From: an uncultured Actinomycetota bacterium
GTDB lineage: Bacteria; Actinomycetota; Actinomycetes; JBEVHX01
DNA length: 64,000 nucleotides
NCBI GenBank assembly: GCA_963836025.1
Contig: CAWIIE010000014.1
Span: 8,739 to 72,738, forward strand
Reading direction: 5' to 3'
Shown: positions 1 through 64,000 of the stretch, piece by piece
Position numbering within the stretch: position 1 is the first letter of the stretch
Layout of the letters: the number at the start of each line of letters is the position of its first letter
Notes under the pieces: generated by a model
Told to the model about the DNA's origin: nothing
Database searches by the model: none
Seen by the model: only the letters and a program-made list of their open reading frames with translations
Translations under genes and position numbers: made by a program

Positions 1-900
1 ATTTCGACCAGCTTGTCCTGGATCAGCTGGAACCCGACCAGCGGCTTGCCGAACTGGTGGCGCTCCTTGGCATACGCCACGGCGATCTCGTATGCGGCGA
101 CGGCGTGCCCGAGCGACCCCCAGGCCACCACGTTGCGCGTGCCGCTGAGCACGCGGCCGGTGTCCTTGAACGAGTTGCGCGCCGGCCAGCCGGTTCTCCT
201 CTGGGACCCGGCAGTCGGTGATGACGATGTCCGCGTTCCACACCGAGCGCAGCGCCACCTTGCCCTCGATGACTGTCGGCCTGGTAGCCCGGCGTGCCCT
301 TCTCGACCAGGAAGCCCTTGACCTGACCATCGCCCTCGTCGCGCGCCCAGACGACGACAACATCGGCGATGGTCCCGTTGCCGATCCACCGCTTGCGCGC
401 CGTTCAGCACCCAGTCGTCACCCTCGCGCCGCGCCGAGGTCTCAAGTGCGATCGAGTCCGAGCCGTGCGCCGGTTCGGTCAGCGCGAACGCGCCGATCTT
501 CTCCAGCCGGGCCATCTGCGGCAGCCACCGCTGCTTCTGCTCCTCCGAGCCGAGCATGGAGATCGACTTCATCGCCAGACCGCAGTGCACGCCGTAGAAC
601 GTGCCCAGGCTGCCGTCGCCCCGGTTCAGCTCCATGTTCACCAGGCCGGCGGCGATCGGGCTCATAGGCGGGCAGCCGTAGCCCTCGATCCCGTCGCCGA
701 CGATGTCCAGCTTGGCGAGCTTCTCGATGAGCTCGAACGGGAACTCGGCCCGCTCCCAGTAGTCGTTGATGACCGGCAGGACCTCATGGTCGACGAACTG
801 CTGGGTACGCGTCAGATAGTCCCGCTCGGACTCGGTCAGCTGCTCGGCGATCAGGAAGTAGTCGGTGCCTCTTGACCGGCCGATGTCGTCGGTGGTCATC
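1..900 (-). CDS. acyl-CoA dehydrogenase (glutaryl-CoA dehydrogenase-like); the C-terminus runs off the window start
   Basis: The reverse complement of 841-900 reads ATG ACC ACC GAC GAC ATC GGC (MTTDDIGRSRGTDYFLIAEQL...). The frame stays open to position 1, with ACAD-like motifs (FALTEPAHGSD, GNGTIADVVVVWAR). The six-frame list omits it because there is no stop inside the window. Confidence 0.8.
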
Positions 901-1030
901 AGCACTCCTCATCTCGAGTCACCGCGTAGCCAGAGCGCGGTATGCGCCGATGCTGCCACGTGCCAGCCGGACACGCGACGAACAGGGATGGGGTCACGCT
1001 GCGGCGGCCGTGGGCATCGACGCGTCGCCT

Positions 1031-2236
1031 TCAACGCGCACGGCCGCGGTGGTCATCAGCGATGACGGCCGCGTCACCGGGGAACCCGAACAGCACCCCG
1101 GAGCCGCGGCGTTGCAGCCACGGCATGCCAAGGAAGTACAGCCCAGGCACATCCGAAACCAAGCCGCGGTGGACGGGGACTGCCCAGCCGTCGACCGGGA
1201 CCGGCTCGACCCAGGACAGATCGCAGCCGAACCCACAGGCCCAGATCACTGAGGTGATGCCCGCATCCCGCAGGTCGAGCGTCTCGTGGTGTTCGACCAC
1301 GCAGGGCTCCTCTGTTGGATCGACGGTGTCGGCGGCGGCATCGATCCCGTGCGACTCGATGTAGCCGTGGATGAGTCCGCGGAGGGCAGCGGCGCCCTGG
1401 TCGCCGAAGGCGATGGCCTCAGCGACCGAACCCGCGAAGGTCAGCACATCGCCATCGATGCCATCCAACTTGGGGAGCAGCGTGACGCCCTCGCCGGCCA
1501 ACGCCTGGAGGCTGAGCGAGCGGCCACCGGGAGCAATGACCGGCTGCGCGAGCCGCAGCAACCCAGGATCAGGCAACTGGTCCGGTCGCACGTCGTAGAA
1601 ACCGAGCTCGACGAGCCAGGCAATTGTGTCGCGGCCACGCGTCAGCCAGGGCATCCGCCACGCCCTGCTCGTTGACAGGTACGTCCGGCGCCCCGACCGA
1701 ATGAGGTCCTCGGCGATCTGCGCCCCAGACTGCCCGCCGCCCACGACCAGGACCGCCCCGTCGGGCAGGTCAGCCGCGTGCTGGTAGTCGCTGCTGTAGA
1801 TCTGAGCCAGCCTCGCGGGCAGGCGTGGGTCCACACTCGAGCGCTTCGAAACGTTGAGTCCACCACTTGCTATGACAACCGCCGAAGCGGCCAATTCGCC
1901 GTCGGTGGTCTCGAGAGCGAATCGGTCGCCGGCTCGACGCAGCCGAGTCACCTCAAGGTGTTCGCGGACGGGCAGCGCCGCCGCCACCTCCTCGAGGCCG
2001 GCGACCATCTCGGCTCGAGTGGCGAACCCGTTCGGCTCGGGCCCGGCGGCATCGGCAACGACACCGTTCATCCAGGCCGGTGTGTTGAGCCTGAACGAGT
2101 CCCAACGCTGGGTGCGCCAAACCTCGCCGATGCGGCCACGCTCGAGAATGAAGTGATCGATCCCCCGACCGGCCAACTCGAGGCCCATCGTCAGTCCGGC
2201 CGGGCCGGCGCCCACGACGGCCACCTCGGTACGCAT
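1031..2236 (-). CDS. FAD/NAD(P)-binding oxidoreductase (flavin-containing monooxygenase / CzcO-like)
   Basis: 401-aa ORF. N-terminal GxGxxG motif (VAVVGAGPAGL) and a second dinucleotide motif (VLVVGGGQSGAQIAEDL). High GC3. Confidence 0.8.
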   Translation of the reverse strand: MRTEVAVVGAGPAGLTMGLELAGRGIDHFILERGRIGEVWRTQRWDSFRLNTPAWMNGVVADAAGPEPNGFATRAEMVAGLEEVAAALPVREHLEVTRLRRAGDRFALETTDGELAASAVVIASGGLNVSKRSSVDPRLPARLAQIYSSDYQHAADLPDGAVLVVGGGQSGAQIAEDLIRSGRRTYLSTSRAWRMPWLTRGRDTIAWLVELGFYDVRPDQLPDPGLLRLAQPVIAPGGRSLSLQALAGEGVTLLPKLDGIDGDVLTFAGSVAEAIAFGDQGAAALRGLIHGYIESHGIDAAADTVDPTEEPCVVEHHETLDLRDAGITSVIWACGFGCDLSWVEPVPVDGWAVPVHRGLVSDVPGLYFLGMPWLQRRGSGVLFGFPGDAAVIADDHRGRAR

Positions 2237-2354
2237 CGTCGAACCTTGCCAACGACGCCGGTGTTGGCGTCAAGCCGTTTATGTCGAGATCGGCGGGTGC
2301 CGTTCGTCGAAGGGGTGGCCGGGCAGGGTGCGCGGCCAGCTAGAGGAGGAAGTT

Positions 2355-2678
2355 ATGACCAAGTTCCTGCTGCTGTACCGCGGCCCCGCCACACCGATGG
2401 AGAACTTCACGCCCGAGGAGGCCGCCGAGCAGCTGGCCGCCTGGAAGGGCTGGCAGGACCGGGTCGGCTCCGCGCTGGTCGACTTCGGGGCACCATTCGG
2501 GACCCGGTCGGCCGTGGCTGACGACGGATCAAGTCCGGACCCGAGCGACCAGAACGGCTACTCGATCGTCGAGGCCAATAGCATCGACGACGCCCGCGCG
2601 CTGGTCGACGGCCACCCGTTCTTGGCCGAGGGCAAGGGCCAGTTCAGCATCGAGGTCTTCGAGCTCGTGCCGATGTAG
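2355..2678 (+). CDS. YciI-like (YCII-related domain) protein
   Basis: MTKFLLLYRGP... about 107 aa. A GAGGAGGA RBS lies 5 nt upstream of the ATG at 2355. The tool's GTG at 2328 is an upstream extension. Confidence 0.65.
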   Translation: MTKFLLLYRGPATPMENFTPEEAAEQLAAWKGWQDRVGSALVDFGAPFGTRSAVADDGSSPDPSDQNGYSIVEANSIDDARALVDGHPFLAEGKGQFSIEVFELVPM

Positions 2679-2692
2679 GAGACGGTTCGCGA

Positions 2693-3428
2693 CTACACGT
2701 TGTGGGGACGCTCGCCGGCGGCCGCCAGCGCCTTGGCGGCCTCGGCGGGCGTGATGACGTAGCTGTGCAGCAGCGCGGCCAAGGCACCACCGACGAGCGG
2801 TCCGATGATCCAGGAGGGAGCGCCGCCCCACTCCCCGCTGACCAGCGCGGGCCCGAAACCGCGCGCCGGGTTCAGCGCACCACCGGTGGATGGGCCGATC
2901 GCGAGGATGCCCACGGTGATTGTGAGACCGATGGCGAACGGGTACACCGACGCTGGCGCCTTGGCGTCCACCGCGGTGCCGAATACGACGATGACGAGGA
3001 AGAAGGTGGCGATGGCCTCGAGCACGATCGCGGTGAACATCGCAACGCCGTCAGCGACGACCGGGGTTCCGGCTGCAACGACGTCGTTGTCGAAGCAGGC
3101 CGCCACCAGAAGTGCCGCCAGCAACCCACCGAGCAGCTGAGCGATCCAGTACAGGACTGCTGTGCTCGCGTGGATCTTCCCGCCCAGCAAGACCCCCAAC
3201 GTCACCGCCGGGTTGAAGTGCCCGCCTGAGATGTGGCCGAAGGCGGCGATCATGACGGCGATCGCTAGGCCGTGCGCGAACGCAACGCCGAGCAGACCAC
3301 CACCGGGTGTGTCGGCCAGATTCTGGATGGCCAGGATGCCGATGAAGCACAGAGTGAAGACACCCAGCGCCTCCGCGATCGCATCGCCCAACGAAGTGCG
3401 TAGATCAAGCATGTCGAGGTCCTCCATG
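2693..3428 (-). CDS. MIP-family channel (aquaporin / glycerol facilitator)
   Basis: Two NPA boxes (GHFNPAVTLG and GALNPARGFG) and six hydrophobic segments. The likely start is MEDLDML at 3428. The 5' part of the 325-aa ORF is an unlikely extension. Confidence 0.9.
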
Positions 3429-3509
3429 AGGCGGCCAGTTCTGGCAGGTACCAGCATGCTCCGGCAGATCGGGAAAACGCGACGCGACAGGCGCGTGTTC
3501 GCCTTGAAA

Positions 3510-5963
3510 TTAGATCTTGACCCGCAGCATCTGCGGGTCGTGCAGCGGACGCAACGAGGCGATGCACGGGTACATCCGGCCAGCGATGTCGACGGTCCAA
3601 TCGGCGCCGTCCAGGTATGCCTGGTTGACCGGCTCGCCCGCCCCCACCATGACCAGCCCGACCGCCCCACCGACCGTGTGACCGTAGGACGCCGCCCGTA
3701 CGTAGCCGACGGCCTTGCCGTCGCGAAACACCGGCTCAGCGTGGAACATCATCGGCTCCGGGTCCGTGACAAGGATCTGGACCAGCCGCCGGGTCAGCGG
3801 CCCTTCGGCCTTCTTGGCCAGCACCGCTTCTCGGCCGATGAACGGCTTGCTGAGGTCGACCGCGAATCCCAGCCCTGCCTCCAGCACCGAGTCGGTGTTG
3901 TCGATGTCGTGGCCGTAGTCGCGGTAGCCCTTCTCCATCCGCAGGCTGGCTAGTGCCTTGAGCCCAGCGGGCCGCATACCAAGCTGGTTGCCGGCGGTCA
4001 CGACCCGGTCATAGACGTGCGTCGCTTGCTCCACCGGGATGTAGAGCTCGTAGCCCAGCTCGCCCACATACGTGATGCGGATGCACAACACTCGGGCGAA
4101 CCCAATGTCGATCTCACGTGCCGTGCGGAACGGGAAGGCATCGTTGGACACGTCCGCGGCGGTGACCGCCTGCAGCACCTCACGTGACCGCGGGCCTTGG
4201 ACGTTGAGCTGCGCGTATGCAGCGGTCACGTCGGCGACGGAGGCGCGGGTGTCGCCGTCCAGGTGGCGGCGCATCCAGGTCTCGACGTGCTGGTATGCGG
4301 TGTCCGACGCGACTACCCAGAACCGGTCGTCGTCGAGCTTGCTCACGGTCAGGTCGGCTTCGAGGCTGCCGGCCTCGTTGAGCCACTGCGTGTAGGTGAT
4401 CTGGTCGACCGCGCCGTCTACATGGTTCGCGGAGAGGTGGTCGAGGAAGCGGCCGGCATCCGTGCCCTGGACCAGGAACTTCGACATGAAAGACATGTCC
4501 ATGCAGATCACGCCATCGCGCGCCGCGCGGTGTTCGGCCGCCCAGAACGGGAACCAGTTCTGCCGGCCCCATGACAGCCGCTCTACGACGGGTTCCTGGC
4601 CGTCGGGTGCATACCAGTCCGGCGACTCCCACCCGCTGACGTCTCGGAAGTACGCACCGCGCGCTGCGAGCCGGTCGTGCCACGGAGCCCGCTTCGCACC
4701 TCGCGCAGTCTGCGGTGACTTCGTCGGGTAGTGACATTGATAGACCTGGCCGAGCGACTCCACAGTCCGTGCCCGCAGGTAATCCGGGTTCGCCTGGTAG
4801 GTGTGCAGGCGGTCGATGTTGAAGCCGGTGATGTCGACGTCGGGTCGGCCGGCCACGATCCACTGTGCGAGCGCGCGCCCGAGCCCGCCGCCCGTGAGGA
4901 TGCCGATCGAGTTGAGCCCGGCAGCCACGAAGTAGTTCCGCACTTCGGGTGCCTCACCGACAACCGGTTGCAGATCCGGGGTGAAGCTCTCCGGTCCGCA
5001 GAACAACTTCTTCAGGCCCACTTCCATCGAGATCGGTACGCGCTGCATCGCGGTCTCGAGGTAGGGACCCATGCGTTCCCAGTCCGGCGGGATCTCGCCG
5101 AAGGAGAAGTCGTCGGGGATACCGCCAACGTTCCACGGCGCGCAGACCGGCTCGAACATCCCGAGCATCAGGCCGCCGCTCTCCTCCCGGAAGTAGCCGT
5201 ACGACGCCGGGTCCTCGAGCACGGGCCACGTGTTCGAGATCTCGGGGATCCGCTCGGTGAGCAGGTAGTAGTGCTCGGCCGCCTGGAGCGGGATGTTCAC
5301 CCGGTTCTTGGCCCCGAGCTGGCGGGCCCACATCCCCGCGCAGTTGACGACGTACTCCGTCTCGATGTCGCCGTAGGGAGTGCGCACCCCGGACACCGCC
5401 CCGCGACTCGTGAGCACCTCCGTGACCGGGACGCTTTCGACGATCGTGGCCCCGGCAAGTCGGGCACCCTTGACCAGCGCCATGGTGGCGTCGACCGGGT
5501 TGGCCCGACCGTCCTCGGCGACGTAGAAGCCCGCGAGGATGTCGTCGGTGCGCGCCAGCGGGAAGAGCTCGCCGACTTCTCGCGGCGAGATCTCGTGCAC
5601 GTCCACCCCGCAGTAGCGGTTGAACGAGGACACCCGCCGGTACTCCTCCAGGCGGTCCTCGTCGGTTGCGACCTCGATGAAACCGATCGGCATGAAGCCG
5701 GTCGACTGACCGGTCTCCGCCTCGAGCCGCGAATACAAGTCGCGGGTGTACTTGCGAAACTCGGTCGAAGTCTCCGAGGTCGAGCCGAACGTGACCATCA
5801 GCCCGGCCGCGTGCCAGGTCGTGCCACAGGTGAGCTGATCGCGTTCGAGCAGCACAATGTCGGACCAGCCCATATGCGCCAGGTGGTATGCGACCGATGT
5901 GCCGATGACGCCACCGCCGATCACCACAACGCGTGCGCGTTGCGGCACCGCCTGAACGGACAT
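3510..5963 (-). CDS. dimethylglycine/sarcosine dehydrogenase family flavoprotein (DAO domain plus GcvT-like folate-binding domain)
   Basis: MSVQAVPQRARVVVIGGGVIGTSVAYHLA (FAD-binding fold), about 815 aa. The C-terminal half has aminomethyltransferase-like segments (YVGELGYELYIP). Confidence 0.85.
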   Translation of the reverse strand: MSVQAVPQRARVVVIGGGVIGTSVAYHLAHMGWSDIVLLERDQLTCGTTWHAAGLMVTFGSTSETSTEFRKYTRDLYSRLEAETGQSTGFMPIGFIEVATDEDRLEEYRRVSSFNRYCGVDVHEISPREVGELFPLARTDDILAGFYVAEDGRANPVDATMALVKGARLAGATIVESVPVTEVLTSRGAVSGVRTPYGDIETEYVVNCAGMWARQLGAKNRVNIPLQAAEHYYLLTERIPEISNTWPVLEDPASYGYFREESGGLMLGMFEPVCAPWNVGGIPDDFSFGEIPPDWERMGPYLETAMQRVPISMEVGLKKLFCGPESFTPDLQPVVGEAPEVRNYFVAAGLNSIGILTGGGLGRALAQWIVAGRPDVDITGFNIDRLHTYQANPDYLRARTVESLGQVYQCHYPTKSPQTARGAKRAPWHDRLAARGAYFRDVSGWESPDWYAPDGQEPVVERLSWGRQNWFPFWAAEHRAARDGVICMDMSFMSKFLVQGTDAGRFLDHLSANHVDGAVDQITYTQWLNEAGSLEADLTVSKLDDDRFWVVASDTAYQHVETWMRRHLDGDTRASVADVTAAYAQLNVQGPRSREVLQAVTAADVSNDAFPFRTAREIDIGFARVLCIRITYVGELGYELYIPVEQATHVYDRVVTAGNQLGMRPAGLKALASLRMEKGYRDYGHDIDNTDSVLEAGLGFAVDLSKPFIGREAVLAKKAEGPLTRRLVQILVTDPEPMMFHAEPVFRDGKAVGYVRAASYGHTVGGAVGLVMVGAGEPVNQAYLDGADWTVDIAGRMYPCIASLRPLHDPQMLRVKI

Positions 5964-5973
5964 GGCCGGGAGA

Positions 5974-6429
5974 CTACGGCGACGGTGGATCCGGCGACGA
6001 CATGGAACCAAGCCGCTCGCGCCCACAGGCGACAATCGCGGTCAGATCGAGGCCATAGCGCGGGCCACCCTGCGTGTCGTATGCCGCTACGCGGGCGGCA
6101 CCGCGTTCGACGAGCCGGGCCGCCCCGGCCGTGTTGCCCCTCGCGGCGTGCGTGAGCCCGACGCAGATCTGGGCGAGGCCCTGCCAGAGGTCTCGCTCCT
6201 CGGGTGGACCCGCCTTCCACCGAGCCTCGAGCACCTCATGCGCGGCGAACGGGCGACCGTCGTGCACGAGCTGGCGCGCGAATGCCAACGCCTCCAACGG
6301 CGGCAGGGCCTGCTCCGGAACGGGCTCGACACCGTCGCCGGAGTCATACGGCAACGGCCTGCCTAGGGCGTCACGCGGCCGAGCCTGACGCGGTCGGCCG
6401 GCGTCATCGCGATCGCGTTCGCCGCTCAC
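5974..6429 (-). CDS. DUF309-like protein
   Basis: Contains FN/AAHEVLEARW...GLAQICVGLTHAARGN, as in DUF309. The start is probably GTG near 6429. It overlaps the upstream gene by 4 nt, which suggests an operon. Confidence 0.45.
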   Translation of the reverse strand: MSGERDRDDAGRPRQARPRDALGRPLPYDSGDGVEPVPEQALPPLEALAFARQLVHDGRPFAAHEVLEARWKAGPPEERDLWQGLAQICVGLTHAARGNTAGAARLVERGAARVAAYDTQGGPRYGLDLTAIVACGRERLGSMSSPDPPSP

Positions 6430-6791
6430 GGCGTGCCGCCCTGCAGCGTCACTTTCGTTTCGGCGGCAGAGTACGGACGTGTGCCACACCCCGACGCACC
6501 CATGCCGCCAAGTCCGGGTCCGACGCGAACCCCGACGGGCTCCACGATGAGCCACCCCGCCATCGGACGGCCGGTCATGTCCATGCGTCGCGTGTGCGCT
6601 TCGCGCAGCGCCGCGTCCTCATCCGGTGCGGCGAGCCGCACCATGAGGTCACCTCCCTTCATCGCCCCCACACACATGTTGCCGTCGAGCATGAACGCGA
6701 CCCCGCCGAACATCGCGCGCTCACTGACTCCGCGCTCACTCGCAAGCTGCTCCCGTAGCCGTTCCACGAGCTCCTCGTCATAACCGGGCAT
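6426..6791 (-). CDS. TfoX N-terminal domain protein
   Basis: 121 aa. MFGGVAFMLDGNMCVGAMKGGDLMVRL is typical of TfoX_N. Confidence 0.6.
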   Translation of the reverse strand: MPGYDEELVERLREQLASERGVSERAMFGGVAFMLDGNMCVGAMKGGDLMVRLAAPDEDAALREAHTRRMDMTGRPMAGWLIVEPVGVRVGPGLGGMGASGCGTRPYSAAETKVTLQGGTP

Positions 6792-6828
6792 AGATCATGG
6801 TTGCACTCGTCGGATGAACGGCTGAGCC

Positions 6829-7617
6829 TTAGATGCCCTGCAGCGCGGCCGGGGACTCTGGAAGCACCTGCCCGCCATCAATGACGATCGTCTGACCGGT
6901 GATATAGCCGGCCTCGTCGGTGGCGAGGAACAGCGCGGCGTAGCCGACGTCCTCGACGGCGCCGATCCGGTGCTGAGGAATGCCGGCCTCCGTCTCGCGC
7001 AGGTAGTCGTCACCCAGCTCGGCGAGTGCCTCGGTGAAGATGTTGCCAGGCATGATCGCGTTGATGGTGATCCGCTTCGGCGCCAGCTCGATAGCAGCCG
7101 TGCGCAGGAATCCCAGCTGAGCCGACTTGCTGGCGCCGTAGTGCGACCAACCCGGGTAGCCGGTGATCGGGCCGGTGATCGACGAGGTGACGACCACCCG
7201 GCCACGCCCACTTGCCTCGAGTGCCGGCAGGCAGGCTTGGACGGCAAAGATCGTGCCCTTCAGATTGCAGCCGAGGACATCGTCGATGTCCTCCTCGCTC
7301 AGATCCACCAGCGCCTTGTTCGGCATGGTTCCGGCATTGGCACACAGGACGTCGACTGCGCCGAACCTCTCCACGGCGAACTCGGCCATTCGTCGGCAGT
7401 CCTCGACCCGCGAGACATCTGTCGCGATCGTCGCGACCTCGCCCTCACCCTCCTTGGCCAAGTCGTCGGCGGATGTCACCAAGGTGGCTTCGTCCCGGGC
7501 GGCGATCAGAACGTTCGCGTGAGCCCGGGCAAACACCCGCGCAATTCCCTTGCCAATGCCCTTACTTCCGCCAGTGACGACGACCGTACGCCCGGTCAAC
7601 GATGTCGAACACGCCAC
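6829..7617 (-). CDS. SDR-family oxidoreductase (FabG-like)
   Basis: [19 protein letters not shown] (TGxxxGxG) and [11 protein letters not shown] (YxxxK catalytic motif). 262 aa. Confidence 0.85.
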
Positions 7618-7849
7618 CCCCTGCGTCTGCAGCCTGCGCGCGACTGTGACAGATCACTGTCGGGATTGGCAGCCAAAGCCAGAAAATCGCTGGGCCGCGC
7701 GAACACAAGGGTCAGCCGTGCGGCATTCAGTCGCAACGGCTCGCCTCGAGGTATCGACGGGACAGCCGCGCGGTCGTACGTCAGGCGGGTCCGTGGCCGA
7801 ACCGACAGCGGTTCGTAGCGCCGGCGCAACGCATCAAGGGAGGCTTTCG

Positions 7850-8459
7850 ATGTTCGTCCAGGTGATCCAGGGCAAGGTCGCCGATCGAGCGGCAGTCCGG
7901 GCCGCGTTCGACCGCTGGCTTGCGGAGCTGGCGCCCGGCGCTTCCGGGTGGCTGGGCTCGACCGGTGGCGTCACCGAGGACGGTCGGTTCATCGGACTCG
8001 CAAGGTTCGAGTCCGAGGAGGCCGCGCGGCGCAACAGCGACCGGCCGGAGCAGGATGCGTGGTGGGCGGAGACCTCGAAGCTGTTCACCGGAGAGGCCAC
8101 CTTCAAGGACAGTCGCGATGTCGTCGTCGACGTCGCCGGTGACCCGGACACCGCCGGCTTCGTCCAGGTCATGCAGGGCCGCAGCAGTGATCCGGCGCGG
8201 GCCCGTGAGCTCATGGGTGCAGGACTCCACGGACTGGGCCGCCTACCGGCCCGACATCATCGGCAGCGTCGGCATCGAGCACGACGACGGCGCATACACG
8301 ATGGCGATCTACTTCACCTCCGAGGCGGAGGCGCGCGAGGGCGAGAGCAAGGAGCCACCGCCCGAGCTCAAGGCGCAGATGGAGGAGATGGACGCGCTCA
8401 GCGTCGGGGAGACCGAGTTCTTCGACCTCAAGGACCCTTGGCTGCACTCGGCGCGGTGA
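7850..8459 (+). CDS. protein with two tandem ABM-like (antibiotic biosynthesis monooxygenase-like) repeats; apparent frameshift near 8215
   Basis: An AGGGAGG RBS precedes ATG 7850. Repeat 1 (MFVQVIQGK...GRFIGLARFESEEAARRN) is in the tool's frame. Repeat 2 (GFVQVMQGR ... GAYTMAIYFTSEAEAREG) continues in the +1 frame and ends at TGA 8459. The first frame has no stop before prpE. Confidence 0.5.
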
Positions 8460-10345
8460 CCGCGCGCGTGGGCGAGTACCGCAGCAACTACGACCGCAGC
8501 CTGGCCGACCCCGCCGGGTTTTGGGCTGAGGCCGCGCGGCTGGTGACCTGGCGGCACGAGCCGTCGGTCATCCTCGACGACCAGCGACCGCCGTTCTACC
8601 GCTGGTTCACCGACGGCGTGCTCAACACCTGCGAGAACGCGCTCGACCGGCACGTCGCGACCGGCCGTGGCGGGCAGACCGCGCTGATCTACGACAGCCC
8701 GGTCGCGCAGGTACAACGGCGTTACACCTACGCCGAGCTGCTCGACGAGACCGCGCGGTTCGCTGGCGTGCTGCGCTCACTCGGGGTCTCGCCGGGCGAC
8801 CGGGTCGTCATCTACCTGCCGATGGTGCCCGAAGCGGCGATCGCGATGCTGGCGTGCGCGCGCCTCGGCGCCGTGCACTCGGTCGTCTTCGGCGGCTTCG
8901 CGGCCAACGAGCTGGCGCTGCGCATCGACGACGCGCAGCCGAAGGTCGTGGTGACGGCGTCGTGTGGGTTGGAGGCGGGCCGGGTCATCGAGTACATGCC
9001 GTTGCTGGAACGTGCGATCGAGCTGGCCGCGCATCGGCCCGATCGGGTGGTCGTGCTCGCGCGGCCGCAGGCAGCTGCCCACCTGACACCGGGGCGCGAC
9101 GTCGACTGGGCCGAGCTGATGCGGGATGCGCAGCCGGTCGACCCGGTTCCGGTCGCGGCCACCGACCCGCTGTACGTGCTCTACACCTCGGGCACCACCG
9201 CCAAGCCCAAGGGCGTCGTTCGGGACAACGGCGGTCACGCGGTCGCCCTCGCCTGGAGTATGGCCAACATCTACGGCGTCGGCGCGGGCGATGTCTGGTG
9301 GGCAGCATCGGACGTCGGCTGGGTCGTCGGCCACTCCTACATCGTGTATGCGCCGCTGCTCGTCGGCGCGACGACCGTGCTGTATGAGGGGAAACCGGTC
9401 GGCACGCCAGACGCCGGCGCGTTCTGGCGCGTGGTGGCGGAGTACGGCGTCAAGGCGCTGTTCACCGCACCAACGGCGATCAGGGCCATCAAGAAGGAAG
9501 ACCCCAACGGCGAGCTGCTCGCGGCGCATGACGTGTCGTCGCTGACCACGCTGTTCCTCGCGGGTGAGCGGCTGGACCCGGACACGTGGACATGGGCCAC
9601 CGAGCGGCTGAACGTCCCGGTGGTGGACCACTGGTGGCAGACCGAGACCGGCTGGCCGGTCGCCGCGAACCTGCGTGGGCTCGAACCGATGCCGATCAAG
9701 CCCGGGTCTCCGACCGTGCCGGTCCCGGGGTACGACGTCCGCATCCTCGACCCGCACGGCGTCGAAGTCGGCCCCGGTGTGGAGGGGGCGATCTGCATCA
9801 AGCTGCCGCTGCCGCCGGGAACGCTGCCCACGTTGTGGCGGGACGATGCCCGGTTCGTCTCCTCGTACTTGTCCGCGTTCGACGGCTACTACCTCACCGG
9901 TGACGGTGGGTACGTCGACGAAGACGGTTACCTGTTCGTCATGGGCCGCACCGACGACGTCATCAACGTCGCTGGCCATCGCCTGTCCACCGGGTCGATG
10001 GAGGCCGCACTTGCCGGCCATCCGGCGGTGGCCGAGTGCGCGGTGATCGGGGTCCACGACGAGCTCAAGGGGTCGGTCCCGCGCGGCCTGGTCGTGCTCA
10101 AGGCCGGTGTCGACGTCGACATCGAGGAACTCAAGGCGCAGCTGATCGCCCGGGTGCGCAACGAGATCGGTGCGGTTGCGGCCTTCAAGCAGGTGGACGT
10201 TGTGCCGGGGTTGCCGAAGACGCGCTCGGGCAAGATCCTCCGCCGCTCGTTGCGCGCAATCGCTGAGGGGCGGGACGAGCCGGTGCCAGCAACCATCGAC
10301 GACCCGACGATCCTCGACACCCTGCGCACCATGATCACGAGTTGA
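8456..10345 (+). CDS. AMP-forming acyl-CoA synthetase of the acetyl/propionyl-CoA synthetase family (PrpE-like, about 629 aa)
   Basis: EYRSNYDRSLADPAGFWAEAARLVTWRHEP N-terminus, YTSGTTAKPKGV AMP-binding motif, C-terminal PKTRSGKILRR. The GTG start at 8456 overlaps the upstream stop. The tool's 931-aa ORF is a 5' over-extension. Confidence 0.8.
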   Translation: MTARVGEYRSNYDRSLADPAGFWAEAARLVTWRHEPSVILDDQRPPFYRWFTDGVLNTCENALDRHVATGRGGQTALIYDSPVAQVQRRYTYAELLDETARFAGVLRSLGVSPGDRVVIYLPMVPEAAIAMLACARLGAVHSVVFGGFAANELALRIDDAQPKVVVTASCGLEAGRVIEYMPLLERAIELAAHRPDRVVVLARPQAAAHLTPGRDVDWAELMRDAQPVDPVPVAATDPLYVLYTSGTTAKPKGVVRDNGGHAVALAWSMANIYGVGAGDVWWAASDVGWVVGHSYIVYAPLLVGATTVLYEGKPVGTPDAGAFWRVVAEYGVKALFTAPTAIRAIKKEDPNGELLAAHDVSSLTTLFLAGERLDPDTWTWATERLNVPVVDHWWQTETGWPVAANLRGLEPMPIKPGSPTVPVPGYDVRILDPHGVEVGPGVEGAICIKLPLPPGTLPTLWRDDARFVSSYLSAFDGYYLTGDGGYVDEDGYLFVMGRTDDVINVAGHRLSTGSMEAALAGHPAVAECAVIGVHDELKGSVPRGLVVLKAGVDVDIEELKAQLIARVRNEIGAVAAFKQVDVVPGLPKTRSGKILRRSLRAIAEGRDEPVPATIDDPTILDTLRTMITS

Positions 10346-10597
10346 GCGCTGAGATCGCACGATAATCGACGATTCGAGCGCGCAGATCGCTATTCGAGAG
10401 CGGCGGCGAACGCCACCACGGCCGAGGCCACGACAAACAGCGCGAGCAGCAGCGGCCAGGCGAAACGTAGGTACTGGCCGTACCCGACCTTGGCGATGGC
10501 GAGCCCGCCGGCTTGTCCCGCCGGCCTTGCCGGGTCGACGCCGGCCTTCCGTCTGGGCCTACACTCCCGAAGATCGCGGCACACACGGGGGAAGTGG

Positions 10598-10960
10598 ATG
10601 GCATCGATCCTGGTTCACATCACGCACGGGCCCGAGGCGCCGACGCGCGCAGCGCTCGGGTTTCTCGTCGCCAAGGCTGCGGCGCAATCGGATCACCAGG
10701 TGACGCTGTTCCTGGCTGGCGACGGAGTGCAGCTGCTCCGGGATGCCGTCTTGGACAACCTCGTCGGGCTCGGCACCGGCCAGCTGCGCGAGTCCTACGA
10801 CGCGATCGTGGCGGCCGGCGGACGGTTCTATCTGTCGGGTATGTCCGCCAAGGCACGCGGTGTGAGCGACGCTGACCTGGCCGGCAAGCCCGCCGAGTTC
10901 GCGATGCCGGACGTGCTGGTTCGACTGTCGCTCGAGGCCGATCGGATGTTCACCTACTAG
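10598..10960 (+). CDS. DsrE/DsrF-like family protein
   Basis: MASILVHITHGPEAPTRAALGFLVAKAAAQSDHQVTLFLAGDGV..., 120 aa. Typical DsrE-fold N-terminus. Confidence 0.55.
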   Translation: MASILVHITHGPEAPTRAALGFLVAKAAAQSDHQVTLFLAGDGVQLLRDAVLDNLVGLGTGQLRESYDAIVAAGGRFYLSGMSAKARGVSDADLAGKPAEFAMPDVLVRLSLEADRMFTY

Positions 10961-10998
10961 CTCGGCCGTCAGGTTGGGTGACAGGCGGCTGATCGATC

Positions 10999-11769
10999 TC
11001 AGTGATGGTGCTCCCCGGAATGGCTGCCGGACGTCGCGCCGAGGTCGTCATTGCGTCCGTCCTTGATCCGTGACCATTGGGCGGTCGGGCGCCCGTCCAG
11101 CCGAAACTGACCACCTTTGGCATCCCAGCGCTGCGGCCAGGACTCCGGCGAGTCCTCCCAGAACTCCTGCCGGCCGTAGACCGTCAGGTCCAGCAGTCCG
11201 TACGACGGCGCCATCACCTCGTTGCCGCGGCCCGTGGTCCAGTAGGTCTCGTAGACCATGTCACCGTCCCGGAGATAACAGACCAGGATGCCGAAGTACC
11301 GATCTGCGACCAACCGGTCGACGGCATCCTGCGGCACTGAGTACCACGGAACCGACCATCCCATGAAGTCGCGATAGCGCGAGCTCTCCTCATACGGTCC
11401 CTCACACAGGGTCGCGTAGCTCACGTCCCGCGAGTTCAGATAGGACAGCTCATTGATGTGGGTCGTGGAGAAGGTGCAGCCTTCGCACTGCTCCGCAGCC
11501 GGCCGGCCGATGTGCCACATGTGGAAGTAGGCGATCAGCTGAGACCGACCCTCGAACAGGTCGATCAACGCAACCGGTCCGTCGGCACCGATCAGCGGAG
11601 TCTGCGCATCGACCTCGACCATCGGCAGCCGGCGCCGTTCGGCGGCAAGTGCGTCCCCGGCCCTGGTGTGGGCCTTCTCCTGCACCCTCAGCTCGTCGAT
11701 CTTCGCCTGCCAGGTCAGTCGATCCGCGACCTGTGGCAAACGACTGCCGGTTGCCGCCTTCTCCGTCAT
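10999..11769 (-). CDS. DUF899 thioredoxin-like protein
   Basis: 256 aa. CEGCTFSTTHINELSYLNSRDVSYA and WHIGRPAAEQ resemble the DUF899 family. Confidence 0.65.
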   Translation of the reverse strand: MTEKAATGSRLPQVADRLTWQAKIDELRVQEKAHTRAGDALAAERRRLPMVEVDAQTPLIGADGPVALIDLFEGRSQLIAYFHMWHIGRPAAEQCEGCTFSTTHINELSYLNSRDVSYATLCEGPYEESSRYRDFMGWSVPWYSVPQDAVDRLVADRYFGILVCYLRDGDMVYETYWTTGRGNEVMAPSYGLLDLTVYGRQEFWEDSPESWPQRWDAKGGQFRLDGRPTAQWSRIKDGRNDDLGATSGSHSGEHHH

Positions 11770-11842
11770 GCGACGTGTCTAGCCCAGCCACGGCCGGCAG
11801 ACAACCGGGGCCGGTTGACGTGGGACGAGCCGCCAGGCGCAG

Positions 11843-14800
11843 TCACACCCACAACTGATCATCGATCTGCTCGAGCAGAGCACGGGCGGCCGCCCGCCCA
11901 GACTCGACCATGCGGTCGATCTGGTGGAACTCCAGTAGGCCGACGCCCATCGGAGCCGGCGTCACGACCGTGACACCGCTCGCCCGGGCCCGTTCGACGG
12001 CGCCGCCGCTGCCGATGAGCATGATGCGAAGCAGCGTCTCCCCCAGGGCGGGGATGCGCGGCGGACCGGAACGCCTCGGCTGCACGGCGGAGTCCCGGGC
12101 GTTGCCGCCGGTTGCGATGTTCACCGCAACGACCGGCCCTTCGGCCCGTTCTCTCAGCAGTGCATACGGCAAGTTGTCCAGGATCCCACCGTCCACCAAC
12201 AGCCGATCGTCCAATCGCGCAGGCGGGAACAACACGGGCAACGAGACGGACGCGTTCACCGCAGCAGCCAGCGGTCCGCTTCGGTGGACGTGGGACGTGC
12301 GCCCAAACAGGTCGGTGCTGACGCAACGGAACTGGCGGGGCAGAGTCTCGATGAGCGCGTCACCGAATCGTCGCGCGAAGCCGGCACGCATACGCCGTCC
12401 ATGAGCCAGAGACGTCCTCGGCACCGTGTAGTCGCTGAACGGTCGACGACGAACGAACTCGTCGTAGCAGATCTCCTGCACCGTGCCGGCGTCGTGGCCG
12501 GATGCGTGCAGCGCAGCGACGATCGAGCCCACGCTGCACCCGGATACCCGGTCGACGTGCACGCCCGCGTCAGCCAGTTCCTGCAGCACGCCGATGTGCG
12601 CGAACGCGCGCGCACCGCCTCCGGCCAGCGCCAGTCCCACGGCTCGACCGGCGATCCGGGCAGCCAGCGGACGAAGCTTTGACGGCAGGTCGTTCTCCGC
12701 CGCGATGGTCACCTGCCACGGCTCGAGCGCCGCGCACCAGTCGCCGAGCCGGCCGTTCGCCGGTGGATCTCCCACCAGCACCAGGTCGACACCCGAGGGC
12801 AGATCCGGCCGCCGCAACGATGGCGGAATCGGCTCAGTGCTGCCCGCCACCAGGATGACCAGGTCTGCTTGCCGCAGGCAGAAGTCCCGCCAGGTCTGCT
12901 GGTCGTCTGCCGCGTCGCTGTCGATCCCGGCGCGGAGGACCACCCGGTCGTGGTCACGTTCTGCGCGCTCCAACGCCCCCGGCGGGATCACCCCCGGTGC
13001 GACCACTCGAAGGTGTTCGCTGAGGACAGCTACGAGCGTGTGGCTCACCGCCTCCACCGGGGCTCCGGGGTGCAGCCCGACCACCGAGACCACGCCCGAG
13101 CTGCGCCGACCCTCGGCCGGCGCCGGGCTCGCGTCCCTCAACCGTTCCGCCAGAACCGAAGCGAGTCCTCTCAGTGCGTCGGCATCCTCGAACAACGCGC
13201 CGTCGAACTGCGTGTTGGTCAGTTCGAGCAAGTGGCTGTCCCGCCGCGCACGTACCGACGCAGATCGGACGTCACCGGTCAGCAACGCAAGCTCGCCGAT
13301 GACATCGCCGGCGCCAAGCTCGCGCACGGCCCGCCCATCGACCACGACCTCGAGCCGACCGGAGCGCACGACATACATCGCCGAGCCCGGATCGCCGGCG
13401 CGAAACAGCCAGTCGCCGGCGGCGATCTGCCGCTCGGCCGCGACCGCCTCGAGCCGCGTACGCGTTTGCTCCGGCAGCCGAGCCAGCAGCGGGACATTGC
13501 CGACGATCACGTCACCGTCGGCGTGCGTGTCCTCGGCGCCCGACGAGTCGGTCGGCAGGTGCACTATCGGTTCTTGGGAGAGCACCGGGTCGGTCGCGAT
13601 CGCGGCATCCGGGTTCGGGCGGCCCAGCACCAGGACGCCTGCGGCGCACAGGGCGAAGCAGACCGCCGAGAAGACCCAGCCCGTTCGCAGGGCGTCGGCG
13701 GCCGTGGTCGGCGTCGGCGTGCCGATGATGACGACCAGGACCGCGATGCCCAGCACCCCGCCCAGTTGGCGGGCGCTGGAGATGACTGCGGACGCCGTGG
13801 CATACCGGCCACCCGGGACTGCGGCCAAAGCCGCGCTGCCGAGGACCGGCAGGGTTGCCCCGACGCCGATGCCACTGAGCACCTGCCCGGGCAACCACTC
13901 GCCGAAGAAGTCAGGCTGCAGCCCAACGCGGGTCGCGTACCAGACGTAGGCCAGCGACCAGATGATGGCGCCGGGCAGGACGACCAACGTGTATCCGCGG
14001 GTGCTGGCCACCGGCCCGAGCACGGCGGCGACGACCGCCGCGACGAGGGCGGCCGGCACCAGCGCGAGGCCAGCCTCCAACACGGACCAGCCCCAGACGT
14101 ACTGCAGCCACAGAATGTTCGTGAGCAGGTAGGCATAGAACCCGGCGCCCGCGACGACAGTGACCAGGTTGGCAACGGCGAACGGCCGGATGCGGAGCAG
14201 CTCAGGGTCGAGCAGGGGCGAGCGGTGCCGTCGCGAGCTGAGCACGAACAGGACGACGAAGACGGCCGCGAGGCCGAACGAGCCGATGACCTCGGGACTG
14301 GCCCAGCCCCAATCGTTGCCCTTCACGATGCCGAGGGTGAGCAGACCCAGCGCGGCCGCGAACAGGCACGCACCCCGCAGGTCCGGCATCCGGCGGCGAC
14401 CCGGCGCGCGGCTCTCGACGAGCTTCGACCGTGCAATCAGGATCGCGGCCACGCCGAACGGCAGGTTGACCAGAAACGCCCAGCGCCAGTCACCGATCTC
14501 GACCAACGCACCGCCGATCGGCGGCCCGAGGCCGGCGGCAACCGCCGCGGCCGCGCCCCAGAGCCCCACCGCGTGCGCGCGCCGGCCGGCCGGGAAGGAC
14601 TCCACCACAAGCGCCAGCGACGCGGGGACGAGCATCGCGGCACCCAAGGCCTGGAGCGCACGAGCCCCGATGAGGAACCCGACCGACGGAGCTGCCGCGC
14701 ACAGCGCGGAAGCCGCGGTGAACACCGCGATGCCAAGGAGGTAGCCGCGCCGCCGGCCCAGCAGGTCCGCGAGCCGCCCGAACACCACCAGGAACGAAGC

Positions 14801-15022
14801 GAAAACGATGTTGTACGCGTTCAGCACCCACGACAGCCCGCTGATCGACGTCTCGGGGAAGGATTCCTGGATGCTGGGAAACGCGACGTTGACGATCGTG
14901 GCGTCCAGGAACGCGAGAAATGCGCCGAACGACGCGACCAGAAGCACCGTGCGCTCGGCGACCCTGCCGCGTGTGCGCACATGCGGCGCGATGATCGATG
15001 CGCCGGCTGGTTCGCTCATCAA
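11843..15022 (-). CDS. tripartite fusion: MFS transporter (DHA2-like, about 14 TMS) + cyclic-nucleotide-binding domain + patatin-like phospholipase (Rv3239c-like)
   Basis: 1059 aa. N-terminal 480 aa is polytopic MFS (GRLADLLGRRRGYL). The middle has WLFRAGDPGSAMYVVRSGRLEV...GELALL (cNMP-binding). The C-terminus has GLALAGGGARAFAHIGVL, GCSVGS and DGGILDNLP (patatin GxGxxG, GxSxG, DGG). Confidence 0.85.
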   Translation of the reverse strand: MMSEPAGASIIAPHVRTRGRVAERTVLLVASFGAFLAFLDATIVNVAFPSIQESFPETSISGLSWVLNAYNIVFASFLVVFGRLADLLGRRRGYLLGIAVFTAASALCAAAPSVGFLIGARALQALGAAMLVPASLALVVESFPAGRRAHAVGLWGAAAAVAAGLGPPIGGALVEIGDWRWAFLVNLPFGVAAILIARSKLVESRAPGRRRMPDLRGACLFAAALGLLTLGIVKGNDWGWASPEVIGSFGLAAVFVVLFVLSSRRHRSPLLDPELLRIRPFAVANLVTVVAGAGFYAYLLTNILWLQYVWGWSVLEAGLALVPAALVAAVVAAVLGPVASTRGYTLVVLPGAIIWSLAYVWYATRVGLQPDFFGEWLPGQVLSGIGVGATLPVLGSAALAAVPGGRYATASAVISSARQLGGVLGIAVLVVIIGTPTPTTAADALRTGWVFSAVCFALCAAGVLVLGRPNPDAAIATDPVLSQEPIVHLPTDSSGAEDTHADGDVIVGNVPLLARLPEQTRTRLEAVAAERQIAAGDWLFRAGDPGSAMYVVRSGRLEVVVDGRAVRELGAGDVIGELALLTGDVRSASVRARRDSHLLELTNTQFDGALFEDADALRGLASVLAERLRDASPAPAEGRRSSGVVSVVGLHPGAPVEAVSHTLVAVLSEHLRVVAPGVIPPGALERAERDHDRVVLRAGIDSDAADDQQTWRDFCLRQADLVILVAGSTEPIPPSLRRPDLPSGVDLVLVGDPPANGRLGDWCAALEPWQVTIAAENDLPSKLRPLAARIAGRAVGLALAGGGARAFAHIGVLQELADAGVHVDRVSGCSVGSIVAALHASGHDAGTVQEICYDEFVRRRPFSDYTVPRTSLAHGRRMRAGFARRFGDALIETLPRQFRCVSTDLFGRTSHVHRSGPLAAAVNASVSLPVLFPPARLDDRLLVDGGILDNLPYALLRERAEGPVVAVNIATGGNARDSAVQPRRSGPPRIPALGETLLRIMLIGSGGAVERARASGVTVVTPAPMGVGLLEFHQIDRMVESGRAAARALLEQIDDQLWV

Positions 15023-15150
15023 GCCCCCCCAATAGCTTTCGCCGTGAGGCTATCGAGTCATCACCAGAATCGAGCAGCCTCGACCAGTTGGTGAGTCGGT
15101 TCGAGCCAGAGCCGGTCCCGCCCCATCTCGGACGGGCGGGACCGGCCGTG

Positions 15151-15825
15151 CTACGACCCGGCTCCCGAGCTGGTGACCGGAATCACCTCGTGAAGCACCA
15201 CCTGCGCACCTCTTTCCTGCGCAACTTGCAGTGCACGCAGCCGCAGCAGCTCGGGATGCTTTCGCAGCACGTCGGCGGTATTCGCCAGCGAGCGGAGCAC
15301 AGCCTGCTCGCCCCGGGCCCGCTCGATCGCGGCCAGCGCCTCCTGCCGAGCGCGCAGCACCTCGGCGAACGCGGTGCGGAGCTCGGCCGGAAACGTGAGG
15401 TCACGCACCGCGACGTTGATGACCTCGATGCCGAGGTCACGCGCCGTCGGCGCGACCGCTGCACCGACCGAGGACGTGATCGAGTCTCGATCGGCCACCA
15501 GGTCCGCCAGCGCCGCCGACGCGACCGGCGCCCGGAGTGCCAGCTGAAGCTGGACGTACAGCGACTGGGTCGGATCCTGCGCTGCAGTCACGAACGCGAC
15601 CGGATCGACCACCTTCCACCGCGCTGCCAACGAGATCCGCACGGACAGCCCGTCCGCGGTCACCAGATCCTGCAACGGCATGACCAGGGTCTGCTCACGG
15701 GTGTCGATGAAAATCAGACGCGCGGAACCGACAATCCAGTAACGGCCGGGGCCAAGCACGCCGACGAGGCGGCCACGCGCGTAGCGCACCACCTGCTCCC
15801 ACGCCTGCACGGTCACTCGCCGCAT
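15151..15825 (-). CDS. SPFH / band-7 domain protein
   Basis: An AAGGAGG RBS precedes ATG at 15825 (MRRVTVQAWEQ...). PHB-domain-like core with a C-terminal coiled region. The upstream 180 aa of the tool's ORF is low-complexity and not coding. Confidence 0.7.
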   Translation of the reverse strand: MRRVTVQAWEQVVRYARGRLVGVLGPGRYWIVGSARLIFIDTREQTLVMPLQDLVTADGLSVRISLAARWKVVDPVAFVTAAQDPTQSLYVQLQLALRAPVASAALADLVADRDSITSSVGAAVAPTARDLGIEVINVAVRDLTFPAELRTAFAEVLRARQEALAAIERARGEQAVLRSLANTADVLRKHPELLRLRALQVAQERGAQVVLHEVIPVTSSGAGS

Positions 15826-16147
15826 GATCGTCACCTCCTTGTCGGTCTGCCGTATGCTTGAACCCGCGTGCGCGACGCCGCGAACGGACGCGACCGACCG
15901 GACGCACGCCAGCGGGGGCTCGAAGCCCGCAAGGCCGGATGCGACCTGCCCGCCACGGCGCAGCCGCGGTCGTGCTGGTCGGGTCGCGCCCGCCCGATGG
16001 GAGTTGAACCCGGCGCTTTGCAGGCGCTGCCCTCGGTTCGATGCAGTACGGGTTCGACGAACGGTCGACCCCGCTGACAAGGACCGACCTGGAGGGTAGT
16101 GATGGGAGCGGCCTCGGGCGAATGATTTCCTGCGGCTGTCCGAAGGC

Positions 16148-17452
16148 TCAGCGATCGCGGAACGGGAGGGAACCGATCGCCTTGCCGATGCACCGCCGCT
16201 GGGCCAGCCCGAGCTCGATGGCGGGGCGGAAGTGAATGCCACCGAAGAGGCGGGAGATCGCCGCTTCCTTGGCAGCTGCGCTGAATGACCGGTAGCGGCG
16301 AGGGGGGAAGCCGCGGCGGTCGTGGGTGTGGTCCACAAACGAGTACCGGTCCCCGAACAGGTCGGCGAGGACACTGAAGGCGGCCCCTGACTGCACCGAG
16401 TGCCCGGACGGGTACTCGGGGAACGGCGGCGTGGTCAGCAGTGGCAGCCAGTCCGGGTCGACCTCACGTTGGATGTAGGTCACCGGGCGCAGCAGGTTGT
16501 AGCGGTACTTCGCGTTCCAGCAAGCGATGAAGGCGTCGCATACCGCGATGCCGACCTTGGCGTAGGTCTCCGCGGCAGCCATGAGCGAAGCGTCCTGGGC
16601 ACGCAGTACCTGGGTGGCGACCGAGATCGAGTGGCCGGGCGGAGTGGCGGTCTGGCCAGGGTCGTCCGACCAGAATCGAGCGATGGCCTCCTGCTCGGCG
16701 GTGAGATGGTTGACAGTGTCGTACACCTCGATCGCTTCACGATGAAACCTCGAGGCGGGATCGTTCGAGTATGCGGTGGGATCGCCCGGCGGGCACGCCG
16801 ACCCGTTGGCGATGGCGAAACACCGGTTGCCGCCCCACGTCGGCTGCAACGCCGACTGGAACGCCGGCGGCGTCGGCACCCAAAGGCCCGGCCCGACTGG
16901 CGGCACGTAGCCGGGTGGGAAGTTGCGCTTATGCCCCTCGTGGCCGCCGTCCCGACGCGAGGCCTGGAAGATCGCACCAGCGACGGCCCGCCCGTGCTCG
17001 GTTGAACGACGGAGCGTGCCACGCGAAGCCTCGCGGGCGGACTTGAGGGCGAACGCGGACTCGAGGGCGTGGATCGATGCCTGGTTGGCTTCCGGACCGA
17101 ACACCGCGCGCATAATCGTCGCCAGCGAGGCATTCGCCACGGTCGGCCAGTGCAGCCGACCCCGGGCGCGCGGCACGTCCTTCAGACCCGGCAGTATGCC
17201 GCTGAGCGACCGGTTGTCCTTGGAGCCGGGCACGACCGCCTCGTAAACCGTCAACCCGGCATATGCGAGCGCCCGTGACGCCACCGGCGGGCTGAACCCC
17301 GGAGTCGTCCGCACCAGGTCGAAGGCGAGATCGAACCAGGCGGCCGCTACCGCCGCATCGAAGTCCTCCGGCCGCCGCCCACCGGTTGCCGATGATGGCG
17401 TCGCAGCCGGGCCAACGACGACCACCGCCGCAGCCGCACCGGCACCAGCCAA
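16148..17452 (-). CDS. PAP2-superfamily protein (vanadium haloperoxidase / acid phosphatase-like), probably Tat-secreted
   Basis: PEYPSGHS and SRLFGGIHF PAP2 motifs. The hydrophobic N-terminus AGAGAAAAVVVV is preceded in-frame by RREF, which lies upstream of the first canonical start. Confidence 0.7.
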   Translation of the reverse strand: MAGAGAAAAVVVVGPAATPSSATGGRRPEDFDAAVAAAWFDLAFDLVRTTPGFSPPVASRALAYAGLTVYEAVVPGSKDNRSLSGILPGLKDVPRARGRLHWPTVANASLATIMRAVFGPEANQASIHALESAFALKSAREASRGTLRRSTEHGRAVAGAIFQASRRDGGHEGHKRNFPPGYVPPVGPGLWVPTPPAFQSALQPTWGGNRCFAIANGSACPPGDPTAYSNDPASRFHREAIEVYDTVNHLTAEQEAIARFWSDDPGQTATPPGHSISVATQVLRAQDASLMAAAETYAKVGIAVCDAFIACWNAKYRYNLLRPVTYIQREVDPDWLPLLTTPPFPEYPSGHSVQSGAAFSVLADLFGDRYSFVDHTHDRRGFPPRRYRSFSAAAKEAAISRLFGGIHFRPAIELGLAQRRCIGKAIGSLPFRDR

Positions 17453-17589
17453 GAACTCTCGTCGTGCCAGCTCGACGTATCCACGGTCATCACCCCGTTC
17501 GACGGCGAGACCCCGCGCGGATTCTGGAGCCCGCCCGGATCTGATTCGTTATGCGTCGGCCTCCGGTTTGGCTGCCGGAACTCGAGGAA

Positions 17590-18345
17590 TCAGTCTTCGG
17601 GTGTCTGGACCTTCTCCCACACGGAAACGTGCGACGGGCTGGTGGCGGTGAAGGGAGTGCGATCCCACCAGGCCCAGCGTTCGCTCAAGCTCATGCCCGC
17701 GATTCGGGCCATCAGGTCGAGCTCGGCCGGCCACGCATACCGGAACGGGATGGACCTGCGCCGAAAGGTGCCGTCCGGTGTTCGGACGTAGTGGTGAGAC
17801 CACATCGCCTGGGTGACCGGGTCGTACTCGTCAATCCCAAGGTGATCGTCGCCGTGATGGAACACCCGGTACCGCTGCCCAGTCGCACCGCACACTCCCG
17901 GCGCGCCGGTCTCGACGACGAAACAGCCGCCGGACCGCAGATGGGCGGCGGCATTCTGGAAGGTCGCGACCTGGGCATCCTGCGTGGTGACGTTGCCGAT
18001 GGTGTTGAACACCAGGTACACGACATCGAACTGGCCCGGCACCCGCGTCGACGTGTAGTCGCCGATCGTCACCTGCACATCTGCGCCACCCGGCTTGGCT
18101 CGCAGCCGCTGGACCATCGCCGATGACAGGTCAATCCCCTGCACGACGACCCCGCGCTCCTGCAGCGGCAGCGCCACCCGGCCGGTGCCGATGGCGAACT
18201 CCAGCGCACGTCCGCTGCTCCCGCCTTGCCGAGCCAGGTCGGCCAGAAAGCCCGACTCGAGTGCGAGGTGCTCGGGTGTGAACCGGACACTCGAGTCCTC
18301 GTCGTATGCGGCGGCCACGTCCTCACCGAAGTAGTCGTGCAGCAC
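17590..18345 (-). CDS. class I SAM-dependent methyltransferase
   Basis: LEFAIGTGRVALPL (motif I) and VVYLVFNTIG. 251 aa. Confidence 0.8.
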   Translation of the reverse strand: MLHDYFGEDVAAAYDEDSSVRFTPEHLALESGFLADLARQGGSSGRALEFAIGTGRVALPLQERGVVVQGIDLSSAMVQRLRAKPGGADVQVTIGDYTSTRVPGQFDVVYLVFNTIGNVTTQDAQVATFQNAAAHLRSGGCFVVETGAPGVCGATGQRYRVFHHGDDHLGIDEYDPVTQAMWSHHYVRTPDGTFRRRSIPFRYAWPAELDLMARIAGMSLSERWAWWDRTPFTATSPSHVSVWEKVQTPED

Positions 18346-18417
18346 GGTCCTACCCTGCCCAGGGACCGTTGGCTCGCGCCACGCCTTTCGAGAGCGAGGC
18401 TGTGCTCTGCGCTTGCC

Positions 18418-19416
18418 TTAGGTTCCCGCGAATGCGACGACGACCCGAGCGTCATGCCCGGCGGCCGTGCGTAGCCACCCCGCGGCCACGTCTGCAAGCT
18501 CGACCACCTCGTGCCCGACATGACAGCGGCCCTCGTCGGCCAGTTCGAGGACGTGCCTGAGCGCATCGTTGCGCTGCGACGTCGTCAGCGAGTTGTTCGT
18601 GTACCCGAGGATCGCGTGCGAGCCGCTCCGTAGGGTCGCGGAGGAGAATGACGCGGTGGCGCCACCGCTCGAGCCGAGATGAACAAGCCGACCGCCATCG
18701 GCCAACGCACCGAGGGCGGCGGTGCAGGCGTCACCACCAACCGGGTCGATCACCACGTCGAACGGTGCGCCGGCCGCTGCTTGAACTCTCTCCGCGAGTG
18801 TCCCGACATCAGCCGCTGATAAGTCCACGACATCGGATGCGCCGACGGCCAGTGCGCGCTGCCGGCCTACGGCTCGTCGACTCGCCCCCACGACGGTGCC
18901 AGCGCCGAGGGCGACAGCGGCCTGCATGGCCACCTGGCCGACTGCTCCCCCGCAACCGAGCACCAGAACGCTCTCGCCGGCCTGCAGCCTCGCCTTCCAG
19001 GTCAGGCACATCCAGGCGGCCACCGCCGACAGCCCCAGGGCCGCGACGGCGGTGTCATCGATGCCGGTTGTGATCGGGACCGCCCTGGACTCCTCGACGA
19101 GTGCATACTCGGCGAGGCTTCCGTTGCCCGGACGCATGCCGGCGTCGGTGCTGAACCACACGCGGGAACCAACCTCGATGGTGTCTCCGGCCGCAATGAC
19201 CCCGACTCCCTGGACGCCAGGGACATACGGAACCGCCGGCGCCCCGAAGTAGGAGGTCCCGGATGCGCACAGCAAGTCCAAGGGAGTGATCGGAGCCGCC
19301 GTCACCTGGACGAGGCAGCGACCCGGTAGGAGCGGGCCGATATCCACCAGACCGACGGAGGGCGGGCGTCCGCATTCGTCGATCACCGCGGCAGCGACCG
19401 GTCCACGAGTGTCCAT
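18418..19416 (-). CDS. MDR-superfamily zinc-binding dehydrogenase / quinone oxidoreductase
   Basis: The likely start is MDTRGPVAAAVID. VLVLGCGGAVGQVAMQAA is the NAD(P)-binding motif. Confidence 0.75.
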   Translation of the reverse strand: MDTRGPVAAAVIDECGRPPSVGLVDIGPLLPGRCLVQVTAAPITPLDLLCASGTSYFGAPAVPYVPGVQGVGVIAAGDTIEVGSRVWFSTDAGMRPGNGSLAEYALVEESRAVPITTGIDDTAVAALGLSAVAAWMCLTWKARLQAGESVLVLGCGGAVGQVAMQAAVALGAGTVVGASRRAVGRQRALAVGASDVVDLSAADVGTLAERVQAAAGAPFDVVIDPVGGDACTAALGALADGGRLVHLGSSGGATASFSSATLRSGSHAILGYTNNSLTTSQRNDALRHVLELADEGRCHVGHEVVELADVAAGWLRTAAGHDARVVVAFAGT

Positions 19417-19438
19417 TGCGCTTGGAACGCTCGTCGAC

Positions 19439-19786
19439 CTACGTGCTGATGTCCGGGTATGGCAGCGACATGTGCGCGAGTCGGTGCGCATACTCGAGCT
19501 GAAAGCCGAGCGGTTCGGCGTAGTCGCGCTCGAACATCGCGATGAACAAGGTGAGCGTCAGGAACGGATGCGCACCCATCTCGAACAGCTTCGGATAGTC
19601 GTGTGTCGCCAGCGCGGTTCGCTCGTCGTCCTCGAAGCGAAGCCAGCTCGACCTCTCTCTGGTTGCGCAATTGAGGATCACGTTCGCGCGTTCGACCTCC
19701 CACCACTCGACGGTCCCGGCCGGATCTTCGCGGTATCGCTCGACGAGCTCGGGGTCCCGGTCGACCGTGAAGAGGAACTTGTTCAT
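19439..19786 (-). CDS. LigA-like small subunit of a class III extradiol dioxygenase
   Basis: MNKFLFTVDRDPELVERYREDPAGTVEWW..., 115 aa. It lies 11 nt downstream of the LigB-like gene. Confidence 0.55.
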   Translation of the reverse strand: MNKFLFTVDRDPELVERYREDPAGTVEWWEVERANVILNCATRERSSWLRFEDDERTALATHDYPKLFEMGAHPFLTLTLFIAMFERDYAEPLGFQLEYAHRLAHMSLPYPDIST

Positions 19787-19797
19787 CAGGTACTTGC

Positions 19798-20661
19798 TCA
19801 CGCCGGCGCTCCGTTCGGATACCAGGTGAAGTACGCCTCCATGGTGTGGAACAAGTCGTAGGTGTCGACGTAATCCGCCTTCGCGCTGTCGCCGGCAACG
19901 CCCATCATGAGCATGAAGTCCATGAACCCGTGGGTTGCGTTCCCAGGTGCGTGCAGGCTGTCGAGGCTGACCTCGGCCAGGCACCCCTCGAGGTCCCCGC
20001 CGGCGATCCACTCGACCGCCTTCGCGTCGAACTCGGGGTCGGGACCATGCGGGCCGAACTGGCGCGGCCCGCCGAGCTCCAACGACAGGTGCCCGGTGCC
20101 GATGATCGCGACTCGCTGCTGGCTGGGCCAGGCCTCCACGAGTTGGCGGATTGTCCGACCCAGCTGCACGAACCGCGCGGGTCGCGGCATGGGTGGCGCG
20201 AAGATGTTCGTGTAGATCGGCACGATCGGCAGGTCGTTCTGCGGTCGCAACGTGATGATCGGGCACGTGATGCTGTGATCGATGCGCAGCTCGTTGCTGA
20301 ACGCGAGATCGAAGCCGGCGTCGATGCCGTTGCGAAGGATGTAATTGGACAAGTCCCGTTGGCCGTCCATGACCAGGCGGGGTAGCCCGAACTCGCGTTC
20401 CTCGTTGTACCAGTTCGCGTCGTAGCGCTCGGCGTTACCGACGAGGAACTGGGGCATGTTGTCCAGCCACAGCTGGTGAAAGTGGTCCGACCCGACCATC
20501 ACCAGGACATCGGGCCGGCTGCGGGTCAACGTGTCGCGGAAGGCCTCGACCTTGCGCACCCACTCGGCCGCGAACGGCGGCGCTTCGCCCTCGAGTGCGG
20601 TGCTGGCCTTGTAGTAGAAGGGGTGGTGCGTCGAGGCGATGACGGCGACCAGCTCAGCCAT
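19798..20661 (-). CDS. class III extradiol ring-cleavage dioxygenase catalytic subunit (LigB family)
   Basis: 287 aa. VMVGSDHFHQ and AIIGTGHLSL motifs are typical of LigB-type dioxygenases. Confidence 0.8.
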   Translation of the reverse strand: MAELVAVIASTHHPFYYKASTALEGEAPPFAAEWVRKVEAFRDTLTRSRPDVLVMVGSDHFHQLWLDNMPQFLVGNAERYDANWYNEEREFGLPRLVMDGQRDLSNYILRNGIDAGFDLAFSNELRIDHSITCPIITLRPQNDLPIVPIYTNIFAPPMPRPARFVQLGRTIRQLVEAWPSQQRVAIIGTGHLSLELGGPRQFGPHGPDPEFDAKAVEWIAGGDLEGCLAEVSLDSLHAPGNATHGFMDFMLMMGVAGDSAKADYVDTYDLFHTMEAYFTWYPNGAPA

Positions 20662-20792
20662 GGTTGTTCCTAACTCGACCGACGTCAGTTCTCCTCGACA
20701 GTGCCCACCCAGTATGTGGCGGGCATCCTTGACACTCGCAGCGGATGGAGATCATTGTGCGACTCTTGAGGCTCGCTGAAGGAGGCGCCGAC

Positions 20793-21887
20793 GTGGCCGC
20801 TCGGACCGTTCTCCCATTGTTCCCAACGAGTCTGGTGGGGAGCTACCCGCAGCCCGAGTGGCTGATCGATCGGGCCAAGCTGGCCGGCCGCTTCCCGCCA
20901 CGCGTTCGGGCACTCGAGCTGTGGCGACCCCTCCCCGAGCACCTGGCGGAGGCCCAAGACGACGGCACCCTGCTGGCCATCCGGGCGCAGGAGGACGCCG
21001 GCCTGGACATCATCACCGACGGTGAGATCCGCCGGGAGAGCTACTCCAACCACTTCGCGACCGCGCTCACCGGGGTCGACATCGACCATCCTGGTGAGGC
21101 ACTTGACCGCAGCGGTCATCCGAACCCGGTGCCACGGGTGACCGGTCAGATCAGTCGGCCCGGCCCGATCCAGGTCCGCGACGTCGAGTTCCTGCGCGCG
21201 CATACCAGGCGGCAGATCAAAGTGACCGTGCCCGGACCGTTCACGATGTCGCAGCAGGCGCAGGACGACCACTATCACGACCCGGCCGCGCTCGCTCTCG
21301 CCTACGCCGACGCCTGCAACCAGGAGGTCAGGGACCTGTTCGACGCTGGGGCGGACATCGTCCAGCTGGACGAGCCGTACATGCAGGCCCGCCCGGACGC
21401 GGCCCGCGCATACGGACTCGCCGCGCTCAATCGCGCACTCGACGGGGTTTCCGGCACGACCGCGGTGCACATCTGCTTCGGGTATGCGGCGATCATCCAC
21501 GACCGGCCGTCCGGCTACTCGTTCCTGCCGGAGCTCGCGGACGCGCCGTGCGACCAGGTGTCGATCGAGACCGCGCAGTCCAACCTCGACACCTCGGTGC
21601 TTAAGCACCTGTCCGACAAGACGGTCATCCTGGGTGTGCTCGACCTGTCGACGCCCACGGTGGAGTCTGCCGAAGCGGTCGCGGAGCGGGTCAGGCGCGC
21701 CTTCCCGTTCGTGGACGCCGACCGGCTCGTGCTTGCACCCGACTGCGGGATGAAGTACCTGCCGCGGACGAGCGCCGACGGCAAGCTGCACAGCCTCGCC
21801 GGCGCGGCCCGCATACTCCGCGCCGAGGCTGGCGCGAACCGGCCCGACCCCGACCGCGAGTCCGAGGCAAAGGAGCCGTCAGCATGA
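20793..21887 (+). CDS. cobalamin-independent methionine synthase C-terminal-domain-like methyltransferase (MetE-like, URO-D fold)
   Basis: LPTSLVGSYPQPEWL (MetE hallmark), ITDGEIRRESY, HICFGY. GAAGGAGG RBS 8 nt before GTG 20793. Confidence 0.75.
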   Translation: MAARTVLPLFPTSLVGSYPQPEWLIDRAKLAGRFPPRVRALELWRPLPEHLAEAQDDGTLLAIRAQEDAGLDIITDGEIRRESYSNHFATALTGVDIDHPGEALDRSGHPNPVPRVTGQISRPGPIQVRDVEFLRAHTRRQIKVTVPGPFTMSQQAQDDHYHDPAALALAYADACNQEVRDLFDAGADIVQLDEPYMQARPDAARAYGLAALNRALDGVSGTTAVHICFGYAAIIHDRPSGYSFLPELADAPCDQVSIETAQSNLDTSVLKHLSDKTVILGVLDLSTPTVESAEAVAERVRRAFPFVDADRLVLAPDCGMKYLPRTSADGKLHSLAGAARILRAEAGANRPDPDRESEAKEPSA

Positions 21888-23356
21888 ACGCAGAGCGGTC
21901 GGACTTCGAGGGTCGCCCGCTGGTGTTTCGCGGAGCAACCGTGCTCGCGATGGATGACCAGAGCAGCGTTCTTCGTGACGCCGACGTGCTGGTCATCGGC
22001 ACGGACGTCGCAGCGGTCGGCACGGGCATCACCGCGCCCGACGATGCAGTCGAGATCGACGCGGCCGGCGGAATCCTGATGCCAGGGATGGTCGACACCC
22101 ACCGACACCTTTGGCAGACGGCGATGCGTGGGTACGGCGCGGACTGGACGCTGAGCCAGTACTTCGTCTGGTACTACCTCGAGCACGGGCGCAACTTCAG
22201 ACCGGAGGACGTGTACGCGGGCAACCTGCTCGGCGCCATCGAGGCGATCGACGCCGGTGTTACGACCACCGTCGACTGGTCGCATGGTCTGCAGACCACG
22301 GCACACGCGGACGCCGCGATGGACGCCTTGCAGGAGGTGCCGGGCCGGTTCGTCCTGGCCTACGGCAACATCCAACAAGGCCCATGGGAGTGGACGGCCG
22401 CACCGGAGTTCCGCAGCTTCGTCGCCCGTCGCATCGACCCGGCGAACGAGATGATGGGCTTCCAGCTGGCCTTCGACGTGACAGGTGATCCCGAGTTCCC
22501 GGAACGAGCGGCGTTCGAAGTCGCTCGCGAGCTCGGCGTCGCCGTCACGACGCATGCCGGCGTCTGGGGCGCGACGAACGACGACGGCATCCGCCTCATG
22601 CACGAGAACGGGTTCATGACGCCGGAGACGGTGTACGTGCACGCCGCCACGCTCACGCCCGACGCGTACAACCGAATCGCGGCGACCGGTGGCAGCGTGT
22701 CGCTCTCGACCGAGAGCGAGTCCAACGCCGGTCAGGGGTACCCGCCGAGCTGGCAGCTGCGGCGGCACGGCATCCCGGTCTCCCTGTCGATGGACACCAG
22801 TGTCTGGTGGAGCGCCGACTTGTTCGCGGCCATGCGTAACACCCTCAACGCCGACCGGGCCCGCGAGCACTTGGAAGCACATCAGCGTCAGGAGACGGTG
22901 ACGCATCACGCGCTTCGAGCCGAACAGGTCGTGGACTGGGCGACGCGTGGCGGGGCAGGGGCGCTCGGGATGGATTCAGTCATCGGCAGCATCGAGGTCG
23001 GCAAGCGGGCAGACCTCGTCCTGATCAAGAACGACCGAGCGCCAGCGATGTACCCGATCCTGAACCCGTACGGCCATGTCGTGTTCCAGAGCAGCCGCGG
23101 GGACGTGCATACCGTGGTAGTGAACGGACGGACCGTGAAGCACGCCCACCAGTTGGTCGACACCAATCTGAACCAGGCCAAGGAGGCGGTCGGCCGGACG
23201 GTCCAATACCTCGCGGACACCCTCGGCGCCGATGCGTGGCAGGCCGGGATGAACCCGGAGATCCCGGAGACAACCGTGCTCGACAACCCGTACCAGTACA
23301 CGACGTGGGACTCGGAATCCGCCCAGTGGAAGGGTTCGGCACAGTCGTCGGGATGA
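21884..23356 (+). CDS. metal-dependent amidohydrolase (chlorohydrolase / cytosine-guanine deaminase family)
   Basis: 490 aa. PGMVDTHRHLWQT (HxH metal site), HAG, ADLVLI. The start overlaps the upstream stop (ATGA), which suggests an operon. Confidence 0.85.
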   Translation: MNAERSDFEGRPLVFRGATVLAMDDQSSVLRDADVLVIGTDVAAVGTGITAPDDAVEIDAAGGILMPGMVDTHRHLWQTAMRGYGADWTLSQYFVWYYLEHGRNFRPEDVYAGNLLGAIEAIDAGVTTTVDWSHGLQTTAHADAAMDALQEVPGRFVLAYGNIQQGPWEWTAAPEFRSFVARRIDPANEMMGFQLAFDVTGDPEFPERAAFEVARELGVAVTTHAGVWGATNDDGIRLMHENGFMTPETVYVHAATLTPDAYNRIAATGGSVSLSTESESNAGQGYPPSWQLRRHGIPVSLSMDTSVWWSADLFAAMRNTLNADRAREHLEAHQRQETVTHHALRAEQVVDWATRGGAGALGMDSVIGSIEVGKRADLVLIKNDRAPAMYPILNPYGHVVFQSSRGDVHTVVVNGRTVKHAHQLVDTNLNQAKEAVGRTVQYLADTLGADAWQAGMNPEIPETTVLDNPYQYTTWDSESAQWKGSAQSSG

Positions 23357-23423
23357 ACCCATCCGGGCATGAGCTGCATGCTCGGCGGCCGGCCCGGGCT
23401 TGAGGACCTGGAGGTAACTCGCC

Positions 23424-24068
23424 ATGAGCACCCGCTTGGCCCTCGAGATCCTGGGCTGGATCGGCTCGGGGCTGATCATCCTGTCATTGGCGCAGGCGCG
23501 AGTGCTGCGGTTCCGGGTCCTCAACCTCGCGGGCGCCACGCTGGCTGTGCTGTACAACTCGGTGCTGCAGATCTGGCCGTTCGCCGCGATGAACGCGATC
23601 ATCGTGGTGCTGGACATCTACTGGCTGCGTCGACTGCTCCGCGAGCGGCACGACGCAGCCGTGTATGAGGTGGTCGAGGTGGCGCCCGATGACCAGTACC
23701 TCAGCCACGTGATGAAGGTGCACCTGGCTGACGTCCGCCGGTTCCAGCCCGGATTCGCCTGGGATCCCGCAACGCCCGACCGCTCGGCCTTCCTGGTCGA
23801 GCGGGCGACCGAGACGGTGGGAGTAGTCGTCATCCGCGATGTCGGAAACGGCATCGCGCAGGTCGACCTGGACTACGTGACCCCACGGTTCCGGGACTTC
23901 ACGCCAGGCGAATTCGTCTACCGACGCAGCGGCGTCTTCGCCGAACGCGGCTTCCGGCGGCTGGTGGCGCCTGCTGATGTGCTCAAACCCGAGGCGTACT
24001 TCCCGCACGTCGGGTTCCGGAGCGAGGACGGCGAATGGGTGCGCGACGTCGACGCGGTGGCCGCTTAG
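23424..24068 (+). CDS. hypothetical membrane-anchored protein (three N-terminal TM helices plus about 110-aa soluble C-domain)
   Basis: LEILGWIGSGLIILSL, VLNLAGATLAVLY and FAAMNAIIVVLDIYWL TM segments. No family recognised. Confidence 0.45.
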   Translation: MSTRLALEILGWIGSGLIILSLAQARVLRFRVLNLAGATLAVLYNSVLQIWPFAAMNAIIVVLDIYWLRRLLRERHDAAVYEVVEVAPDDQYLSHVMKVHLADVRRFQPGFAWDPATPDRSAFLVERATETVGVVVIRDVGNGIAQVDLDYVTPRFRDFTPGEFVYRRSGVFAERGFRRLVAPADVLKPEAYFPHVGFRSEDGEWVRDVDAVAA

Positions 24069-24097
24069 GACGAGCGCGGACGCCGCATACAGCCAAC

Positions 24098-24928
24098 TCA
24101 GCTGGCGGGCGCGCGCGGCGGCGTCGCCGCCGAAGCGGACAGACCCTGGTAGAGCTCCGGGCGCCGGTCGGTGAGGTAGGTGTTGATCCGGCGTGAGGCG
24201 GCCATCAGCGATCGGTCGAGGTCGCCGACGATCAATGCTTCGCTCCGGCCGGCGCGCGCGACGTCCGTGCCGTCGGGAGCGGCGATGCAGCTCAGCCCGC
24301 AGTACTCGATCTCGCCCTCGCGGCCGCAGTAGTTCGCGTAGGCCACGTACACCTGGTTCTCGAACGCGCGGGCCGCAACGATCGTGGTGGCAACGACGTC
24401 GTAGGGGATCATGTTCGCCGTGGGCGCCGCGATGAGCTCCGCCCCAGCGAGGGCTAGCCGGCGGGCGTTCTCTGGGAACTCCACGTCGTAGCAGATCAGC
24501 ATTCCGATCTGCCAGCCGTTCACTTCTACCACCGGTGACTCTGCCGCCGAGGCTGAGAACATCGTCCGGTCAAGCTCGCCGAACAGGTGGGTCTTGCGGT
24601 AGTGACCGAGGCAGCGGCCGTTGCCGCCAACCAGCTGCGCGGCGTTGTAGATGGAATCCCCGGAGCCACGTTCGGGATAGCCATACAGGATGGCCAACCG
24701 GTGCTCGCGGGCGATCTCGGCAACGCGCCGCGCGGAGTCCCCGTCGCGCGTCTCCGCCAAGCGGCGCGCGGCGGCGGCGCCGATGTTGTAGCCGGTGAGG
24801 AACATCTCCGGACAGAGGAGCAACTCCGCACCGATTGCCGCTGCCTCGGTGGCGACGCGGTCCAGCCGCTCCAGGTTGGCGGCCACGTCCGTCGGACGGG
24901 ACTCGCACTGGTAAATGGCGACGCGCAT
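24098..24928 (-). CDS. carbon-nitrogen hydrolase (nitrilase superfamily) amidase, DavA-like
   Basis: MRVAIYQCE...LLLCPEMFLTGY...HYRKTHLF...GMLICYD. This is the E-K-C triad context of CN hydrolases. Confidence 0.85.
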   Translation of the reverse strand: MRVAIYQCESRPTDVAANLERLDRVATEAAAIGAELLLCPEMFLTGYNIGAAAARRLAETRDGDSARRVAEIAREHRLAILYGYPERGSGDSIYNAAQLVGGNGRCLGHYRKTHLFGELDRTMFSASAAESPVVEVNGWQIGMLICYDVEFPENARRLALAGAELIAAPTANMIPYDVVATTIVAARAFENQVYVAYANYCGREGEIEYCGLSCIAAPDGTDVARAGRSEALIVGDLDRSLMAASRRINTYLTDRRPELYQGLSASAATPPRAPAS

Positions 24929-24947
24929 TGTCCGGCTCCGATCCCGT

Positions 24948-26612
24948 TCAGTCGGGCAGTTCGATCGGGCCGATCTCCGCGAACACGTCCCCAGGGCCGG
25001 GATTGTCCGGGTGCGTGCCGCCGCCGAGATGGCGCATGATGCCCCAGACTGCGTTCAGTGAGGTCTGCACGGCGCCCTCGACCCACGCTGGCGTCCATGA
25101 GACGTCGTCCCCGGCGATGAAGATGCCTCGTTGGTCTGCCGGCAGGTGGTCCTGCATGAAGTGCGCGTACATCCGCTGGTTGTAGCGGTAATGCCCGGGC
25201 AGCGCCCCCTTGAACGCACCAAGGAAGTGCGCGTCGGCCTCCCATGACACGGTGATCGGGTCGCTGATGATGTGGCTCGCGATGTCGACGTCGGGGTAGA
25301 TCCTTCGCAGCGCGCTCAGCGCGAGCCGTACGCGGTGGTCGACCGGGTGGGGCAGCATCTTCATGGCGTCGCTCATCCATGAGTACGTCAGGCAGATCAC
25401 GCCCGGTTGGTCGTCCCCGTTGTCGAACAGGTAGGTGCCCCGAGTGAGGCGATCGGTCAGCGTCATGCTCATCACGTCACGGCCGGTGCGCGGGTCCTTG
25501 TCCTTCCAGAAGGGCCGGTCGACCAGGACGAAAGTCTTCGACGACTGCATGTAGCGGGTGCGGTCCAATGCCGTCCACAGCTTCGGGGAGAACAGGCCCT
25601 CTTCACACTCGATCTGGGTGGTGAGCAGCCAGCTCTGGCAGGTCGTCAGAACTGCGGGGTAATTGCGGGTGTCGCCCCAGGCGTCGGTGACGGCGAACCC
25701 GCTGTCGCTGTCGCGCGTGATACGGGCGACACCGGCCCTGGGAGCGCCGGAGTGGATCGAGGCCAACGTGGTGCCGGCCGGCCAGTAGGCGAGGCCGGAC
25801 GGCGCGTGCTCCCACAGGCCGCGTGGCACCTGTTCGACGCCGCCGACAACCAGGTGCTGGTCCTCGTCGCAGTTGGTCATCACGACGCGGAGGATCTCGA
25901 GCATCGAGTTGGGGAAGTCGGAGTCCCAACCGCCAGTGCCGAAGCCGACCTGGCCGAACACCTCGCGGTGGTGGAACGACAGCTTCGAGAACGCCTCTGA
26001 GCCCGCGACGAAGTCGTAGAACGTGCGGTCGTCCCAAACCGGGACCAGGTTGTTCCAGAGAACCTTCAGCGACCCGACATCGCGTGCCCGAATCGCATCC
26101 TGGACTTCGGTGAAGTGCACATCCTCGAGCGCCTCAGCCCAAGCATGGGCGACCTCCCTGAACAGCGGAGGCAACATGTCGGGCCGCTCGACATAGTGGG
26201 TCACACCCTCGATGTCGATGACCGTGCTGCCCGATGCGGGAGTCAGCGGATTAGGGAACGGCCGCGTCACCAGCCCGAGCAGGTCGACGTAGTGGTAGAA
26301 CGCGGTGGACGAGGCCGGAAAGCGCATCCCGCCGAGTTCGGCGATCACGCCAGCGGGTGCGCCTTCGAACTGCTGGGACCGTAGCCGCCCGCCCAGCTGC
26401 GAGGCCTCGTAGACGACCGGTTTGAGGCCAAGCTTCATCAGCTCGTACGCGGCGACCAGACCGGAGATTCCGGCCCCCACGATGGCAATCTCCTCACCGT
26501 GACGCCCAGCCGGGATTGAGCCGAGCCCCGCAGCGTGCTCGATCCAGTCATCGAAAGGAAACGGAAAATCGGGGCCGAAGATCGTGACCGGCGGCCGCCC
26601 GATCATTGCCAC
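24948..26612 (-). CDS. flavin amine-oxidase-family amino-acid 2-monooxygenase (lysine/tryptophan 2-monooxygenase-like, DavB/IaaM-like)
   Basis: 554 aa. EEIAIVGAGISGLVAAYEL FAD fold. Size and N-terminal extension resemble DavB/IaaM. Immediately upstream of the CN-hydrolase. Confidence 0.75.
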   Translation of the reverse strand: MAMIGRPPVTIFGPDFPFPFDDWIEHAAGLGSIPAGRHGEEIAIVGAGISGLVAAYELMKLGLKPVVYEASQLGGRLRSQQFEGAPAGVIAELGGMRFPASSTAFYHYVDLLGLVTRPFPNPLTPASGSTVIDIEGVTHYVERPDMLPPLFREVAHAWAEALEDVHFTEVQDAIRARDVGSLKVLWNNLVPVWDDRTFYDFVAGSEAFSKLSFHHREVFGQVGFGTGGWDSDFPNSMLEILRVVMTNCDEDQHLVVGGVEQVPRGLWEHAPSGLAYWPAGTTLASIHSGAPRAGVARITRDSDSGFAVTDAWGDTRNYPAVLTTCQSWLLTTQIECEEGLFSPKLWTALDRTRYMQSSKTFVLVDRPFWKDKDPRTGRDVMSMTLTDRLTRGTYLFDNGDDQPGVICLTYSWMSDAMKMLPHPVDHRVRLALSALRRIYPDVDIASHIISDPITVSWEADAHFLGAFKGALPGHYRYNQRMYAHFMQDHLPADQRGIFIAGDDVSWTPAWVEGAVQTSLNAVWGIMRHLGGGTHPDNPGPGDVFAEIGPIELPD

Positions 26613-26615
26613 GGC

Positions 26616-27038
26616 TTAGCCCTTCGATGTCGGTTTGGCCTGTCTGCTCTTGGCTGACCGAACGCGTTCGGCCGACTTGGTGGCCGCCTCGGCCGCGATA
26701 ACAGGCAGGAAGAGCGTCTCCATCGCATCGACGACCGCGGCTTGGTTCTTGGCAAGTGAGTCGAGCACGTCGGCACTGTGTCGCTGCGCAGCCGCGAAGG
26801 ACGCCATGGACTCGCCCAGCTCGCGTTGACGGTCGAGGAGATCCTGCATCGGCTTGATGCTCGCAGCCGCCAGGCCCGCCAGCGCCTGCGCGGCCGCGAG
26901 GAGCTGCTGCAGAGCTAGGTCAGGGCTCGCTGCGGCGGCGGGAATCTCGCGAAGCGCGGACACGGCATCCGACAAGGCTGAGGCCGCTGCGCGCTGGGAT
27001 CGCATCACGAGTTTCAGGGGGCCGGTGGGATCGACCAT
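26616..27038 (-). CDS. hypothetical alpha-helical protein
   Basis: The likely start is MVDPTGPLKLVMRSQ. Ala-rich helical, good GC3. No family recognised. Confidence 0.35.
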   Translation of the reverse strand: MVDPTGPLKLVMRSQRAAASALSDAVSALREIPAAAASPDLALQQLLAAAQALAGLAAASIKPMQDLLDRQRELGESMASFAAAQRHSADVLDSLAKNQAAVVDAMETLFLPVIAAEAATKSAERVRSAKSRQAKPTSKG

Positions 27039-27141
27039 CGTGGTCCTCCGATCGAGGTCGTCCGACAGCCTAACGAAGCAGTCGTGCTTGCTCGGTAAGC
27101 CGAATCTCGCGTGAGACGACGCCTGGACCTGGTGCGCTCCG

Positions 27142-27711
27142 TCATGGCTTCGTGCTGCGCCGCCTGGGCCGCGGAGTCTCACGGCTCAACACTTCCTCGT
27201 CAACGGAGAGGAGCTCGAGCGCCGCCCGTGCCTGATGGGGCGACGCGCCGCCCTCGGCGACGGCCATGAGCGCCGCCCGCCATGCCGCTGCGAGAACCCT
27301 TCCGATCGGGATTCGGCCGCCGTGGCTGGTCGCCGTGAGCATGTCTGCGACGGGGTCGAGGTCGCGGGCCGGATGCGCTTCGCCCAACAACCGCACAAAT
27401 CCTTGGCCAACCGCGAAGTCGAATCCGACAGTGAGCGCTCCCAGCAACGCGGCGGGAACCCCGTCGCCGGCACGAGCAGACGCCGCACCCTCCATCCGAT
27501 CCAGCAAGCGTCGCTCCGCCTCGTCGCGCACAAAGCTGTACAGGCCCAGCTTGTTGTCGAAATGGTGGTACAGCGCCCCGGTGGTCACGCCGGCCCCGGC
27601 AGCCAGCTCACCGACCGTGACGTCCTGGAATGGTCGACGTCCGAAGTCCTCGAGCGCACGCAGCGCGAGTCTGCCTTTCGGCGACGTCGAGACCGGGATC
27701 CACTCGCGCAT
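27142..27711 (-). CDS. TetR-family transcriptional regulator
   Basis: FQDVTVGELAAGAGVTTGALYHHFDNKLGLY is the TetR HTH. Confidence 0.85.
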   Translation of the reverse strand: MREWIPVSTSPKGRLALRALEDFGRRPFQDVTVGELAAGAGVTTGALYHHFDNKLGLYSFVRDEAERRLLDRMEGAASARAGDGVPAALLGALTVGFDFAVGQGFVRLLGEAHPARDLDPVADMLTATSHGGRIPIGRVLAAAWRAALMAVAEGGASPHQARAALELLSVDEEVLSRETPRPRRRSTKP

Positions 27712-27770
27712 GGCAGCATAATACGGTTATGCTCAGCCGTAATTGGAATTCGCGCGGAAGGAGATTCGGA

Positions 27771-28130
27771 ATGAAGCTCGAGTTTCTGTTGATGCCGACA
27801 CGCGACCTGAACGCGGCGTTGGCCCTCTACCGCGACGGGCTTGGCTGGCAGGAGGCGTGGCGCGAGGGCGAGTCCACGGTGAGCCTGGCCCTGCCCGGCA
27901 CCGACGTGCAGCTGATGCTCGACGCCACCGACCCGGACGCCGCGGCCGGACCGATCTTCGTCGTCGACAGCGTTCAAGAGTTCCACCAGCGTCGTCCAAG
28001 CGAACTTCGGACCATCAGCGAACCCGACGCCATCCCAGGCGGGTTCATGGCAACGTTCGAAGACCAGTCCGGTAACACCTTCTACGTCCTGGACCAATCC
28101 ACGGACACGGGCGCCTCCGAGACGGCCTAG
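27771..28130 (+). CDS. VOC-family (glyoxalase/bleomycin-resistance-like) protein
   Basis: GGAAGGAGATTCGGA precedes ATG 27771. MKLEFLLMPTRDLNAALALYRDGLGW. Divergent from the TetR gene. Confidence 0.7.
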   Translation: MKLEFLLMPTRDLNAALALYRDGLGWQEAWREGESTVSLALPGTDVQLMLDATDPDAAAGPIFVVDSVQEFHQRRPSELRTISEPDAIPGGFMATFEDQSGNTFYVLDQSTDTGASETA

Positions 28131-28316
28131 TTCAGGCGCAGCGAGGTCAGTGCTCGGTCGAGGCTCGACCGACCGGTTCGAACGCCTGCGGGTGGACCAT
28201 CCGCCCCTTTGTGCTGCCTGATGCGCGGCGGCGTTGTGGTTCTAACGATGTGGACGTCGTGACAACGGTTCCGGCCCTTGCTGCGTGGTAGACAGTGTGC
28301 GAGCGAGGAGAACTGT

Positions 28317-28901
28317 GTGAAGCCGGAGCCAGTCAGCCTCCCCCTGCCCGAGGGCAGCGAGCTCCTGGTGGACAGTGACGCCTCAGCGCGCGTCCGTGTT
28401 CAGGAGGTTGGCGACCGCGCGGAGGAGTTCGCCGCATTCGTCGACTCCGTCGGCCCGTACCTGCTGCACACGGCAGAGCTGCTGTGCGGCGGCGACAGTG
28501 CGCGCGCCAAGGATCTGGTCCAGGCGACCTTCGAACGCACCTACCGCTCGTGGAGCAGGGCCCGCGATGGCGACACCAGGGCATACGCCCGCCAGATCCT
28601 GGTGAATCTGCGCATCGACGGCTGGCGCCGTACTCGACGCGAACTCCTGTTGGCACCGGTTCAGGTGCCCGACGCCGCGACACCCGACCACGCTGCCGCT
28701 GTCGCGGCCCGCACGTCGGTGGTCCGGGCGCTCGCGCGACTCCCCGTCGCGCAACGGCGGGTGGTCGTGCTGCGCCACCTGCTCGACCTGACCGAGCCCG
28801 AGGTCGCCCGCGAGCTCGGCATCTCGGTCGGCACGGTCAAGTCCCACAACGCGCGCGCGCTGGCCAGGTTGCGCGACCTGCTCTCAGAAGGTGATCGGTG
28901 A
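28317..28901 (+). CDS. ECF (sigma-70 family) RNA polymerase sigma factor
   Basis: Region 2 (DLVQATFERTYRSW) and region 4 (PEVARELGISVGTVKSHNARALARLR). Confidence 0.85.
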   Translation: MKPEPVSLPLPEGSELLVDSDASARVRVQEVGDRAEEFAAFVDSVGPYLLHTAELLCGGDSARAKDLVQATFERTYRSWSRARDGDTRAYARQILVNLRIDGWRRTRRELLLAPVQVPDAATPDHAAAVAARTSVVRALARLPVAQRRVVVLRHLLDLTEPEVARELGISVGTVKSHNARALARLRDLLSEGDR

Positions 28902-29692
28902 TGAGCTCCCCGGCCGGGCTGCACACCCCAGACGACGTCGTCGCCCGCCTGCGCGAAGCATCCGCAGTTCCCAACGTGCGGTTCGACACTCCAGCCGTGC
29001 TCGCCTCGGCACAGCGAGCGCTCGGTCGTCGTCGACGCCGGCAGGCCATCGGCGGCGTTGTCGGGGCCGGAGTGGTTGCGCTGACTCTGGCCGGTCCGGT
29101 GCATTTGACGGGGGTCGGAACCTTCGCCATGCCCGGCGGCCACCAGGCGCGCACTGTGCTCGGCCTCGAGGACCCGGACGCACCGGCTCCCGCCGTCGGC
29201 CTCGACCTGAGCGAGCTGCTGAGCGCGTTCGTCACCGACCCGCCGTCGCGCGAGCAGATGGCTCAGGAGGTCGCGAGCCTGAACGCATACGTCATGCCCG
29301 TGCTCGAGGAGCTTCAGCCCACCTGGTACGAGAAGGGCGGGTGCGACATCCTGACGTACCCGCGCGGCACGTTCAGCGCCAACGGGACTTGCGGAGGGCG
29401 CCCCGGGGAGCAGCGGTTCGATGAGGCCGCCCGCGCCGACCTCGACCGGATCCTCGACGCCGTCGAGCAAAGCGGGGTCCCCACCGACGAGCTGATGCGC
29501 GCGAGCTACGCCCCGGACGGCACCGTCGAGTCTGCAGGGTTCCTACGCTCCGGCGGCGGGATCGAGTGGAACTTCGCCTACCTGTACTCACCCGACGAGC
29601 AGCCGGCGCCGTGGGAGAGCCCGCTGGGCCCCGTCACGATCACCCGGATCGCGGACACCGGCTGGTGGTTCGAGAAGTCGCCCAACGACTGA
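28898..29692 (+). CDS. putative anti-sigma factor (single-pass membrane protein with extracytoplasmic domain)
   Basis: It overlaps the sigma gene by 4 nt. The central TM is AIGGVVGAGVVALTLAG. The C-terminal domain has conserved Cys (GGCDILTY...GTCGG). Confidence 0.55.
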   Translation: MMSSPAGLHTPDDVVARLREASAVPNVRFDTPAVLASAQRALGRRRRRQAIGGVVGAGVVALTLAGPVHLTGVGTFAMPGGHQARTVLGLEDPDAPAPAVGLDLSELLSAFVTDPPSREQMAQEVASLNAYVMPVLEELQPTWYEKGGCDILTYPRGTFSANGTCGGRPGEQRFDEAARADLDRILDAVEQSGVPTDELMRASYAPDGTVESAGFLRSGGGIEWNFAYLYSPDEQPAPWESPLGPVTITRIADTGWWFEKSPND

Positions 29693-29748
29693 GCCAGTCC
29701 TCCGAGGAGCCCACCGACGCATCAGAGGCACGGGTTCGTCGTCGGTTC

Positions 29749-30237
29749 TCAGGTCAACGTCTCCAGCGCAGCACGGATCAGGTCGGGGATGGGCTGCGGT
29801 CGCCGCGTGGTGGCGTCGACGTACACGTGAACGAACCGACCAACGGCGTGTGGTGCCGGGTCGATGGTGCCGCCCGGACTCTCGCGGAACACTGCCAGCC
29901 GGTAGATCACGCTGGTGCGCCCGCGGTGCTCCAGCCCAACACCTACCTGCACGACGTCCGGAAACGACAGCTCACGCAGGTATCGACAGGATGTCTCGAC
30001 GACGACACCGAACGCGGGCAGCACGCGGATGTCGGTGCCAGTCGCGTCGATGAGCCAGCCGTTGACGGCGTCGTCGAACCAGTTGTAGTAGATGACGTTG
30101 TTGACGTGGCCGTACACGTCATTGTCCGCCCACCGGGTATGCACCCGGCGCAGGACTCGGAAGTCGCCCGGCGTGGGCAACGGCTCGATCGCGGACGATC
30201 GCTCGCCCCTTTCGCCTTCGCCACGGACGTCCGTCAC
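29749..30237 (-). CDS. hotdog-fold acyl-CoA thioesterase (4HBT / YbgC-like)
   Basis: WADNDVYGHVNNVIYYNWFDD. 162 aa. A near-identical paralog lies at 58654-59145. Confidence 0.8.
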   Translation of the reverse strand: MTDVRGEGERGERSSAIEPLPTPGDFRVLRRVHTRWADNDVYGHVNNVIYYNWFDDAVNGWLIDATGTDIRVLPAFGVVVETSCRYLRELSFPDVVQVGVGLEHRGRTSVIYRLAVFRESPGGTIDPAPHAVGRFVHVYVDATTRRPQPIPDLIRAALETLT

Positions 30238-30241
30238 GAGG

Positions 30242-30400
30242 TCACCGTACGGGGGCCGACCACTCGTCCAGCACCTCGGCGAGTGTCGTGGCGCCGGGCT
30301 GCGGGGGTGGGGTCCGCACGGATCCGGGCGTCCTCGTGAAGCGAGGAGCCGGGGCAGGCTGGGTCATGCCGAAGGTGTCGACGAAGGTCTTTCGCGCCAT
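30242..30400 (-). pseudogene. 3' remnant of a CaiB/BaiF family-III CoA-transferase / alpha-methylacyl-CoA racemase gene
   Basis: ARKTFVDTFGMTQPAPAPRFTRTPGSV resembles the racemase C-terminal motif (HPHN.AR..F......QPAPAPRFSRTP). The remnant is only about 50 aa, directly upstream of the thioesterase. Confidence 0.4.
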
Positions 30401-30958
30401 CAGACGCGCTGAAGCAGGCACTCCCGCGGCTGCTCCCCGGAAGTACCGCGGTGGTGATCGGTGTCGGCGGCCTCGGCCACATGGCCGTTCAGCTACTGCG
30501 CGCTGTGACGGCGCGCGCATCATCGCGCTCGACGTCAGCGAGGAGAAACTCGCTCTCGCGGCAGGACTCGGCGCGCACCACACCCTGGTGTCCGATGACC
30601 AGGCGGCGACCAAGGTCCGCGAGCTGACCGACGGGGACGGAGCGCACGTGGTCTTCGACCTCGTCGGCGCTCAGGCGACCTTGGCAGCGGCCACGAGAAT
30701 GGTGTGCGTGGACGGGCAGATCATCGTCGTGGGTATGGGCGGCGGCTATGTCCCGGTTGGCTTCGGTCGTCTGCCGTTCTCAGTCTCGGTGTCTGTGCCG
30801 TTCGCGGGGCCCGTAGCGACCTCATCGAAGTGATCGACCTCGTCAGTGCTGGCGCGGTCAGCACTCATGTGCAGGCTTTCACGCTCGATGAGGCACCACA
30901 TGCATACGACCTGCTCAGCAAGGGCGGCATCGAGGGTCGCGCTGTCATCGTTCCGTGA
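30390..30958 (+). pseudogene. zinc-type alcohol dehydrogenase (MDR) pseudogene, 5'-truncated and frameshifted
   Basis: GSTAVVIGVGGLGHMAVQLLRAV, then a frameshift near 30500, then ARIIALDVSEEKLALAAGLGA...GQIIVVGMGGG, then a second shift near 30790, then LIEVIDLVSAGAV...GGIEGRAVIVP. The N-terminal catalytic domain is absent. Confidence 0.6.
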
Positions 30959-31003
30959 CGCTGGCCCCTCAGGTAGGGCGGTACCTGAGATGGCCCGCCA
31001 CGT

Positions 31004-31381
31004 TCACGTCTCGGGTCGGCTGTGGGAGCGGTCGGCGAGGAGAACACCGACTCCCGGGCCGACGATGACACCCACGATGGCGGGAGGCAACGAGGCGGTG
31101 AGGATCGACAACAGGCCACCGGCGACAACTGCGGCGAGTGCCAGCCAGCCCACCACAGAGGGTCGGTTGACCTCCAAGAAGGACGCGACCAGGCGCGAGC
31201 CGAACGGGTGGATCACGAGCATGATCAGCGGGAACGCAAGCAACCAGGCCGCGTCCGGATCGTGCCAGGAACCTAGCGCGTGGTTGGCGATGCGGGCATC
31301 GACGACAACGGCCGCCACGAGCCAGCAGATGCCCGTGACGACGGCGGCCCCGGCTGCCGTGACGAGGGCTCCTGCAGCCAT
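31004..31381 (-). CDS. hypothetical small membrane protein (about four TM)
   Basis: Likely start MAAGALVTAAGAAVVTGICWLVAAVVV... Hydrophobic, high GC3. Confidence 0.4.
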   Translation of the reverse strand: MAAGALVTAAGAAVVTGICWLVAAVVVDARIANHALGSWHDPDAAWLLAFPLIMLVIHPFGSRLVASFLEVNRPSVVGWLALAAVVAGGLLSILTASLPPAIVGVIVGPGVGVLLADRSHSRPET

Positions 31382-31489
31382 GGACTGAGAGATCACCGCG
31401 TCAGTATGACCAGCGACGCGAGTTCGAGAGCCACCGACCCGTCGATGACGGCACGGCGGCATTCGAGCAGTGCTCGCAGCTGAGTCGGC

Positions 31490-32602
31490 TCAAACGAAGA
31501 TGTCCTCCGGGAGGAAGGCGGACACGAGCATGTTCGGTACGTCGACGACTGCGCTCACCTTGAGATCGACCGCCACGCTGCACAGCGCATAGGCCTGCTG
31601 CCGGGTCCAGCCCCGCTCGACCAGGTGATCGATCATGTTCAGCAACGCATTCCGGGCTGCCAGGGTGACGTCCTCCGCGCGGTTCTCGCCCTCCCGGGTC
31701 ACCGAAATGCCGGTGGTGGCGTAGAAGCGGCGCGGCGCGGCGTACTCCGGGGGGAGGTAGTAGTCGTTCCGGGTGAAGCGCAAGTCACGGATGCCCTTCG
31801 CGGCGGCCTCGCCCTTGTGCACGGCGAACCGCACGTGCAGGGTGGCCCGCATCTCGATCGCGGTGCCGCAGGTCTCGCAGTCGCCTTGGGCGAAGTGTGC
31901 GTCGCCGGCCGAGAACAGCCCGCCGGGAGTGTCCACCGCGATCAACAGGTGGGCGCCCCTGCCGAGCTGCTTGATGTCGACGTTGCCGGCCTGCTCCCGT
32001 GGCGGGATGGTGCGCAGCGCCTCCGTGGCGATCGCCGGATCGTCCGGTACGGCGGACGCCGGCGACGGCGGCAGCACGAACCCACCGCGGTCGAGCAGCT
32101 CCTGCTCGCGCCTGGTCGTCGCCTCGAGCAGCTGCCGCCCCGGCGTCAGGCCGATGGTGCCCATGAACGGCGATCCCGGGATCCGCACACCGGGCAGGTC
32201 CGCCGAGGTCGCCCAGCCATCGGCGATGTCCCAGTTGATCTTGAACGGATCCGGAAACACGTCCCTCAAGAAGCCGAACCCAGGGACCTGGACTGTGTAG
32301 CCGTAGCTATCCGGCTCGACGTCGACGATCTCCACCTCGAGCAGGTCGCCCGGCTCTGCCCCTTCCACGTACACCGGCCCAGTGAGCGGGTGCACGACAT
32401 CCAGGTTCGGCGCGGCCACAACGTCCAGGCCCGCGGACGGTCCCATCTGCCCGTCGAACGCGTCGCGCGTCTCGAGGATGACATCGTCGCCCGGCTCGCA
32501 GCGGACCACCGGCGGGATGTCCGGATGCCAGCGGTTGTGCCCTGTGTTGGGCTCCTCCAGCAGCGTCTTGCTTCGGTCGATTCGGATCTCATGCGTGGCC
32601 AT
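31490..32602 (-). CDS. formamidase/acetamidase (FmdA/AmdA family)
   Basis: MATHEIRIDRSKTLLEEPNTGHNRWHPDIPP and CETCGTAIE are typical of the FmdA_AmdA family. Confidence 0.85.
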   Translation of the reverse strand: MATHEIRIDRSKTLLEEPNTGHNRWHPDIPPVVRCEPGDDVILETRDAFDGQMGPSAGLDVVAAPNLDVVHPLTGPVYVEGAEPGDLLEVEIVDVEPDSYGYTVQVPGFGFLRDVFPDPFKINWDIADGWATSADLPGVRIPGSPFMGTIGLTPGRQLLEATTRREQELLDRGGFVLPPSPASAVPDDPAIATEALRTIPPREQAGNVDIKQLGRGAHLLIAVDTPGGLFSAGDAHFAQGDCETCGTAIEMRATLHVRFAVHKGEAAAKGIRDLRFTRNDYYLPPEYAAPRRFYATTGISVTREGENRAEDVTLAARNALLNMIDHLVERGWTRQQAYALCSVAVDLKVSAVVDVPNMLVSAFLPEDIFV

Positions 32603-32639
32603 GCCGCCTCCGGTCGCCGCCATCCTGTCGGATTCCCAC

Positions 32640-34055
32640 CTACGACATTCCTGCGAGTTCTGCCATCCGGGCCATTCCTACTCCGACGGAGTTGCGAAAG
32701 CGCAGCACTGCAGCAGTGAGTTCAGCGGAGCCCGCCATGTCCGGGGGGATGCGAGCCGGATTGAGGGAGACTCGGCCGGCCCACGCCTTGATGTCGGGGT
32801 GAGACGCAAAGGCAATCGATGCTCGATTGCCCAGGACCTGCATCCGCGCCCAGTCGGCGGGCGTATTGGAGTACGGCGAGGGCGGGCACAGCCTGTTCTT
32901 CTCGTCGTTGTCGTCGATGATCGCCTCGACGTGGCCGGCCAGCGCCGCGCCGAAGCACGGAAAGCCGGCCCGGATCAGCTGCAGCGTGATCGCCTCGTCA
33001 CCCCAGATCGGAACCAGCGGCGGATACTGCAGCCCCGATGCGGCGCAGTGAACGACCACGGCGTTCTTCGCCGTAGCAACCTCACCCTCGCCGAACACCA
33101 ACCGGGTCTGCTCCACGCGCTGGATGTGCCCGAGCCGGACGACGTTGTCGATCGTGCGCAGTCGGTCGAGTTCCCACTGTGCGAGCGTCGGAGTCTTCGC
33201 CATCGTGGGAGTCACCGTCCGGTCGATGCGCAGCATCACCCCGGCTTCCTCCAAGCGGAAGAACAAGTCGTCCGGAGATGCTGCGTCGGCCGCTGCCTCC
33301 AACGAGTCCGCCGCCATTCCAATGAAGACAGCCGGGTCGGGCTGGACCACCGCACGGTTGAGCATCCACGGGTCGCGCGGCCGCACCCAACAGATCGCGT
33401 CTGGATCAACCCCGTTGTCGAGCAGCCAGATGCACGCATCCGTAGCGGTTTTCCCTGAACCGACGATCACATACTGCGAAGGTGCTCCACCAAGGTTGAC
33501 CAGATCGTTGACCGCGACGGCTTGCACGCCGTCCGCAATTTCGAACGGCGCTGGCGCTGTCGCCGGTATCTGAGGGGAAAGGTACCGGGCGTCAACAACG
33601 CGCCGACGGCCGCGAACCTCGTAGCGCTTTCCGGAGAGACGGGACACGAACCGACCCTCACCGAGGTAGTCACAGTTCGGGTAGAAGGACACCTTGCCGG
33701 AATCAAGCATCCGCTCGCGCAGCACCCGGGCGTAGTACGCGCAGATCTCCGGCGCAGTCGCGCGCTCGTGCAAGCCAGCCTCCGGCCCGTTCTGCTGGAT
33801 GCGCCCGTCGCCGAGCAGCGTCGAGGCCACGCCGTAGAACGCGGATGCCTGGTGGAGACGGACAAAGGGGTATGCGTCCAGCCAATGCCCACCGACGCCG
33901 TGGCGACGGTCGACCATGACCACGTTGACGTCCGCATGCTCGATCAGCGCGTCCGTGAACGCCATCCCCGCCGCGCCTGCTCCGACGACCAGATAGTCGG
34001 CTTCTAACATCCCCACCACGGGCCCAGGCTGATCCCCGCTTCGCCAGCGGGTCAA
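32640..34055 (-). CDS. FAD/NAD(P)-binding oxidoreductase (flavin monooxygenase-like)
   Basis: DYLVVGAGAAGMAFTDAL GxGxxG and a second YVIVGSGKTATD motif. 471 aa. The start may be ATG 34010. Confidence 0.7.
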   Translation of the reverse strand: MTRWRSGDQPGPVVGMLEADYLVVGAGAAGMAFTDALIEHADVNVVMVDRRHGVGGHWLDAYPFVRLHQASAFYGVASTLLGDGRIQQNGPEAGLHERATAPEICAYYARVLRERMLDSGKVSFYPNCDYLGEGRFVSRLSGKRYEVRGRRRVVDARYLSPQIPATAPAPFEIADGVQAVAVNDLVNLGGAPSQYVIVGSGKTATDACIWLLDNGVDPDAICWVRPRDPWMLNRAVVQPDPAVFIGMAADSLEAAADAASPDDLFFRLEEAGVMLRIDRTVTPTMAKTPTLAQWELDRLRTIDNVVRLGHIQRVEQTRLVFGEGEVATAKNAVVVHCAASGLQYPPLVPIWGDEAITLQLIRAGFPCFGAALAGHVEAIIDDNDEKNRLCPPSPYSNTPADWARMQVLGNRASIAFASHPDIKAWAGRVSLNPARIPPDMAGSAELTAAVLRFRNSVGVGMARMAELAGMS

Positions 34056-34076
34056 CAGCCTCGCGGGTCAAGACCA

Positions 34077-34809
34077 TCAGCCCGCGTGGCGCCTCTGAGT
34101 CAACGTAGGGCCGGCGGTCGACTGACCGAGGCGCTGGACCGGCTTGATGTGGGCGAAGGCGCTGCGGGCGTTCCACGTGGGAAAGGCCCGTACGAGCCAT
34201 GACGGGCCGTGGAGTTGGATGCGGCCGTCGCGGGTGGCTTCGGCCCAGGTGAGCTGTCCGGCATGCCATTTGACGAATGCCTCGGCTTCCGCCGTGATGT
34301 AGAGGTCCTCGTCGAGGCCCGGGTACTCCTTGCAGATCTCGGTGTCTGCGTGCTCGATCAGCAGCCAGTACCGCTCCGGGCGCCGGCGGCCGGTGAAGTC
34401 GAAGCGGATGACGACGCGGCGGTCCGGGAGTCGGTCTCGGCGGAGCATGTTGCACATCGACCACAGCGCCACAAAGGGATCGAGGTGCTCGGGGGCGATC
34501 TCGAGCCAGGCGGCACCCCACTCGCCGAGCGACACGCATACCTTGAACAGGTCGTGACCCGCGGGCGTGAGCTCGTAGTGGCGTCCGCGCCGCCCTTCGG
34601 CGCTTGGGTGCTGACTCGACGATGCCGAGCCGTTCGAGCTGTCTGAGCCGCTGCGCGAGCAGGGTGCGCGAGAGCCCAGGCGCGCCCTGCAGGATCTCAC
34701 TGAAGCTTCCGCAGCCCAGCCACAGGTTGCGGATGATCACTGGCGTCCAGCGCTCGGCGAAGATCTCGGCGCCACGCGCGATTGGACAGTACTGGCCGTA
34801 CGTCCGCAC
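34077..34809 (-). pseudogene. HxlR-type (MarR-like) transcriptional regulator with C-terminal domain; frameshifted paralog of 56843-57553
   Basis: MRTYGQYCPIARGAEIFAERWTPVIIRNL...LERLGIVESAPK is in one frame. The continuation RRGRHYELTPAGHDLF...VIRFDFTG is in the -1 frame, with the shift near 34600 (cccaag). The intact paralog reads through in one frame. Confidence 0.55.
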
Positions 34810-34957
34810 GACGCCAGTGTCGCCCTCATGCCGACTGCTGTGAAGTCCAGATTCTTGACTTCACGGCCGTCGGCCACGGTGGTGCCATGACGGGCGAGGA
34901 GCACGTGGACGACACCGACCACCGAGCAGCTCGGCCGTGAGCGAGGAGGCAACCACG

Positions 34958-36376
34958 ATGGAGATCGACGGGTTCCGGGGCCAGCTGATCACTGCGGACA
35001 GCGCCGACTACGACACCGCCCGAGGCGTGTGGAACGGCGCGGTCGACCGGCGCCCCCGGCTGATCGCCCGATGCAGCGGGAGTGCCGACGTGGTTGCTGC
35101 CGTGCGCTTCGCCCGCGACCACGACCTCTTGATCGCCGTCCGGGGCGGAGGGCACAACGTGGCCGGCACCGCGGTGTGCGACGACGGGATCGTCATCGAC
35201 CTCTCGGCGATGCGGGCCAGCTGGGTCGACCCGGTCGGCCGCACAGCCTTGGTGCAGGGTGGCGCGCTGTGGGGCGACGTCGACCACGAGACACAGGCCC
35301 ACGGTCTGGCCACCACCGGCGGCATTGTTGGCCATACCGGGGTCGCCGGGCTGACTCTCGGCGGTGGCATCGGCTGGCTCATGCGCAAACACGGGCTCAC
35401 TGTCGACAACCTGCTTGCCGCCGAGGTGGTCACCGCCGATGGCAGCATCGTCCGGGCATATGCCGATGAACATGCCGACCTGTTCTGGGCGCTGCGAGGC
35501 GGCGGCGGAAACTTCGGCGTCGTCACCTCGTTCCAGTTCGCACTGCACCCCGTCGGCCCGACGGTGATGGCCGGCCCCGTCTTCTGGCCAGCCGACGACA
35601 CCACCGACGTGCTGGGCTTCTACCGGGACTTCATCGCCGAAGCGCCCGACGAGCTCGGCACCGTCATCAGGCTCGGCACCGTCCCCCCGCTGCCCGGCAT
35701 CCCCGAGGGCCTGCACTGGCGGCCAGCCATCGCCGTGGCCTGCTGCTACGCCGGCGCCGTCGAAGACGGCGAGCATGCGGTACGGGCACTCCGCCGGTTC
35801 GGGACACCGCTCGTGGACCTGATCTCACCCTCCGCGTACGTCGGCCACCAGCGCGCCATCGACGACACCGTCCCTCACGGGTGGCACTACTACTGGAAGG
35901 GCACAAACCTCGCCGGTCTGTCGGACGAGGCCATCGCCGTCATCGCCGATCACGCGTATGCCACCGGTTCGCCTCGCTCGTACGCGGCGATCTTCCACAT
36001 CGGTGGCGCCGTCGCCCGAGTGCCCCACGGCGCCACCGCATACGCCGGTCGCGACGTGCTCCACACCATGAGCATCGACGGCGTATGGCTCCCCGACGAG
36101 TCCGGCGAGGTCGCCGCGGGCGAGACCGCTTGGGCGCGGGGGTTCCTCGAAGCCCTCCAACCCCACAGCGCCGGTGTCTACGTCAACTTCCTCGATGCCG
36201 ACGACGACCACAGCCGCGTTCGCGAGGCATACGGTGATCGCATCTACGGGCGACTCGCCAAGGTCAAGGCCAAGTACGACCCGGACAACGCCTTCCACCA
36301 CAACAAGAACATCCGCCCGGTTGGACGGACGGACCTTCAATCAGACCGGTCTGGGGCGGACCGAGTCTCGGCCTAA
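34958..36376 (+). CDS. FAD-linked oxidase (FAD_binding_4 plus BBE-like C-terminal domain; 6-hydroxy-D-nicotine oxidase family)
   Basis: PRLIARCSGSADVVAAVRFARDHDLLIAVRGGGHN and FWALRGGGGNFGVVTSF. The BBE-like tail is YDPDNAFHHNKNI. Confidence 0.85.
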   Translation: MEIDGFRGQLITADSADYDTARGVWNGAVDRRPRLIARCSGSADVVAAVRFARDHDLLIAVRGGGHNVAGTAVCDDGIVIDLSAMRASWVDPVGRTALVQGGALWGDVDHETQAHGLATTGGIVGHTGVAGLTLGGGIGWLMRKHGLTVDNLLAAEVVTADGSIVRAYADEHADLFWALRGGGGNFGVVTSFQFALHPVGPTVMAGPVFWPADDTTDVLGFYRDFIAEAPDELGTVIRLGTVPPLPGIPEGLHWRPAIAVACCYAGAVEDGEHAVRALRRFGTPLVDLISPSAYVGHQRAIDDTVPHGWHYYWKGTNLAGLSDEAIAVIADHAYATGSPRSYAAIFHIGGAVARVPHGATAYAGRDVLHTMSIDGVWLPDESGEVAAGETAWARGFLEALQPHSAGVYVNFLDADDDHSRVREAYGDRIYGRLAKVKAKYDPDNAFHHNKNIRPVGRTDLQSDRSGADRVSA

Positions 36377-36467
36377 GCGTGCCGTCACGTCAGCAGGTGA
36401 CCGCTGGCGAGTCGGCAGAGCCCGGCAAGCTGAATCCCGTCTGTGCGGGCATAGGGCTTATCGCTTG

Positions 36468-36887
36468 ATGTCGGGCTTTGCGGCCACCTCCGACGACGAC
36501 AGCGTCGCGCAGCTGACCGAGATGTCCAAGGTCGTGTTCTCCTCGACCGTGAAACAGCCGTTGGCCTGGGCCAACACGCGCCTGGTCGACGAAGACCCAG
36601 TCGAGACCGCGCGGTCGCTGAAGGCGGAAAGCACCCGTGGGTTACGCACGATCGGCAGCCTCACCTTGTGCCGGGCCTTGCTCGAGGCCGGCCTCGTCGA
36701 CCGCTTCCGGGTGGTTGTCTTCCCCGTCATCACCGGCAGCACCGGGCGGGAGCGAATCTACGACGGCTATCCCGACGTCGCCCTCGAGATGGTCGCCAGC
36801 CATACATTCGACGGCAGGCTCCAACTGCTCGAGTACGTGCCCACCGTCCTCACCGGTCCGCCGAGCAGCGATCACTCCACGACCTAA
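36468..36887 (+). CDS. dihydrofolate-reductase-like (RibD C-terminal domain) protein, apparently N-terminally truncated
   Basis: It aligns only to the second half of RibD_C proteins (TIGSLTLCRALLEAGLVDRFRVVVFPVITGSTG). The first canonical start is at 36468. The upstream in-frame sequence is low-complexity. Confidence 0.45.
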   Translation: MSGFAATSDDDSVAQLTEMSKVVFSSTVKQPLAWANTRLVDEDPVETARSLKAESTRGLRTIGSLTLCRALLEAGLVDRFRVVVFPVITGSTGRERIYDGYPDVALEMVASHTFDGRLQLLEYVPTVLTGPPSSDHSTT

Positions 36888-36949
36888 CCGCGGCACCACA
36901 CGCGGTCTGCTGGCACCTATCCGGCGGACTCGACGTCCGTCGGGCCGTG

Positions 36950-37132
36950 TCAGACGGCCAGCGCCGCGTCGCTGCGCGCCGTGGCTGCCTTGCCGGTCAG
37001 CCAGGTCTGCTGTGCGCCACACCAGCAGATGTGGGTCACCTGGATGCCGGCGTCAGTGTTGACGACTGACCTGACCCGGCTCGCGAAGACGAGTTGTCGC
37101 TGGCCGCATGCGGTGCAGACGTGGTCGAACAT
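36950..37132 (-). CDS. small zinc-ribbon protein (60 aa, two Cys pairs)
   Basis: A GGAGG RBS precedes ATG 37132. MFDHVCTACGQRQ...HICWCGAQQ. Divergent from the LysR gene. Confidence 0.4.
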   Translation of the reverse strand: MFDHVCTACGQRQLVFASRVRSVVNTDAGIQVTHICWCGAQQTWLTGKAATARSDAALAV

Positions 37133-37235
37133 GATGACCTCCCTCGATGGACGTGGACTTCTGCAGCACCGATCCTGACGGACAATGACCAATAGAGGTA
37201 GCCTCTCTTTTCTTCACTAACTCAAGGACAGACCT

Positions 37236-38162
37236 ATGCTTTCGCTCCATCAACTGCGCTGCTTCCTCGCGACCTACGAGACCGGGTCGTTGACCGCCGC
37301 GGCCGCGCAGCTCGGGTATGCCCAGCCGTCGGTCTCCGAGCAGATCCGCAGTCTGGAGACCTCGCTGCAGACCACGTTGTTCCACCGGGTCGGCCGCGGC
37401 GTCGTCCCCACCACGGTGGCCGACTCGCTGCGACCGCACGCCGAGGCGACGCTGGCCGCCGCCGAGCAGGCCCGACGCGCGGTGGCGAGCGTGACCGCGA
37501 TGGAGACCGGGACGATCCGGTTCGGGATGTTCGGCACCGCACGGCTGTATGCCGGGGCCGGGCTGGTCGCCGACGTGCTCGCCCGACACCCCGGCGTACG
37601 GGTCGAGCTGATCGGACAGAACTCCACCGACGTCCAGGAGGACCTGCGCCGCGGTCGGATCGAGGCGGCGATGATCGCGGTGACCGCCGTCGCGAGCGAA
37701 GGCATGCAGGTCACACCGGTCGCACGCGACGAGCTCGTCTACATCAGCGCTGACCCCGACGCGCTCCGGTCAGCGGTGACCGTTCACCGGCTGGCCAACG
37801 CGGCCCTCGTGATGCCCGAGACCACCTGGCGGAACACCGACTCCACCCGCATGGTCCTGCGCCAGATGCTGCACGAACTTGGCCACAACCCGCAGACCCG
37901 GATCGAGGTCGAAGACGTCGAGACCGCGGTCGAGCTGGTCGGCATGGGCCTGGCCGACTCGGTCATCCCCCGCGGCGCGGCCGAACAACTCCTGCCCAGG
38001 CTGGCGCCGCACGCAGGCTGGGTGTCGCTCCGGCCGCGCCAATTCGACACCTTCGCCATCGTGCATCGCGCCGGCGCCACCCTGTCGCCCCCCGCCAGGC
38101 TCATGACCGAGCTGGCGACCCGCCGGATCCAAGAGATCGCCGAGCCGGTACGGCCACGCTGA
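37236..38162 (+). CDS. LysR-family transcriptional regulator
   Basis: The N-terminal HTH is MLSLHQLRCFLATYETGSLTAAAAQLGYAQPSVSEQIRSLE, with a LysR substrate-binding domain. 308 aa. Confidence 0.9.
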   Translation: MLSLHQLRCFLATYETGSLTAAAAQLGYAQPSVSEQIRSLETSLQTTLFHRVGRGVVPTTVADSLRPHAEATLAAAEQARRAVASVTAMETGTIRFGMFGTARLYAGAGLVADVLARHPGVRVELIGQNSTDVQEDLRRGRIEAAMIAVTAVASEGMQVTPVARDELVYISADPDALRSAVTVHRLANAALVMPETTWRNTDSTRMVLRQMLHELGHNPQTRIEVEDVETAVELVGMGLADSVIPRGAAEQLLPRLAPHAGWVSLRPRQFDTFAIVHRAGATLSPPARLMTELATRRIQEIAEPVRPR

Positions 38163-38288
38163 TCGACGCTCCGCCGCAAGGGCTAGCGGGGGGAGCCCGA
38201 TCTGATCGCTGCTCGCGCCGCATTGGACGCCTGGCACAATCGCAACAGGATGCTTCGGTCACAAAGTCCGGGGTCCGGATGGCAACCT

Positions 38289-38318
38289 GCCGACCTCGTC
38301 GGTCCGTCTATCGGGTGG
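38289..38318 (+). promoter_or_regulatory. candidate autoregulated ECF-type promoter (GGCAAC-N17-CGTCTA) upstream of the sigma gene at 38332
   Basis: ggcaacctgccgacctcgtcggtccgtcta resembles the actinobacterial SigE/SigH-type GGAAC-N16-18-CGTT consensus. Confidence 0.25.
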
Positions 38319-38331
38319 AGGCGGTGCAGGG

Positions 38332-38853
38332 ATGCACAGCGGAGACGAGGCGGACTACCGGGCGTACGTGAGCGGGCGCTCGCTGGCCCTGCGCCGCACC
38401 GCATACCTGCTGTGCGGTGACTGGCATCAAGCGGAGGACCTGGTCCAGTCCGTGTTCACGTCGCTGTACGTCAATTGGCACCGCGTCCGCGACCGAGACA
38501 GCCTGGACGGCTACGTCCGCACGACGCTGGTCCGCCGGGTCATCGACGAGTCGCGCCGGCCCTGGCGACGGGAGACCGCGAGTGATCGCCTCCCTGACGG
38601 CGCATCACCCGACGATTTCTCGATCGAGGATCGTGCGCTGGTGCGCGCGGCACTGCGCCAACTGCCGGTGCGGCAGCGAGCCGTCGTCGTGCTGCGCTTC
38701 TTCGACGACCTCGACGTGGCCACGACCGCCCAGCTCCTCGGCTGCTCGACTGGCACCGTCAAGAGCCACACCGCCCGCGCGCTCGCCAGCCTGCGCACCC
38801 AGCTGGGTGCGTACTGGCCGGTGCCCTCTGACTTCGATGGAGGCATCCGATGA
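38332..38853 (+). CDS. ECF sigma factor (SigE-like subgroup of actinobacteria)
   Basis: ADYRAYVSGRSLALRRTAYLLCGDWHQAEDLVQ (region 2) and LLGCSTGTVKSHTARALASLR (region 4). Confidence 0.85.
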   Translation: MHSGDEADYRAYVSGRSLALRRTAYLLCGDWHQAEDLVQSVFTSLYVNWHRVRDRDSLDGYVRTTLVRRVIDESRRPWRRETASDRLPDGASPDDFSIEDRALVRAALRQLPVRQRAVVVLRFFDDLDVATTAQLLGCSTGTVKSHTARALASLRTQLGAYWPVPSDFDGGIR

Positions 38854-39695
38854 CACACCACGACGAGAGCGGCGGGCTCGGAGTGCTGCTGCGCAGGGCT
38901 GTCGACGTTGAGCCGGCACTCGGGTTCACCGCCGATCAGCTAGTCGCGCGGGGTCGGCGCGCGCGCCTTGTCCGCGGCTCACTCGCGGGACTGAGCGCGG
39001 TCGCGACCGTTTCGGTCATCGCGCTCGTGGCGCTCACCGTGCGCGGGCCCGGTGGCGGCGACGGCGGCGCGGCCACGATCGGCACCCTGGCCGCCGCGCC
39101 CGGCAACGGCCCGGCGGCAACAACTTCGTTGTCCCAGCACAACCTGGCTGCGACGCTGCAGGACCAACTCGGCGTGACCTTCCGCACGGTCACGGTGCAC
39201 GAGCGGATGCGGATGCCATCCGGCAACCCGGCGTTGGACCTGCACGGGTCGATCGCCGACCCGACCGGCGACACCGCGTTCGCCTTCGGCATGGTCAGCG
39301 TGGACGACAACAGCGACGGCACCCACCCGTCACCAGGTCCGCGGCTGCTGCCCGACTGCAATGGCAGCGACTTCACCATCGGCAACGACGGGCCCCCCGA
39401 GTCCGCATACGTCGGCACATGCACCGCACGCACACTGGCCAACGGGACGGTCGTCATCTGGCGCAGCGGTCGCGCGCCAGACGGATATGCGCGCTCCGCC
39501 GCCATGCTCGGCCGGCCGGATGGTTCCGGATTGTTCGTCGAGTCGACGAACCAGGCCATGGTCGACCCCAGCACCTGCGTCGAGAACTCCGCGGGCAAGC
39601 ACTGCCCGATCGCTCCGATCGTGCAAACGGACCCGGGCGTGACCGCGCTGGCGCTCGGCGACCTGCTGATCGCGCTGGAACCTGCGACCCGGTAA
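38850..39695 (+). CDS. membrane-anchored protein encoded downstream of the ECF sigma gene (possible cognate anti-sigma/partner)
   Basis: 4-nt overlap (ATGA). The single TM is LAGLSAVATVSVIALVALTV. The extracytoplasmic domain has four Cys. Confidence 0.5.
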   Translation: MTHHDESGGLGVLLRRAVDVEPALGFTADQLVARGRRARLVRGSLAGLSAVATVSVIALVALTVRGPGGGDGGAATIGTLAAAPGNGPAATTSLSQHNLAATLQDQLGVTFRTVTVHERMRMPSGNPALDLHGSIADPTGDTAFAFGMVSVDDNSDGTHPSPGPRLLPDCNGSDFTIGNDGPPESAYVGTCTARTLANGTVVIWRSGRAPDGYARSAAMLGRPDGSGLFVESTNQAMVDPSTCVENSAGKHCPIAPIVQTDPGVTALALGDLLIALEPATR

Positions 39696-39817
39696 ACACC
39701 GGTCGTCGGTGGCCACTGGGAGTCAATCAGCCGACTGTCGATGCGGGAGTAACCGCTGCGGTCAGCCCATGCCGGAGGGGCGGCGCGCGAGTACGCGGGC
39801 GCGCCCGTGCAGTCGGG

Positions 39818-40700
39818 CTATGGCCAGCCGATGCCGGGCGCGGGTGCGTCCGCGACGAGGACCTGTCCGGTTCTCGCCTTGATCACGTCGTCGACCCCCG
39901 CGGTGCCGCGCCATTCGGCCGTGAGCATGAACAGCGTCCGGCGGTCGGGACCACCGAGCATTGCCGCGAAACAGGAACGGTCGAGCTCGATCGTTTCGAG
40001 CACGTCGCCACCCTCGCGGATGCGGGCGATGTCGTTAGTCATGCTGCCGCTGGAGGCCCAGATGCAGCCGTCGGCGTCCAGGCAGATGCCGTCCGGGCCG
40101 ACGCCGTCGGCCCAGACCCGTCGGTTGGACAGCGTTCCGTCCGCGGCGATGTCGAAGGCGGTGAGCCGGGCCGCGAACGATTCGGCAACGATGAGGGTCT
40201 TGTTGTCTGGCGTGATGACCATTCCGTTCGGGAACGCGATCTCGCTGGCGACCTCTCGGACGTCGCCGTCGGACGGGACCAGGGCAATCTTTCCGGGAGC
40301 ATGTCCGCTGCTCAGCACGGCGTCGAAGTCGGCAAAGTCGAAGTTGATCGTGTTGACGTAGACGTTGCCGCGTCCGTCGACCGTGATCTCGCTCCAGTCG
40401 TGGGGCGAGAGGCGGCTCAAGTCGGCGTGCCGGTGTCGGGGAGCCGTCGGGCTCGACCCGGATCAGCTCGCTTCCGGTGATGAGCAGCCGGCCGTCCGGC
40501 AGCCAGTTGACCGCCCAGCCAGCGCCTTCACCGCCGCGGCCCACCACCTCTGTTTTGCCGTCCAGGTCGACCGCGATGATCTCCTCGGTGCCCCAGTCGG
40601 AGAACCACAGTCGGCCGTCGTGCCAGCGAGGGGACTCGGGCATCGCGAGCCCGTCGAGCAGCACCCGAGGCTCGCTGACACGGCGGGCATACGGAGACAT
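39818..40700 (-). CDS. SMP-30/gluconolactonase/LRE-like beta-propeller protein, with an apparent frameshift near 40430
   Basis: The N-terminus (MSPYARRV...LWFSDWGTEEIIAVDLDGK...ELIRVEPDGSPT) is in the 40035-40730 frame. The C-terminus (LSRLSPHDWSEITVDGRGNVYVNT...PDGICLDADGCIWAS) is in the 39818-40420 frame. Confidence 0.6.
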
Positions 40701-40906
40701 CCGACCTCCCTTCGCCGTGCGCCTGGCCAAGATAGGACCGTCCGGCGTCAGACATCATCGCTGCGCGGTCCGACAAGCGGACAGCCACTGGCGGTGGTCC
40801 CGATTGGCCACTGCCGTGGCCGGTTGCCACCCCACCCTTGCACTTCTATGTATGCTTCCCCTAGCACCTCTAGGTAGTGGCGTGAGCGGTGGGAGGCGGG
40901 AGCCGG

Positions 40907-41284
40907 ATGCACATCGACAAGGACCTGGTCGCGGCTTCGGCGACCCCGCTCGTGCTCGGGATCCTGGCCGACAGTGAGTCGTACGGCTACGCGATCCTTA
41001 AACGAGTCAATGAGCTGTCCGAGGGCCGGATGGCCTGGACGGACGGGATGCTCTACCCCCTGCTGCACCGACTGGAGCGGCTGGGGTATGTGGAGGCGTC
41101 CTGGCGGCTGGCGGTCAGTGGGCGACGGCGAAAGCACTACGCGATCACCCCGACCGGCTTGTCGGCGCTCGCCGCGCGACAGCAGCAGTGGGAGGTCGTC
41201 ACCGGAGCTCTGGGCCGGGTGTGGCGGGAGGTCGCGGCGGGGACGGGGGCGCTGCCGACGACCGTGGCGAGGTTGGGATGGTGA
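40907..41284 (+). CDS. PadR-family transcriptional regulator
   Basis: GILADSESYGYAILKRVNELSEGRMAWTDGMLYPLLHRLERLGYVE is the PadR winged helix. Confidence 0.8.
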   Translation: MHIDKDLVAASATPLVLGILADSESYGYAILKRVNELSEGRMAWTDGMLYPLLHRLERLGYVEASWRLAVSGRRRKHYAITPTGLSALAARQQQWEVVTGALGRVWREVAAGTGALPTTVARLGW

Positions 41285-42660
41285 TCCTCGTGCCCGGAGG
41301 CGGCGGCACCGCTGGCGACCTGGAAGCCCAGATCGGCCAGTGGCGGGGCTTCGTGCAGCGCCACCGCGCGATCAGCCCGGGCGACGTCAATGAGCTGGAG
41401 GATCACCTGCGTGATCAGGTCGCCGACCTCGAGCGCCTGGGGCTGAGCGACGACGAGGCGTTCCTGGTGGCCGTGAAACGGATGGGCAGCCTCGACGAGG
41501 TGTCCCGGGAGTTCGCTCGCGAGCACTCCGAACGGCTGTGGCGGCAGCTGGTGCTCCACCCTGACCCGGACGACGTCTCGGGCGGCCGGTCCAGGCACGA
41601 GCTGGCGGTGGTGCTCGGGCTGGCCACTGCCTCCGCGCTCGCGATCAAGGTGCCAGAGCTGTTCGGCCTCGACCTGACCAACGACGGCTCCTTCTATGGC
41701 CGCAACCTCAGCTTGTTCGTGCTGCCGTTCTTGGCGGGCTACTTCGCGTGGAAACGACGCATGGACCGGTCGTCGGTGTTGCGTCTGCTGGTGCCGCCGT
41801 TCCTGCTGGGCGCACTGTTCGCCAACGTCTACCCGTTCGCCGCCGACGGGTCCACCGAGGTGCTGTCGGCGATCCATCTGCCGATCGTGCTGTGGTTGGT
41901 GGTCGGGGTGGCCTATGTCGGTGGGGAGTGGCGTGCTCATCGACGGCGCATGGACTTCATCCGGTTCACCGGAGAGTGGGCCGTCTACTACACCCTCCTC
42001 GCGCTCGGTGGTGGGGTCCTGGTCGGGCTGACCGCGGCGTGCTTCGACGCGATCGGGCTGGATGCGGAGCCGTTCCTCAGCCAATGGGTGCTGCCGTGCG
42101 GTGCGATGGGCGCGATTCTGGTCGCCGCGTGGCTGGTGGAGGCCAAACAGAGCGTCGTGGAGAACATCGCACCAGTTCTCACGCGCGTGTTCACGCCGCT
42201 GACCACACTGATGCTTCTGGCGTTGTTGGTGGCGACGATCGCCGCGGGCAGCGTGGTCGAGCGAGACCTGCTCATCCTCGTCGACCTCATCCTCGTCCTG
42301 GTGTTCGGGCTGCTGCTGTATGCGATCTCGGCGCGCGACCCGCAGGCACCCCCGGGCCTGTTCGACCGGCTCCAGCTATTGCTGGTGATCAGCGCGTTGG
42401 CGGTTGATGTGCTCATGCTGAGCGCGATGCTGAGCCGGATCGCCGAGTTCGGCGCCAGCCCGAACAGAATCGCCGCGATGGGGCTCAACCTCGTGCTGCT
42501 CACCAACCTCGCCTGGTCGGCATGGCTGTGCACCGGCTTCCTGCGCGGCCGGCGCCCCTTCACCGCGCTCGAGCAATGGCAGACCGCATACCTGCCCGTC
42601 TACTTCGCGTGGGCCGCGCTCGTCGTCGCGCTGTTCCCACCCGCCTTCGGCTTCGCGTAA
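41278..42660 (+). CDS. PadR-associated integral membrane protein (about 115-aa N-terminal helical sensor-like domain, DUF1700/HAAS-like, plus about 8 TM)
   Basis: ATG 41278 overlaps the PadR stop by 7 nt. The N-domain is ISPGDVNELEDHLRDQVADLERLGLSDDEAFLVAVKRMG. The remainder is polytopic. Confidence 0.55.
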   Translation: MVILVPGGGGTAGDLEAQIGQWRGFVQRHRAISPGDVNELEDHLRDQVADLERLGLSDDEAFLVAVKRMGSLDEVSREFAREHSERLWRQLVLHPDPDDVSGGRSRHELAVVLGLATASALAIKVPELFGLDLTNDGSFYGRNLSLFVLPFLAGYFAWKRRMDRSSVLRLLVPPFLLGALFANVYPFAADGSTEVLSAIHLPIVLWLVVGVAYVGGEWRAHRRRMDFIRFTGEWAVYYTLLALGGGVLVGLTAACFDAIGLDAEPFLSQWVLPCGAMGAILVAAWLVEAKQSVVENIAPVLTRVFTPLTTLMLLALLVATIAAGSVVERDLLILVDLILVLVFGLLLYAISARDPQAPPGLFDRLQLLLVISALAVDVLMLSAMLSRIAEFGASPNRIAAMGLNLVLLTNLAWSAWLCTGFLRGRRPFTALEQWQTAYLPVYFAWAALVVALFPPAFGFA

Positions 42661-42663
42661 CGG

Positions 42664-43299
42664 TCAGCTAAGGAATTTGATGGCGCTGGCGTAGTTGGTG
42701 CCGAGGCTGTCTTGGACCTTCATGTGGAGGAAACCCAACGCCTCGAGTTCGCGAGCCCTGCGCAGCTCCCCTACATCGACGCCGCGCAGCCCGGCCGCAT
42801 CGACGAGCTCCAAAACCTGTTGCTTCGCGTCCGCATCGTCGGCCGCCACGAGTACGTCGAGCGTCTGCCCACCCACCTCGCCCGCGACCAGAGTGGCGGC
42901 GAAGGTCGTGTTGAACGCCTTCACAATCCTGGCCCCCGACGGGGCTACCTTGGCGATCTCCTCGGCGCCGGACGAACCGGCGGGGGTGACGAGACCGTCG
43001 AAGGTGGACACGTCCACCGGATTGGTGATGTCGACGACGATCTTGCCGGCAAGGGCGTCACCGTACTGCTGCACGACCGGCACCGCGGCCGCATACCACA
43101 GCGCGAGGACGACGACGTCACCGTCGATCGCATCACCGGAAGCACCTGTCGAGATGGCATCGGAGCCCAACTCGGTCGCGAGCTGTTCGGCCTTCTCCGC
43201 CGTGTGGCCCAGGATCTGGATCTGGCTACCACCGGCGCGCAGCCGGGTCGCGATGCCGCGCGCCATGTTGCCTGTGCCGATGATCGTGACGCTGGCCAT
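42664..43299 (-). CDS. NADP oxidoreductase, coenzyme-F420-dependent family (Npd/FNO-like)
   Basis: MASVTIIGTGNMARGIATRLRAGG Rossmann N-terminus. About 212 aa. Confidence 0.7.
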   Translation of the reverse strand: MASVTIIGTGNMARGIATRLRAGGSQIQILGHTAEKAEQLATELGSDAISTGASGDAIDGDVVVLALWYAAAVPVVQQYGDALAGKIVVDITNPVDVSTFDGLVTPAGSSGAEEIAKVAPSGARIVKAFNTTFAATLVAGEVGGQTLDVLVAADDADAKQQVLELVDAAGLRGVDVGELRRARELEALGFLHMKVQDSLGTNYASAIKFLS

Positions 43300-43765
43300 G
43301 TCTGCACCTCGGGGGTCGGGGGGATCGGGGCGGCCTGTGCTCGAGGAGGACGCACGGCCATTCTCGGCATGCCCTCCGCCAGCCACAAGCGCTCCGCAGG
43401 CGCACCTTGTGAGACTGCGCTCTTCAACCTTCGGCTCAGCGAGGGATCCCTCCTGCGCCGATCACTCGATGGCTGGGCCTAACGTGTCGGCGGTGAAGCG
43501 AATCGTCGCGACTTTAGTGGGGCTGTACCTGCTGGCTGCCCTGGTCACCAAGATTCTTGAAGCCGGCGGCGTTACACGGTGTGGCTGCTCGGCGGACTGC
43601 TGGTGTCGTGGCCGTGGGCTTTCTGCGTTCCGCTGGGTCGTCCCGTACCGGCACCGGTAACCACTCGGGCGGTCCCAACGCACTCCACGTAACGCACGAA
43701 GCCATCGGAGAGTGCCGGTCCCTGCGCACGACTGGAATATCGGAATGAGACTCGGAGGCACTCAG

Positions 43766-44233
43766 ATGGACGTCTACCTCATGCAGCATGGCGAGGCCGC
43801 GGCGGAAGCCGACGACCCAGCGCGCGCGCTGACTGGCGCCGGTCAGGCTGCGGTGGCCCGGGTCGCATCGCGGGCGCAAGCCGCTGGTGTCCGGATCGAC
43901 CGGTGCCTGCACAGTGGCAAGCTGCGCGCGAAGCAGACCGCGGAACTCCTAGCCGCGGCGGTCGGCAGTAACCGCGTCGAGCCGCGGGATGGGCTGGCTC
44001 CGAACGATCCGATCACGCCGACGGTTGAATGGCTGGGCGCCGAATCTGCGGACAAGTCGATCGCGGTCGTCGGACATCTGCCCTTCCTCGACCGATTGGC
44101 CTCGTCACTGATTGCCGACGATCAGGACGCGGAGGTGATCCGGTTTCAGATGGGAGGTCTGGTCAAGCTCGTGCCGAAGCCGGATCGTGGCGGCTTCGCT
44201 GTCGCCTGGATGCTCTCCCCCGACATCGCCTGA
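43766..44233 (+). CDS. phosphohistidine phosphatase SixA-like (histidine phosphatase superfamily)
   Basis: MDVYLMQHGEA (RHG catalytic motif context) ...VVGHLPFL. About 155 aa. Confidence 0.7.
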   Translation: MDVYLMQHGEAAAEADDPARALTGAGQAAVARVASRAQAAGVRIDRCLHSGKLRAKQTAELLAAAVGSNRVEPRDGLAPNDPITPTVEWLGAESADKSIAVVGHLPFLDRLASSLIADDQDAEVIRFQMGGLVKLVPKPDRGGFAVAWMLSPDIA

Positions 44234-44236
44234 CGC

Positions 44237-44611
44237 TCAGCCGTGCCGGAAGCCACCCAGGAAGCGCCGGAAGACGCCGCCCTCCGGTGGGAGCGGTGGC
44301 GCCGCCGGAAGTGGAGTGGCTCGACGAGTGGCAATCGGCTGGTCGTAGTCCGTGTGCAGGATCGCGTCGATCACCTGGTCGTCGTCGAAGTCCTCGGACC
44401 CTTCGATCACCGGGACGAAACCGACGAGCACGCCGTTGGCCATGACCTGCGCCTCGAGGCCTAGCGTCCCGTCGCTGTCCCAGACCGCGGTACGGCCACC
44501 AGGAACCCGCACCGCGATGCCGAACTTATAGACGCCGGCCTTCTCCATCCGGGCGTCGAGCCCCTTGGCCCGCAGTCCGTCGACGACCCGGTGGGCCCGC
44601 TGCTCATCCAC
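44237..44611 (-). CDS. hypothetical protein
   Basis: 124 aa, good GC3, no recognisable family. Confidence 0.35.
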   Translation of the reverse strand: MDEQRAHRVVDGLRAKGLDARMEKAGVYKFGIAVRVPGGRTAVWDSDGTLGLEAQVMANGVLVGFVPVIEGSEDFDDDQVIDAILHTDYDQPIATRRATPLPAAPPLPPEGGVFRRFLGGFRHG

Positions 44612-44696
44612 GGCTCGACCCTAATCGGCCTCGGCCTGGCTCGAGCTCAGGCGGCCGGTGACTGCGAGGTCGGCGCCCCAACGGTGACTGGCGAGG

Positions 44697-46082
44697 GTGC
44701 TCGGCCGCATATTCGGTTGCAGCGTGTCGGTGGCGATTGCGAGCCTGTCGAGCGTGAATGCACTTCAAGACGGCACTGGTTTGACCGGCACGATCCTGAG
44801 GCCCGGCGACGACGGGTACGACTTAGCGAGTACGACGTTCATGGGTCGCGGTCGCCCGGCCGTCGTCGTACGACCGGGAACGGCTGCGGACGTCGCCAAT
44901 GCGGTTCAGTACGCCGCCGGGGCGGACCTCGAAGTGTCGGTCAAGAGTGGCGGGCACAGCGGGCTGATGTTCGGCACGAACGACGGAGGGCTGGTCATCG
45001 ACCTCTCCTCGCTCGCCGATGTCGAAGTACTCGACCTGGCCGAGCGGATCGTGCGGGTCGGGGCGGGGGCGACCTGGGGGCAGGTCGCTGCCAGGCTGGC
45101 AGGGCATGGGCTGGCGTTGACGTCGGGCGACACGACGTCGGTGGGCGTGGGTGGTCTCACCTTGGGTGGTGGTTTCGGCTGGATGGTCCGAAAGTACGGC
45201 CTAACCATCGACGCTCTGCTGGCCGCCGAGGTCGTCACGGCCGACGGTCGCGTCGTGCGGGCCAGTGCCCAGGAGCATGGCGACCTGTTCTGGGCGCTCC
45301 GCGGTGGCGGCGGCGGCTTCGGGGTCGTGACCTCCTTCGAGTTCACGGCGCAACCCGTCGGCACGGTGCATGCCGGAACGATCAACCTTCGCCTCGACGA
45401 TCTGGCGCAGCTCCTCAAGGGCTGGCGGGAGGCGATGCGGGCGGCACCGGAGGAGCTCAGCACGGCCTTCATCGTCATGCCGGCGTTCGGCGACCTCCCG
45501 GCCGGCGTCAGCGTGTTCGCCTGCTATGCCGGCGAGGACGGCGCCTCAGCGGCGCGAGCCTTCGAGCCGCTGCTCGGGCTCGGCACGATCGTCAACCACG
45601 ACCTTTGCGAGAGGCCGTACGCCGACGTGCTTGTCGACGCACACGCGCCGCCGGAGGGGCTGCGCGTCGAAGCTCGCAACGTCCTGGTGGACAGTCTGAG
45701 CGACGACGTCATCGCAGCCATCGACGCTGCCTATGGCCGAGGGGATGCCGGCGTGGTCTTTCTCCGCAGCCTCGGCGGCGCGATGGCGCGGATCGCGCCC
45801 GAGGAAACTGCATTCGCGCACCGTGCGGCGGAGGCGTTGATCGTCTCGGGCACGTTCCTCCCGCCAGGCGCGACCGACGACATGGTCGAGGCCGCGCTCC
45901 GACCGTGGCAACGCGTCGCCGCGTTCGGTTCCGGCGCGTACATCAACTTCTTGACGACCTCGACGCCGGAGGATGTCGCGATGGCCTACCCACCGGCGAC
46001 TCGTGCGCGCCTCGCACAGCTCAAGCGCCGCTACGACCCGTCGAATCTGTTCAGCCGCAACCACGACATCCGGTTGGACTGA
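44697..46082 (+). CDS. FAD-linked oxidase (BBE-like), paralog of 34958-36376
   Basis: RPAVVVRPGTAADVANAVQYAAGADLEVSVKSGGHS, FWALRGGGGGFGVVTSF, YDPSNLFSRNHDI. Confidence 0.8.
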   Translation: MLGRIFGCSVSVAIASLSSVNALQDGTGLTGTILRPGDDGYDLASTTFMGRGRPAVVVRPGTAADVANAVQYAAGADLEVSVKSGGHSGLMFGTNDGGLVIDLSSLADVEVLDLAERIVRVGAGATWGQVAARLAGHGLALTSGDTTSVGVGGLTLGGGFGWMVRKYGLTIDALLAAEVVTADGRVVRASAQEHGDLFWALRGGGGGFGVVTSFEFTAQPVGTVHAGTINLRLDDLAQLLKGWREAMRAAPEELSTAFIVMPAFGDLPAGVSVFACYAGEDGASAARAFEPLLGLGTIVNHDLCERPYADVLVDAHAPPEGLRVEARNVLVDSLSDDVIAAIDAAYGRGDAGVVFLRSLGGAMARIAPEETAFAHRAAEALIVSGTFLPPGATDDMVEAALRPWQRVAAFGSGAYINFLTTSTPEDVAMAYPPATRARLAQLKRRYDPSNLFSRNHDIRLD

Positions 46083-46119
46083 CGCTTCACACAACGCGCC
46101 TAGCACACCCGCCAGTTAG

Positions 46120-49100
46120 TCAGGACCAGTTCCCTTCGCTGTCCGGCACCCGGACGGTCAGCCGCACGTCACCGGCGGCGCCCAGGTTCGGGAGCGAGTT
46201 GGCGGCGCCGTCCACCGCGACCCAGTACGCGGTCCCCGCGTTCGCAGGGAACACGACGAGGCTCTGCCCGTTGCATGCCGAGTCGCCGTCCGCGGCGACC
46301 AGCCGAAGATCGCTGACCGGTGTCCCAACATAGACAGCCATGGTTGTGTTGATCGCGCTGGCGCAGGTGTCGATCGCAACCAATGTGGTCGCTGGGGCGG
46401 TCCAGCGGTACCAGACTGTCGCTCCGACCCCGAGCCCGCCGTGCGCGGGCTCTCCCGCTTCGGTGGTGGCGTCGGTCGTCGTCCCGCTTGCGCTGCGACC
46501 GGTGCGCAGCTCGCTGGCCGCGGCCGCGTCATCGTTCCGCGGCTCGTCGGGCGGCCTGATCACCAGCCGGACTGGGCCTCGGTTCGAGGCGTCGGAGCCG
46601 AGCCCGATGAGGTAGCGGGTGGCGGCGAGCACCGAGACGCGCAGGAGGCCACCGTCGGCGCACCCGGTCTCCTGTCCCGCCACGGCGACAGGCGTGCCGC
46701 TGGTCAGTTCGAACAGAGCAACCGCGGCGCTGATCCCCTGATGGCACGTGTCGAGGACGACGTCATCGGATCGGCGCGGCGTCCACGCATACCAGAGCGT
46801 GGCCGACGCCGCCCCGAACGACGGCTCATCGGCCGCCCTAGTGGCGTCGGTGTTGTCCGCGTCAAGCCGCAACTGCATCCGGCTCCCCAGGTCCTGCGGC
46901 GTGCCGATCGAGTCGTTGGTCGGCGGCTGGTCGAGCCTGACCAGCAGTCGCACCTCCTGCTGCGCCGCTGCGCCGCTGTCGCCGCCAACCGCGATCCAGT
47001 ACGCCGTACCCGCGGTCGCGGTGAACCGGTAGCGAACCTCCTCGTTGCAGCCGAACGGCTCATACGTCCGCTGCTCGCGCGGGATCGGGAGCAGCACACC
47101 TCCCGCGTCCTGGGTGCCGACGTTGATCTGCGTGCGGTACGTCGAGCCGCAGGTATCCACGACGACGGGCGCGGTCACGGGCGCGGTCCAGCGGAACCAC
47201 ACGGACGTGGTCGATGCCCGTTCACCGGCCGAACCCAGCATGATCGGGTCGGTCGGCTCGGCGGTCGCATCAGTCGTCTTTGTGTTCGCCCTGGCCGGCA
47301 GGACTGTCCCGAGGTCGACGGCGCCGGTGAGTGCATCGTTGGCCGGTGGTCGTCGCGGTGGCGCCACTGCCACGGCGAGGCGGACTCGGCCCTCATCGTC
47401 GTCGCCGTCCACGGTGAATCTGCCAAAGACGCCGTCCGCCGACAGGTGATATGTCGTGCCGGCAACGGCCGGGAATCGAACAGATACGCCGCCGTCGCAC
47501 CCGAAGATCTGCTGCCCGGCGGCAGGGGTCAACGCGCTGACCGAGGTGCCGGTCCAGATCCCGAGCGCGGTCTGCAGCTGGCTCCCGCACGAGTCAACGA
47601 CCACCTCGCCGGTGACGGCTGGAGTCCATCGGTACCACACCGACGAGCCCAGGCCGTTGGCCGTGTAGTCCGGCGGCTCGCCCGGTTCGAAGGTTGCGTC
47701 AACGATGGATCCGCCAACCGACACCGGCAGCCTGGCGGGCAACACGCTGGCCGCGGCGAAGTCGTCGTTGCCCGGCCGGGCGGCGGCGCGCAGCTGCAGG
47801 CGGAAGGCGCCCTGGCCGCCGCCGCGATCGGCGACCGCGATGCTGTACGTGGTCCCGGCCACGGCCGCAAACTGCGCCCGACCGTTCGCCAGGCACGTCC
47901 GCCGACCCTGGACCACCGGCGTGAGCACCGCGGCCGTGTCGCCGGTGTAGACGGCGAACGTGGCGGCGATTGAGCTTCGGCAGGTGTCCACTGCGACCAA
48001 GCCCGACTGTTCCGCCCGCCAGGTGTACCAGACCGACGCGGGGGGCACGTCCGCCCCGTGCAGGGCCTCGCCGGGTTCCGCGGTGGCGTCAACAGTGGTG
48101 CCGTAGGCGACGACTGGAAGCCTGCTCGGCAACGCGGCTGCGCCAGCCAGGTCGTCGTTCGCAGGCGCCGCACCCGGCTCCGCGATCGACAGCACGACGG
48201 GCCCCTCCTCGAGCGGGAAGCCGGCGCCGGCGACGACGATGCGGTACTCCGAGCCGGCGGTGACCTCGACATTGACGCCGCCCTGCAGCCCGCAGTAGCT
48301 GCTATTACTGGCGACCACGTCGAAACCGCTCGGTGGTGCGGGCGGCGTCGCCCACGTGACCCCCGCCCACACGGTGACCGTGGTGTTGACCGCGCTGCCG
48401 CACGTGTCGATGCGGACCCGGCCAGACACAGCCGGCGACCAGGCGTACCAGATCGTCGGGCTGCCCTCGGTGGAGAACGAGCCGTCGGCCGGGTCGGGTT
48501 CGAACTGCTGTCGGGTCGCGCCAGCAGTGCTGCCGGCGACGGTGACCCCGCCGTCGGGCGGCAGCACCTGAGCCGACGCGATGTTGTCGTTCGGTGGCGC
48601 CCCGGTCCGCAACGTCAGCCGGGCGGTGCCGCTGTCACCGAGGTAGCCATCGACCGCAATCGAGTACGTCGTGCCCGCGACCGCGTCGAAGGTGAGCCGG
48701 GCCCAGAATCCCTGACACTCCCCGGCATCGGCTTCCAGCTGGGTCAGCCCGGCCAGCGCGTCGCCGATGTAGACGGCGAGTGCGGATTGGTAGGTCGTGC
48801 CCTCGGGGCCGACGATGTCGCAGGTATCGACCACTAGCGGACCGGTCAGGTTGGCCGTCCAGCGGTACCAGACCGAGCGCTGAGCCGTGGAGTTGAACTC
48901 GCCATGCAGCGGCTCGCCGGGCTCGCTGGTCGCGGTGTCTGTGTTGGCTGTCACCGTGATCGGCAAAGCGCCGGTCAGCGTCTGCGCATCGGCGAAGTCG
49001 TCGTTGGCCGGGCGCTCGGGCGCGTTCTCGATCGTGAGGGTGAAGGGGCCGGTGGCGCCGCCGAAGCCGTCGACAGCGATCGCATAGGTCGTCCCGGCCA

Positions 49101-49482
49101 CGACGTCGAGCCCGACGCGGCTGGCGAGGTCGCACGCGTCGTCGTTGGCGACCGCCAGGACCAGGGTGTCCAAGGTGGCGCCCGTGTAGACCGCGAGCAG
49201 GGTGTCGAACCCGCTGCCGCAGGTGGCGATGTCGACCTCGGCCGAGATCGCCGGGGTCCATGCAAACCACACGGAGGCGCCACCTGCGTTGCCCGCGTGC
49301 GCAGGCTCGCCCGGCTCCTTCGTGGCCTCGGCAGTGCTGCCCTCAACCGTGATCGGCTGATCGCCCTGCAGCGGCGTCGCCTGCGCGAATGCGTCGTTCC
49401 CCGGCGGCGCGGCCGCCGCCGGTGGTGGGCTACCGAGCAGGGTGCAGACAAGGAACAGAACAACAGCTACAGCGCGAACCAT
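46120..49482 (-). CDS. secreted protein of eight tandem about-135-aa beta-sandwich repeats (PPC / pre-peptidase C-terminal-like)
   Basis: Signal peptide MVRAVAVVLFLVCTLLGSPPPAAAAP. Eight repeats each carry P.NDDFA.A..L, T.AT.EPGEP.H, SVWYRWTAP, VDTCGS.FDT.LAVYTG and AVAGTTY.IAVDG..G..G.F.L. Confidence 0.85.
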   Translation of the reverse strand: MVRAVAVVLFLVCTLLGSPPPAAAAPPGNDAFAQATPLQGDQPITVEGSTAEATKEPGEPAHAGNAGGASVWFAWTPAISAEVDIATCGSGFDTLLAVYTGATLDTLVLAVANDDACDLASRVGLDVVAGTTYAIAVDGFGGATGPFTLTIENAPERPANDDFADAQTLTGALPITVTANTDTATSEPGEPLHGEFNSTAQRSVWYRWTANLTGPLVVDTCDIVGPEGTTYQSALAVYIGDALAGLTQLEADAGECQGFWARLTFDAVAGTTYSIAVDGYLGDSGTARLTLRTGAPPNDNIASAQVLPPDGGVTVAGSTAGATRQQFEPDPADGSFSTEGSPTIWYAWSPAVSGRVRIDTCGSAVNTTVTVWAGVTWATPPAPPSGFDVVASNSSYCGLQGGVNVEVTAGSEYRIVVAGAGFPLEEGPVVLSIAEPGAAPANDDLAGAAALPSRLPVVAYGTTVDATAEPGEALHGADVPPASVWYTWRAEQSGLVAVDTCRSSIAATFAVYTGDTAAVLTPVVQGRRTCLANGRAQFAAVAGTTYSIAVADRGGGQGAFRLQLRAAARPGNDDFAAASVLPARLPVSVGGSIVDATFEPGEPPDYTANGLGSSVWYRWTPAVTGEVVVDSCGSQLQTALGIWTGTSVSALTPAAGQQIFGCDGGVSVRFPAVAGTTYHLSADGVFGRFTVDGDDDEGRVRLAVAVAPPRRPPANDALTGAVDLGTVLPARANTKTTDATAEPTDPIMLGSAGERASTTSVWFRWTAPVTAPVVVDTCGSTYRTQINVGTQDAGGVLLPIPREQRTYEPFGCNEEVRYRFTATAGTAYWIAVGGDSGAAAQQEVRLLVRLDQPPTNDSIGTPQDLGSRMQLRLDADNTDATRAADEPSFGAASATLWYAWTPRRSDDVVLDTCHQGISAAVALFELTSGTPVAVAGQETGCADGGLLRVSVLAATRYLIGLGSDASNRGPVRLVIRPPDEPRNDDAAAASELRTGRSASGTTTDATTEAGEPAHGGLGVGATVWYRWTAPATTLVAIDTCASAINTTMAVYVGTPVSDLRLVAADGDSACNGQSLVVFPANAGTAYWVAVDGAANSLPNLGAAGDVRLTVRVPDSEGNWS

Positions 49483-49609
49483 GGAAATGGCCTCCTACGG
49501 GAGACCGGGCGGCCACGGGTCTGCCGTCGCAGCGATCCCCCCAGCGGCCAAGCGTGCGCCGACCACGTGGCCGTGGCATCGGGGATAACCCTCGACTCGC
49601 GAAACGCCG

Positions 49610-52441
49610 CTAGTGACTCGACTGAGACATGCGCGCACCCAGCTCAGCGCGGGAGTGGATTCCGAGTTTGCGGTAGATGCGGGCCATGTTCGCCTCGACG
49701 GTCTTGTGGCTGATGAACAGCGCAGCTGCGATCTCCTTGTTGGAGGCCCCCTGGGCGGCGAGTTGTGCGACCCGGTGCTCGCCCTCAGTGAGTTGGCCGG
49801 CGTTGACGCGGTGCAGGCCGACGCGTTGAAGTTCTCGACGGGAGCGGGCGGCCCAGCGGGCCGACCCGAGGCCGGTGAAAGTGGCCTCGGCCTGACGGAG
49901 CGATGTTTGCGCCTGACCGTGTCGTCGGGCGCGGCGCTGGATCATCCCCTCAACGAGCAACGTTCGTCCCCTCTCGAAGGGCATGTCGACCGCGGATTGC
50001 GCGTCAACGGCTTGGCCGATCGCGGTACGGGCCGCTTCGATGTCGCCGCGCGAGGCTAACAGCAGCGCTCGGCACCGGGCGCCCGTGAGGACGGCCCACG
50101 GTCGGTCAAGCTCATGGCCACGTTGCTCCAGTGTCTCGACCAAGGGGGCTGCCCGTTCCTGGCCGCCGAGGGCGATGAGCGCCTCGAGCGCGTCGGGCAG
50201 CAGGAAGGCGATGATCGGCTCCCATCGGTCGAGGTTCTCCAGGATCCGGACAAGCGGCTCACTTGCTCGCCAGGCTGCGTCAAAGTTCTCCTCCGAAAGC
50301 TCGAGCAACGTGGTCGAAGCGGCGATCCAGATGCCGGGCTGCAGGTAGCCGGAGGAGGCAAGTAGCTCCTGCGTCTGGGCGCAATAGTCGCGAGTACAGT
50401 CCACGTCCCCTCGATGCGCCGCGACGTACGCCTGCTGGCCGAGCGCCCACGCGTTCATCGAACGACTGCCGGTGAGCGTGGCGAGGTAGGTCGCTTCGAC
50501 CGCGAGGTCCGCCGCGAGTGCCAAGTTGCCAGCACGCAGCTCGAGCCAGGACAGCCAAGTGAGCGCAAAGGCAAGGTCGCTTTCATCGCCGCGCATGCGC
50601 GCCCGCGTGCAGAGGTCCGCAAGGGCGTCTCGCGCTTCGGCGTGGCGGCCGCAATACAAGAGCAGGAGTGCCCGCATCGTGGCGGGCCGCCGCTCGATCG
50701 GCACCAGACGGGTGCGGTCTTCGAGGGACACGGCGCGCTCGACCATGCCCCAGTCGTGCCCATCACCGCTCAAGAACCCGAGCATGGCCTGGTAGCCCAG
50801 CGCCTCAGCGATCAAAGCCGGGTCGCCAAAGCCCTCAGCGATCGTGAGCGCCCGATCCGCATATTTGGCTGCTCCCGGGAAGTCCCAGAGCTGCTCCCAC
50901 ATCTGTGCGTCGACGTACGACAGCGAGAGCAGGATTTCGGCGATGGTCCGCTCGGTGCCCGCGATACCAACGGCTTCGTGCAGCAGCCGGCTGGCTTGGA
51001 CGAAGTTGTCGTCGTTGTAGCTGACCTCGGCCAGCACGCGCAGCGCTTCGGCCCGCATGTGCCGGTCAACGGGCGTCTTCAACACCTGTTCCAGGAGTGC
51101 CCTAGCTCTCGCCCGGTCACCGGCGTGCACGTGGTGCTCGGCCGCGGAGATCGTCCGCTGGCCAGCGTCGAGCGGCTGGTCGGTCGGCGTCAGCCGAGCT
51201 GCCTGCTCCATGAGGTCTGCCGCGGTCTCCCAGGCGCCTCGCGTGCGCGCCGCGACTGCGCCGTCGATGAGCGCCCGCGCAACCGCCTCACCCGGAGATG
51301 CCGCCAAAGCCAGGTGTCTGGCCCGCTCCTCCGGCTCCGTGGCGAGATCTGCGAGCCGGCTGTGGAGCGCGATCCGCTGCCGCCTGGGCATCGCCTGATA
51401 GACGGCCGCCGCATACAGCGGGTGGCGAAACGTGATCACCTTGGTTGAGTCGATCGTGACGATTCCGGCTTCGACGGCGGGGTCTAGGGACTCTTCGTCG
51501 ACCATCTCGAGTGAGGGCGATGACAGCGCCGCGCAGACGGCCAACGCCTCTTGGGTGATCACCGGCAGCCGACGGATGTGATCGTCGATCAGTGCCTTCA
51601 GGGTGTCGGGGATCGGGATGTCATCGTTGACGCCGAGGGTCCCGCCGTTCGCCTCGATCTCCCGGGCGATCTCGATGGCGTGCAGCGGGTTGCCGCCCGA
51701 TGACTTGTGGATGCGGAGCATCATCGGACGCGGGATAGGCCCGGTGAGCGTGGGGCTGATCACGTCGTGCAGAGCGGCCAGGCTCAGCGGCCCGAGGGTC
51801 AACCGGGTGTGTTGCTCGGGCCGCGCAAGCCGAGCGACGTCCAGTTGCATTGGATGCCCGCTACGGTGGGCCAGCATCCATGCGATGTGCACGTTTTCCA
51901 GCCGGCGCAGCGCAAACCCGATCATCGTTGCCGATGCTCGATCCAGCCATTGCTCATCGTCGATGGCGATCAGCAGGGGCTGTTTGTCGCTCATGGCCGC
52001 CAGGACTGACTTCAGTGATGCGGCGATGCGACGCGGCTCGAGCGGCTCACCGTCCGCCCCGGTTCGGAGCATCGCGACATCGAGCGCGCGCCGTTGAATC
52101 GGGGGCAGGGCCTCCAGCTCAACGTTCGAAATCGCCTCGAGCAGATCGGCAACAGCGGCAAGCGCCATGGTCATCTCGTACTCGGCTGCACGGCAGGACA
52201 ACACGCCGAAGCCCATGGCCTGAGCGCGTCGAATGGCCTCCCACCAGACCGTTGTCTTGCCGATCCCCGCGTCGCCGTCAAGCACGAGTACACGTGAACC
52301 GTGAGACGCCGCCGCGAGCACATCGTCGACAATCGCGAGCTCGCGGTCGCGACCGATACACGCAGCCATGTCACCTGCCTGAGCGATCGCCGTCGCCGAC
52401 GATTCCTGGCGCCGGTGGACGCCAACCAAAAGGTAGGACAA
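49610..52441 (-). CDS. LAL-type regulator (N-terminal AAA/P-loop ATPase, TPR-like middle, C-terminal LuxR HTH)
   Basis: LVLDGDAGIGKTTV Walker A. C-terminal LTEGEHRVAQLAAQGASNKEIAAALFISHKTVEANMARIYRKLGI (LuxR HTH). 943 aa. Confidence 0.85.
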   Translation of the reverse strand: MSYLLVGVHRRQESSATAIAQAGDMAACIGRDRELAIVDDVLAAASHGSRVLVLDGDAGIGKTTVWWEAIRRAQAMGFGVLSCRAAEYEMTMALAAVADLLEAISNVELEALPPIQRRALDVAMLRTGADGEPLEPRRIAASLKSVLAAMSDKQPLLIAIDDEQWLDRASATMIGFALRRLENVHIAWMLAHRSGHPMQLDVARLARPEQHTRLTLGPLSLAALHDVISPTLTGPIPRPMMLRIHKSSGGNPLHAIEIAREIEANGGTLGVNDDIPIPDTLKALIDDHIRRLPVITQEALAVCAALSSPSLEMVDEESLDPAVEAGIVTIDSTKVITFRHPLYAAAVYQAMPRRQRIALHSRLADLATEPEERARHLALAASPGEAVARALIDGAVAARTRGAWETAADLMEQAARLTPTDQPLDAGQRTISAAEHHVHAGDRARARALLEQVLKTPVDRHMRAEALRVLAEVSYNDDNFVQASRLLHEAVGIAGTERTIAEILLSLSYVDAQMWEQLWDFPGAAKYADRALTIAEGFGDPALIAEALGYQAMLGFLSGDGHDWGMVERAVSLEDRTRLVPIERRPATMRALLLLYCGRHAEARDALADLCTRARMRGDESDLAFALTWLSWLELRAGNLALAADLAVEATYLATLTGSRSMNAWALGQQAYVAAHRGDVDCTRDYCAQTQELLASSGYLQPGIWIAASTTLLELSEENFDAAWRASEPLVRILENLDRWEPIIAFLLPDALEALIALGGQERAAPLVETLEQRGHELDRPWAVLTGARCRALLLASRGDIEAARTAIGQAVDAQSAVDMPFERGRTLLVEGMIQRRARRHGQAQTSLRQAEATFTGLGSARWAARSRRELQRVGLHRVNAGQLTEGEHRVAQLAAQGASNKEIAAALFISHKTVEANMARIYRKLGIHSRAELGARMSQSSH

Positions 52442-52482
52442 GACCCGATGCCGTGGGCGCCTTTGGGCCCCAACCTGAACAA

Positions 52483-52767
52483 GTGGACCGGATCTACGTC
52501 GTCGAGTGCTATTGGCCAGGCGTCACGCGATCAGCCATGCTCGCTTCCGCCGAAAGGCTTGATGTTGCTGCCCACGAGCTAAGCACTTTGGACCGCCCGC
52601 TCCGGTTGCTTGGTTCCGGGCTGGTCCCAGCCGACGAGACGGCGTTCTACCTCATACGAGCCGCATCGGACTTGGATGTCGCCGAGGCCAGCAGCCGCGC
52701 AGGGCTGCGGTTCGAGCGCGTCGTGGAATGCCAGATCGACTCCAACGTCGGACGAGAACGCACGTGA
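52483..52767 (+). CDS. small DUF4242-like protein
   Basis: GTG start. VDRIYVVECYWPG...LLGSGLVPADETAFYLIRAASDLDVAEASSRAGLRFERV matches the DUF4242 pattern. The upstream part of the tool's ORF is low-complexity, antisense to the LAL gene. Confidence 0.45.
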   Translation: MDRIYVVECYWPGVTRSAMLASAERLDVAAHELSTLDRPLRLLGSGLVPADETAFYLIRAASDLDVAEASSRAGLRFERVVECQIDSNVGRERT

Positions 52768-52803
52768 TCGTGATGGTCGCCGGCTACGCCGGATCTGGTC
52801 GCG

Positions 52804-53523
52804 CTATCGGGGCGGCTTCACACAGAACTCGTTGCCATCGGGATCGGCCATCACCACCCAGTCGACCTGGCCCTGGCCGATGTCGATTCGAGTCGCCCCG
52901 AGGGAGACGAGACGGTCGACCTCGGTTTGCTGATCACCCGCAGGTGGAGCAACGTCGAAGTGCAGCCGGTTCTTTCCCGTCTTCGGCGCCACTGGCGGAC
53001 CGCCCCACGCGAACTTGGGACCGCCGCGCGGCGAGCGGATCGCGGTCTCTTCGTCCTGGTCCCAGACCAACGGCCAGCCCAGCGCTTCGCTCCAGAAGTA
53101 CCCGACCTCCTGCGAACCGTCGCAGTTCACCGCTCCGATGAACCCGCAGTCGGCAAGGAAGGCGTTGCCCGGCTCGATGACGCAGAACTCATTGCCCTCG
53201 GGGTCGGCGAGCACCGTATGACCCTCATCCGGGCGTTGGCCGACATCGATGTGCCGGGCGCCGAGTCCGAGCGACCGCTCCACCGTCTGCTTCTGGTCCT
53301 CGAAAGACGCGCTCGTCAGATCGAAGTGCATCCGGTTCTGGCCGACCTTCTGCTCCTGAGTGGAAAGAAAGCGAATCTGGAACCCGGTGTCGTCGTTCGG
53401 CAGCAGCGCGATGCCGTCCTGCGGGTCGTCGGCCATCGGCCAGCCCAGCACGCCGGCCCAGAAGCGCGCGAGACCGTTCGGATCGATCGCATCGAAGCAG
53501 AGCGCATAGAGCTGAGACGTCAT
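52804..53523 (-). CDS. tandem-VOC (two glyoxalase-like domains) protein
   Basis: The likely start is MTSQLYALCFDAIDPNGLARFWAGVLGW. The second domain is similar (AVNCDGSQEVGYFWSEALGW). Each ends DPEGNEFCV or DPDGNEFCV. Confidence 0.7.
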   Translation of the reverse strand: MTSQLYALCFDAIDPNGLARFWAGVLGWPMADDPQDGIALLPNDDTGFQIRFLSTQEQKVGQNRMHFDLTSASFEDQKQTVERSLGLGARHIDVGQRPDEGHTVLADPEGNEFCVIEPGNAFLADCGFIGAVNCDGSQEVGYFWSEALGWPLVWDQDEETAIRSPRGGPKFAWGGPPVAPKTGKNRLHFDVAPPAGDQQTEVDRLVSLGATRIDIGQGQVDWVVMADPDGNEFCVKPPR

Positions 53524-53704
53524 CCCGCATCTCCGATCTGCTGAAGCAAACGTCCCTCCCGCCGCTGAGCAATCGACGCTAGGACGCTCGGGGACTGCCG
53601 CACAACGCAATTGCGTCAACAGGGCGACGCCCGCCACTGCGCGTCGGCGCCTCCGGCCGCCGATGGCGTGATCGGACGTCTCGTACGAACCCGGTGACCA
53701 CCAG

Positions 53705-54445
53705 CTAGGGCTGGTACAAGGCGCGCACCACGGCATCAACACCAGTGCCGGCCGCAGTTCGTGGTCGCTCCTCAGCGACGACGATCTGCCACTCGCGGGG
53801 GTCGAGCGCCTCGACGGCGTCATCGACACTCACTTGCACCTGTCCCATGGCGGGCGTTGGTTCGCCGGTCGCGGGGTCCACGGGAAGGTGCCCAACCAGG
53901 AACAGGGTTCCGCCGGGCGCGACGCCGGTGCCCAGCCGAGTCACCATCTCGCGTACCGACCCGGCGACATGGACATAGAGACAGCAGACCAGGTCGAACC
54001 GCCTGGGCGATGGGGTCCAGTTGCCGAGGTCGCCCTGGGCCCAGGTAATCCGATCAGCCACGTCCGCCCCGACGGCTTGGGCTGTCGACCGAGCGTGCTC
54101 GAGCGCGGCCACGGAGAAATCGACTGCGGTGACCTGCCATCCGGATGCGGCGAGCCAAATCGCCTCGGCGCCCTGCCCGCAGCCGGCGTCGAGGGCGTGA
54201 CCTGCCGCCATGTCCTCGACCGCGGCGAGAAGATGCGTGTTCGGTGGGCGGCTCGTCACCTCGTCCGGATGCTCACGCAGGACCTGCGCCCAGCGCCGTT
54301 CCCAGAAGTCCCGATCGAACGACGCGTTGGCCACGAAAACTCCTTGATCGCACCGACCGTACGTGGCTCGACCTGCGGAAGGGGCACCGTTCTGCGTCAT
54401 CCCCTCCCCGTCCTTGACAAGATCACGAACGAGGCGGACCGTCAT
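53705..54445 (-). CDS. class I SAM-dependent methyltransferase
   Basis: ALDAGCGQGAEAIWLAASGWQVTAVDFS (motif I) and DLVCCLYVH. The start may be ATG 54400. Confidence 0.75.
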   Translation of the reverse strand: MTVRLVRDLVKDGEGMTQNGAPSAGRATYGRCDQGVFVANASFDRDFWERRWAQVLREHPDEVTSRPPNTHLLAAVEDMAAGHALDAGCGQGAEAIWLAASGWQVTAVDFSVAALEHARSTAQAVGADVADRITWAQGDLGNWTPSPRRFDLVCCLYVHVAGSVREMVTRLGTGVAPGGTLFLVGHLPVDPATGEPTPAMGQVQVSVDDAVEALDPREWQIVVAEERPRTAAGTGVDAVVRALYQP

Positions 54446-54501
54446 GCGCTTAGGCCCACGTTGATCTGGGTAGCCAGGTACCCACCACGTTTGGAGGATT
54501 C

Positions 54502-54574
54502 ATGAGCACGCGCACGATCGCTATCGCCGCCCTCATCATTGCCCTGATCCTGGTCATCGTCCTGTTCATCGTCT
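54502..54574 (+). CDS. 24-aa hydrophobic mini-protein (MSTRTIAIAALIIALILVIVLFIV)
   Basis: GGAGGATTC precedes ATG 54502 and TGA is at 54572. It is a single TM helix. It falls below the tool's length cut-off. Confidence 0.35.
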
Positions 54575-54675
54575 GAACGGCACTCCGGGCGCGGCCTTCG
54601 TCAACTGTCCGCAGCGTAGCCACCTTGGCTACGCTCGACGGAGATTTGGGCGGGGGGCGTGGGAGCGAGGGCGCC

Positions 54676-55431
54676 ATGGCTGAACGCTTCACCGATCGAG
54701 TGGTCGTCGTCGACGCCGAGAACCGTGAGGTCCTCCAGTTCGATGCGCGGTTTGCCGTACTCGACCTTGGTCAGGCAGGGAACGAGGGTGACTTGCGTCT
54801 GCGTGGTGACGACGGTGAGTTCACGTTTCACCTCGACGGTGGCAGGCAGCTCCTGCTCGTCCGGGATCCCGCCGGGCGTGACGTCCTTCAGTTCACCGGG
54901 CCGAACGCTTTGCTCAGGGTGGGCGCGCGTGGCAACGAGGGCGACATCTACGTCGTGGACAGCAACGGTGACGTATCGATCCACCTGGACGGTGGATCGG
55001 GCGACATCGTGCTTAAGAATGCCGACTGCGCCGAGGAGTTCGACTGCACTGACCGCGAGGCGCCGCCGCCGGGGTCGGTCGTTGTGCTGCGCGACGACGG
55101 TGGCGTGGGCGTCAGTGAACGTGCGTACGACACCCGAGTCGCGGGCGTCGTGTCCGGGGCGGGTGGCTACCGGCCCGCGATCGTGCTCGGCGCGGGCAGG
55201 GCACGCTCGTCGAGCCGTGTGCGGGTCGCCCTCACCGGTCGAGTGGCATGTCGAGTCGACGCCGCGCAGCGGCCCGTGCGCGTGGGCGATCTGTTGACAA
55301 CGTCGTCCCGCCGAGGGCATGCGATGGTTGCCGAGTCAGGGGCTCGTGCCGTCGGCTCGGTCGTCGGGAAGGCAATGGGGTCGCTGCCAGACGGCACCGG
55401 ACTCGTCCCGATGCTTGTCATGCTGCGCTGA
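54676..55431 (+). CDS. hypothetical protein with internal about-40-aa beta-repeats (GNEGD...HLDGG) and a conserved-looking C-terminal domain
   Basis: REVLQFDARFAVLDLGQAGNEGDLRLRGDDGEFTFHLDGG and RDVLQFTGPNALLRVGARGNEGDIYVVDSNGDVSIHLDGG. The C-terminus is RVAGVVSGAGGYRPAIVLG...VRVGDLL. No family recognised. Confidence 0.5.
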   Translation: MAERFTDRVVVVDAENREVLQFDARFAVLDLGQAGNEGDLRLRGDDGEFTFHLDGGRQLLLVRDPAGRDVLQFTGPNALLRVGARGNEGDIYVVDSNGDVSIHLDGGSGDIVLKNADCAEEFDCTDREAPPPGSVVVLRDDGGVGVSERAYDTRVAGVVSGAGGYRPAIVLGAGRARSSSRVRVALTGRVACRVDAAQRPVRVGDLLTTSSRRGHAMVAESGARAVGSVVGKAMGSLPDGTGLVPMLVMLR

Positions 55432-55439
55432 GGACGTCG

Positions 55440-56660
55440 TTGACCACGTCGCTGAAGGCGCTCGCGCAGTGCCTGGGGTTGTCCGACGAGGTGTCGGTCA
55501 GGACGGAAATGCTGCCGCGGGCCGAGTCGGGCCGGCCGGGACGCCCTGGCATACCCCTGTCGGGAGAGGTCTCGCTGCTCAACGTGATGCGCTTCCTCGA
55601 GTGGCAGTGGTGCGACAGTGCCAACTACCTGAAGATGGCAGTCCCTGCGGAATTGCGATCACCGTCGCGCGAGGAGGCCCAGATCGCGGTCGACGGTGTA
55701 GCAGAGAAGGTCACGCTGTTCATGGGGAAGTCCGACTGGGAGCTCGACTGGCATATCTTTCCGCGCCTCGACGAGCCGGTCATGACTCGGCTGCAGGCGG
55801 TCGGTCGACTCAGAGGGACCCTGTTCTGCGAATGGATGGGCGTCGACCGCTGGGAAGACGAGATCTTCGGTCGGCAATGGTGGTCAAGCGACATGGACCG
55901 CATCCTGTCCCTGCGTTGGCCGTTGCCCGACGCCCGATCAGGTGCGGAAACCGCATCCGAGCATTGGAGCCTGGTCGAGGACGACAACCAGGGCGGCAGT
56001 GCGGAGATCGTGGCCGACATCAACAACGCGGCCAAACGCGGAAACGCGAAGATCGTGGGTGGTCGTGTCTACCTGCAGGGTGCATTCGTCATGGACGACC
56101 CCACCGACACCGACGACCATGCTCATCTCGAAATCCACCCGTTGGACTCGGTCGCGTATGCGCTGGACAGTGACGGCGCCGTGCTTGCCCAACGCGGGAC
56201 GGACACAACTTGGCCGCGGAGCACGGTGGTCTGGCGGGTCGGCGTCGTGACCAACGCGGGGTTCCACCGGATCAACGGATGCAGTTTCCTGGAACAGGAT
56301 CGAACCACTGTTTGGTACCTGGACCTGCCAACGCTCGCGGGCTTGCCCACGATCGCCGTCCGCGTCGACGACTCGGAGCCGGGTTTCTGGCACTCCCCCA
56401 CGAACAGCCGGTTCGGCAGCCGCGGTGTGCGCAACATCGACGTGCAGCCGCGGCCGGACGGGAGCGACCGTGACATCAGCGCCTTCCCGGTCGATCCGTC
56501 AGACGGTCGGAGAAAGCTGCGCGTCGAAGTCACCATGGCGCGGCCGGACGACTGGGGCGGGCTGTTCCTGCGCGACTATCGCATTACGGCCCGCAGCGTG
56601 GTCGCCTCCGCCGACGAACTGGGTGCGCCCCCGGACGCTGGTTCACGGCCTGTCAAATAG
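55440..56660 (+). CDS. hypothetical protein (about 400 aa), co-directional with and 8 nt after the repeat protein
   Basis: Probable TTG 55440 or ATG about 55510. High GC3 throughout, Trp-rich (WQW, WELDW, WWSSDMD). No family recognised. Confidence 0.45.
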   Translation: MTTSLKALAQCLGLSDEVSVRTEMLPRAESGRPGRPGIPLSGEVSLLNVMRFLEWQWCDSANYLKMAVPAELRSPSREEAQIAVDGVAEKVTLFMGKSDWELDWHIFPRLDEPVMTRLQAVGRLRGTLFCEWMGVDRWEDEIFGRQWWSSDMDRILSLRWPLPDARSGAETASEHWSLVEDDNQGGSAEIVADINNAAKRGNAKIVGGRVYLQGAFVMDDPTDTDDHAHLEIHPLDSVAYALDSDGAVLAQRGTDTTWPRSTVVWRVGVVTNAGFHRINGCSFLEQDRTTVWYLDLPTLAGLPTIAVRVDDSEPGFWHSPTNSRFGSRGVRNIDVQPRPDGSDRDISAFPVDPSDGRRKLRVEVTMARPDDWGGLFLRDYRITARSVVASADELGAPPDAGSRPVK

Positions 56661-56842
56661 GGCACACCTCGCCCACCGTGGCCGCGACGGGTTGCCAGCA
56701 GTTCCCGCCGACCGGGAACGCGCGGATCGCGCAGTGGCTGTCAGAGCGCCCCTGACCGCACGGCGACTTCGTGAAGCCGGCCACCAGGATCGCGGCAGAT
56801 GAGTGCGTTCGCCGTCAAGTGCCTCCTTCGCCCATAGCTGGG

Positions 56843-57553
56843 CTATGTCCGGGCCGGCTCTCTTGCCTGACGGGGGGGTGCCCCATCGGCCGACGGTGGA
56901 GATGCCCGTAGGTTCCAGGTCGGCAGCATCCGCGCGAGTTGACGGGGGCCGGTGATGCGGATCTCTCCGGATCGAAGGGCGTCGGTCCACGCGAGTTTCG
57001 TCATATGCCAAAGGGTCAGGGTCTTCGCGCTGGTCTCCACGACGAGGTCCTCGTCGAAGCCGGGCGGTTTCGTGCACACCTCGGCATCCGTGGGATTGAC
57101 GACTAACCAGATGCTGCGCCTGCCCGGTGGCTGGTCCGCGAGCTCGAACCGCACGACGACTCGTCGGTCGGGGAGATTGGCGTGGGCCAGGTACACCGTG
57201 GACCACGTCCAGAGCAGGAATCGCGGGTTGGTGTGCTCGTCGCGTAGCTCGACCCATCGCTCGCCCCAGGCACCGAGCGCGGAGAGCACGGGCCAAAGCT
57301 CCTGGCCGGCCTCGGTCAGCTCGTAGCGCGCCCGGCCAGGCTTGCCCGTGGGCCTGGCTTGGATGATCCCGGCCTGGACGAGGTGGCGCAGCCGTTGGGT
57401 CAGCACGGTGTGCGAGAGCCCGGGTGCGCCGGCTAGGATTTCGCCGTAAGTGCTGCAGCCAGCGTGAATGTTGCGCACGATGAGGGGTGTCCAGCGTTCG
57501 GCGAAGATCTCCGCGGCCCGAGCTATCGGGCAGTACTGACCGTACGTCCTCAT
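56843..57553 (-). CDS. HxlR-type transcriptional regulator with C-terminal domain (intact paralog)
   Basis: MRTYGQYCPIARAAEIFAERWTPLIVRNI...LTQRLRHLVQAGII (HxlR HTH). 236 aa in a single frame. Confidence 0.75.
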   Translation of the reverse strand: MRTYGQYCPIARAAEIFAERWTPLIVRNIHAGCSTYGEILAGAPGLSHTVLTQRLRHLVQAGIIQARPTGKPGRARYELTEAGQELWPVLSALGAWGERWVELRDEHTNPRFLLWTWSTVYLAHANLPDRRVVVRFELADQPPGRRSIWLVVNPTDAEVCTKPPGFDEDLVVETSAKTLTLWHMTKLAWTDALRSGEIRITGPRQLARMLPTWNLRASPPSADGAPPRQAREPART

Positions 57554-57639
57554 CCCCTCAGTGTCCGGCCGATCGCGAGGGACCGTCTAGAGCGGATTTA
57601 GTCCTAGCCGTCCGTCCACGTGCGGTTCACGCTGAACGC

Positions 57640-58464
57640 ATGGAACAGACGCAACGAGCGGGTAGCGGGTCGCGGTGGGGTCCCTTGTTCGGCGCAGGCG
57701 CCGACGTCTGGGCGGACACCTGGGAGGGCTCCCGAGGCTGGGGAACATCCGTCTACGAGCACGTGCTGCAAGAGGCGGACATTCGAGCCGGGACCTCAGT
57801 CCTCGACTGCGGATGCGGCGCCGGACGCTTTGTACGGCTCGCGGCCGACGAGGGCGCAAGGGTCGCAGGCATCGACGCGGCCAGCGCGTTGGTGGAGATC
57901 GCGAGGAAACGCACTCCCGATGCTGACCTCCGCGTCGGCGACTTCGAATCGCTGCCGTGGCCGGATCGCACCTTCGACGTCGTCGCCGGGTTCAGCACCT
58001 TCCAGTTTGCCGACGACCACGCGAGCGCACTTCACGAGGCGTCGCGGGTGTCTCGCGGATCAGTCTGGGTAGCCATCCCGACTCGGTTGGCCGACTCCGG
58101 GATCCCGCAGGCGTTCGCGTCGTTGATCGATCTGTTCCCGGCAGGGGTGCCAGCCAGCCTCAAGAACAGCGGGATGTACGCGCTATCGGCACCGGAGCGG
58201 CTCGAGGGGGTGCTCGAGGCGGCCGGACTCCGAGCAAGGACTGACGACATCGTTGAGTCGACAGTCGTCTTCCCCAACGTCGAGACCGCAGTGCGCGCGT
58301 TCCTCAGCGCCGGGGCGACCGCCCTTGCCGTTCAGCGATCCGGCCGGAGAGCCGTCGAGCAAGCGCTCACTGAAGCACTCAGGCATCTCACCGACGACCT
58401 CGGTACGGTCACGCTGCCTGGATGGTTCCGGGTTGTCGAGGCCCGCGAAGCCTCCGGTCCATAG
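57640..58464 (+). CDS. class I SAM-dependent methyltransferase
   Basis: VLDCGCGAGRFVRLAADEGARVAGIDAS (motif I) and FDVVAGFSTFQF. Divergent from the HxlR gene. Confidence 0.8.
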   Translation: MEQTQRAGSGSRWGPLFGAGADVWADTWEGSRGWGTSVYEHVLQEADIRAGTSVLDCGCGAGRFVRLAADEGARVAGIDAASALVEIARKRTPDADLRVGDFESLPWPDRTFDVVAGFSTFQFADDHASALHEASRVSRGSVWVAIPTRLADSGIPQAFASLIDLFPAGVPASLKNSGMYALSAPERLEGVLEAAGLRARTDDIVESTVVFPNVETAVRAFLSAGATALAVQRSGRRAVEQALTEALRHLTDDLGTVTLPGWFRVVEAREASGP

Positions 58465-58653
58465 AGTCCCTTGACAGGCGCTGCTCGGGCACCTGGGTTG
58501 CTTCTGTCCAACCGAGGTACGCGAGTGCCCGATGAGCGTTTACCTGAACTCGGCATGGCAGGGCACCCACCAGAGCACAGCCGTGTTCACGGCCTGCCTG
58601 ATCTGCTCTGGGTTCCGCACTCTCACCGCATGGTCTTGGTTGCTCGTCGGTTG

Positions 58654-59145
58654 TCAGGTCAACGTCACCAGCGCAGCTCGGATCACATCGGGGATTGGCT
58701 GCGGCCGGCGCGTGGTGGCGTCGACGTACACGTGCACGAACCGACCAACGGCGTGCGGCGCCGGATCGATGGTGCCGTCCGGACTCTCGCGGAACACTGC
58801 CAGCTGGTAGATCACGCTGGTGCGCCCGCGGTGCTCCAGCCCAACACCTACCTGCACGACGTCTGGAAACGACAGCTCACGCAGGTATCGACATGAGGTC
58901 TCGACGACGACGCCGAATGCCGGCAGCGCACGGATGTCGGTCCCAGTCGCGTCGATGAGCCAGCCGTTGACCGAGTCGTCGAACCAGTTGTAGTAGACGA
59001 CGTTGTTGACGTGGCCGTAGACGTCGTTGTCCGCCCACCGGGTGTGCAGCCGGCGAAGGACGCGGAAGGCGCCCGGCGTGGGCAGCGGGTCAACTGTGGA
59101 CGGCCGCTCGCGCCGCTCTTCGCCTTCAGCTCCGACGACCTGCAC
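58654..59145 (-). CDS. hotdog-fold acyl-CoA thioesterase, paralog of 29749-30237
   Basis: WADNDVYGHVNNVVYYNWFDD. About 90% nt identity to copy 1. The start is uncertain (a GTG near 59145). The frame stays open upstream into the racemase remnant. Confidence 0.6.
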   Translation of the reverse strand: MQVVGAEGEERRERPSTVDPLPTPGAFRVLRRLHTRWADNDVYGHVNNVVYYNWFDDSVNGWLIDATGTDIRALPAFGVVVETSCRYLRELSFPDVVQVGVGLEHRGRTSVIYQLAVFRESPDGTIDPAPHAVGRFVHVYVDATTRRPQPIPDVIRAALVTLT

Positions 59146-59330
59146 GAGGTCACGGTACGGGGGTTGACCATTGGTCCCGCACCGCACCGAGGGTCGTGCT
59201 GCCGGCTGCGCGGTGCGGTCCGGACGGATCGGGGCGTTCTCGAGAACCGGGGAGCTGGGGCCGGCTGCGTCATAGCGATGGTATCCATGAAGGTGTCCCG
59301 CGCTTTCAGGTGCGGATGCGTCGGAGCATC
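58658..59330. repeat. segmental duplication, copy 2
   Basis: See copy 1. Copy 2 retains more of the racemase C-terminus. Confidence 0.7.
59146..59330 (-). pseudogene. 3' remnant of CaiB/BaiF family-III CoA-transferase / alpha-methylacyl-CoA racemase (second copy)
   Basis: GTLYAEFIKRLGLDDAPTHPHLKARDTFMDTIAMTQPAPAPRFSRTP has the HPHN/L.AR..F...QPAPAPRFSRTP C-terminal signature. A metallophosphoesterase-like fragment (DVGAPYYGNHET) lies further upstream. Confidence 0.4.
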
Positions 59331-59593
59331 GTCGAGCCCGAGCCGCTTGATGAACTCGGCATACAAAGTCCCGTTCCAGAGCCCCGACCGCCATGTACCG
59401 GCTGTCCGCCGTCTCGTGGTTGCCGTAGTACGGGGCGCCGACATCAATCAGGCTCGTCCCCCGAGCGCTGCAGAGTTGCACCTGGCGGCAGAACATTCAG
59501 ACTGTCTGAAGGCAGCGCAGCAGGCAGCGCCCGCTCCGTCGACCAGGTCGGGACGACTGGCGTGCCAGCGGTGAAAACGTGATCGGTTGAAGG

Positions 59594-60733
59594 GTGGCTC
59601 GCGTGCGCATCCAAGCGGCAGTCTTGAACAGGTCCGGCGCAAGCAGGCCATATTCGACATCCGGGCCGCTCGAGGTCACAGAGCTGGAGCTCGACCCGCC
59701 CGGCCCGGGCGAAGTTCTCGTCCGCGTCGAGGCCGCCGGGCTGTGTCACTCCGACCTGTCGGTCGTGGACGGCAACCGACCCCGGCCGCTGCCGATGGCG
59801 CTTGGGCACGAGGCCGCGGGGATCGTGCTCGAGATCGGTGCAGGCGTCTACGACGTCGAGCCCGGCGATCACGTCGTCTGCGTCTACGTGCCGAGCTGCG
59901 GAGTCTGCCGACACTGCTCATCGGGTCGGCCCGCGCTCTGCGCCTCCGCGGCCCGCGCCAACGGCGCTGGCGACCTGATCCGCGGCGGCAGCCGACTGCG
60001 AGATCCGTCCGACGGTCGGGAGATTCGTCACCATCTCGGGGTCTCTGGTTTCGCGAGCCACGCCGTGGTCGATCGCAACACCCTCGTCGTCATCGAACCT
60101 GATGTGCCGTTCGAGGTCGCTGCACTCTTCGGCTGCGCCATGCTCACCGGGTTTGGCGCCGTGACGCATACCGCCGACGTTCGCCCCGGCAGTGCGGTCG
60201 CGGTCTTTGGTCTGGGGGGTGTCGGGCTTGCCACCGTCATGGCGGCGGCGTCCGCCGGCGCACAGCCGGTCGTGGCAGTCGACCCGATCCCCGCCAAGCG
60301 GCAGCTCGCGCTCGAGCTGGGCGCAACTCACGCATGTTCACCTGACGATGCCGACGATGTCGTTGCCCAGGTCGCACCAGGTGGCGTCGACTGGGCCTTC
60401 GAGGTCGTCGGTTCGGCCGCCGTGCTCGAGGCCGCATATGCGCTCACTGGACGCGGCGGCGGCACCGTCGCCATCGGCCTCCCCCACCCCGATGCAAAGC
60501 TCGTCTTGCCAGCACTGAGCATCGTGGCAGACAACCGCTCGATCCTCGGCTCATACATGGGCTCGGCCCAGCCCCAGCTCGACATTCCCGTGATGATCCG
60601 GCTGTGGCGCTCGGGTTGCCTGCCCGTCGATCGCCTGACGAGCGACGAGCTGCCGCTTGGCCACATCAACCGAGCCCTCGATGCCCTGGCCGACGGCACC
60701 GCGGTTCGTCAGGTTCTCCGTCCGGCGCACTAA
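59594..60733 (+). CDS. zinc-dependent alcohol dehydrogenase (class III / formaldehyde-dehydrogenase-like MDR)
   Basis: GLCHSDLSVVDG and GHEAAGIVLEIG (zinc ligands), CGVCRHCSSG (structural zinc), VAVFGLGGVGLATVMAA (Rossmann). Confidence 0.85.
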   Translation: MARVRIQAAVLNRSGASRPYSTSGPLEVTELELDPPGPGEVLVRVEAAGLCHSDLSVVDGNRPRPLPMALGHEAAGIVLEIGAGVYDVEPGDHVVCVYVPSCGVCRHCSSGRPALCASAARANGAGDLIRGGSRLRDPSDGREIRHHLGVSGFASHAVVDRNTLVVIEPDVPFEVAALFGCAMLTGFGAVTHTADVRPGSAVAVFGLGGVGLATVMAAASAGAQPVVAVDPIPAKRQLALELGATHACSPDDADDVVAQVAPGGVDWAFEVVGSAAVLEAAYALTGRGGGTVAIGLPHPDAKLVLPALSIVADNRSILGSYMGSAQPQLDIPVMIRLWRSGCLPVDRLTSDELPLGHINRALDALADGTAVRQVLRPAH

Positions 60734-60764
60734 CCAAAGCACGGCGATCAATCCGAGCCGGGAC

Positions 60765-60883
60765 CTAGCTGATGTCCATGACGTCGATCTGGCTGGCGTA
60801 CTTCTCGGCGATCGGCCGACGCTTGAGCTTCATGGTCGGAGTCAGCTCGTCGCTGTCGGGGCCCACCGCAGGCGGGGTTGACT
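60765..60883 (-). pseudogene. 3'-terminal stub (about 38 codons) of a long-chain fatty-acid--CoA ligase (ACSL/FadD15-type) gene
   Basis: The minus strand reads ...GPDSDELTPTMKLKRRPIAEKYASQIDVMDIS*, the conserved ACSL C-terminal motif. An in-frame TAG lies immediately upstream. The rest of the gene is absent and replaced by the STAND gene on the other strand. Confidence 0.4.
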
Positions 60884-60935
60884 AGAGAAGCGCCTGACAG
60901 CGACCACAGGGACCAGGGACACTGCACGCGAGGAA

Positions 60936-63617
60936 GTGTCGTACATCGTGGGGGGGCCCCGGGCAATGGAAGCACTCGCAGACGACCCACGACTGGTCGT
61001 CCCGATTCGGACGCCGGACCAGCGGCTGCGCGTCTTCGTGTCCTCGACGCTCGGCGAGTTGGCCGACGAACGGGCCGCTGTTCGACGAGCGGTCGAGGCG
61101 CTTCGGCTGACGCCCGTCATGTTCGAGATGGGGGCCCGACCACACCCACCACGCGCGCTGTACCGCGCATACCTCCAGCAGAGCCAGGTCTTCGTCGGCC
61201 TGTACTGGCAACGGTACGGATGGGTCGCGCCCGACGAGGCGGTGTCCGGACTCGAGGACGAATACCTGCTATCAGACGGGATGCCGCGTCTGGTCTACGT
61301 CAAGCGACCGGCCTCCGACCGTGAACCGCGACTCGGCGAGCTGCTCACGCGCATCCAGACCGACGACCAGCTCTCCTACCGTGCGTTCGCCGACACGGAG
61401 GAGCTTGAGCAGCTCGTGAAGGACGACCTCGTGGTCCTCCTCAGCGAGCGGTTCGCGGCAACCGGCAACGCACCAGGTGGCGGGTCGTGGCACCCAACGC
61501 GTGTGCCCCTTCCGTCGACCCCGACGTTCGGGCGCGACGCCGACATGGCCGCGGTCATGGCGGCTCTTGAGTCGGGGACCCGGCTGCTCACACTGGTGGG
61601 ACCAGGCGGAGTCGGCAAGAGCCGTCTCGCGCTTGAGGTGTGCCGGCGGGTGCAGTCCCGCTATGCCGACGGGGTCGTCTTCGTGCCGCTGGAGTCGGTG
61701 ACTGAGCCCGATTACGTGATGCGCGTGTTCGCCCGCAGCGTCGGAGCCGCCCTCGAGGGGAATCAGCCGGCGCTGGACGCCGCGATGAGACGCCTCAACG
61801 GACGCGCCTGTCTGCTCCTGGTCGACAACTTCGAGCAGGTCGTCGAGGCCGCACCCGAGCTTGGCAGGCTGATCGACGCTTGCCCGGGCGTCCAGGCGCT
61901 CGTCACAAGCCGTCGACCGCTACGGTTGCGCGGCGAGCGGGAACACCCCGTCGCGCCGTTGGACGTCCCGCCGGAAATCAGCACACTCGTGCCCGGGCAG
62001 CGCTTCTCACCCGAGCAAGCCGAGGCGTTCCCGTCGGTCGAGTTGTTCGTCGGCCGAGCGCAGGCCGTCCGACCCGACTTCCACCTCGACGGCCGCAACG
62101 GGAGTGACGTCGCCACGCTGGTCCGCTGCCTGGACGGCTTGCCGCTCGCTCTGGAGATCGCAGCCGCACGCACCCGGGTCTTGTCGCCGGGTGCCCTCGT
62201 CCAACGCCTGCTGAAGGACCAGGGGGTTCTCGGGACAGCAGCCGTCGACGTGCCTCTGAGGCAGCGGACGTTGCGCACCACGTTGGAGTGGAGCCACAGC
62301 CTTCTCACGCCGAGCCAACAGCGGTTGTTCGCAAGAATGAGCGTCTTCCCCGACGGCGCGACATTGGACGCGATCGACGCCGTGTGTGGCGACGCGGAGA
62401 CCGACGTGGTCGAAGGCGTGTCGGCCCTGCTCGAGAACAACCTCGTCCGGCAGGCGTCCGAGGCGGTGGACGGGCAGCCAAGAATCGCGATGCTGACAAC
62501 CGTCCACGGGTTCGCGCAGGAGCAGCTCGACGCATCTGACGAGGCCGATGTCCTCCGCGCGAGGATGGTCGACTGGTTCGTCGGGCAGGCCCAACTCGCC
62601 GACACCACCCTCGACCGGGCGGCACATCTGGCGTGGCCAGAACTCTTGCCCGATCTGCGAAACCTCCGCGCCGTCGCCTGGCTGCTGGTCGCCGATGGCG
62701 ACTGCGCCCGCCTTACCGGCTACATCTGGCACCTGTACGCCTTCTTGTGGCAATCCGGACTGACCAGCGGCGCCCTTGAATGGATCGAGCGCCTGAACGA
62801 TCTCGAATGCAGCCACGCCGATGACCAGCACCGCGCCCGGGCAGCGGGCCTGATCGCGATGGTCCGCCACCAGACCGGTGACTTCGACGGTGCGATGGAG
62901 GCGCTCAGCCTCGTCAACGTTGAGGCGGTTGAGGCCAGCGACCCGGCCGCGGCCGCGGTTCTCGAACTGTGCCGGGCCGTGACTTTGCCGTACTGGGACC
63001 GGATCGACGAGGCGCTCGTCGCGGCCGAGAATTCGGTGCGGGCAGCGCGGGCGTCCGGCTTCGCTTTCGCGGAGGGGTATGCGCTGGCGATCCAGGGTCT
63101 GGTCTCGCTCCTAGGCGGCGACATCGACCGTGGACTCGAGTTGAGCCGTGCTGCGCTTGATCTCGGCTCCGAGCTCGAGCTCGTGACCCTGATCGCGCAG
63201 CAGCACGGGATCTTGGCGCTGCACGCGGCAGGTCAGGGTGACGTCGCACAGGCCCGGTCCGGCTTGCGTGTCGCTCGCGACGTCCTCGGTGGCGACCGCG
63301 GCATCAACGAGCTGACGGCCCTGCTCGGCCACGCAGCCGTACTCGCAATGGTCGAAGGGCGGCCCGACGATGCGGTCCGCGCCCTGTCGTGCTCGGACGT
63401 GACTCTGCGACGACTGGGCCTGGGTAAGTGGCCCCTGTTCGAGCGTATGCGCGCAGGGATGGACGAGGCTGTGGCGGCGCAGGTCGGGGACCGCTACACC
63501 GCGCTCGTCGCGGAAGGGGCCGCGGCCGAGCCGTGGGCGTTGTTTGACCAGGTCGTGCAGGTCCCGATGAGCTCGGTCCAGGCTGCCGACCTCCGTCAGC
63601 CGGTTTCGACGTACTGA
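60936..63617 (+). CDS. STAND-class NTPase: N-terminal DUF4062-like domain + NB-ARC/AAA P-loop + C-terminal TPR-like array
   Basis: 893 aa. N-terminal RLRVFVSSTLGELADERAAVRRAVEAL...PVMFEMG...VFVGLYWQRYGW (DUF4062 pattern). Walker A LVGPGGVGKSRLA. Walker B LLLVDNFEQV. hhGR.Q motif VTSRRPL. Helical repeats to the C-terminus. Alternative start ATG 60966. Confidence 0.85.
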   Translation: MSYIVGGPRAMEALADDPRLVVPIRTPDQRLRVFVSSTLGELADERAAVRRAVEALRLTPVMFEMGARPHPPRALYRAYLQQSQVFVGLYWQRYGWVAPDEAVSGLEDEYLLSDGMPRLVYVKRPASDREPRLGELLTRIQTDDQLSYRAFADTEELEQLVKDDLVVLLSERFAATGNAPGGGSWHPTRVPLPSTPTFGRDADMAAVMAALESGTRLLTLVGPGGVGKSRLALEVCRRVQSRYADGVVFVPLESVTEPDYVMRVFARSVGAALEGNQPALDAAMRRLNGRACLLLVDNFEQVVEAAPELGRLIDACPGVQALVTSRRPLRLRGEREHPVAPLDVPPEISTLVPGQRFSPEQAEAFPSVELFVGRAQAVRPDFHLDGRNGSDVATLVRCLDGLPLALEIAAARTRVLSPGALVQRLLKDQGVLGTAAVDVPLRQRTLRTTLEWSHSLLTPSQQRLFARMSVFPDGATLDAIDAVCGDAETDVVEGVSALLENNLVRQASEAVDGQPRIAMLTTVHGFAQEQLDASDEADVLRARMVDWFVGQAQLADTTLDRAAHLAWPELLPDLRNLRAVAWLLVADGDCARLTGYIWHLYAFLWQSGLTSGALEWIERLNDLECSHADDQHRARAAGLIAMVRHQTGDFDGAMEALSLVNVEAVEASDPAAAAVLELCRAVTLPYWDRIDEALVAAENSVRAARASGFAFAEGYALAIQGLVSLLGGDIDRGLELSRAALDLGSELELVTLIAQQHGILALHAAGQGDVAQARSGLRVARDVLGGDRGINELTALLGHAAVLAMVEGRPDDAVRALSCSDVTLRRLGLGKWPLFERMRAGMDEAVAAQVGDRYTALVAEGAAAEPWALFDQVVQVPMSSVQAADLRQPVSTY

Positions 63618-63870
63618 CCCTGCGGTCCTAGGCGCCGGTAGGAGCAGTCGGCGGTTCGACCCGTCGTGCGGGTTTCACGCCGTATGGATCGTGCTGCGCT
63701 CGGCCCATCGACCACGCGCTGCAAGGCCGGCAGCTGTGTTTGCTGTTCGTGTCTCGGGTCGCCCATCGACTGCATGCGCCCCTGTCATGCGCGCCGCCCG
63801 CTCATCGGAAGAGTAGTGATCCGTCGAGCCGGCTCTGGCGCCCGTCGGGTCTGCGGACCATCGTTGCGGC

Positions 63871-64000
63871 ATGGCCACGGTTGATCTCGCGACGGCGGTC
63901 GAACGGACGCCCCTGGTCGGTCATGTCGGTAAGTCGGGCGCCGGGCTCGAGCGGGTGGTGCTCGCCGACGGTCGGCGGCTGATCGTGAAGCGGCTCTCAG
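63871..64000 (+). CDS. phosphotransferase (APH / protein-kinase-like fold), 5' end only
   Basis: MATVDLATAVERTPLVGHVGKSGAGLERVVLADGRRLIVKRLS resembles the APH N-terminal G.SGA.V.R motif. It runs off the window. Confidence 0.45.
   Translation, partial: MATVDLATAVERTPLVGHVGKSGAGLERVVLADGRRLIVKRLS

Follow-up and report, generated by a model that had tools for sequence, protein, structure and literature searches.

The 64,000-nt stretch of DNA analysed here (the window), which comes from an uncultured actinobacterium, carries between an intact alcohol dehydrogenase (ADH) gene and a DUF4062-STAND gene a short minus-strand sequence that homology searches identify as the genuine 3′ remnant of a long-chain acyl-CoA synthetase (ACSL) gene (60768-60860). 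The homology ends at a rearrangement junction, and the stub was, on balance, probably produced by a deletion-type event, which is favoured over replacement of the gene by incoming DNA. The first-pass annotation, which had read the stub as the breakpoint at which STAND-bearing DNA replaced most of an ACSL gene, is partly supported. A junction does lie directly beside the STAND gene, at 60860/60861, and recurs in the sister contig L083 (ENA ERZ25039469 contig_9264; 254,692 bp), but the insertion of STAND-bearing DNA in place of the ACSL gene is not demonstrated.

Remnant of an acyl-CoA synthetase gene

The minus strand at 60768-60860 codes for PDSDELTPTMKLKRRPIAEKYASQIDVMDIS, followed by a stop, which corresponds to the C-terminal tail of a FAA1/FadD15-type ACSL. 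Translation of the whole minus strand of 60765-60935 gives FLACSVPGPCGRCQALL, a stop, STPPAVGPDSDELTPTMKLKRRPIAEKYASQIDVMDIS and a second stop; the peptide, the in-frame TAG upstream of it (60882-60884) and the terminal TAG (60765-60767) had been read correctly at first pass. The similarity to ACSL C-termini claimed there is also significant. When a query of 42 residues, with the stop entered as X, was compared with 5.8 billion proteins, 62 matches were obtained at E ≤10, the best with an E-value of 1.2e-6 (86-92% identity over 26-28 residues) and the top ones together with E-values of 1.2e-6 to 1e-5 and identities of 79-92%. An enzyme name was supplied for about half of the 62 matches, and all of the named ones are long-chain or long-subunit acyl-CoA synthetases. 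In the reverse direction, a near-full-length ACSL (from locus L082) matched 60777-60860 of the window in tblastn with 82% identity (E 8e-10).

Fourteen of the 15 ACSL tails compared end with W-x-P-(D/G)-(S/G)-(D/E)-ELTPTMKLKR(R/K)PIAEKY-x-x-x-I-(D/E)-x-(L/M)-Y. The TPTxKxKR motif of this tail, the lysine of which we take to be the A10 catalytic lysine of adenylate-forming enzymes, is present in the remnant. Residues 1-26 of the remnant are essentially the family consensus, which is consistent with little decay of the relic since its truncation. The departure is within the last five residues, where the end IDVMDIS deviates from the family ID-x-(L/M)-Y and the tyrosine of 14 of the 15 tails is replaced by aspartate. 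The counterpart of the stub in homologues is the end of Pfam AMP-binding_C_3 (up to position 122 of 124), downstream of the AMP-binding domain. The stub alone gave no match in Pfam and no solved structure in the PDB, because the tail of the family is too short for such models.

In comparison with FAA1/FadD15-type ACSLs (COG1022; PF00501 plus AMP-binding_C_3, PF23562), the 31 residues of the remnant match the extreme C-terminus with 82-92% identity and have the ELTPTxKxKRxxxxxxY tail in common with the family, whereas some 95% of the protein is missing, the entire AMP-binding domain with it, an upstream stop closes the reading frame, and no credible start is present. A tblastn search of the window and L083 with an ACSL that has PF00501 at residues 16-419 found no adenylation domain (~400 residues) upstream of the tail, and the corresponding part of the minus strand is taken up by the STAND gene on the opposite strand. 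No ORF for a full enzyme with a start codon is present; the in-frame TAG lies seven codons above the homology, and the longest ORF at the stub has 33 codons and starts from GTG. The relic is thus inert as coding sequence and is not a family member able to function. Truncated gene remnants are a well-known kind of feature that will not surprise a specialist, and the stub itself offers nothing new on acyl-CoA synthetases or on genome rearrangement as such. It is of practical use to annotators, who should leave the 33-codon ORF out of the gene list and mark the locus as rearranged.

Breakpoint and surrounding spacer

Both in the comparison of protein tails and when the DNA is aligned with the 3′ ends of four ACSL genes, the homology starts at CCCGAC (Pro-Asp, 60860) and continues to the stop, and its abrupt limit can be placed at 60860/60861 to about ±3 nt (give or take a codon). 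The seven codons upstream of this point (STPPAVG) match no homologue at the protein or the DNA level. The relic is therefore taken to be 31 codons long (60768-60860), rather than about 38 as first annotated, and the breakpoint to lie at 60860/60861. Counted from a comparator of ~590 residues, the first ~570 codons of the gene would have been lost. The distance of 52 nt that had been given between the stub and the STAND gene is that from the in-frame stop to a possible GTG start; about 105 nt separate the breakpoint from the more probable ATG start (Table 1).

Table 1. Features at the junction and related features elsewhere in the window (window positions)
Feature	Position	Strand	Evidence
Duplicate of thioesterase (29749-30237) and last ~55 MCR-like codons (30242-~30410)	29733-30403	-	Self-blastn, ORFs
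Second ADH (ADH2), 5′-truncated, ADH_zinc_N positions 9-101 of 129 only	30495-30770	+	Pfam
4HBT-type thioesterase, directly downstream of MCR-like remnant	58654-59142	-	Pfam 4HBT_2 (3.4e-19)
MCR-like remnant: C-terminal third of alpha-methylacyl-CoA racemase/Far-like CoA-transferase III	59146-59460	-	ORFs, weak Pfam match, PDB 2g04
Intact Zn-dependent alcohol dehydrogenase (ADH)	59594-60733	+	Pfam ADH_N and ADH_zinc_N; relatives match residues 4-377
31-nt spacer between convergent stop codons of ADH and ACSL remnant	60734-60764	.	Coordinates
ACSL remnant, last 31 codons (PDSDELTPTMKLKRRPIAEKYASQIDVMDIS) and TAG 60765-60767	60765-60860	-	Homology searches, tail and DNA alignments
Seven in-frame codons (STPPAVG) without ACSL homology and in-frame stop 60882-60884	60861-60884	-	Translation, protein tails, DNA alignment
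Rest of the 105-nt stretch from breakpoint to STAND start (60861-60965; first 24 nt are the STPPAVG part)	60885-60965	+	
DUF4062 (NIR, putative TIR-like NADase)-STAND NTPase-HTH_77/TPR gene, 883 aa	60966-63617	+	Pfam DUF4062 (2.4e-18), AAA_22, AAA_16, nSTAND1, NACHT

The ADH gene and the ACSL remnant are convergent and 31 nt apart. The short spacer between them, which has one SNP relative to the sister assembly (at 60745), could represent the original 3′ flanking sequence of the lost gene or else a second junction. ADH and the STAND gene lie on the same strand and are separated by 232 nt, within which the stub forms an antisense stretch. In this ADH-STAND spacer no terminator was predicted, no promoter and no Rfam family were matched, and the RNA fold is not unusual (z = +1.27). 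Because no terminator is predicted between them, the two genes may be co-transcribed.

Other truncated genes in the window

The stub is not the only gene remnant in the window. The MCR-like remnant, which lies between the thioesterase gene and ADH, is truncated at its 5′ end and has a frameshift near 59365. It matches Pfam CoA_transf_3 weakly at positions 287-362 of 366, and residues 304-348 of Far (PDB 2g04) with an E-value of 2.8e-4. It must be truncated, since at full length the gene would extend into the intact ADH. The thioesterase gene and the adjoining MCR-like sequence occur a second time in an internal duplicate of 671 nt (29733-30403 versus 58638-59309; 86.5% identity), which extends from 16 nt past the thioesterase stop to a point inside the MCR-like gene, the copy at 29733-30403 being the older one. 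Head to head with the MCR-like tail of that copy (30242-~30410, minus strand) lies the remnant of a second ADH (ADH2; ~30495-30770, plus strand), which is 34% identical to the intact ADH and has lost its N-terminal half. This double remnant (30242-30833) looks like the outcome of a deletion across a divergent promoter region. Three genes of the window in addition to the ACSL stub are thus truncated at the 5′ end with the same geometry, in which the lost end faces a divergent neighbour, and such an arrangement is the outcome of deletions across the upstream region that divergent genes share.

Gene callers place the start of the intact ADH at ~59603, which gives a protein of 376 aa. Its closest relative anywhere, in locus L085, is 82% identical, and DNA homology between the two loci is confined to 59604-60725. 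In Mycobacteroides, Amycolatopsis, Saccharopolyspora and Streptomyces, the ADH orthologues have a thioesterase gene directly 3′ on the same strand, with overlapping stop and start codons, and these thioesterases (L001-L011, ~11095-11560 in each) are 58-67% identical to that of the window by tblastn. The thioesterase gene of the window, in contrast, lies upstream of ADH in inverted orientation, so that the pair is divergent and is split by the MCR-like remnant. Because of this difference from the orthologues in four other genera, the flanks of ADH are considered to have been reshuffled as well. A single inversion was considered as the source of the order thioesterase (minus), MCR-like remnant (minus), ADH (plus) and ACSL remnant (minus) and was dropped, because the arrangement in no relative yields this order in one step.

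The neighbouring DUF4062-STAND gene

Residues 198-328 of the STAND protein match AAA_22, AAA_16, nSTAND1, NACHT and NB-ARC; the match to TPR is weak, and HTH_77 is taken from precomputed annotations. PF13271 and PF25872 are precomputed for 7877 STAND homologues. ATG 60966 appears a more likely start codon than GTG 60936, because a 1-nt indel at 60950 in L083 breaks the frame that opens at the GTG and because the N-termini of homologues align to the ATG. The indel falls in a run of G residues (60948-60954) that differs in length by 1 nt between the window and L083, and on this length depends whether translation could begin at GTG 60936; the difference reflects either an error of long-read sequencing or a tract that truly varies.

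Two 2026 preprints have shown that DUF4062, which has been renamed NIR, acts as a TIR-like NADase effector in anti-phage proteins of the Avs2 type and in others that are NLR-like (bioRxiv 10.64898/2026.09.04.749371; Swarozyc, 10.64898/2026.05.01.722283). The order of parts in these proteins, with an N-terminal DUF4062, a central STAND NTPase and C-terminal helical or TPR repeats, is that of the neighbouring gene, which belongs to an actinobacterial family and differs from them in also having the HTH_77 module common to LuxR-type regulators. By this likeness the neighbour is probably an anti-phage (defence) gene and a putative NADase. Residues E97-D98-E99 are invariant in 25 STAND homologues and may correspond to a position near the catalytic glutamate (E97-E108) that was mutated in characterised proteins. 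No PADLOC v2.0.0 (2023) model matches the gene at E ≤1e-3; this library is older than the 2026 descriptions. The NIR-STAND gene is of more interest than the stub, yet its family has just been described by others.

The closest relatives of the STAND gene, which are 72% identical in L084 (10001-12634) and 57% identical in L168 (8001-10590), have only the gene bodies in common with the window. Across the three closest lineages the gene occurs in three unrelated contexts, one of which (L168) is a core cluster extending from gcvH to der-cmk, and no neighbour of the gene is conserved in 82 loci. Thousands of homologues are present in soil metagenomes. None was found on viral contigs, and plasmids gave no full-length match, the matches being to the NTPase-TPR part only, in LuxR or kinase genes. 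The STAND gene can be described as a solitary gene of many contexts, and the unrelated contexts together with the lack of a conserved neighbour lend circumstantial support to its mobility and acquisition.

The only integrase-type gene of the region, an rve gene at 21348-22163 of L083, lies 8.7 kb downstream of the STAND gene. The same contig carries a second STAND-like gene (14510-16964, minus strand), which is 31-35% identical over residues 97-565, apparently consists of two ORFs and has a GerE part. A 243-nt repeat with 95% identity (16765-17007 and 18573-18815 of L083) is common to two GerE genes.

Searches for an intact gene and for marks of an island

No other ACSL sequence was detected by tblastn in the 64-kb window or in the next 9.6 kb, by which L083 extends past the window end (73.6 kb in total). 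This result bears out the statement that the rest of the gene is missing; the displaced 5′ part that tblastn had been expected to find is absent from these 73.6 kb. A weak match at 8762-8956 was rejected as a displaced part, since the acetyl-CoA-synthetase-type gene that contains it is intact. Short "ACSL tail" proteins on long contigs (P0019, P0011, P0001 and P0006) were likewise rejected as recurrent stubs, as they derive from full ACSL genes broken by frameshifts. The ACSL genes at L081 4390-6195 and L082 4385-6171 and those of L086 and L087 are each divided into two or three ORFs in this way, and gene callers therefore report many short "ACSL tail" proteins that can be mistaken for stubs.

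There was no ACSL gene beside relatives of the ADH in 80 genome loci (best ADH match 75%, in Mycobacteroides and others), no ACSL gene or stub beside relatives of the STAND gene in 80 metagenome loci collected by a STAND profile scan, neither of these in L084 and L168, and no ACSL gene in L085. All of these loci lack a flank in common with the window and hence are not valid comparators for an intact ACSL gene; even among the closest relatives, L085 (ADH 82%), L084 (STAND 72%) and L168 (STAND 57%), none shares either flank of the junction. L083 carries the same junction as the window.

The STAND region has no foreign composition by GC, GC skew, tetranucleotides or GC3 (tetranucleotide r of the STAND gene 0.97 against a mean of 0.969; GC3 0.83). 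There is no tRNA near the junction, no flanking direct or att-like repeat involves it, and no integrase or transposase is found at the boundary, the rve gene being the only candidate.

Origin of the junction

The geometry of the stub would be accounted for by one deletion-type illegitimate recombination event, which would have removed the first ~570 codons of the ACSL gene together with whatever lay between this gene and the divergent DUF4062-STAND gene, and would thereby have joined the remnant to the DNA that begins 105 nt before the STAND start codon. The same erosion, with loss of the 5′ ends of divergent genes, would have given rise to the MCR-like remnant beside ADH and to the MCR-like/ADH2 double remnant at 30.2-30.8 kb. 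As regards geometry, the stub is accounted for equally well by a simple deletion between divergent neighbouring genes, and deletional erosion is favoured because three other 5′-truncated genes of the window show the same arrangement. Since the 5′ ends are eroded in the same manner at the MCR-like and the MCR-like/ADH2 remnants, the locus appears to be a decaying, reshuffled lipid-metabolism neighbourhood (thioesterase, racemase, ADH and synthetase) rather than a clean insertion site.

Bacterial genomes have a deletional bias, with which truncated remnants are consistent. As in deletional gene remnants (truncated pseudogenes) generally, the homology of the ACSL stub is partial, its boundary is abrupt, the 5′ end and promoter have been lost, and other remnants lie close by. 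The usual proof for such remnants is an intact orthologue at the same position, whereas the present lineage is known from two 99%-identical assemblies only. Several observations count against a deletion. Among the relatives, none was found with an intact ACSL gene or with the locus as it was before the deletion, which would reveal the direction of the event (loss alone, or gain together with loss). The STAND family is solitary and occurs in unrelated contexts, once in a core-gene cluster, which agrees with recurrent acquisition; DUF4062-STAND proteins are anti-phage effectors, a class often gained horizontally; and an rve-type gene is found downstream. In addition, the right flank of ADH may not be ancestral, given the thioesterase at this position in four other genera; the stub could then have a junction on either side, for which a single simple deletion does not account.

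Some of these observations would be better accommodated if the DUF4062-STAND segment, perhaps with the downstream APH, STAND-like/LuxR, OsmC, monooxygenase and rve genes, had arrived by horizontal transfer and had taken the place of ~95% (the 5′ portion) of a resident ACSL gene through illegitimate recombination, with the stub as the left scar. This reading is considered less likely than a deletion. It is favoured by the position of the STAND gene directly at the breakpoint, by relatives (72% and 57%) that have no flanking gene in common with the window locus or with each other, by the 82 loci without a conserved neighbour, by the protein architecture of NIR/DUF4062 Avs-like anti-phage proteins, and by the rve and second STAND-like genes downstream. 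As in the insertion scars of genomic or defence islands, a probable defence gene (NIR/DUF4062-STAND) adjoins a truncated housekeeping-type gene and the cargo gene occurs in differing contexts among relatives; unlike in such scars, a boundary integrase or tRNA, flanking repeats, a compositional shift and an identifiable second boundary are absent. Neither composition nor codon usage gives a signal of replacement, the boundary has no tRNA, direct repeat or integrase, and there is no right-hand piece of the ACSL gene within 12.7 kb of the breakpoint. The absence of STAND homologues from viral contigs, the restriction of plasmid matches to the NTPase-TPR part of LuxR or kinase genes, and the lack of an adjoining ACSL gene or stub in the 80 other STAND loci, L084 and L168 also argue against replacement, as does the same truncation geometry at junctions of the window that have no STAND gene.

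A broader conjecture, which we consider unlikely, is that solitary NIR (DUF4062)-STAND genes of soil Actinomycetota spread by illegitimate replacement without the machinery of mobile elements, that the stub is a fresh left-hand scar of this process and that the truncated genes nearby mark a recombination-prone hotspot. If this were true, defence and accessory cassettes would have been swapped repeatedly into a lipid-metabolism cluster at the hotspot. The base-precise breakpoint at 60860/60861 will be of use when more closely related genomes of this uncultured actinobacterium become available, and would then reveal by what route a solitary NADase-STAND defence gene became the neighbour of metabolic genes.

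It is still less probable that the stub is a moved fragment, and not the residue of an ACSL gene once located here, so that it has a junction on either side (60734-60764 and 60860/60861); the fragment would have come either as the 3′ flank of an ADH cassette or as filler captured during end-joining repair. The upstream, inverted thioesterase of the window, as against the one that follows ADH at once on the same strand in the four other genera, fits this reading, as do the restriction of homology with the closest ADH relative to the ORF, the truncated genes on both sides of ADH, and the 671-nt partial-gene duplicate, which indicates that pieces of genes do get copied in the window. The downstream neighbour of ADH varies, however: it is a hydrolase gene in L085, and in L016 and L018 the thioesterase lies upstream. 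There is thus no firm ground for assuming an ADH-thioesterase operon in this lineage. A convergent spacer of 31 nt is moreover normal for a native gene pair, and no second copy of the ACSL tail is present in the 73.6 kb.

The junction in a second assembly

The sister contig L083, found through the 100% cluster representative P0063, was assembled independently from a different ENA sample and is the sole other assembly of the lineage; exact-sequence look-ups with the STAND and ADH proteins of the window returned no record. L083 is 99.1% identical to the window over 50963-64000, with 117 differing positions and 15 single-base indels in 13 kb, and no difference falls across the stub and the breakpoint. 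Because the junction is identical in the two contigs despite 117 differences nearby, a chimeric join at 60860/60861 is very unlikely. That the stub is an artefact, whether a chance similarity or a mis-join, is highly improbable: the source is a long-read-style metagenome assembly, frameshifted ACSL genes occur on contigs of ENA assemblies with neighbouring accession numbers and the two assemblies differ by the 15 indels, but the E-value is 1e-6 against 5.8e9 sequences with ACSL tails as the only enzyme-named matches, the junction recurs base for base in an independent contig from another sample that is 0.9% different elsewhere, and the loss of ~1.7 kb of a gene is beyond what frameshift errors can do.

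The differences between the two assemblies are unevenly distributed. The density of SNPs is about 10 times higher in 50963-54463 (up to 24 per 500 nt) than in 54463-64000, and overlapping tetranucleotide windows deviate mildly at roughly 49-57 kb. These observations hint at a recombined or hypervariable segment near a LuxR-type AAA_16-TPR-GerE gene (49610-52441) and glyoxalase and methyltransferase genes.

Follow-up and report, generated by a model that had tools for sequence, protein, structure and literature searches.

The open reading frame at 60936..63617 (+), read from GTG 60936 in the window (the whole 64,000-nt stretch of DNA analysed here), encodes an 893-aa protein in which a NIR (DUF4062) domain, a STAND NTPase and a TPR-like solenoid follow one another in a single chain. 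It is probably an NLR-like STAND protein whose NADase NIR domain is held inactive by an NB-ARC-type NTPase and TPR repeats, forming a ligand-gated, oligomerising switch that would deplete NAD+, with an abortive-infection role against phage as its most likely task. The protein is a putative actinobacterial member of a class that preprints of 2026 have shown to be anti-phage, and so would be a new example and not a new kind. The features of the locus are the following.

59594..60733 (+): intact Zn-ADH gene, just past the ligase remnant
60765..60881 (-): last 38 codons of a gene for a long-chain fatty-acid-CoA ligase, left as a 3' remnant (tblastn against plasmids)
60936..63617 (+): whole ORF, 893 aa (ORF listing; public gene call; conservation; model)
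61023..61463 (+): NIR/DUF4062 domain, residues 30-176; predicted NADase effector
61254..61256 (+): Glu107 codon in the SGLEDEY motif; predicted catalytic glutamate (alignment to KpSwz; invariance)
61536..61955 (+): P-loop nucleotide-binding domain, residues 201-340 (AAA_22; motifs)
61956..62243 (+): helical ARC1-like domain, residues 341-436 (model; fold matches to NB-ARC proteins)
62244..62540 (+): winged-helix domain, residues 437-535, with a beta-hairpin at 505-518 (model; precomputed Pfam HTH_77 match)
62541..63575 (+): TPR-like alpha-solenoid, residues 536-880, about 9 helix pairs (AF2 model; TPR matches in relatives)
63718..63744 (+): weak terminator-like hairpin with T-rich tail, past the stop codon and ahead of the APH gene
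from 63871: APH-family gene (PF01636), downstream of the NIR-STAND gene

The composition of the ORF is of the coding type (GC1/2/3 = 0.76/0.48/0.83) and its GC content is 0.688 vs 0.68 for the window, which bears out the 893-aa protein proposed in an earlier note on this DNA. There are three candidate starts, GTG 60936, GTG 60948 and ATG 60966, the last of which is used by the public gene call (883 aa). Among relatives, conservation sets in at residue 24, and an AlphaFold (AF2) model that reaches a pLDDT of 85 over its full length shows residues 1-29 as disordered (pLDDT <50); the probable start is ATG 60966 or GTG 60948.

The NIR domain and its putative active site

The earlier note had assigned the N-terminus to DUF4062 and called for an HMM check. 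Pfam PF13271 indeed matches residues 32-110 (E=2.4e-18, 66.6 bits vs a gathering score of 24.7), and does so in 50/50 relatives of the protein. The accompanying claim, that there is no recognisable TIR effector and therefore no described Avs type, has been overtaken: DUF4062 has been renamed NIR, a TIR-like NADase effector found in one Avs2 and in 'other NLR-like proteins', and experiments have been done on an Avs2 of DUF4062-STAND-TPR layout (bioRxiv 10.64898/2026.05.01.722283, 10.64898/2026.09.04.749371, 10.64898/2026.06.25.731849).

The domain has a five-strand beta/alpha TIR-like (nucleoside-deoxyribosyltransferase-like) fold followed by a long C-terminal helix, and its fold matches are the TIR domains of RPS4, RRS1 and RPP1. 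When a profile of the N-domain clade was compared with the PDB, it found the solved DUF4062 NADase KpSwz at E=6.4e-6 and, weakly, the human TEP1 NIR structure (11gz_A, E=0.035). Designed alphaRep and HEAT proteins, the top matches of a single-sequence phmmer search of the PDB with the N-terminus, share a short 'LGELADERAAV'-like repeat and were rejected as spurious.

Glu107 does not vary across the 50 aligned sequences (A2). In the profile alignment it falls on the Glu of the KpSwz 'SFTE', chain residue 82, which is residue 97 only if the deposited chain begins at residue 16; E97 is the published catalytic residue of KpSwz, and its PsAvs2 counterpart is E108. F34 (the F of FxSST) and Y94 and G95 of the RYG motif are likewise invariant or nearly so, and the alignments with KpSwz and TEP1 also show the FxSST aromatic and RYG motifs. 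In KpSwz, PsAvs2, Vulcan, Vesta and TEP1, defence or NADase activity depended on the residues equivalent to E107, F34 and RYG. The DUF4062 score, the profile match to KpSwz and the alignment of E107 with E97 speak for a switch with a NADase output.

It is improbable that the same switch carries an N-domain acting on something other than NAD+, whether by hydrolysing CMP or nucleotide N-glycosides in a MilB-like manner, by nucleoside 2-deoxyribosyl transfer, or as a mere oligomerisation scaffold. The PsAvs2 domain was first labelled a CMP hydrolase by Gao et al., but PsAvs2 depletes NAD+ despite that label. In favour of another substrate, an invariant BB-loop motif, GARPHPPR, is peculiar to the clade and missing from KpSwz, and NADase activity is lacking in some NIR domains, assays of those of NWD1, NWD2 and NPHP3 having revealed none; against it, the profile similarity is to the DUF4062 NADases (KpSwz, TEP1) and not to the MilB or NDT families, and the catalytic Glu position is that of the NADases.

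The NTPase module and the TPR solenoid

NB-ARC domains are characterised by Walker A, Walker B, a sensor-1 Arg (TxR) and GLPLA, together with an MHD-type His in the winged-helix domain. Walker A (GPGGVGKS, G222-S229, nt 61599-61622), Walker B (LLLVDNFE, L293-E300, nt 61812-61835), a sensor-1-like TSR (residues 324-326) and GLPLA (G401-A405, nt 62136-62150) are all invariant or nearly so in the alignment, with K228, D297, E300, R326 and the GLPLA motif strictly invariant. The MHD-type His was not found in the winged helix, in which 'AML' aligns with the 'FHD' of AfsR, replacing its His-Asp, and in which the family consensus reads 'MLxTVRxYA'. AAA_22 exceeds its cutoff with 34.9 bits, and together with the motifs at 222 and 293 this confirms the P-loop NTPase of the earlier note. 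For its further assignment to NB-ARC, which the folds and most of the motifs bear out, the Pfam matches point both ways: on the protein itself NB-ARC, NACHT and nSTAND1 all remain below their cutoffs (NB-ARC PF00931, 16.8 bits vs 23.5); among the relatives 39/50 match NB-ARC at E<=1e-3, the best at E=5.4e-11.

Foldseek comparisons place the nucleotide-binding, helical and winged-helix domains in the arrangement seen in Apaf-1 and plant NLRs. The NTPase part matches 6mfv (7e-13), RPP1 (6e-10) and Apaf-1 (3e-8), the TM-score to the NRC1 NB-ARC is 0.69 (normalised to target), and the NB-ARC part further matches Roq1 and WRR4A. The best overall structural match is the STAND-TPR protein PH0952 (PDB 6mfv; E=7e-13, TM-score 0.58 normalised to target), which spans the NTPase-TPR part only and thus has no counterpart of the NIR domain. 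The resemblance of the full-length model to PH0952, to TIR-NLR resistosomes and to Apaf-1 is consistent with a NADase switch.

The C-terminal helix pairs (537-875) are modelled with a pLDDT mostly >90, TPR_12 and TPR_MalT occur in 24/50 and 9/50 relatives, and the solenoid finds fold matches in the PH0952 STAND-TPR and in the LGN TPR. Both the long TPR-like helical array and the tripartite DUF4062/STAND/TPR layout with its Avs-like logic, as first read from the sequence, are upheld by the domain matches and the model. Conservation falls along the chain, from 0.69 in the effector through ~0.5 in the NTPase to a mean pairwise identity of 0.31 in the TPR region, the most variable part of the protein and its presumed sensor.

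From the published homologues one would expect NADase activity, an activation that depends on oligomerisation, and a phage as the trigger. In such a scheme the NTPase (nucleotide-binding domain, helical domain and winged helix) and the TPR solenoid would keep the NIR domain inactive until the variable TPR sensor binds its ligand and autoinhibition is relieved; the NTPase would then swap its nucleotide and oligomerise, and the outcome would be growth arrest.

Judged by sequence, the closest relatives of the NTPase-TPR chassis are not Avs proteins but the actinobacterial regulator STANDs AfsR (8k60, 8jke), PknK-type kinases and LuxR-LAL, which carry a fused output domain at one end of a homologous P-loop/helical/winged-helix/TPR chassis (28-40% identity). 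Their output is a DNA-binding domain (SARP or LuxR) or a kinase, whereas here it is a TIR-like enzyme. That the protein might be a core AfsR-like transcriptional regulator is very hard to credit, since its domains as good as refute the idea and synteny, as described below, is lacking. The NCBIfam AfsR model does match, weakly and locally (36.6 bits, residues 217-333 only), but its cutoff is 1430 bits; the long alignment to the AfsR structures 8k60 and 8jke is low-scoring; a Pfam scan found no SARP/BTAD, Trans_reg_C or other DNA-binding output domain; and the N-terminus is an enzyme domain.

The rearranged locus and the distribution of the clade

The ligase remnant, with 63-78% identity to the C-terminal ends of ligases annotated in Rhodococcus (best E=4e-5), breaks off at a rearrangement junction 55-85 bp away from where the NIR-STAND gene starts. 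The AMP-binding core motif was not found anywhere in the window nor in the 10 kb downstream, and a PDB search using the 38-aa remnant found nothing. The earlier note had spoken of a destroyed housekeeping gene on one side, which the 38-codon remnant and the missing core motif substantiate, and of a lower-GC spacer and an APH-like kinase gene on the other; the kinase gene is present, but the spacer (63618..63870) has a GC content of 0.688, the same as the gene. A sigma-70 promoter scan found none, and a search for island boundaries found neither a tRNA nor repeats, direct or inverted, flanking the junction. The hairpin count is not significant, given 2 such sites vs 1.0 +/- 1.1 expected.

Across 63 loci there is no recurrent neighbour or conserved operon partner, and a relative with 72% identity has no flanking genes in common with the locus, in agreement with the view that this is a single-gene unit and accessory rather than core. 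The PADLOC check advocated in the earlier note was run with PADLOC-DB v2.0.0, which dates from 2023 and presumably contains Avs1-5 models. The protein gave no match except mad8 at E=0.024, the 50 relatives gave mad8 in 2/50 and a generic TPR model in 2/50, and beyond these no model matches. In a small sample of 150 neighbours from 16 loci, the same 2023 library recognised no defence system. Matches among the neighbours were taken for generic-domain similarities and discarded: mad3 in 4 (equal to the count of ABC_tran and AAA_21), one kinase to PD-T4-6 models, mad8 in 2, and single mad6 and MkoA matches. Seven Pfam-annotated neighbourhoods consist of ordinary metabolic and regulatory chromosomal genes with no recognisable defence system.

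At 50% identity the clade falls into at least 910 clusters, the majority from soil Actinomycetota; the N-domain clade has one distant match on plasmids and no match in phages. One relative, P0096, bears an additional nucleotide-cyclase (Guanylate_cyc) domain.

These data bear on a second, rather doubtful reading, namely an endogenous signalling switch in which an AfsR/PknK/LAL-type chassis senses a metabolite or stress and the NIR domain tunes NAD+ or makes a NAD-derived signal, leading to dormancy, development or metabolic change. Such a role would suit the ordinary chromosomal neighbourhoods, the near absence from plasmids and absence from phages, the cyclase of P0096 and the kinship of the chassis, which is 28-40% identical to PknK kinases, LuxR-LAL and BTAD/SARP regulators and aligns with AfsR; the authors of the NIR paper themselves mention, as a possibility, a functional diversification that includes signal production. 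It fits less well with the bacterial NIR proteins tested to date, which are all anti-phage NAD+ depleters, with the lack of synteny even at 72% identity and of a conserved partner, with the position of the gene at a rearrangement junction, and with a sensor that evolves fastest, as expected of an arms-race receptor.

The preferred reading, a NADase switch in defence, draws further support from the invariant NTPase motifs, the conservation gradient, the absence of partner and synteny and the ligase remnant at the junction. Counted against it are the missing PADLOC match, the ordinary neighbourhoods, the single distant plasmid match and the lack of any phage match, the regulator-like relatives of the NTPase-TPR part, the cyclase-bearing relative and the NADase-negative NIR domains.

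Relation to known immune proteins

The nearest characterised system is PsAvs2, a NIR(DUF4062)-STAND-TPR Avs2 of Pseudomonas chlororaphis that responds to terminase and has been shown to deplete NAD+ and arrest growth (Le Mouellic et al., bioRxiv 10.64898/2026.09.04.749371). Like PsAvs2, the protein is the product of a single gene, with a NIR domain and its (here predicted) catalytic Glu at the N-terminus, a STAND NTPase in the middle and TPR-type repeats at the C-terminus, and the general Avs1-5 layout of N-terminal effector, STAND NTPase and C-terminal repeat sensor in one gene is found here as well. Unlike PsAvs2, its NTPase is NB-ARC/AfsR-like, with Avs3 merely a distant fold match, PADLOC models for Avs or other systems do not detect it or its relatives, no defence-island context was found at the locus, and the host phylum is Actinomycetota.

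Swarozyc (KpSwz), Evangelion and Vulcan are single-gene DUF4062 defence proteins with the same effector family, but they join it directly to a small AUX domain or HEAT repeats without a STAND NTPase, whereas here the core is followed by a STAND NTPase and TPR region of ~700 aa; KpSwz is activated by assembly on the phage portal. The plant TIR-NLRs RPP1, ROQ1 and WRR4A share the logic and the domain order, in which a TIR(-like) NADase (here predicted) at the N-terminus is followed by an NB-ARC switch and, at the C-terminus, by a sensor made of repeats, but the NIR domain is not a canonical TIR, the repeats are TPR and not LRR, and sequence identity is 9-16%. In human TEP1, NWD1 and NWD2 (NIR-NACHT-WD40) the NIR domain likewise lies N-terminal to a STAND NTPase and a repeat sensor; these proteins differ in being eukaryotic, with NACHT in place of NB-ARC and WD40 in place of TPR.

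We tentatively entertain, as a possibility rather than an expectation, that the fusion of NIR to an AfsR/PknK/LAL-type chassis has produced a chromosomal NAD+-depleting life-or-death switch and not a classical island-borne defence gene. Such a switch might answer endogenous or developmental cues as well as phage, and, joining a TIR-like NADase to a true NB-ARC, would be the closest bacterial counterpart of plant TIR-NLRs and an evolutionary bridge between signalling STANDs and immune NLRs.

Genes annotated as 'DUF4062 domain-containing protein / predicted ATPase' can now be regarded as candidate NLRs with a NADase effector. If the NADase-switch reading is true, soil Actinomycetota would hold a very large family of predicted TIR-NLR-like NAD+ depleters, whose switch module has homologues in well-studied regulators of antibiotic pathways, AfsR, PknK and LAL among them, and the NIR discoveries of 2026 would reach from the Proteobacteria to the main antibiotic-producing phylum. 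The family would also provide a tractable bacterial model of an NB-ARC switch controlling a TIR-like NADase, and would bear on whether such proteins serve phage defence alone or cell-fate signalling too.

Composition and surroundings of the NIR-STAND gene

The open reading frame proposed in the earlier note (60936..63617, forward strand) is present in the window sequence and encodes 893 aa. The GC content at its three codon positions (0.76/0.48/0.83) fits a genuine high-GC gene, and with an overall GC of 0.688 against a window average of 0.68 there is no compositional anomaly. The public record of one ENA metagenome contig (254,692 bp) lists an identical protein, called from ATG 60966 with 883 aa. 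Since conservation with relatives sets in at residue 24 of the protein and residues 1-29 are disordered in the AlphaFold model, translation probably starts at 60948 or 60966 and not at 60936.

Features flanking the NIR-STAND gene
59594..60733, forward strand: intact Zn-dependent alcohol dehydrogenase gene, upstream of the ORF
60765..60881, reverse strand: fatty-acid-CoA ligase remnant (38 codons, 3' end of the gene) in the 200-bp gap between alcohol dehydrogenase and ORF
63871 onwards: APH-family gene, downstream of the ORF after a 253-bp spacer

The remnant reads 'STPPAVGPDSDELTPTMKLKRRPIAEKYASQIDVMDIS*', with a stop codon preceding the peptide, and aligns with the very C-terminal end of proteins annotated as long-chain fatty-acid-CoA ligases (63-78% identity, E down to 4e-5), while the AMP-binding core motif was found neither in the whole window nor in the 10 kb beyond it downstream. 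The destroyed housekeeping gene of the earlier note is thus real: most of the ligase gene was replaced by DNA carrying the STAND gene, and the remnant marks a rearrangement junction adjoining it. The APH-like kinase gene is also where that note had placed it, but the supposedly lower-GC spacer before it has a GC of 0.688, identical to that of the NIR-STAND gene. No island-defining tRNA or flanking repeats were found around the gene; an rve integrase is encoded some 9 kb downstream, beyond the window.

When the four genes on either side were clustered across 63 loci no recurring partner emerged, the largest family occurring in six of them at scattered positions; the gene works alone, as the single-gene reading had it. 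Apart from the gene itself, a 72%-identical relative has nothing in common with the 64-kb window, which is clearly at odds with universal synteny. A core transcription factor of the AfsR type can effectively be discounted. A defence-island signal was absent both from seven Pfam-annotated neighbourhoods, which hold metabolic enzymes, transporters and regulators, and from 150 neighbours of 16 loci, whose matches to the PADLOC defence models were of the generic-domain kind only. Phage genomes gave zero matches to the N-domain of the clade.

A large STAND-type regulator (AAA_16 + GerE, about 904-943 aa) is encoded 8.5 kb upstream at 49610-52441 (reverse strand), making the region rich in LuxR-type STAND proteins. 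In L081, the locus that extends past the window, a LuxR(GerE)-AAA_16-HTH_77 regulator about 4.5-7 kb downstream (14510-16964, reverse strand) is apparently split into ORFs of 192 and 640 aa overlapping by 47 nt; it is a pseudogene caused by a frameshift, unless the assembly is in error. Also in L081 and beyond the window, a 243-nt direct repeat of 95% identity (16765-17007 and 18573-18815) spans the 5' end of each of two adjacent GerE-domain genes and looks like a recent local duplication. Within the window, a 470-aa ORF lacks a Pfam match (55248-56660, forward strand); public calls differ there, with one gene of 251 aa (about 54675-55430) and another of 201 aa (about 56055-56660). The first ~150 aa of a 4HBT thioesterase ORF (58654-59496, reverse strand) likewise lack a Pfam match; the stretch 'YYGNHETADSRYMAVGALE' presumably resembles, judged by eye, a family III CoA-transferase fragment and could be a second gene remnant.

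The NIR domain as predicted effector

Pfam bears out the DUF4062 domain postulated in the earlier note, with a match over residues 32-110 (66.6 bits, gathering score 24.7; E=2.4e-18). Osinski et al. (10.64898/2026.05.01.722283) found this domain to be a TIR-like NADase; in the single-gene system Swarozyc (KpSwz, catalytic E97) activation by the phage portal leads to NAD+ depletion. Le Mouellic et al. (10.64898/2026.09.04.749371), who renamed it NIR, found it to be the effector in a DUF4062-STAND-TPR Avs2 (PsAvs2, E108) and also in Vulcan and Vesta. A profile built from 16 N-domains of the clade matches the solved KpSwz DUF4062 chain 10wc_A (E=6.4e-6) and human TEP1 (11gz_A, E=0.035), the same pattern as reported for PsAvs2 (10.64898/2026.09.04.749371). 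In the profile alignment E107 of 'SGLEDEY' lies opposite the glutamate of KpSwz 'SFTE', which is chain residue 82; counted from a deposited chain beginning at residue 16, it would be residue 97. Across 50 relatives, E107, F34 and the RYG motif show little or no variation, and AlphaFold models the domain with a beta-alpha x5 topology (pLDDT 82). With these defining features present and DUF4062 established as a TIR-like NADase effector in the 2026 preprints, it is out of date to say that the protein lacks a recognisable TIR effector; its effector is the DUF4062 domain, predicted to be of TIR type.

The loop that joins strand B to helix B (window 61131-61154, residues 66-73, GARPHPPR) is invariant in the clade and differs from the matching loop of KpSwz, where the active site is occluded by the BB loop; residues 67-69 are modelled by AF2 with low confidence. 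This clade-specific loop, together with a structural similarity equally close to MilB and deoxyribosyltransferases, would suit a NIR domain that uses a different substrate, a reading we consider improbable.

A regulator-type NTPase and TPR chassis

Both P-loop motifs of the earlier note were found (GPGGVGKS at residue 222, LLLVDNF at residue 293). AAA_22 exceeds its Pfam cutoff, while NB-ARC scores 16.8 against 23.5 bits and NACHT and nSTAND1 likewise fall under theirs. The NB-ARC/TPR reading is nonetheless supported by motifs, structure and relatives, 39 of 50 of which match NB-ARC (TPR_12, 24/50; TPR_MalT, 9/50).

Segments of the full-length AlphaFold model (pLDDT 85.1)
residues 32-176: NIR domain
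residues 177-200: low-confidence linker
residues 201-338: P-loop NBD
residues 359-432: helical domain
residues 441-533: winged helix
residues 537-875: paired-helix solenoid

The best Foldseek match of this model is the STAND-TPR protein 6mfv (E=7e-13); next come plant NLR resistosomes (among them the TIR-NLRs RPP1, Roq1 and WRR4A), Apaf-1 and CED-4, with Avs3 only lower in the list. Walker A K228, Walker B D297/E300, the TSR arginine R326 and GLPLA (401-405) are invariant in the alignment of relatives. In the winged helix (window 62460-62500, 'PRIAMLTTVHGF'; family consensus 'MLxTVRxYA') 'AML' aligns opposite 'FHD' of AfsR, at what we take to be the position of the MHD motif. Mutation of the MHD motif auto-activates plant NLRs.

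From residue ~190 onwards the protein is 28-40% identical to STAND-TPR modules on actinobacterial plasmids that belong to PknK-type kinases, LuxR-LAL regulators and BTAD/SARP regulators; it aligns weakly to AfsR, and no PADLOC model matches it or its relatives. These likenesses argue for a chassis of the regulator type, with an NTPase that is NB-ARC/AfsR-like rather than Avs-like, and by the HMM test the protein falls outside the Avs families.

Distribution and proposed mechanism

Of the 7,880 proteins that a word-based search gave at E<=1e-5, the 120 best all contain DUF4062, with 41-72% identity along almost the whole protein. An exhaustive N-domain profile search gave 7,687 clusters (50% identity) at E<=1e-3, of which 910 remain at E<=1e-30, with a modal length of about 860-890 aa. 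Species-representative genomes hold at least 505 loci, the majority in Actinomycetota MAGs and others in Chloroflexota, Bacteroidota, Acidobacteriota and a betaproteobacterium; some genomes carry two copies. Conservation drops along the protein from 0.69 (NIR) through 0.51-0.56 (NTPase modules) to 0.31 (TPR). The only plasmid match of the N-domain, a distant one, comes from Rhodococcus opacus B4 plasmid pROB01 (locus L085, 6001-7125). This DUF4062 protein of 374 aa lacks a STAND module and is flanked by hypothetical genes; its short architecture is of the kind seen in Swarozyc and Evangelion (the latter described by Ibarra-Chavez et al., 10.64898/2026.06.25.731849). In the relative P0096 (1054 aa; locus L088, 8001-11165; GCA_019639075.1) an extra class III nucleotide cyclase domain (PF00211) precedes DUF4062-NB-ARC-TPR in precomputed Pfam hits, which suggests a single switch with two output domains; a TIR_2 protein of 1002 aa is encoded 4 kb downstream.

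The best-supported model, which we hold to be reasonably probable, is a ligand-gated NAD+ depleter with an anti-phage role. A trigger would bind the variable TPR solenoid, the NB-ARC-type NTPase, freed from autoinhibition, would oligomerise, and the NIR domains thus brought together would hydrolyse NAD+ through E107, leading to cell arrest. NADase activity, oligomerisation-dependent activation and the phage trigger are carried over from published NIR proteins and from STAND/NLR biology. The domain identities, the conserved catalytic and NTPase residues, the folds and the stand-alone, non-syntenic gene are observed here, and the architecture and enzymology taken without the anti-phage role merit higher confidence than the whole. 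The regulator-type chassis, the ordinary genomic contexts and the cyclase-bearing variant speak for the main rival, an identical switch responding to endogenous signals, which appears unlikely but weightier than a different substrate, with which it is compatible.

NIR-effector NLR-like proteins as a kind were already described in 2026; to these the candidate NAD+ depleter adds a member from a large actinobacterial clade, with an NB-ARC/AfsR-like NTPase and without defence-island context. Tentatively, the clade may represent a chromosomal cell-fate switch that bridges regulator STANDs and immune NLRs, and would then be the closest bacterial counterpart of plant TIR-NLRs.
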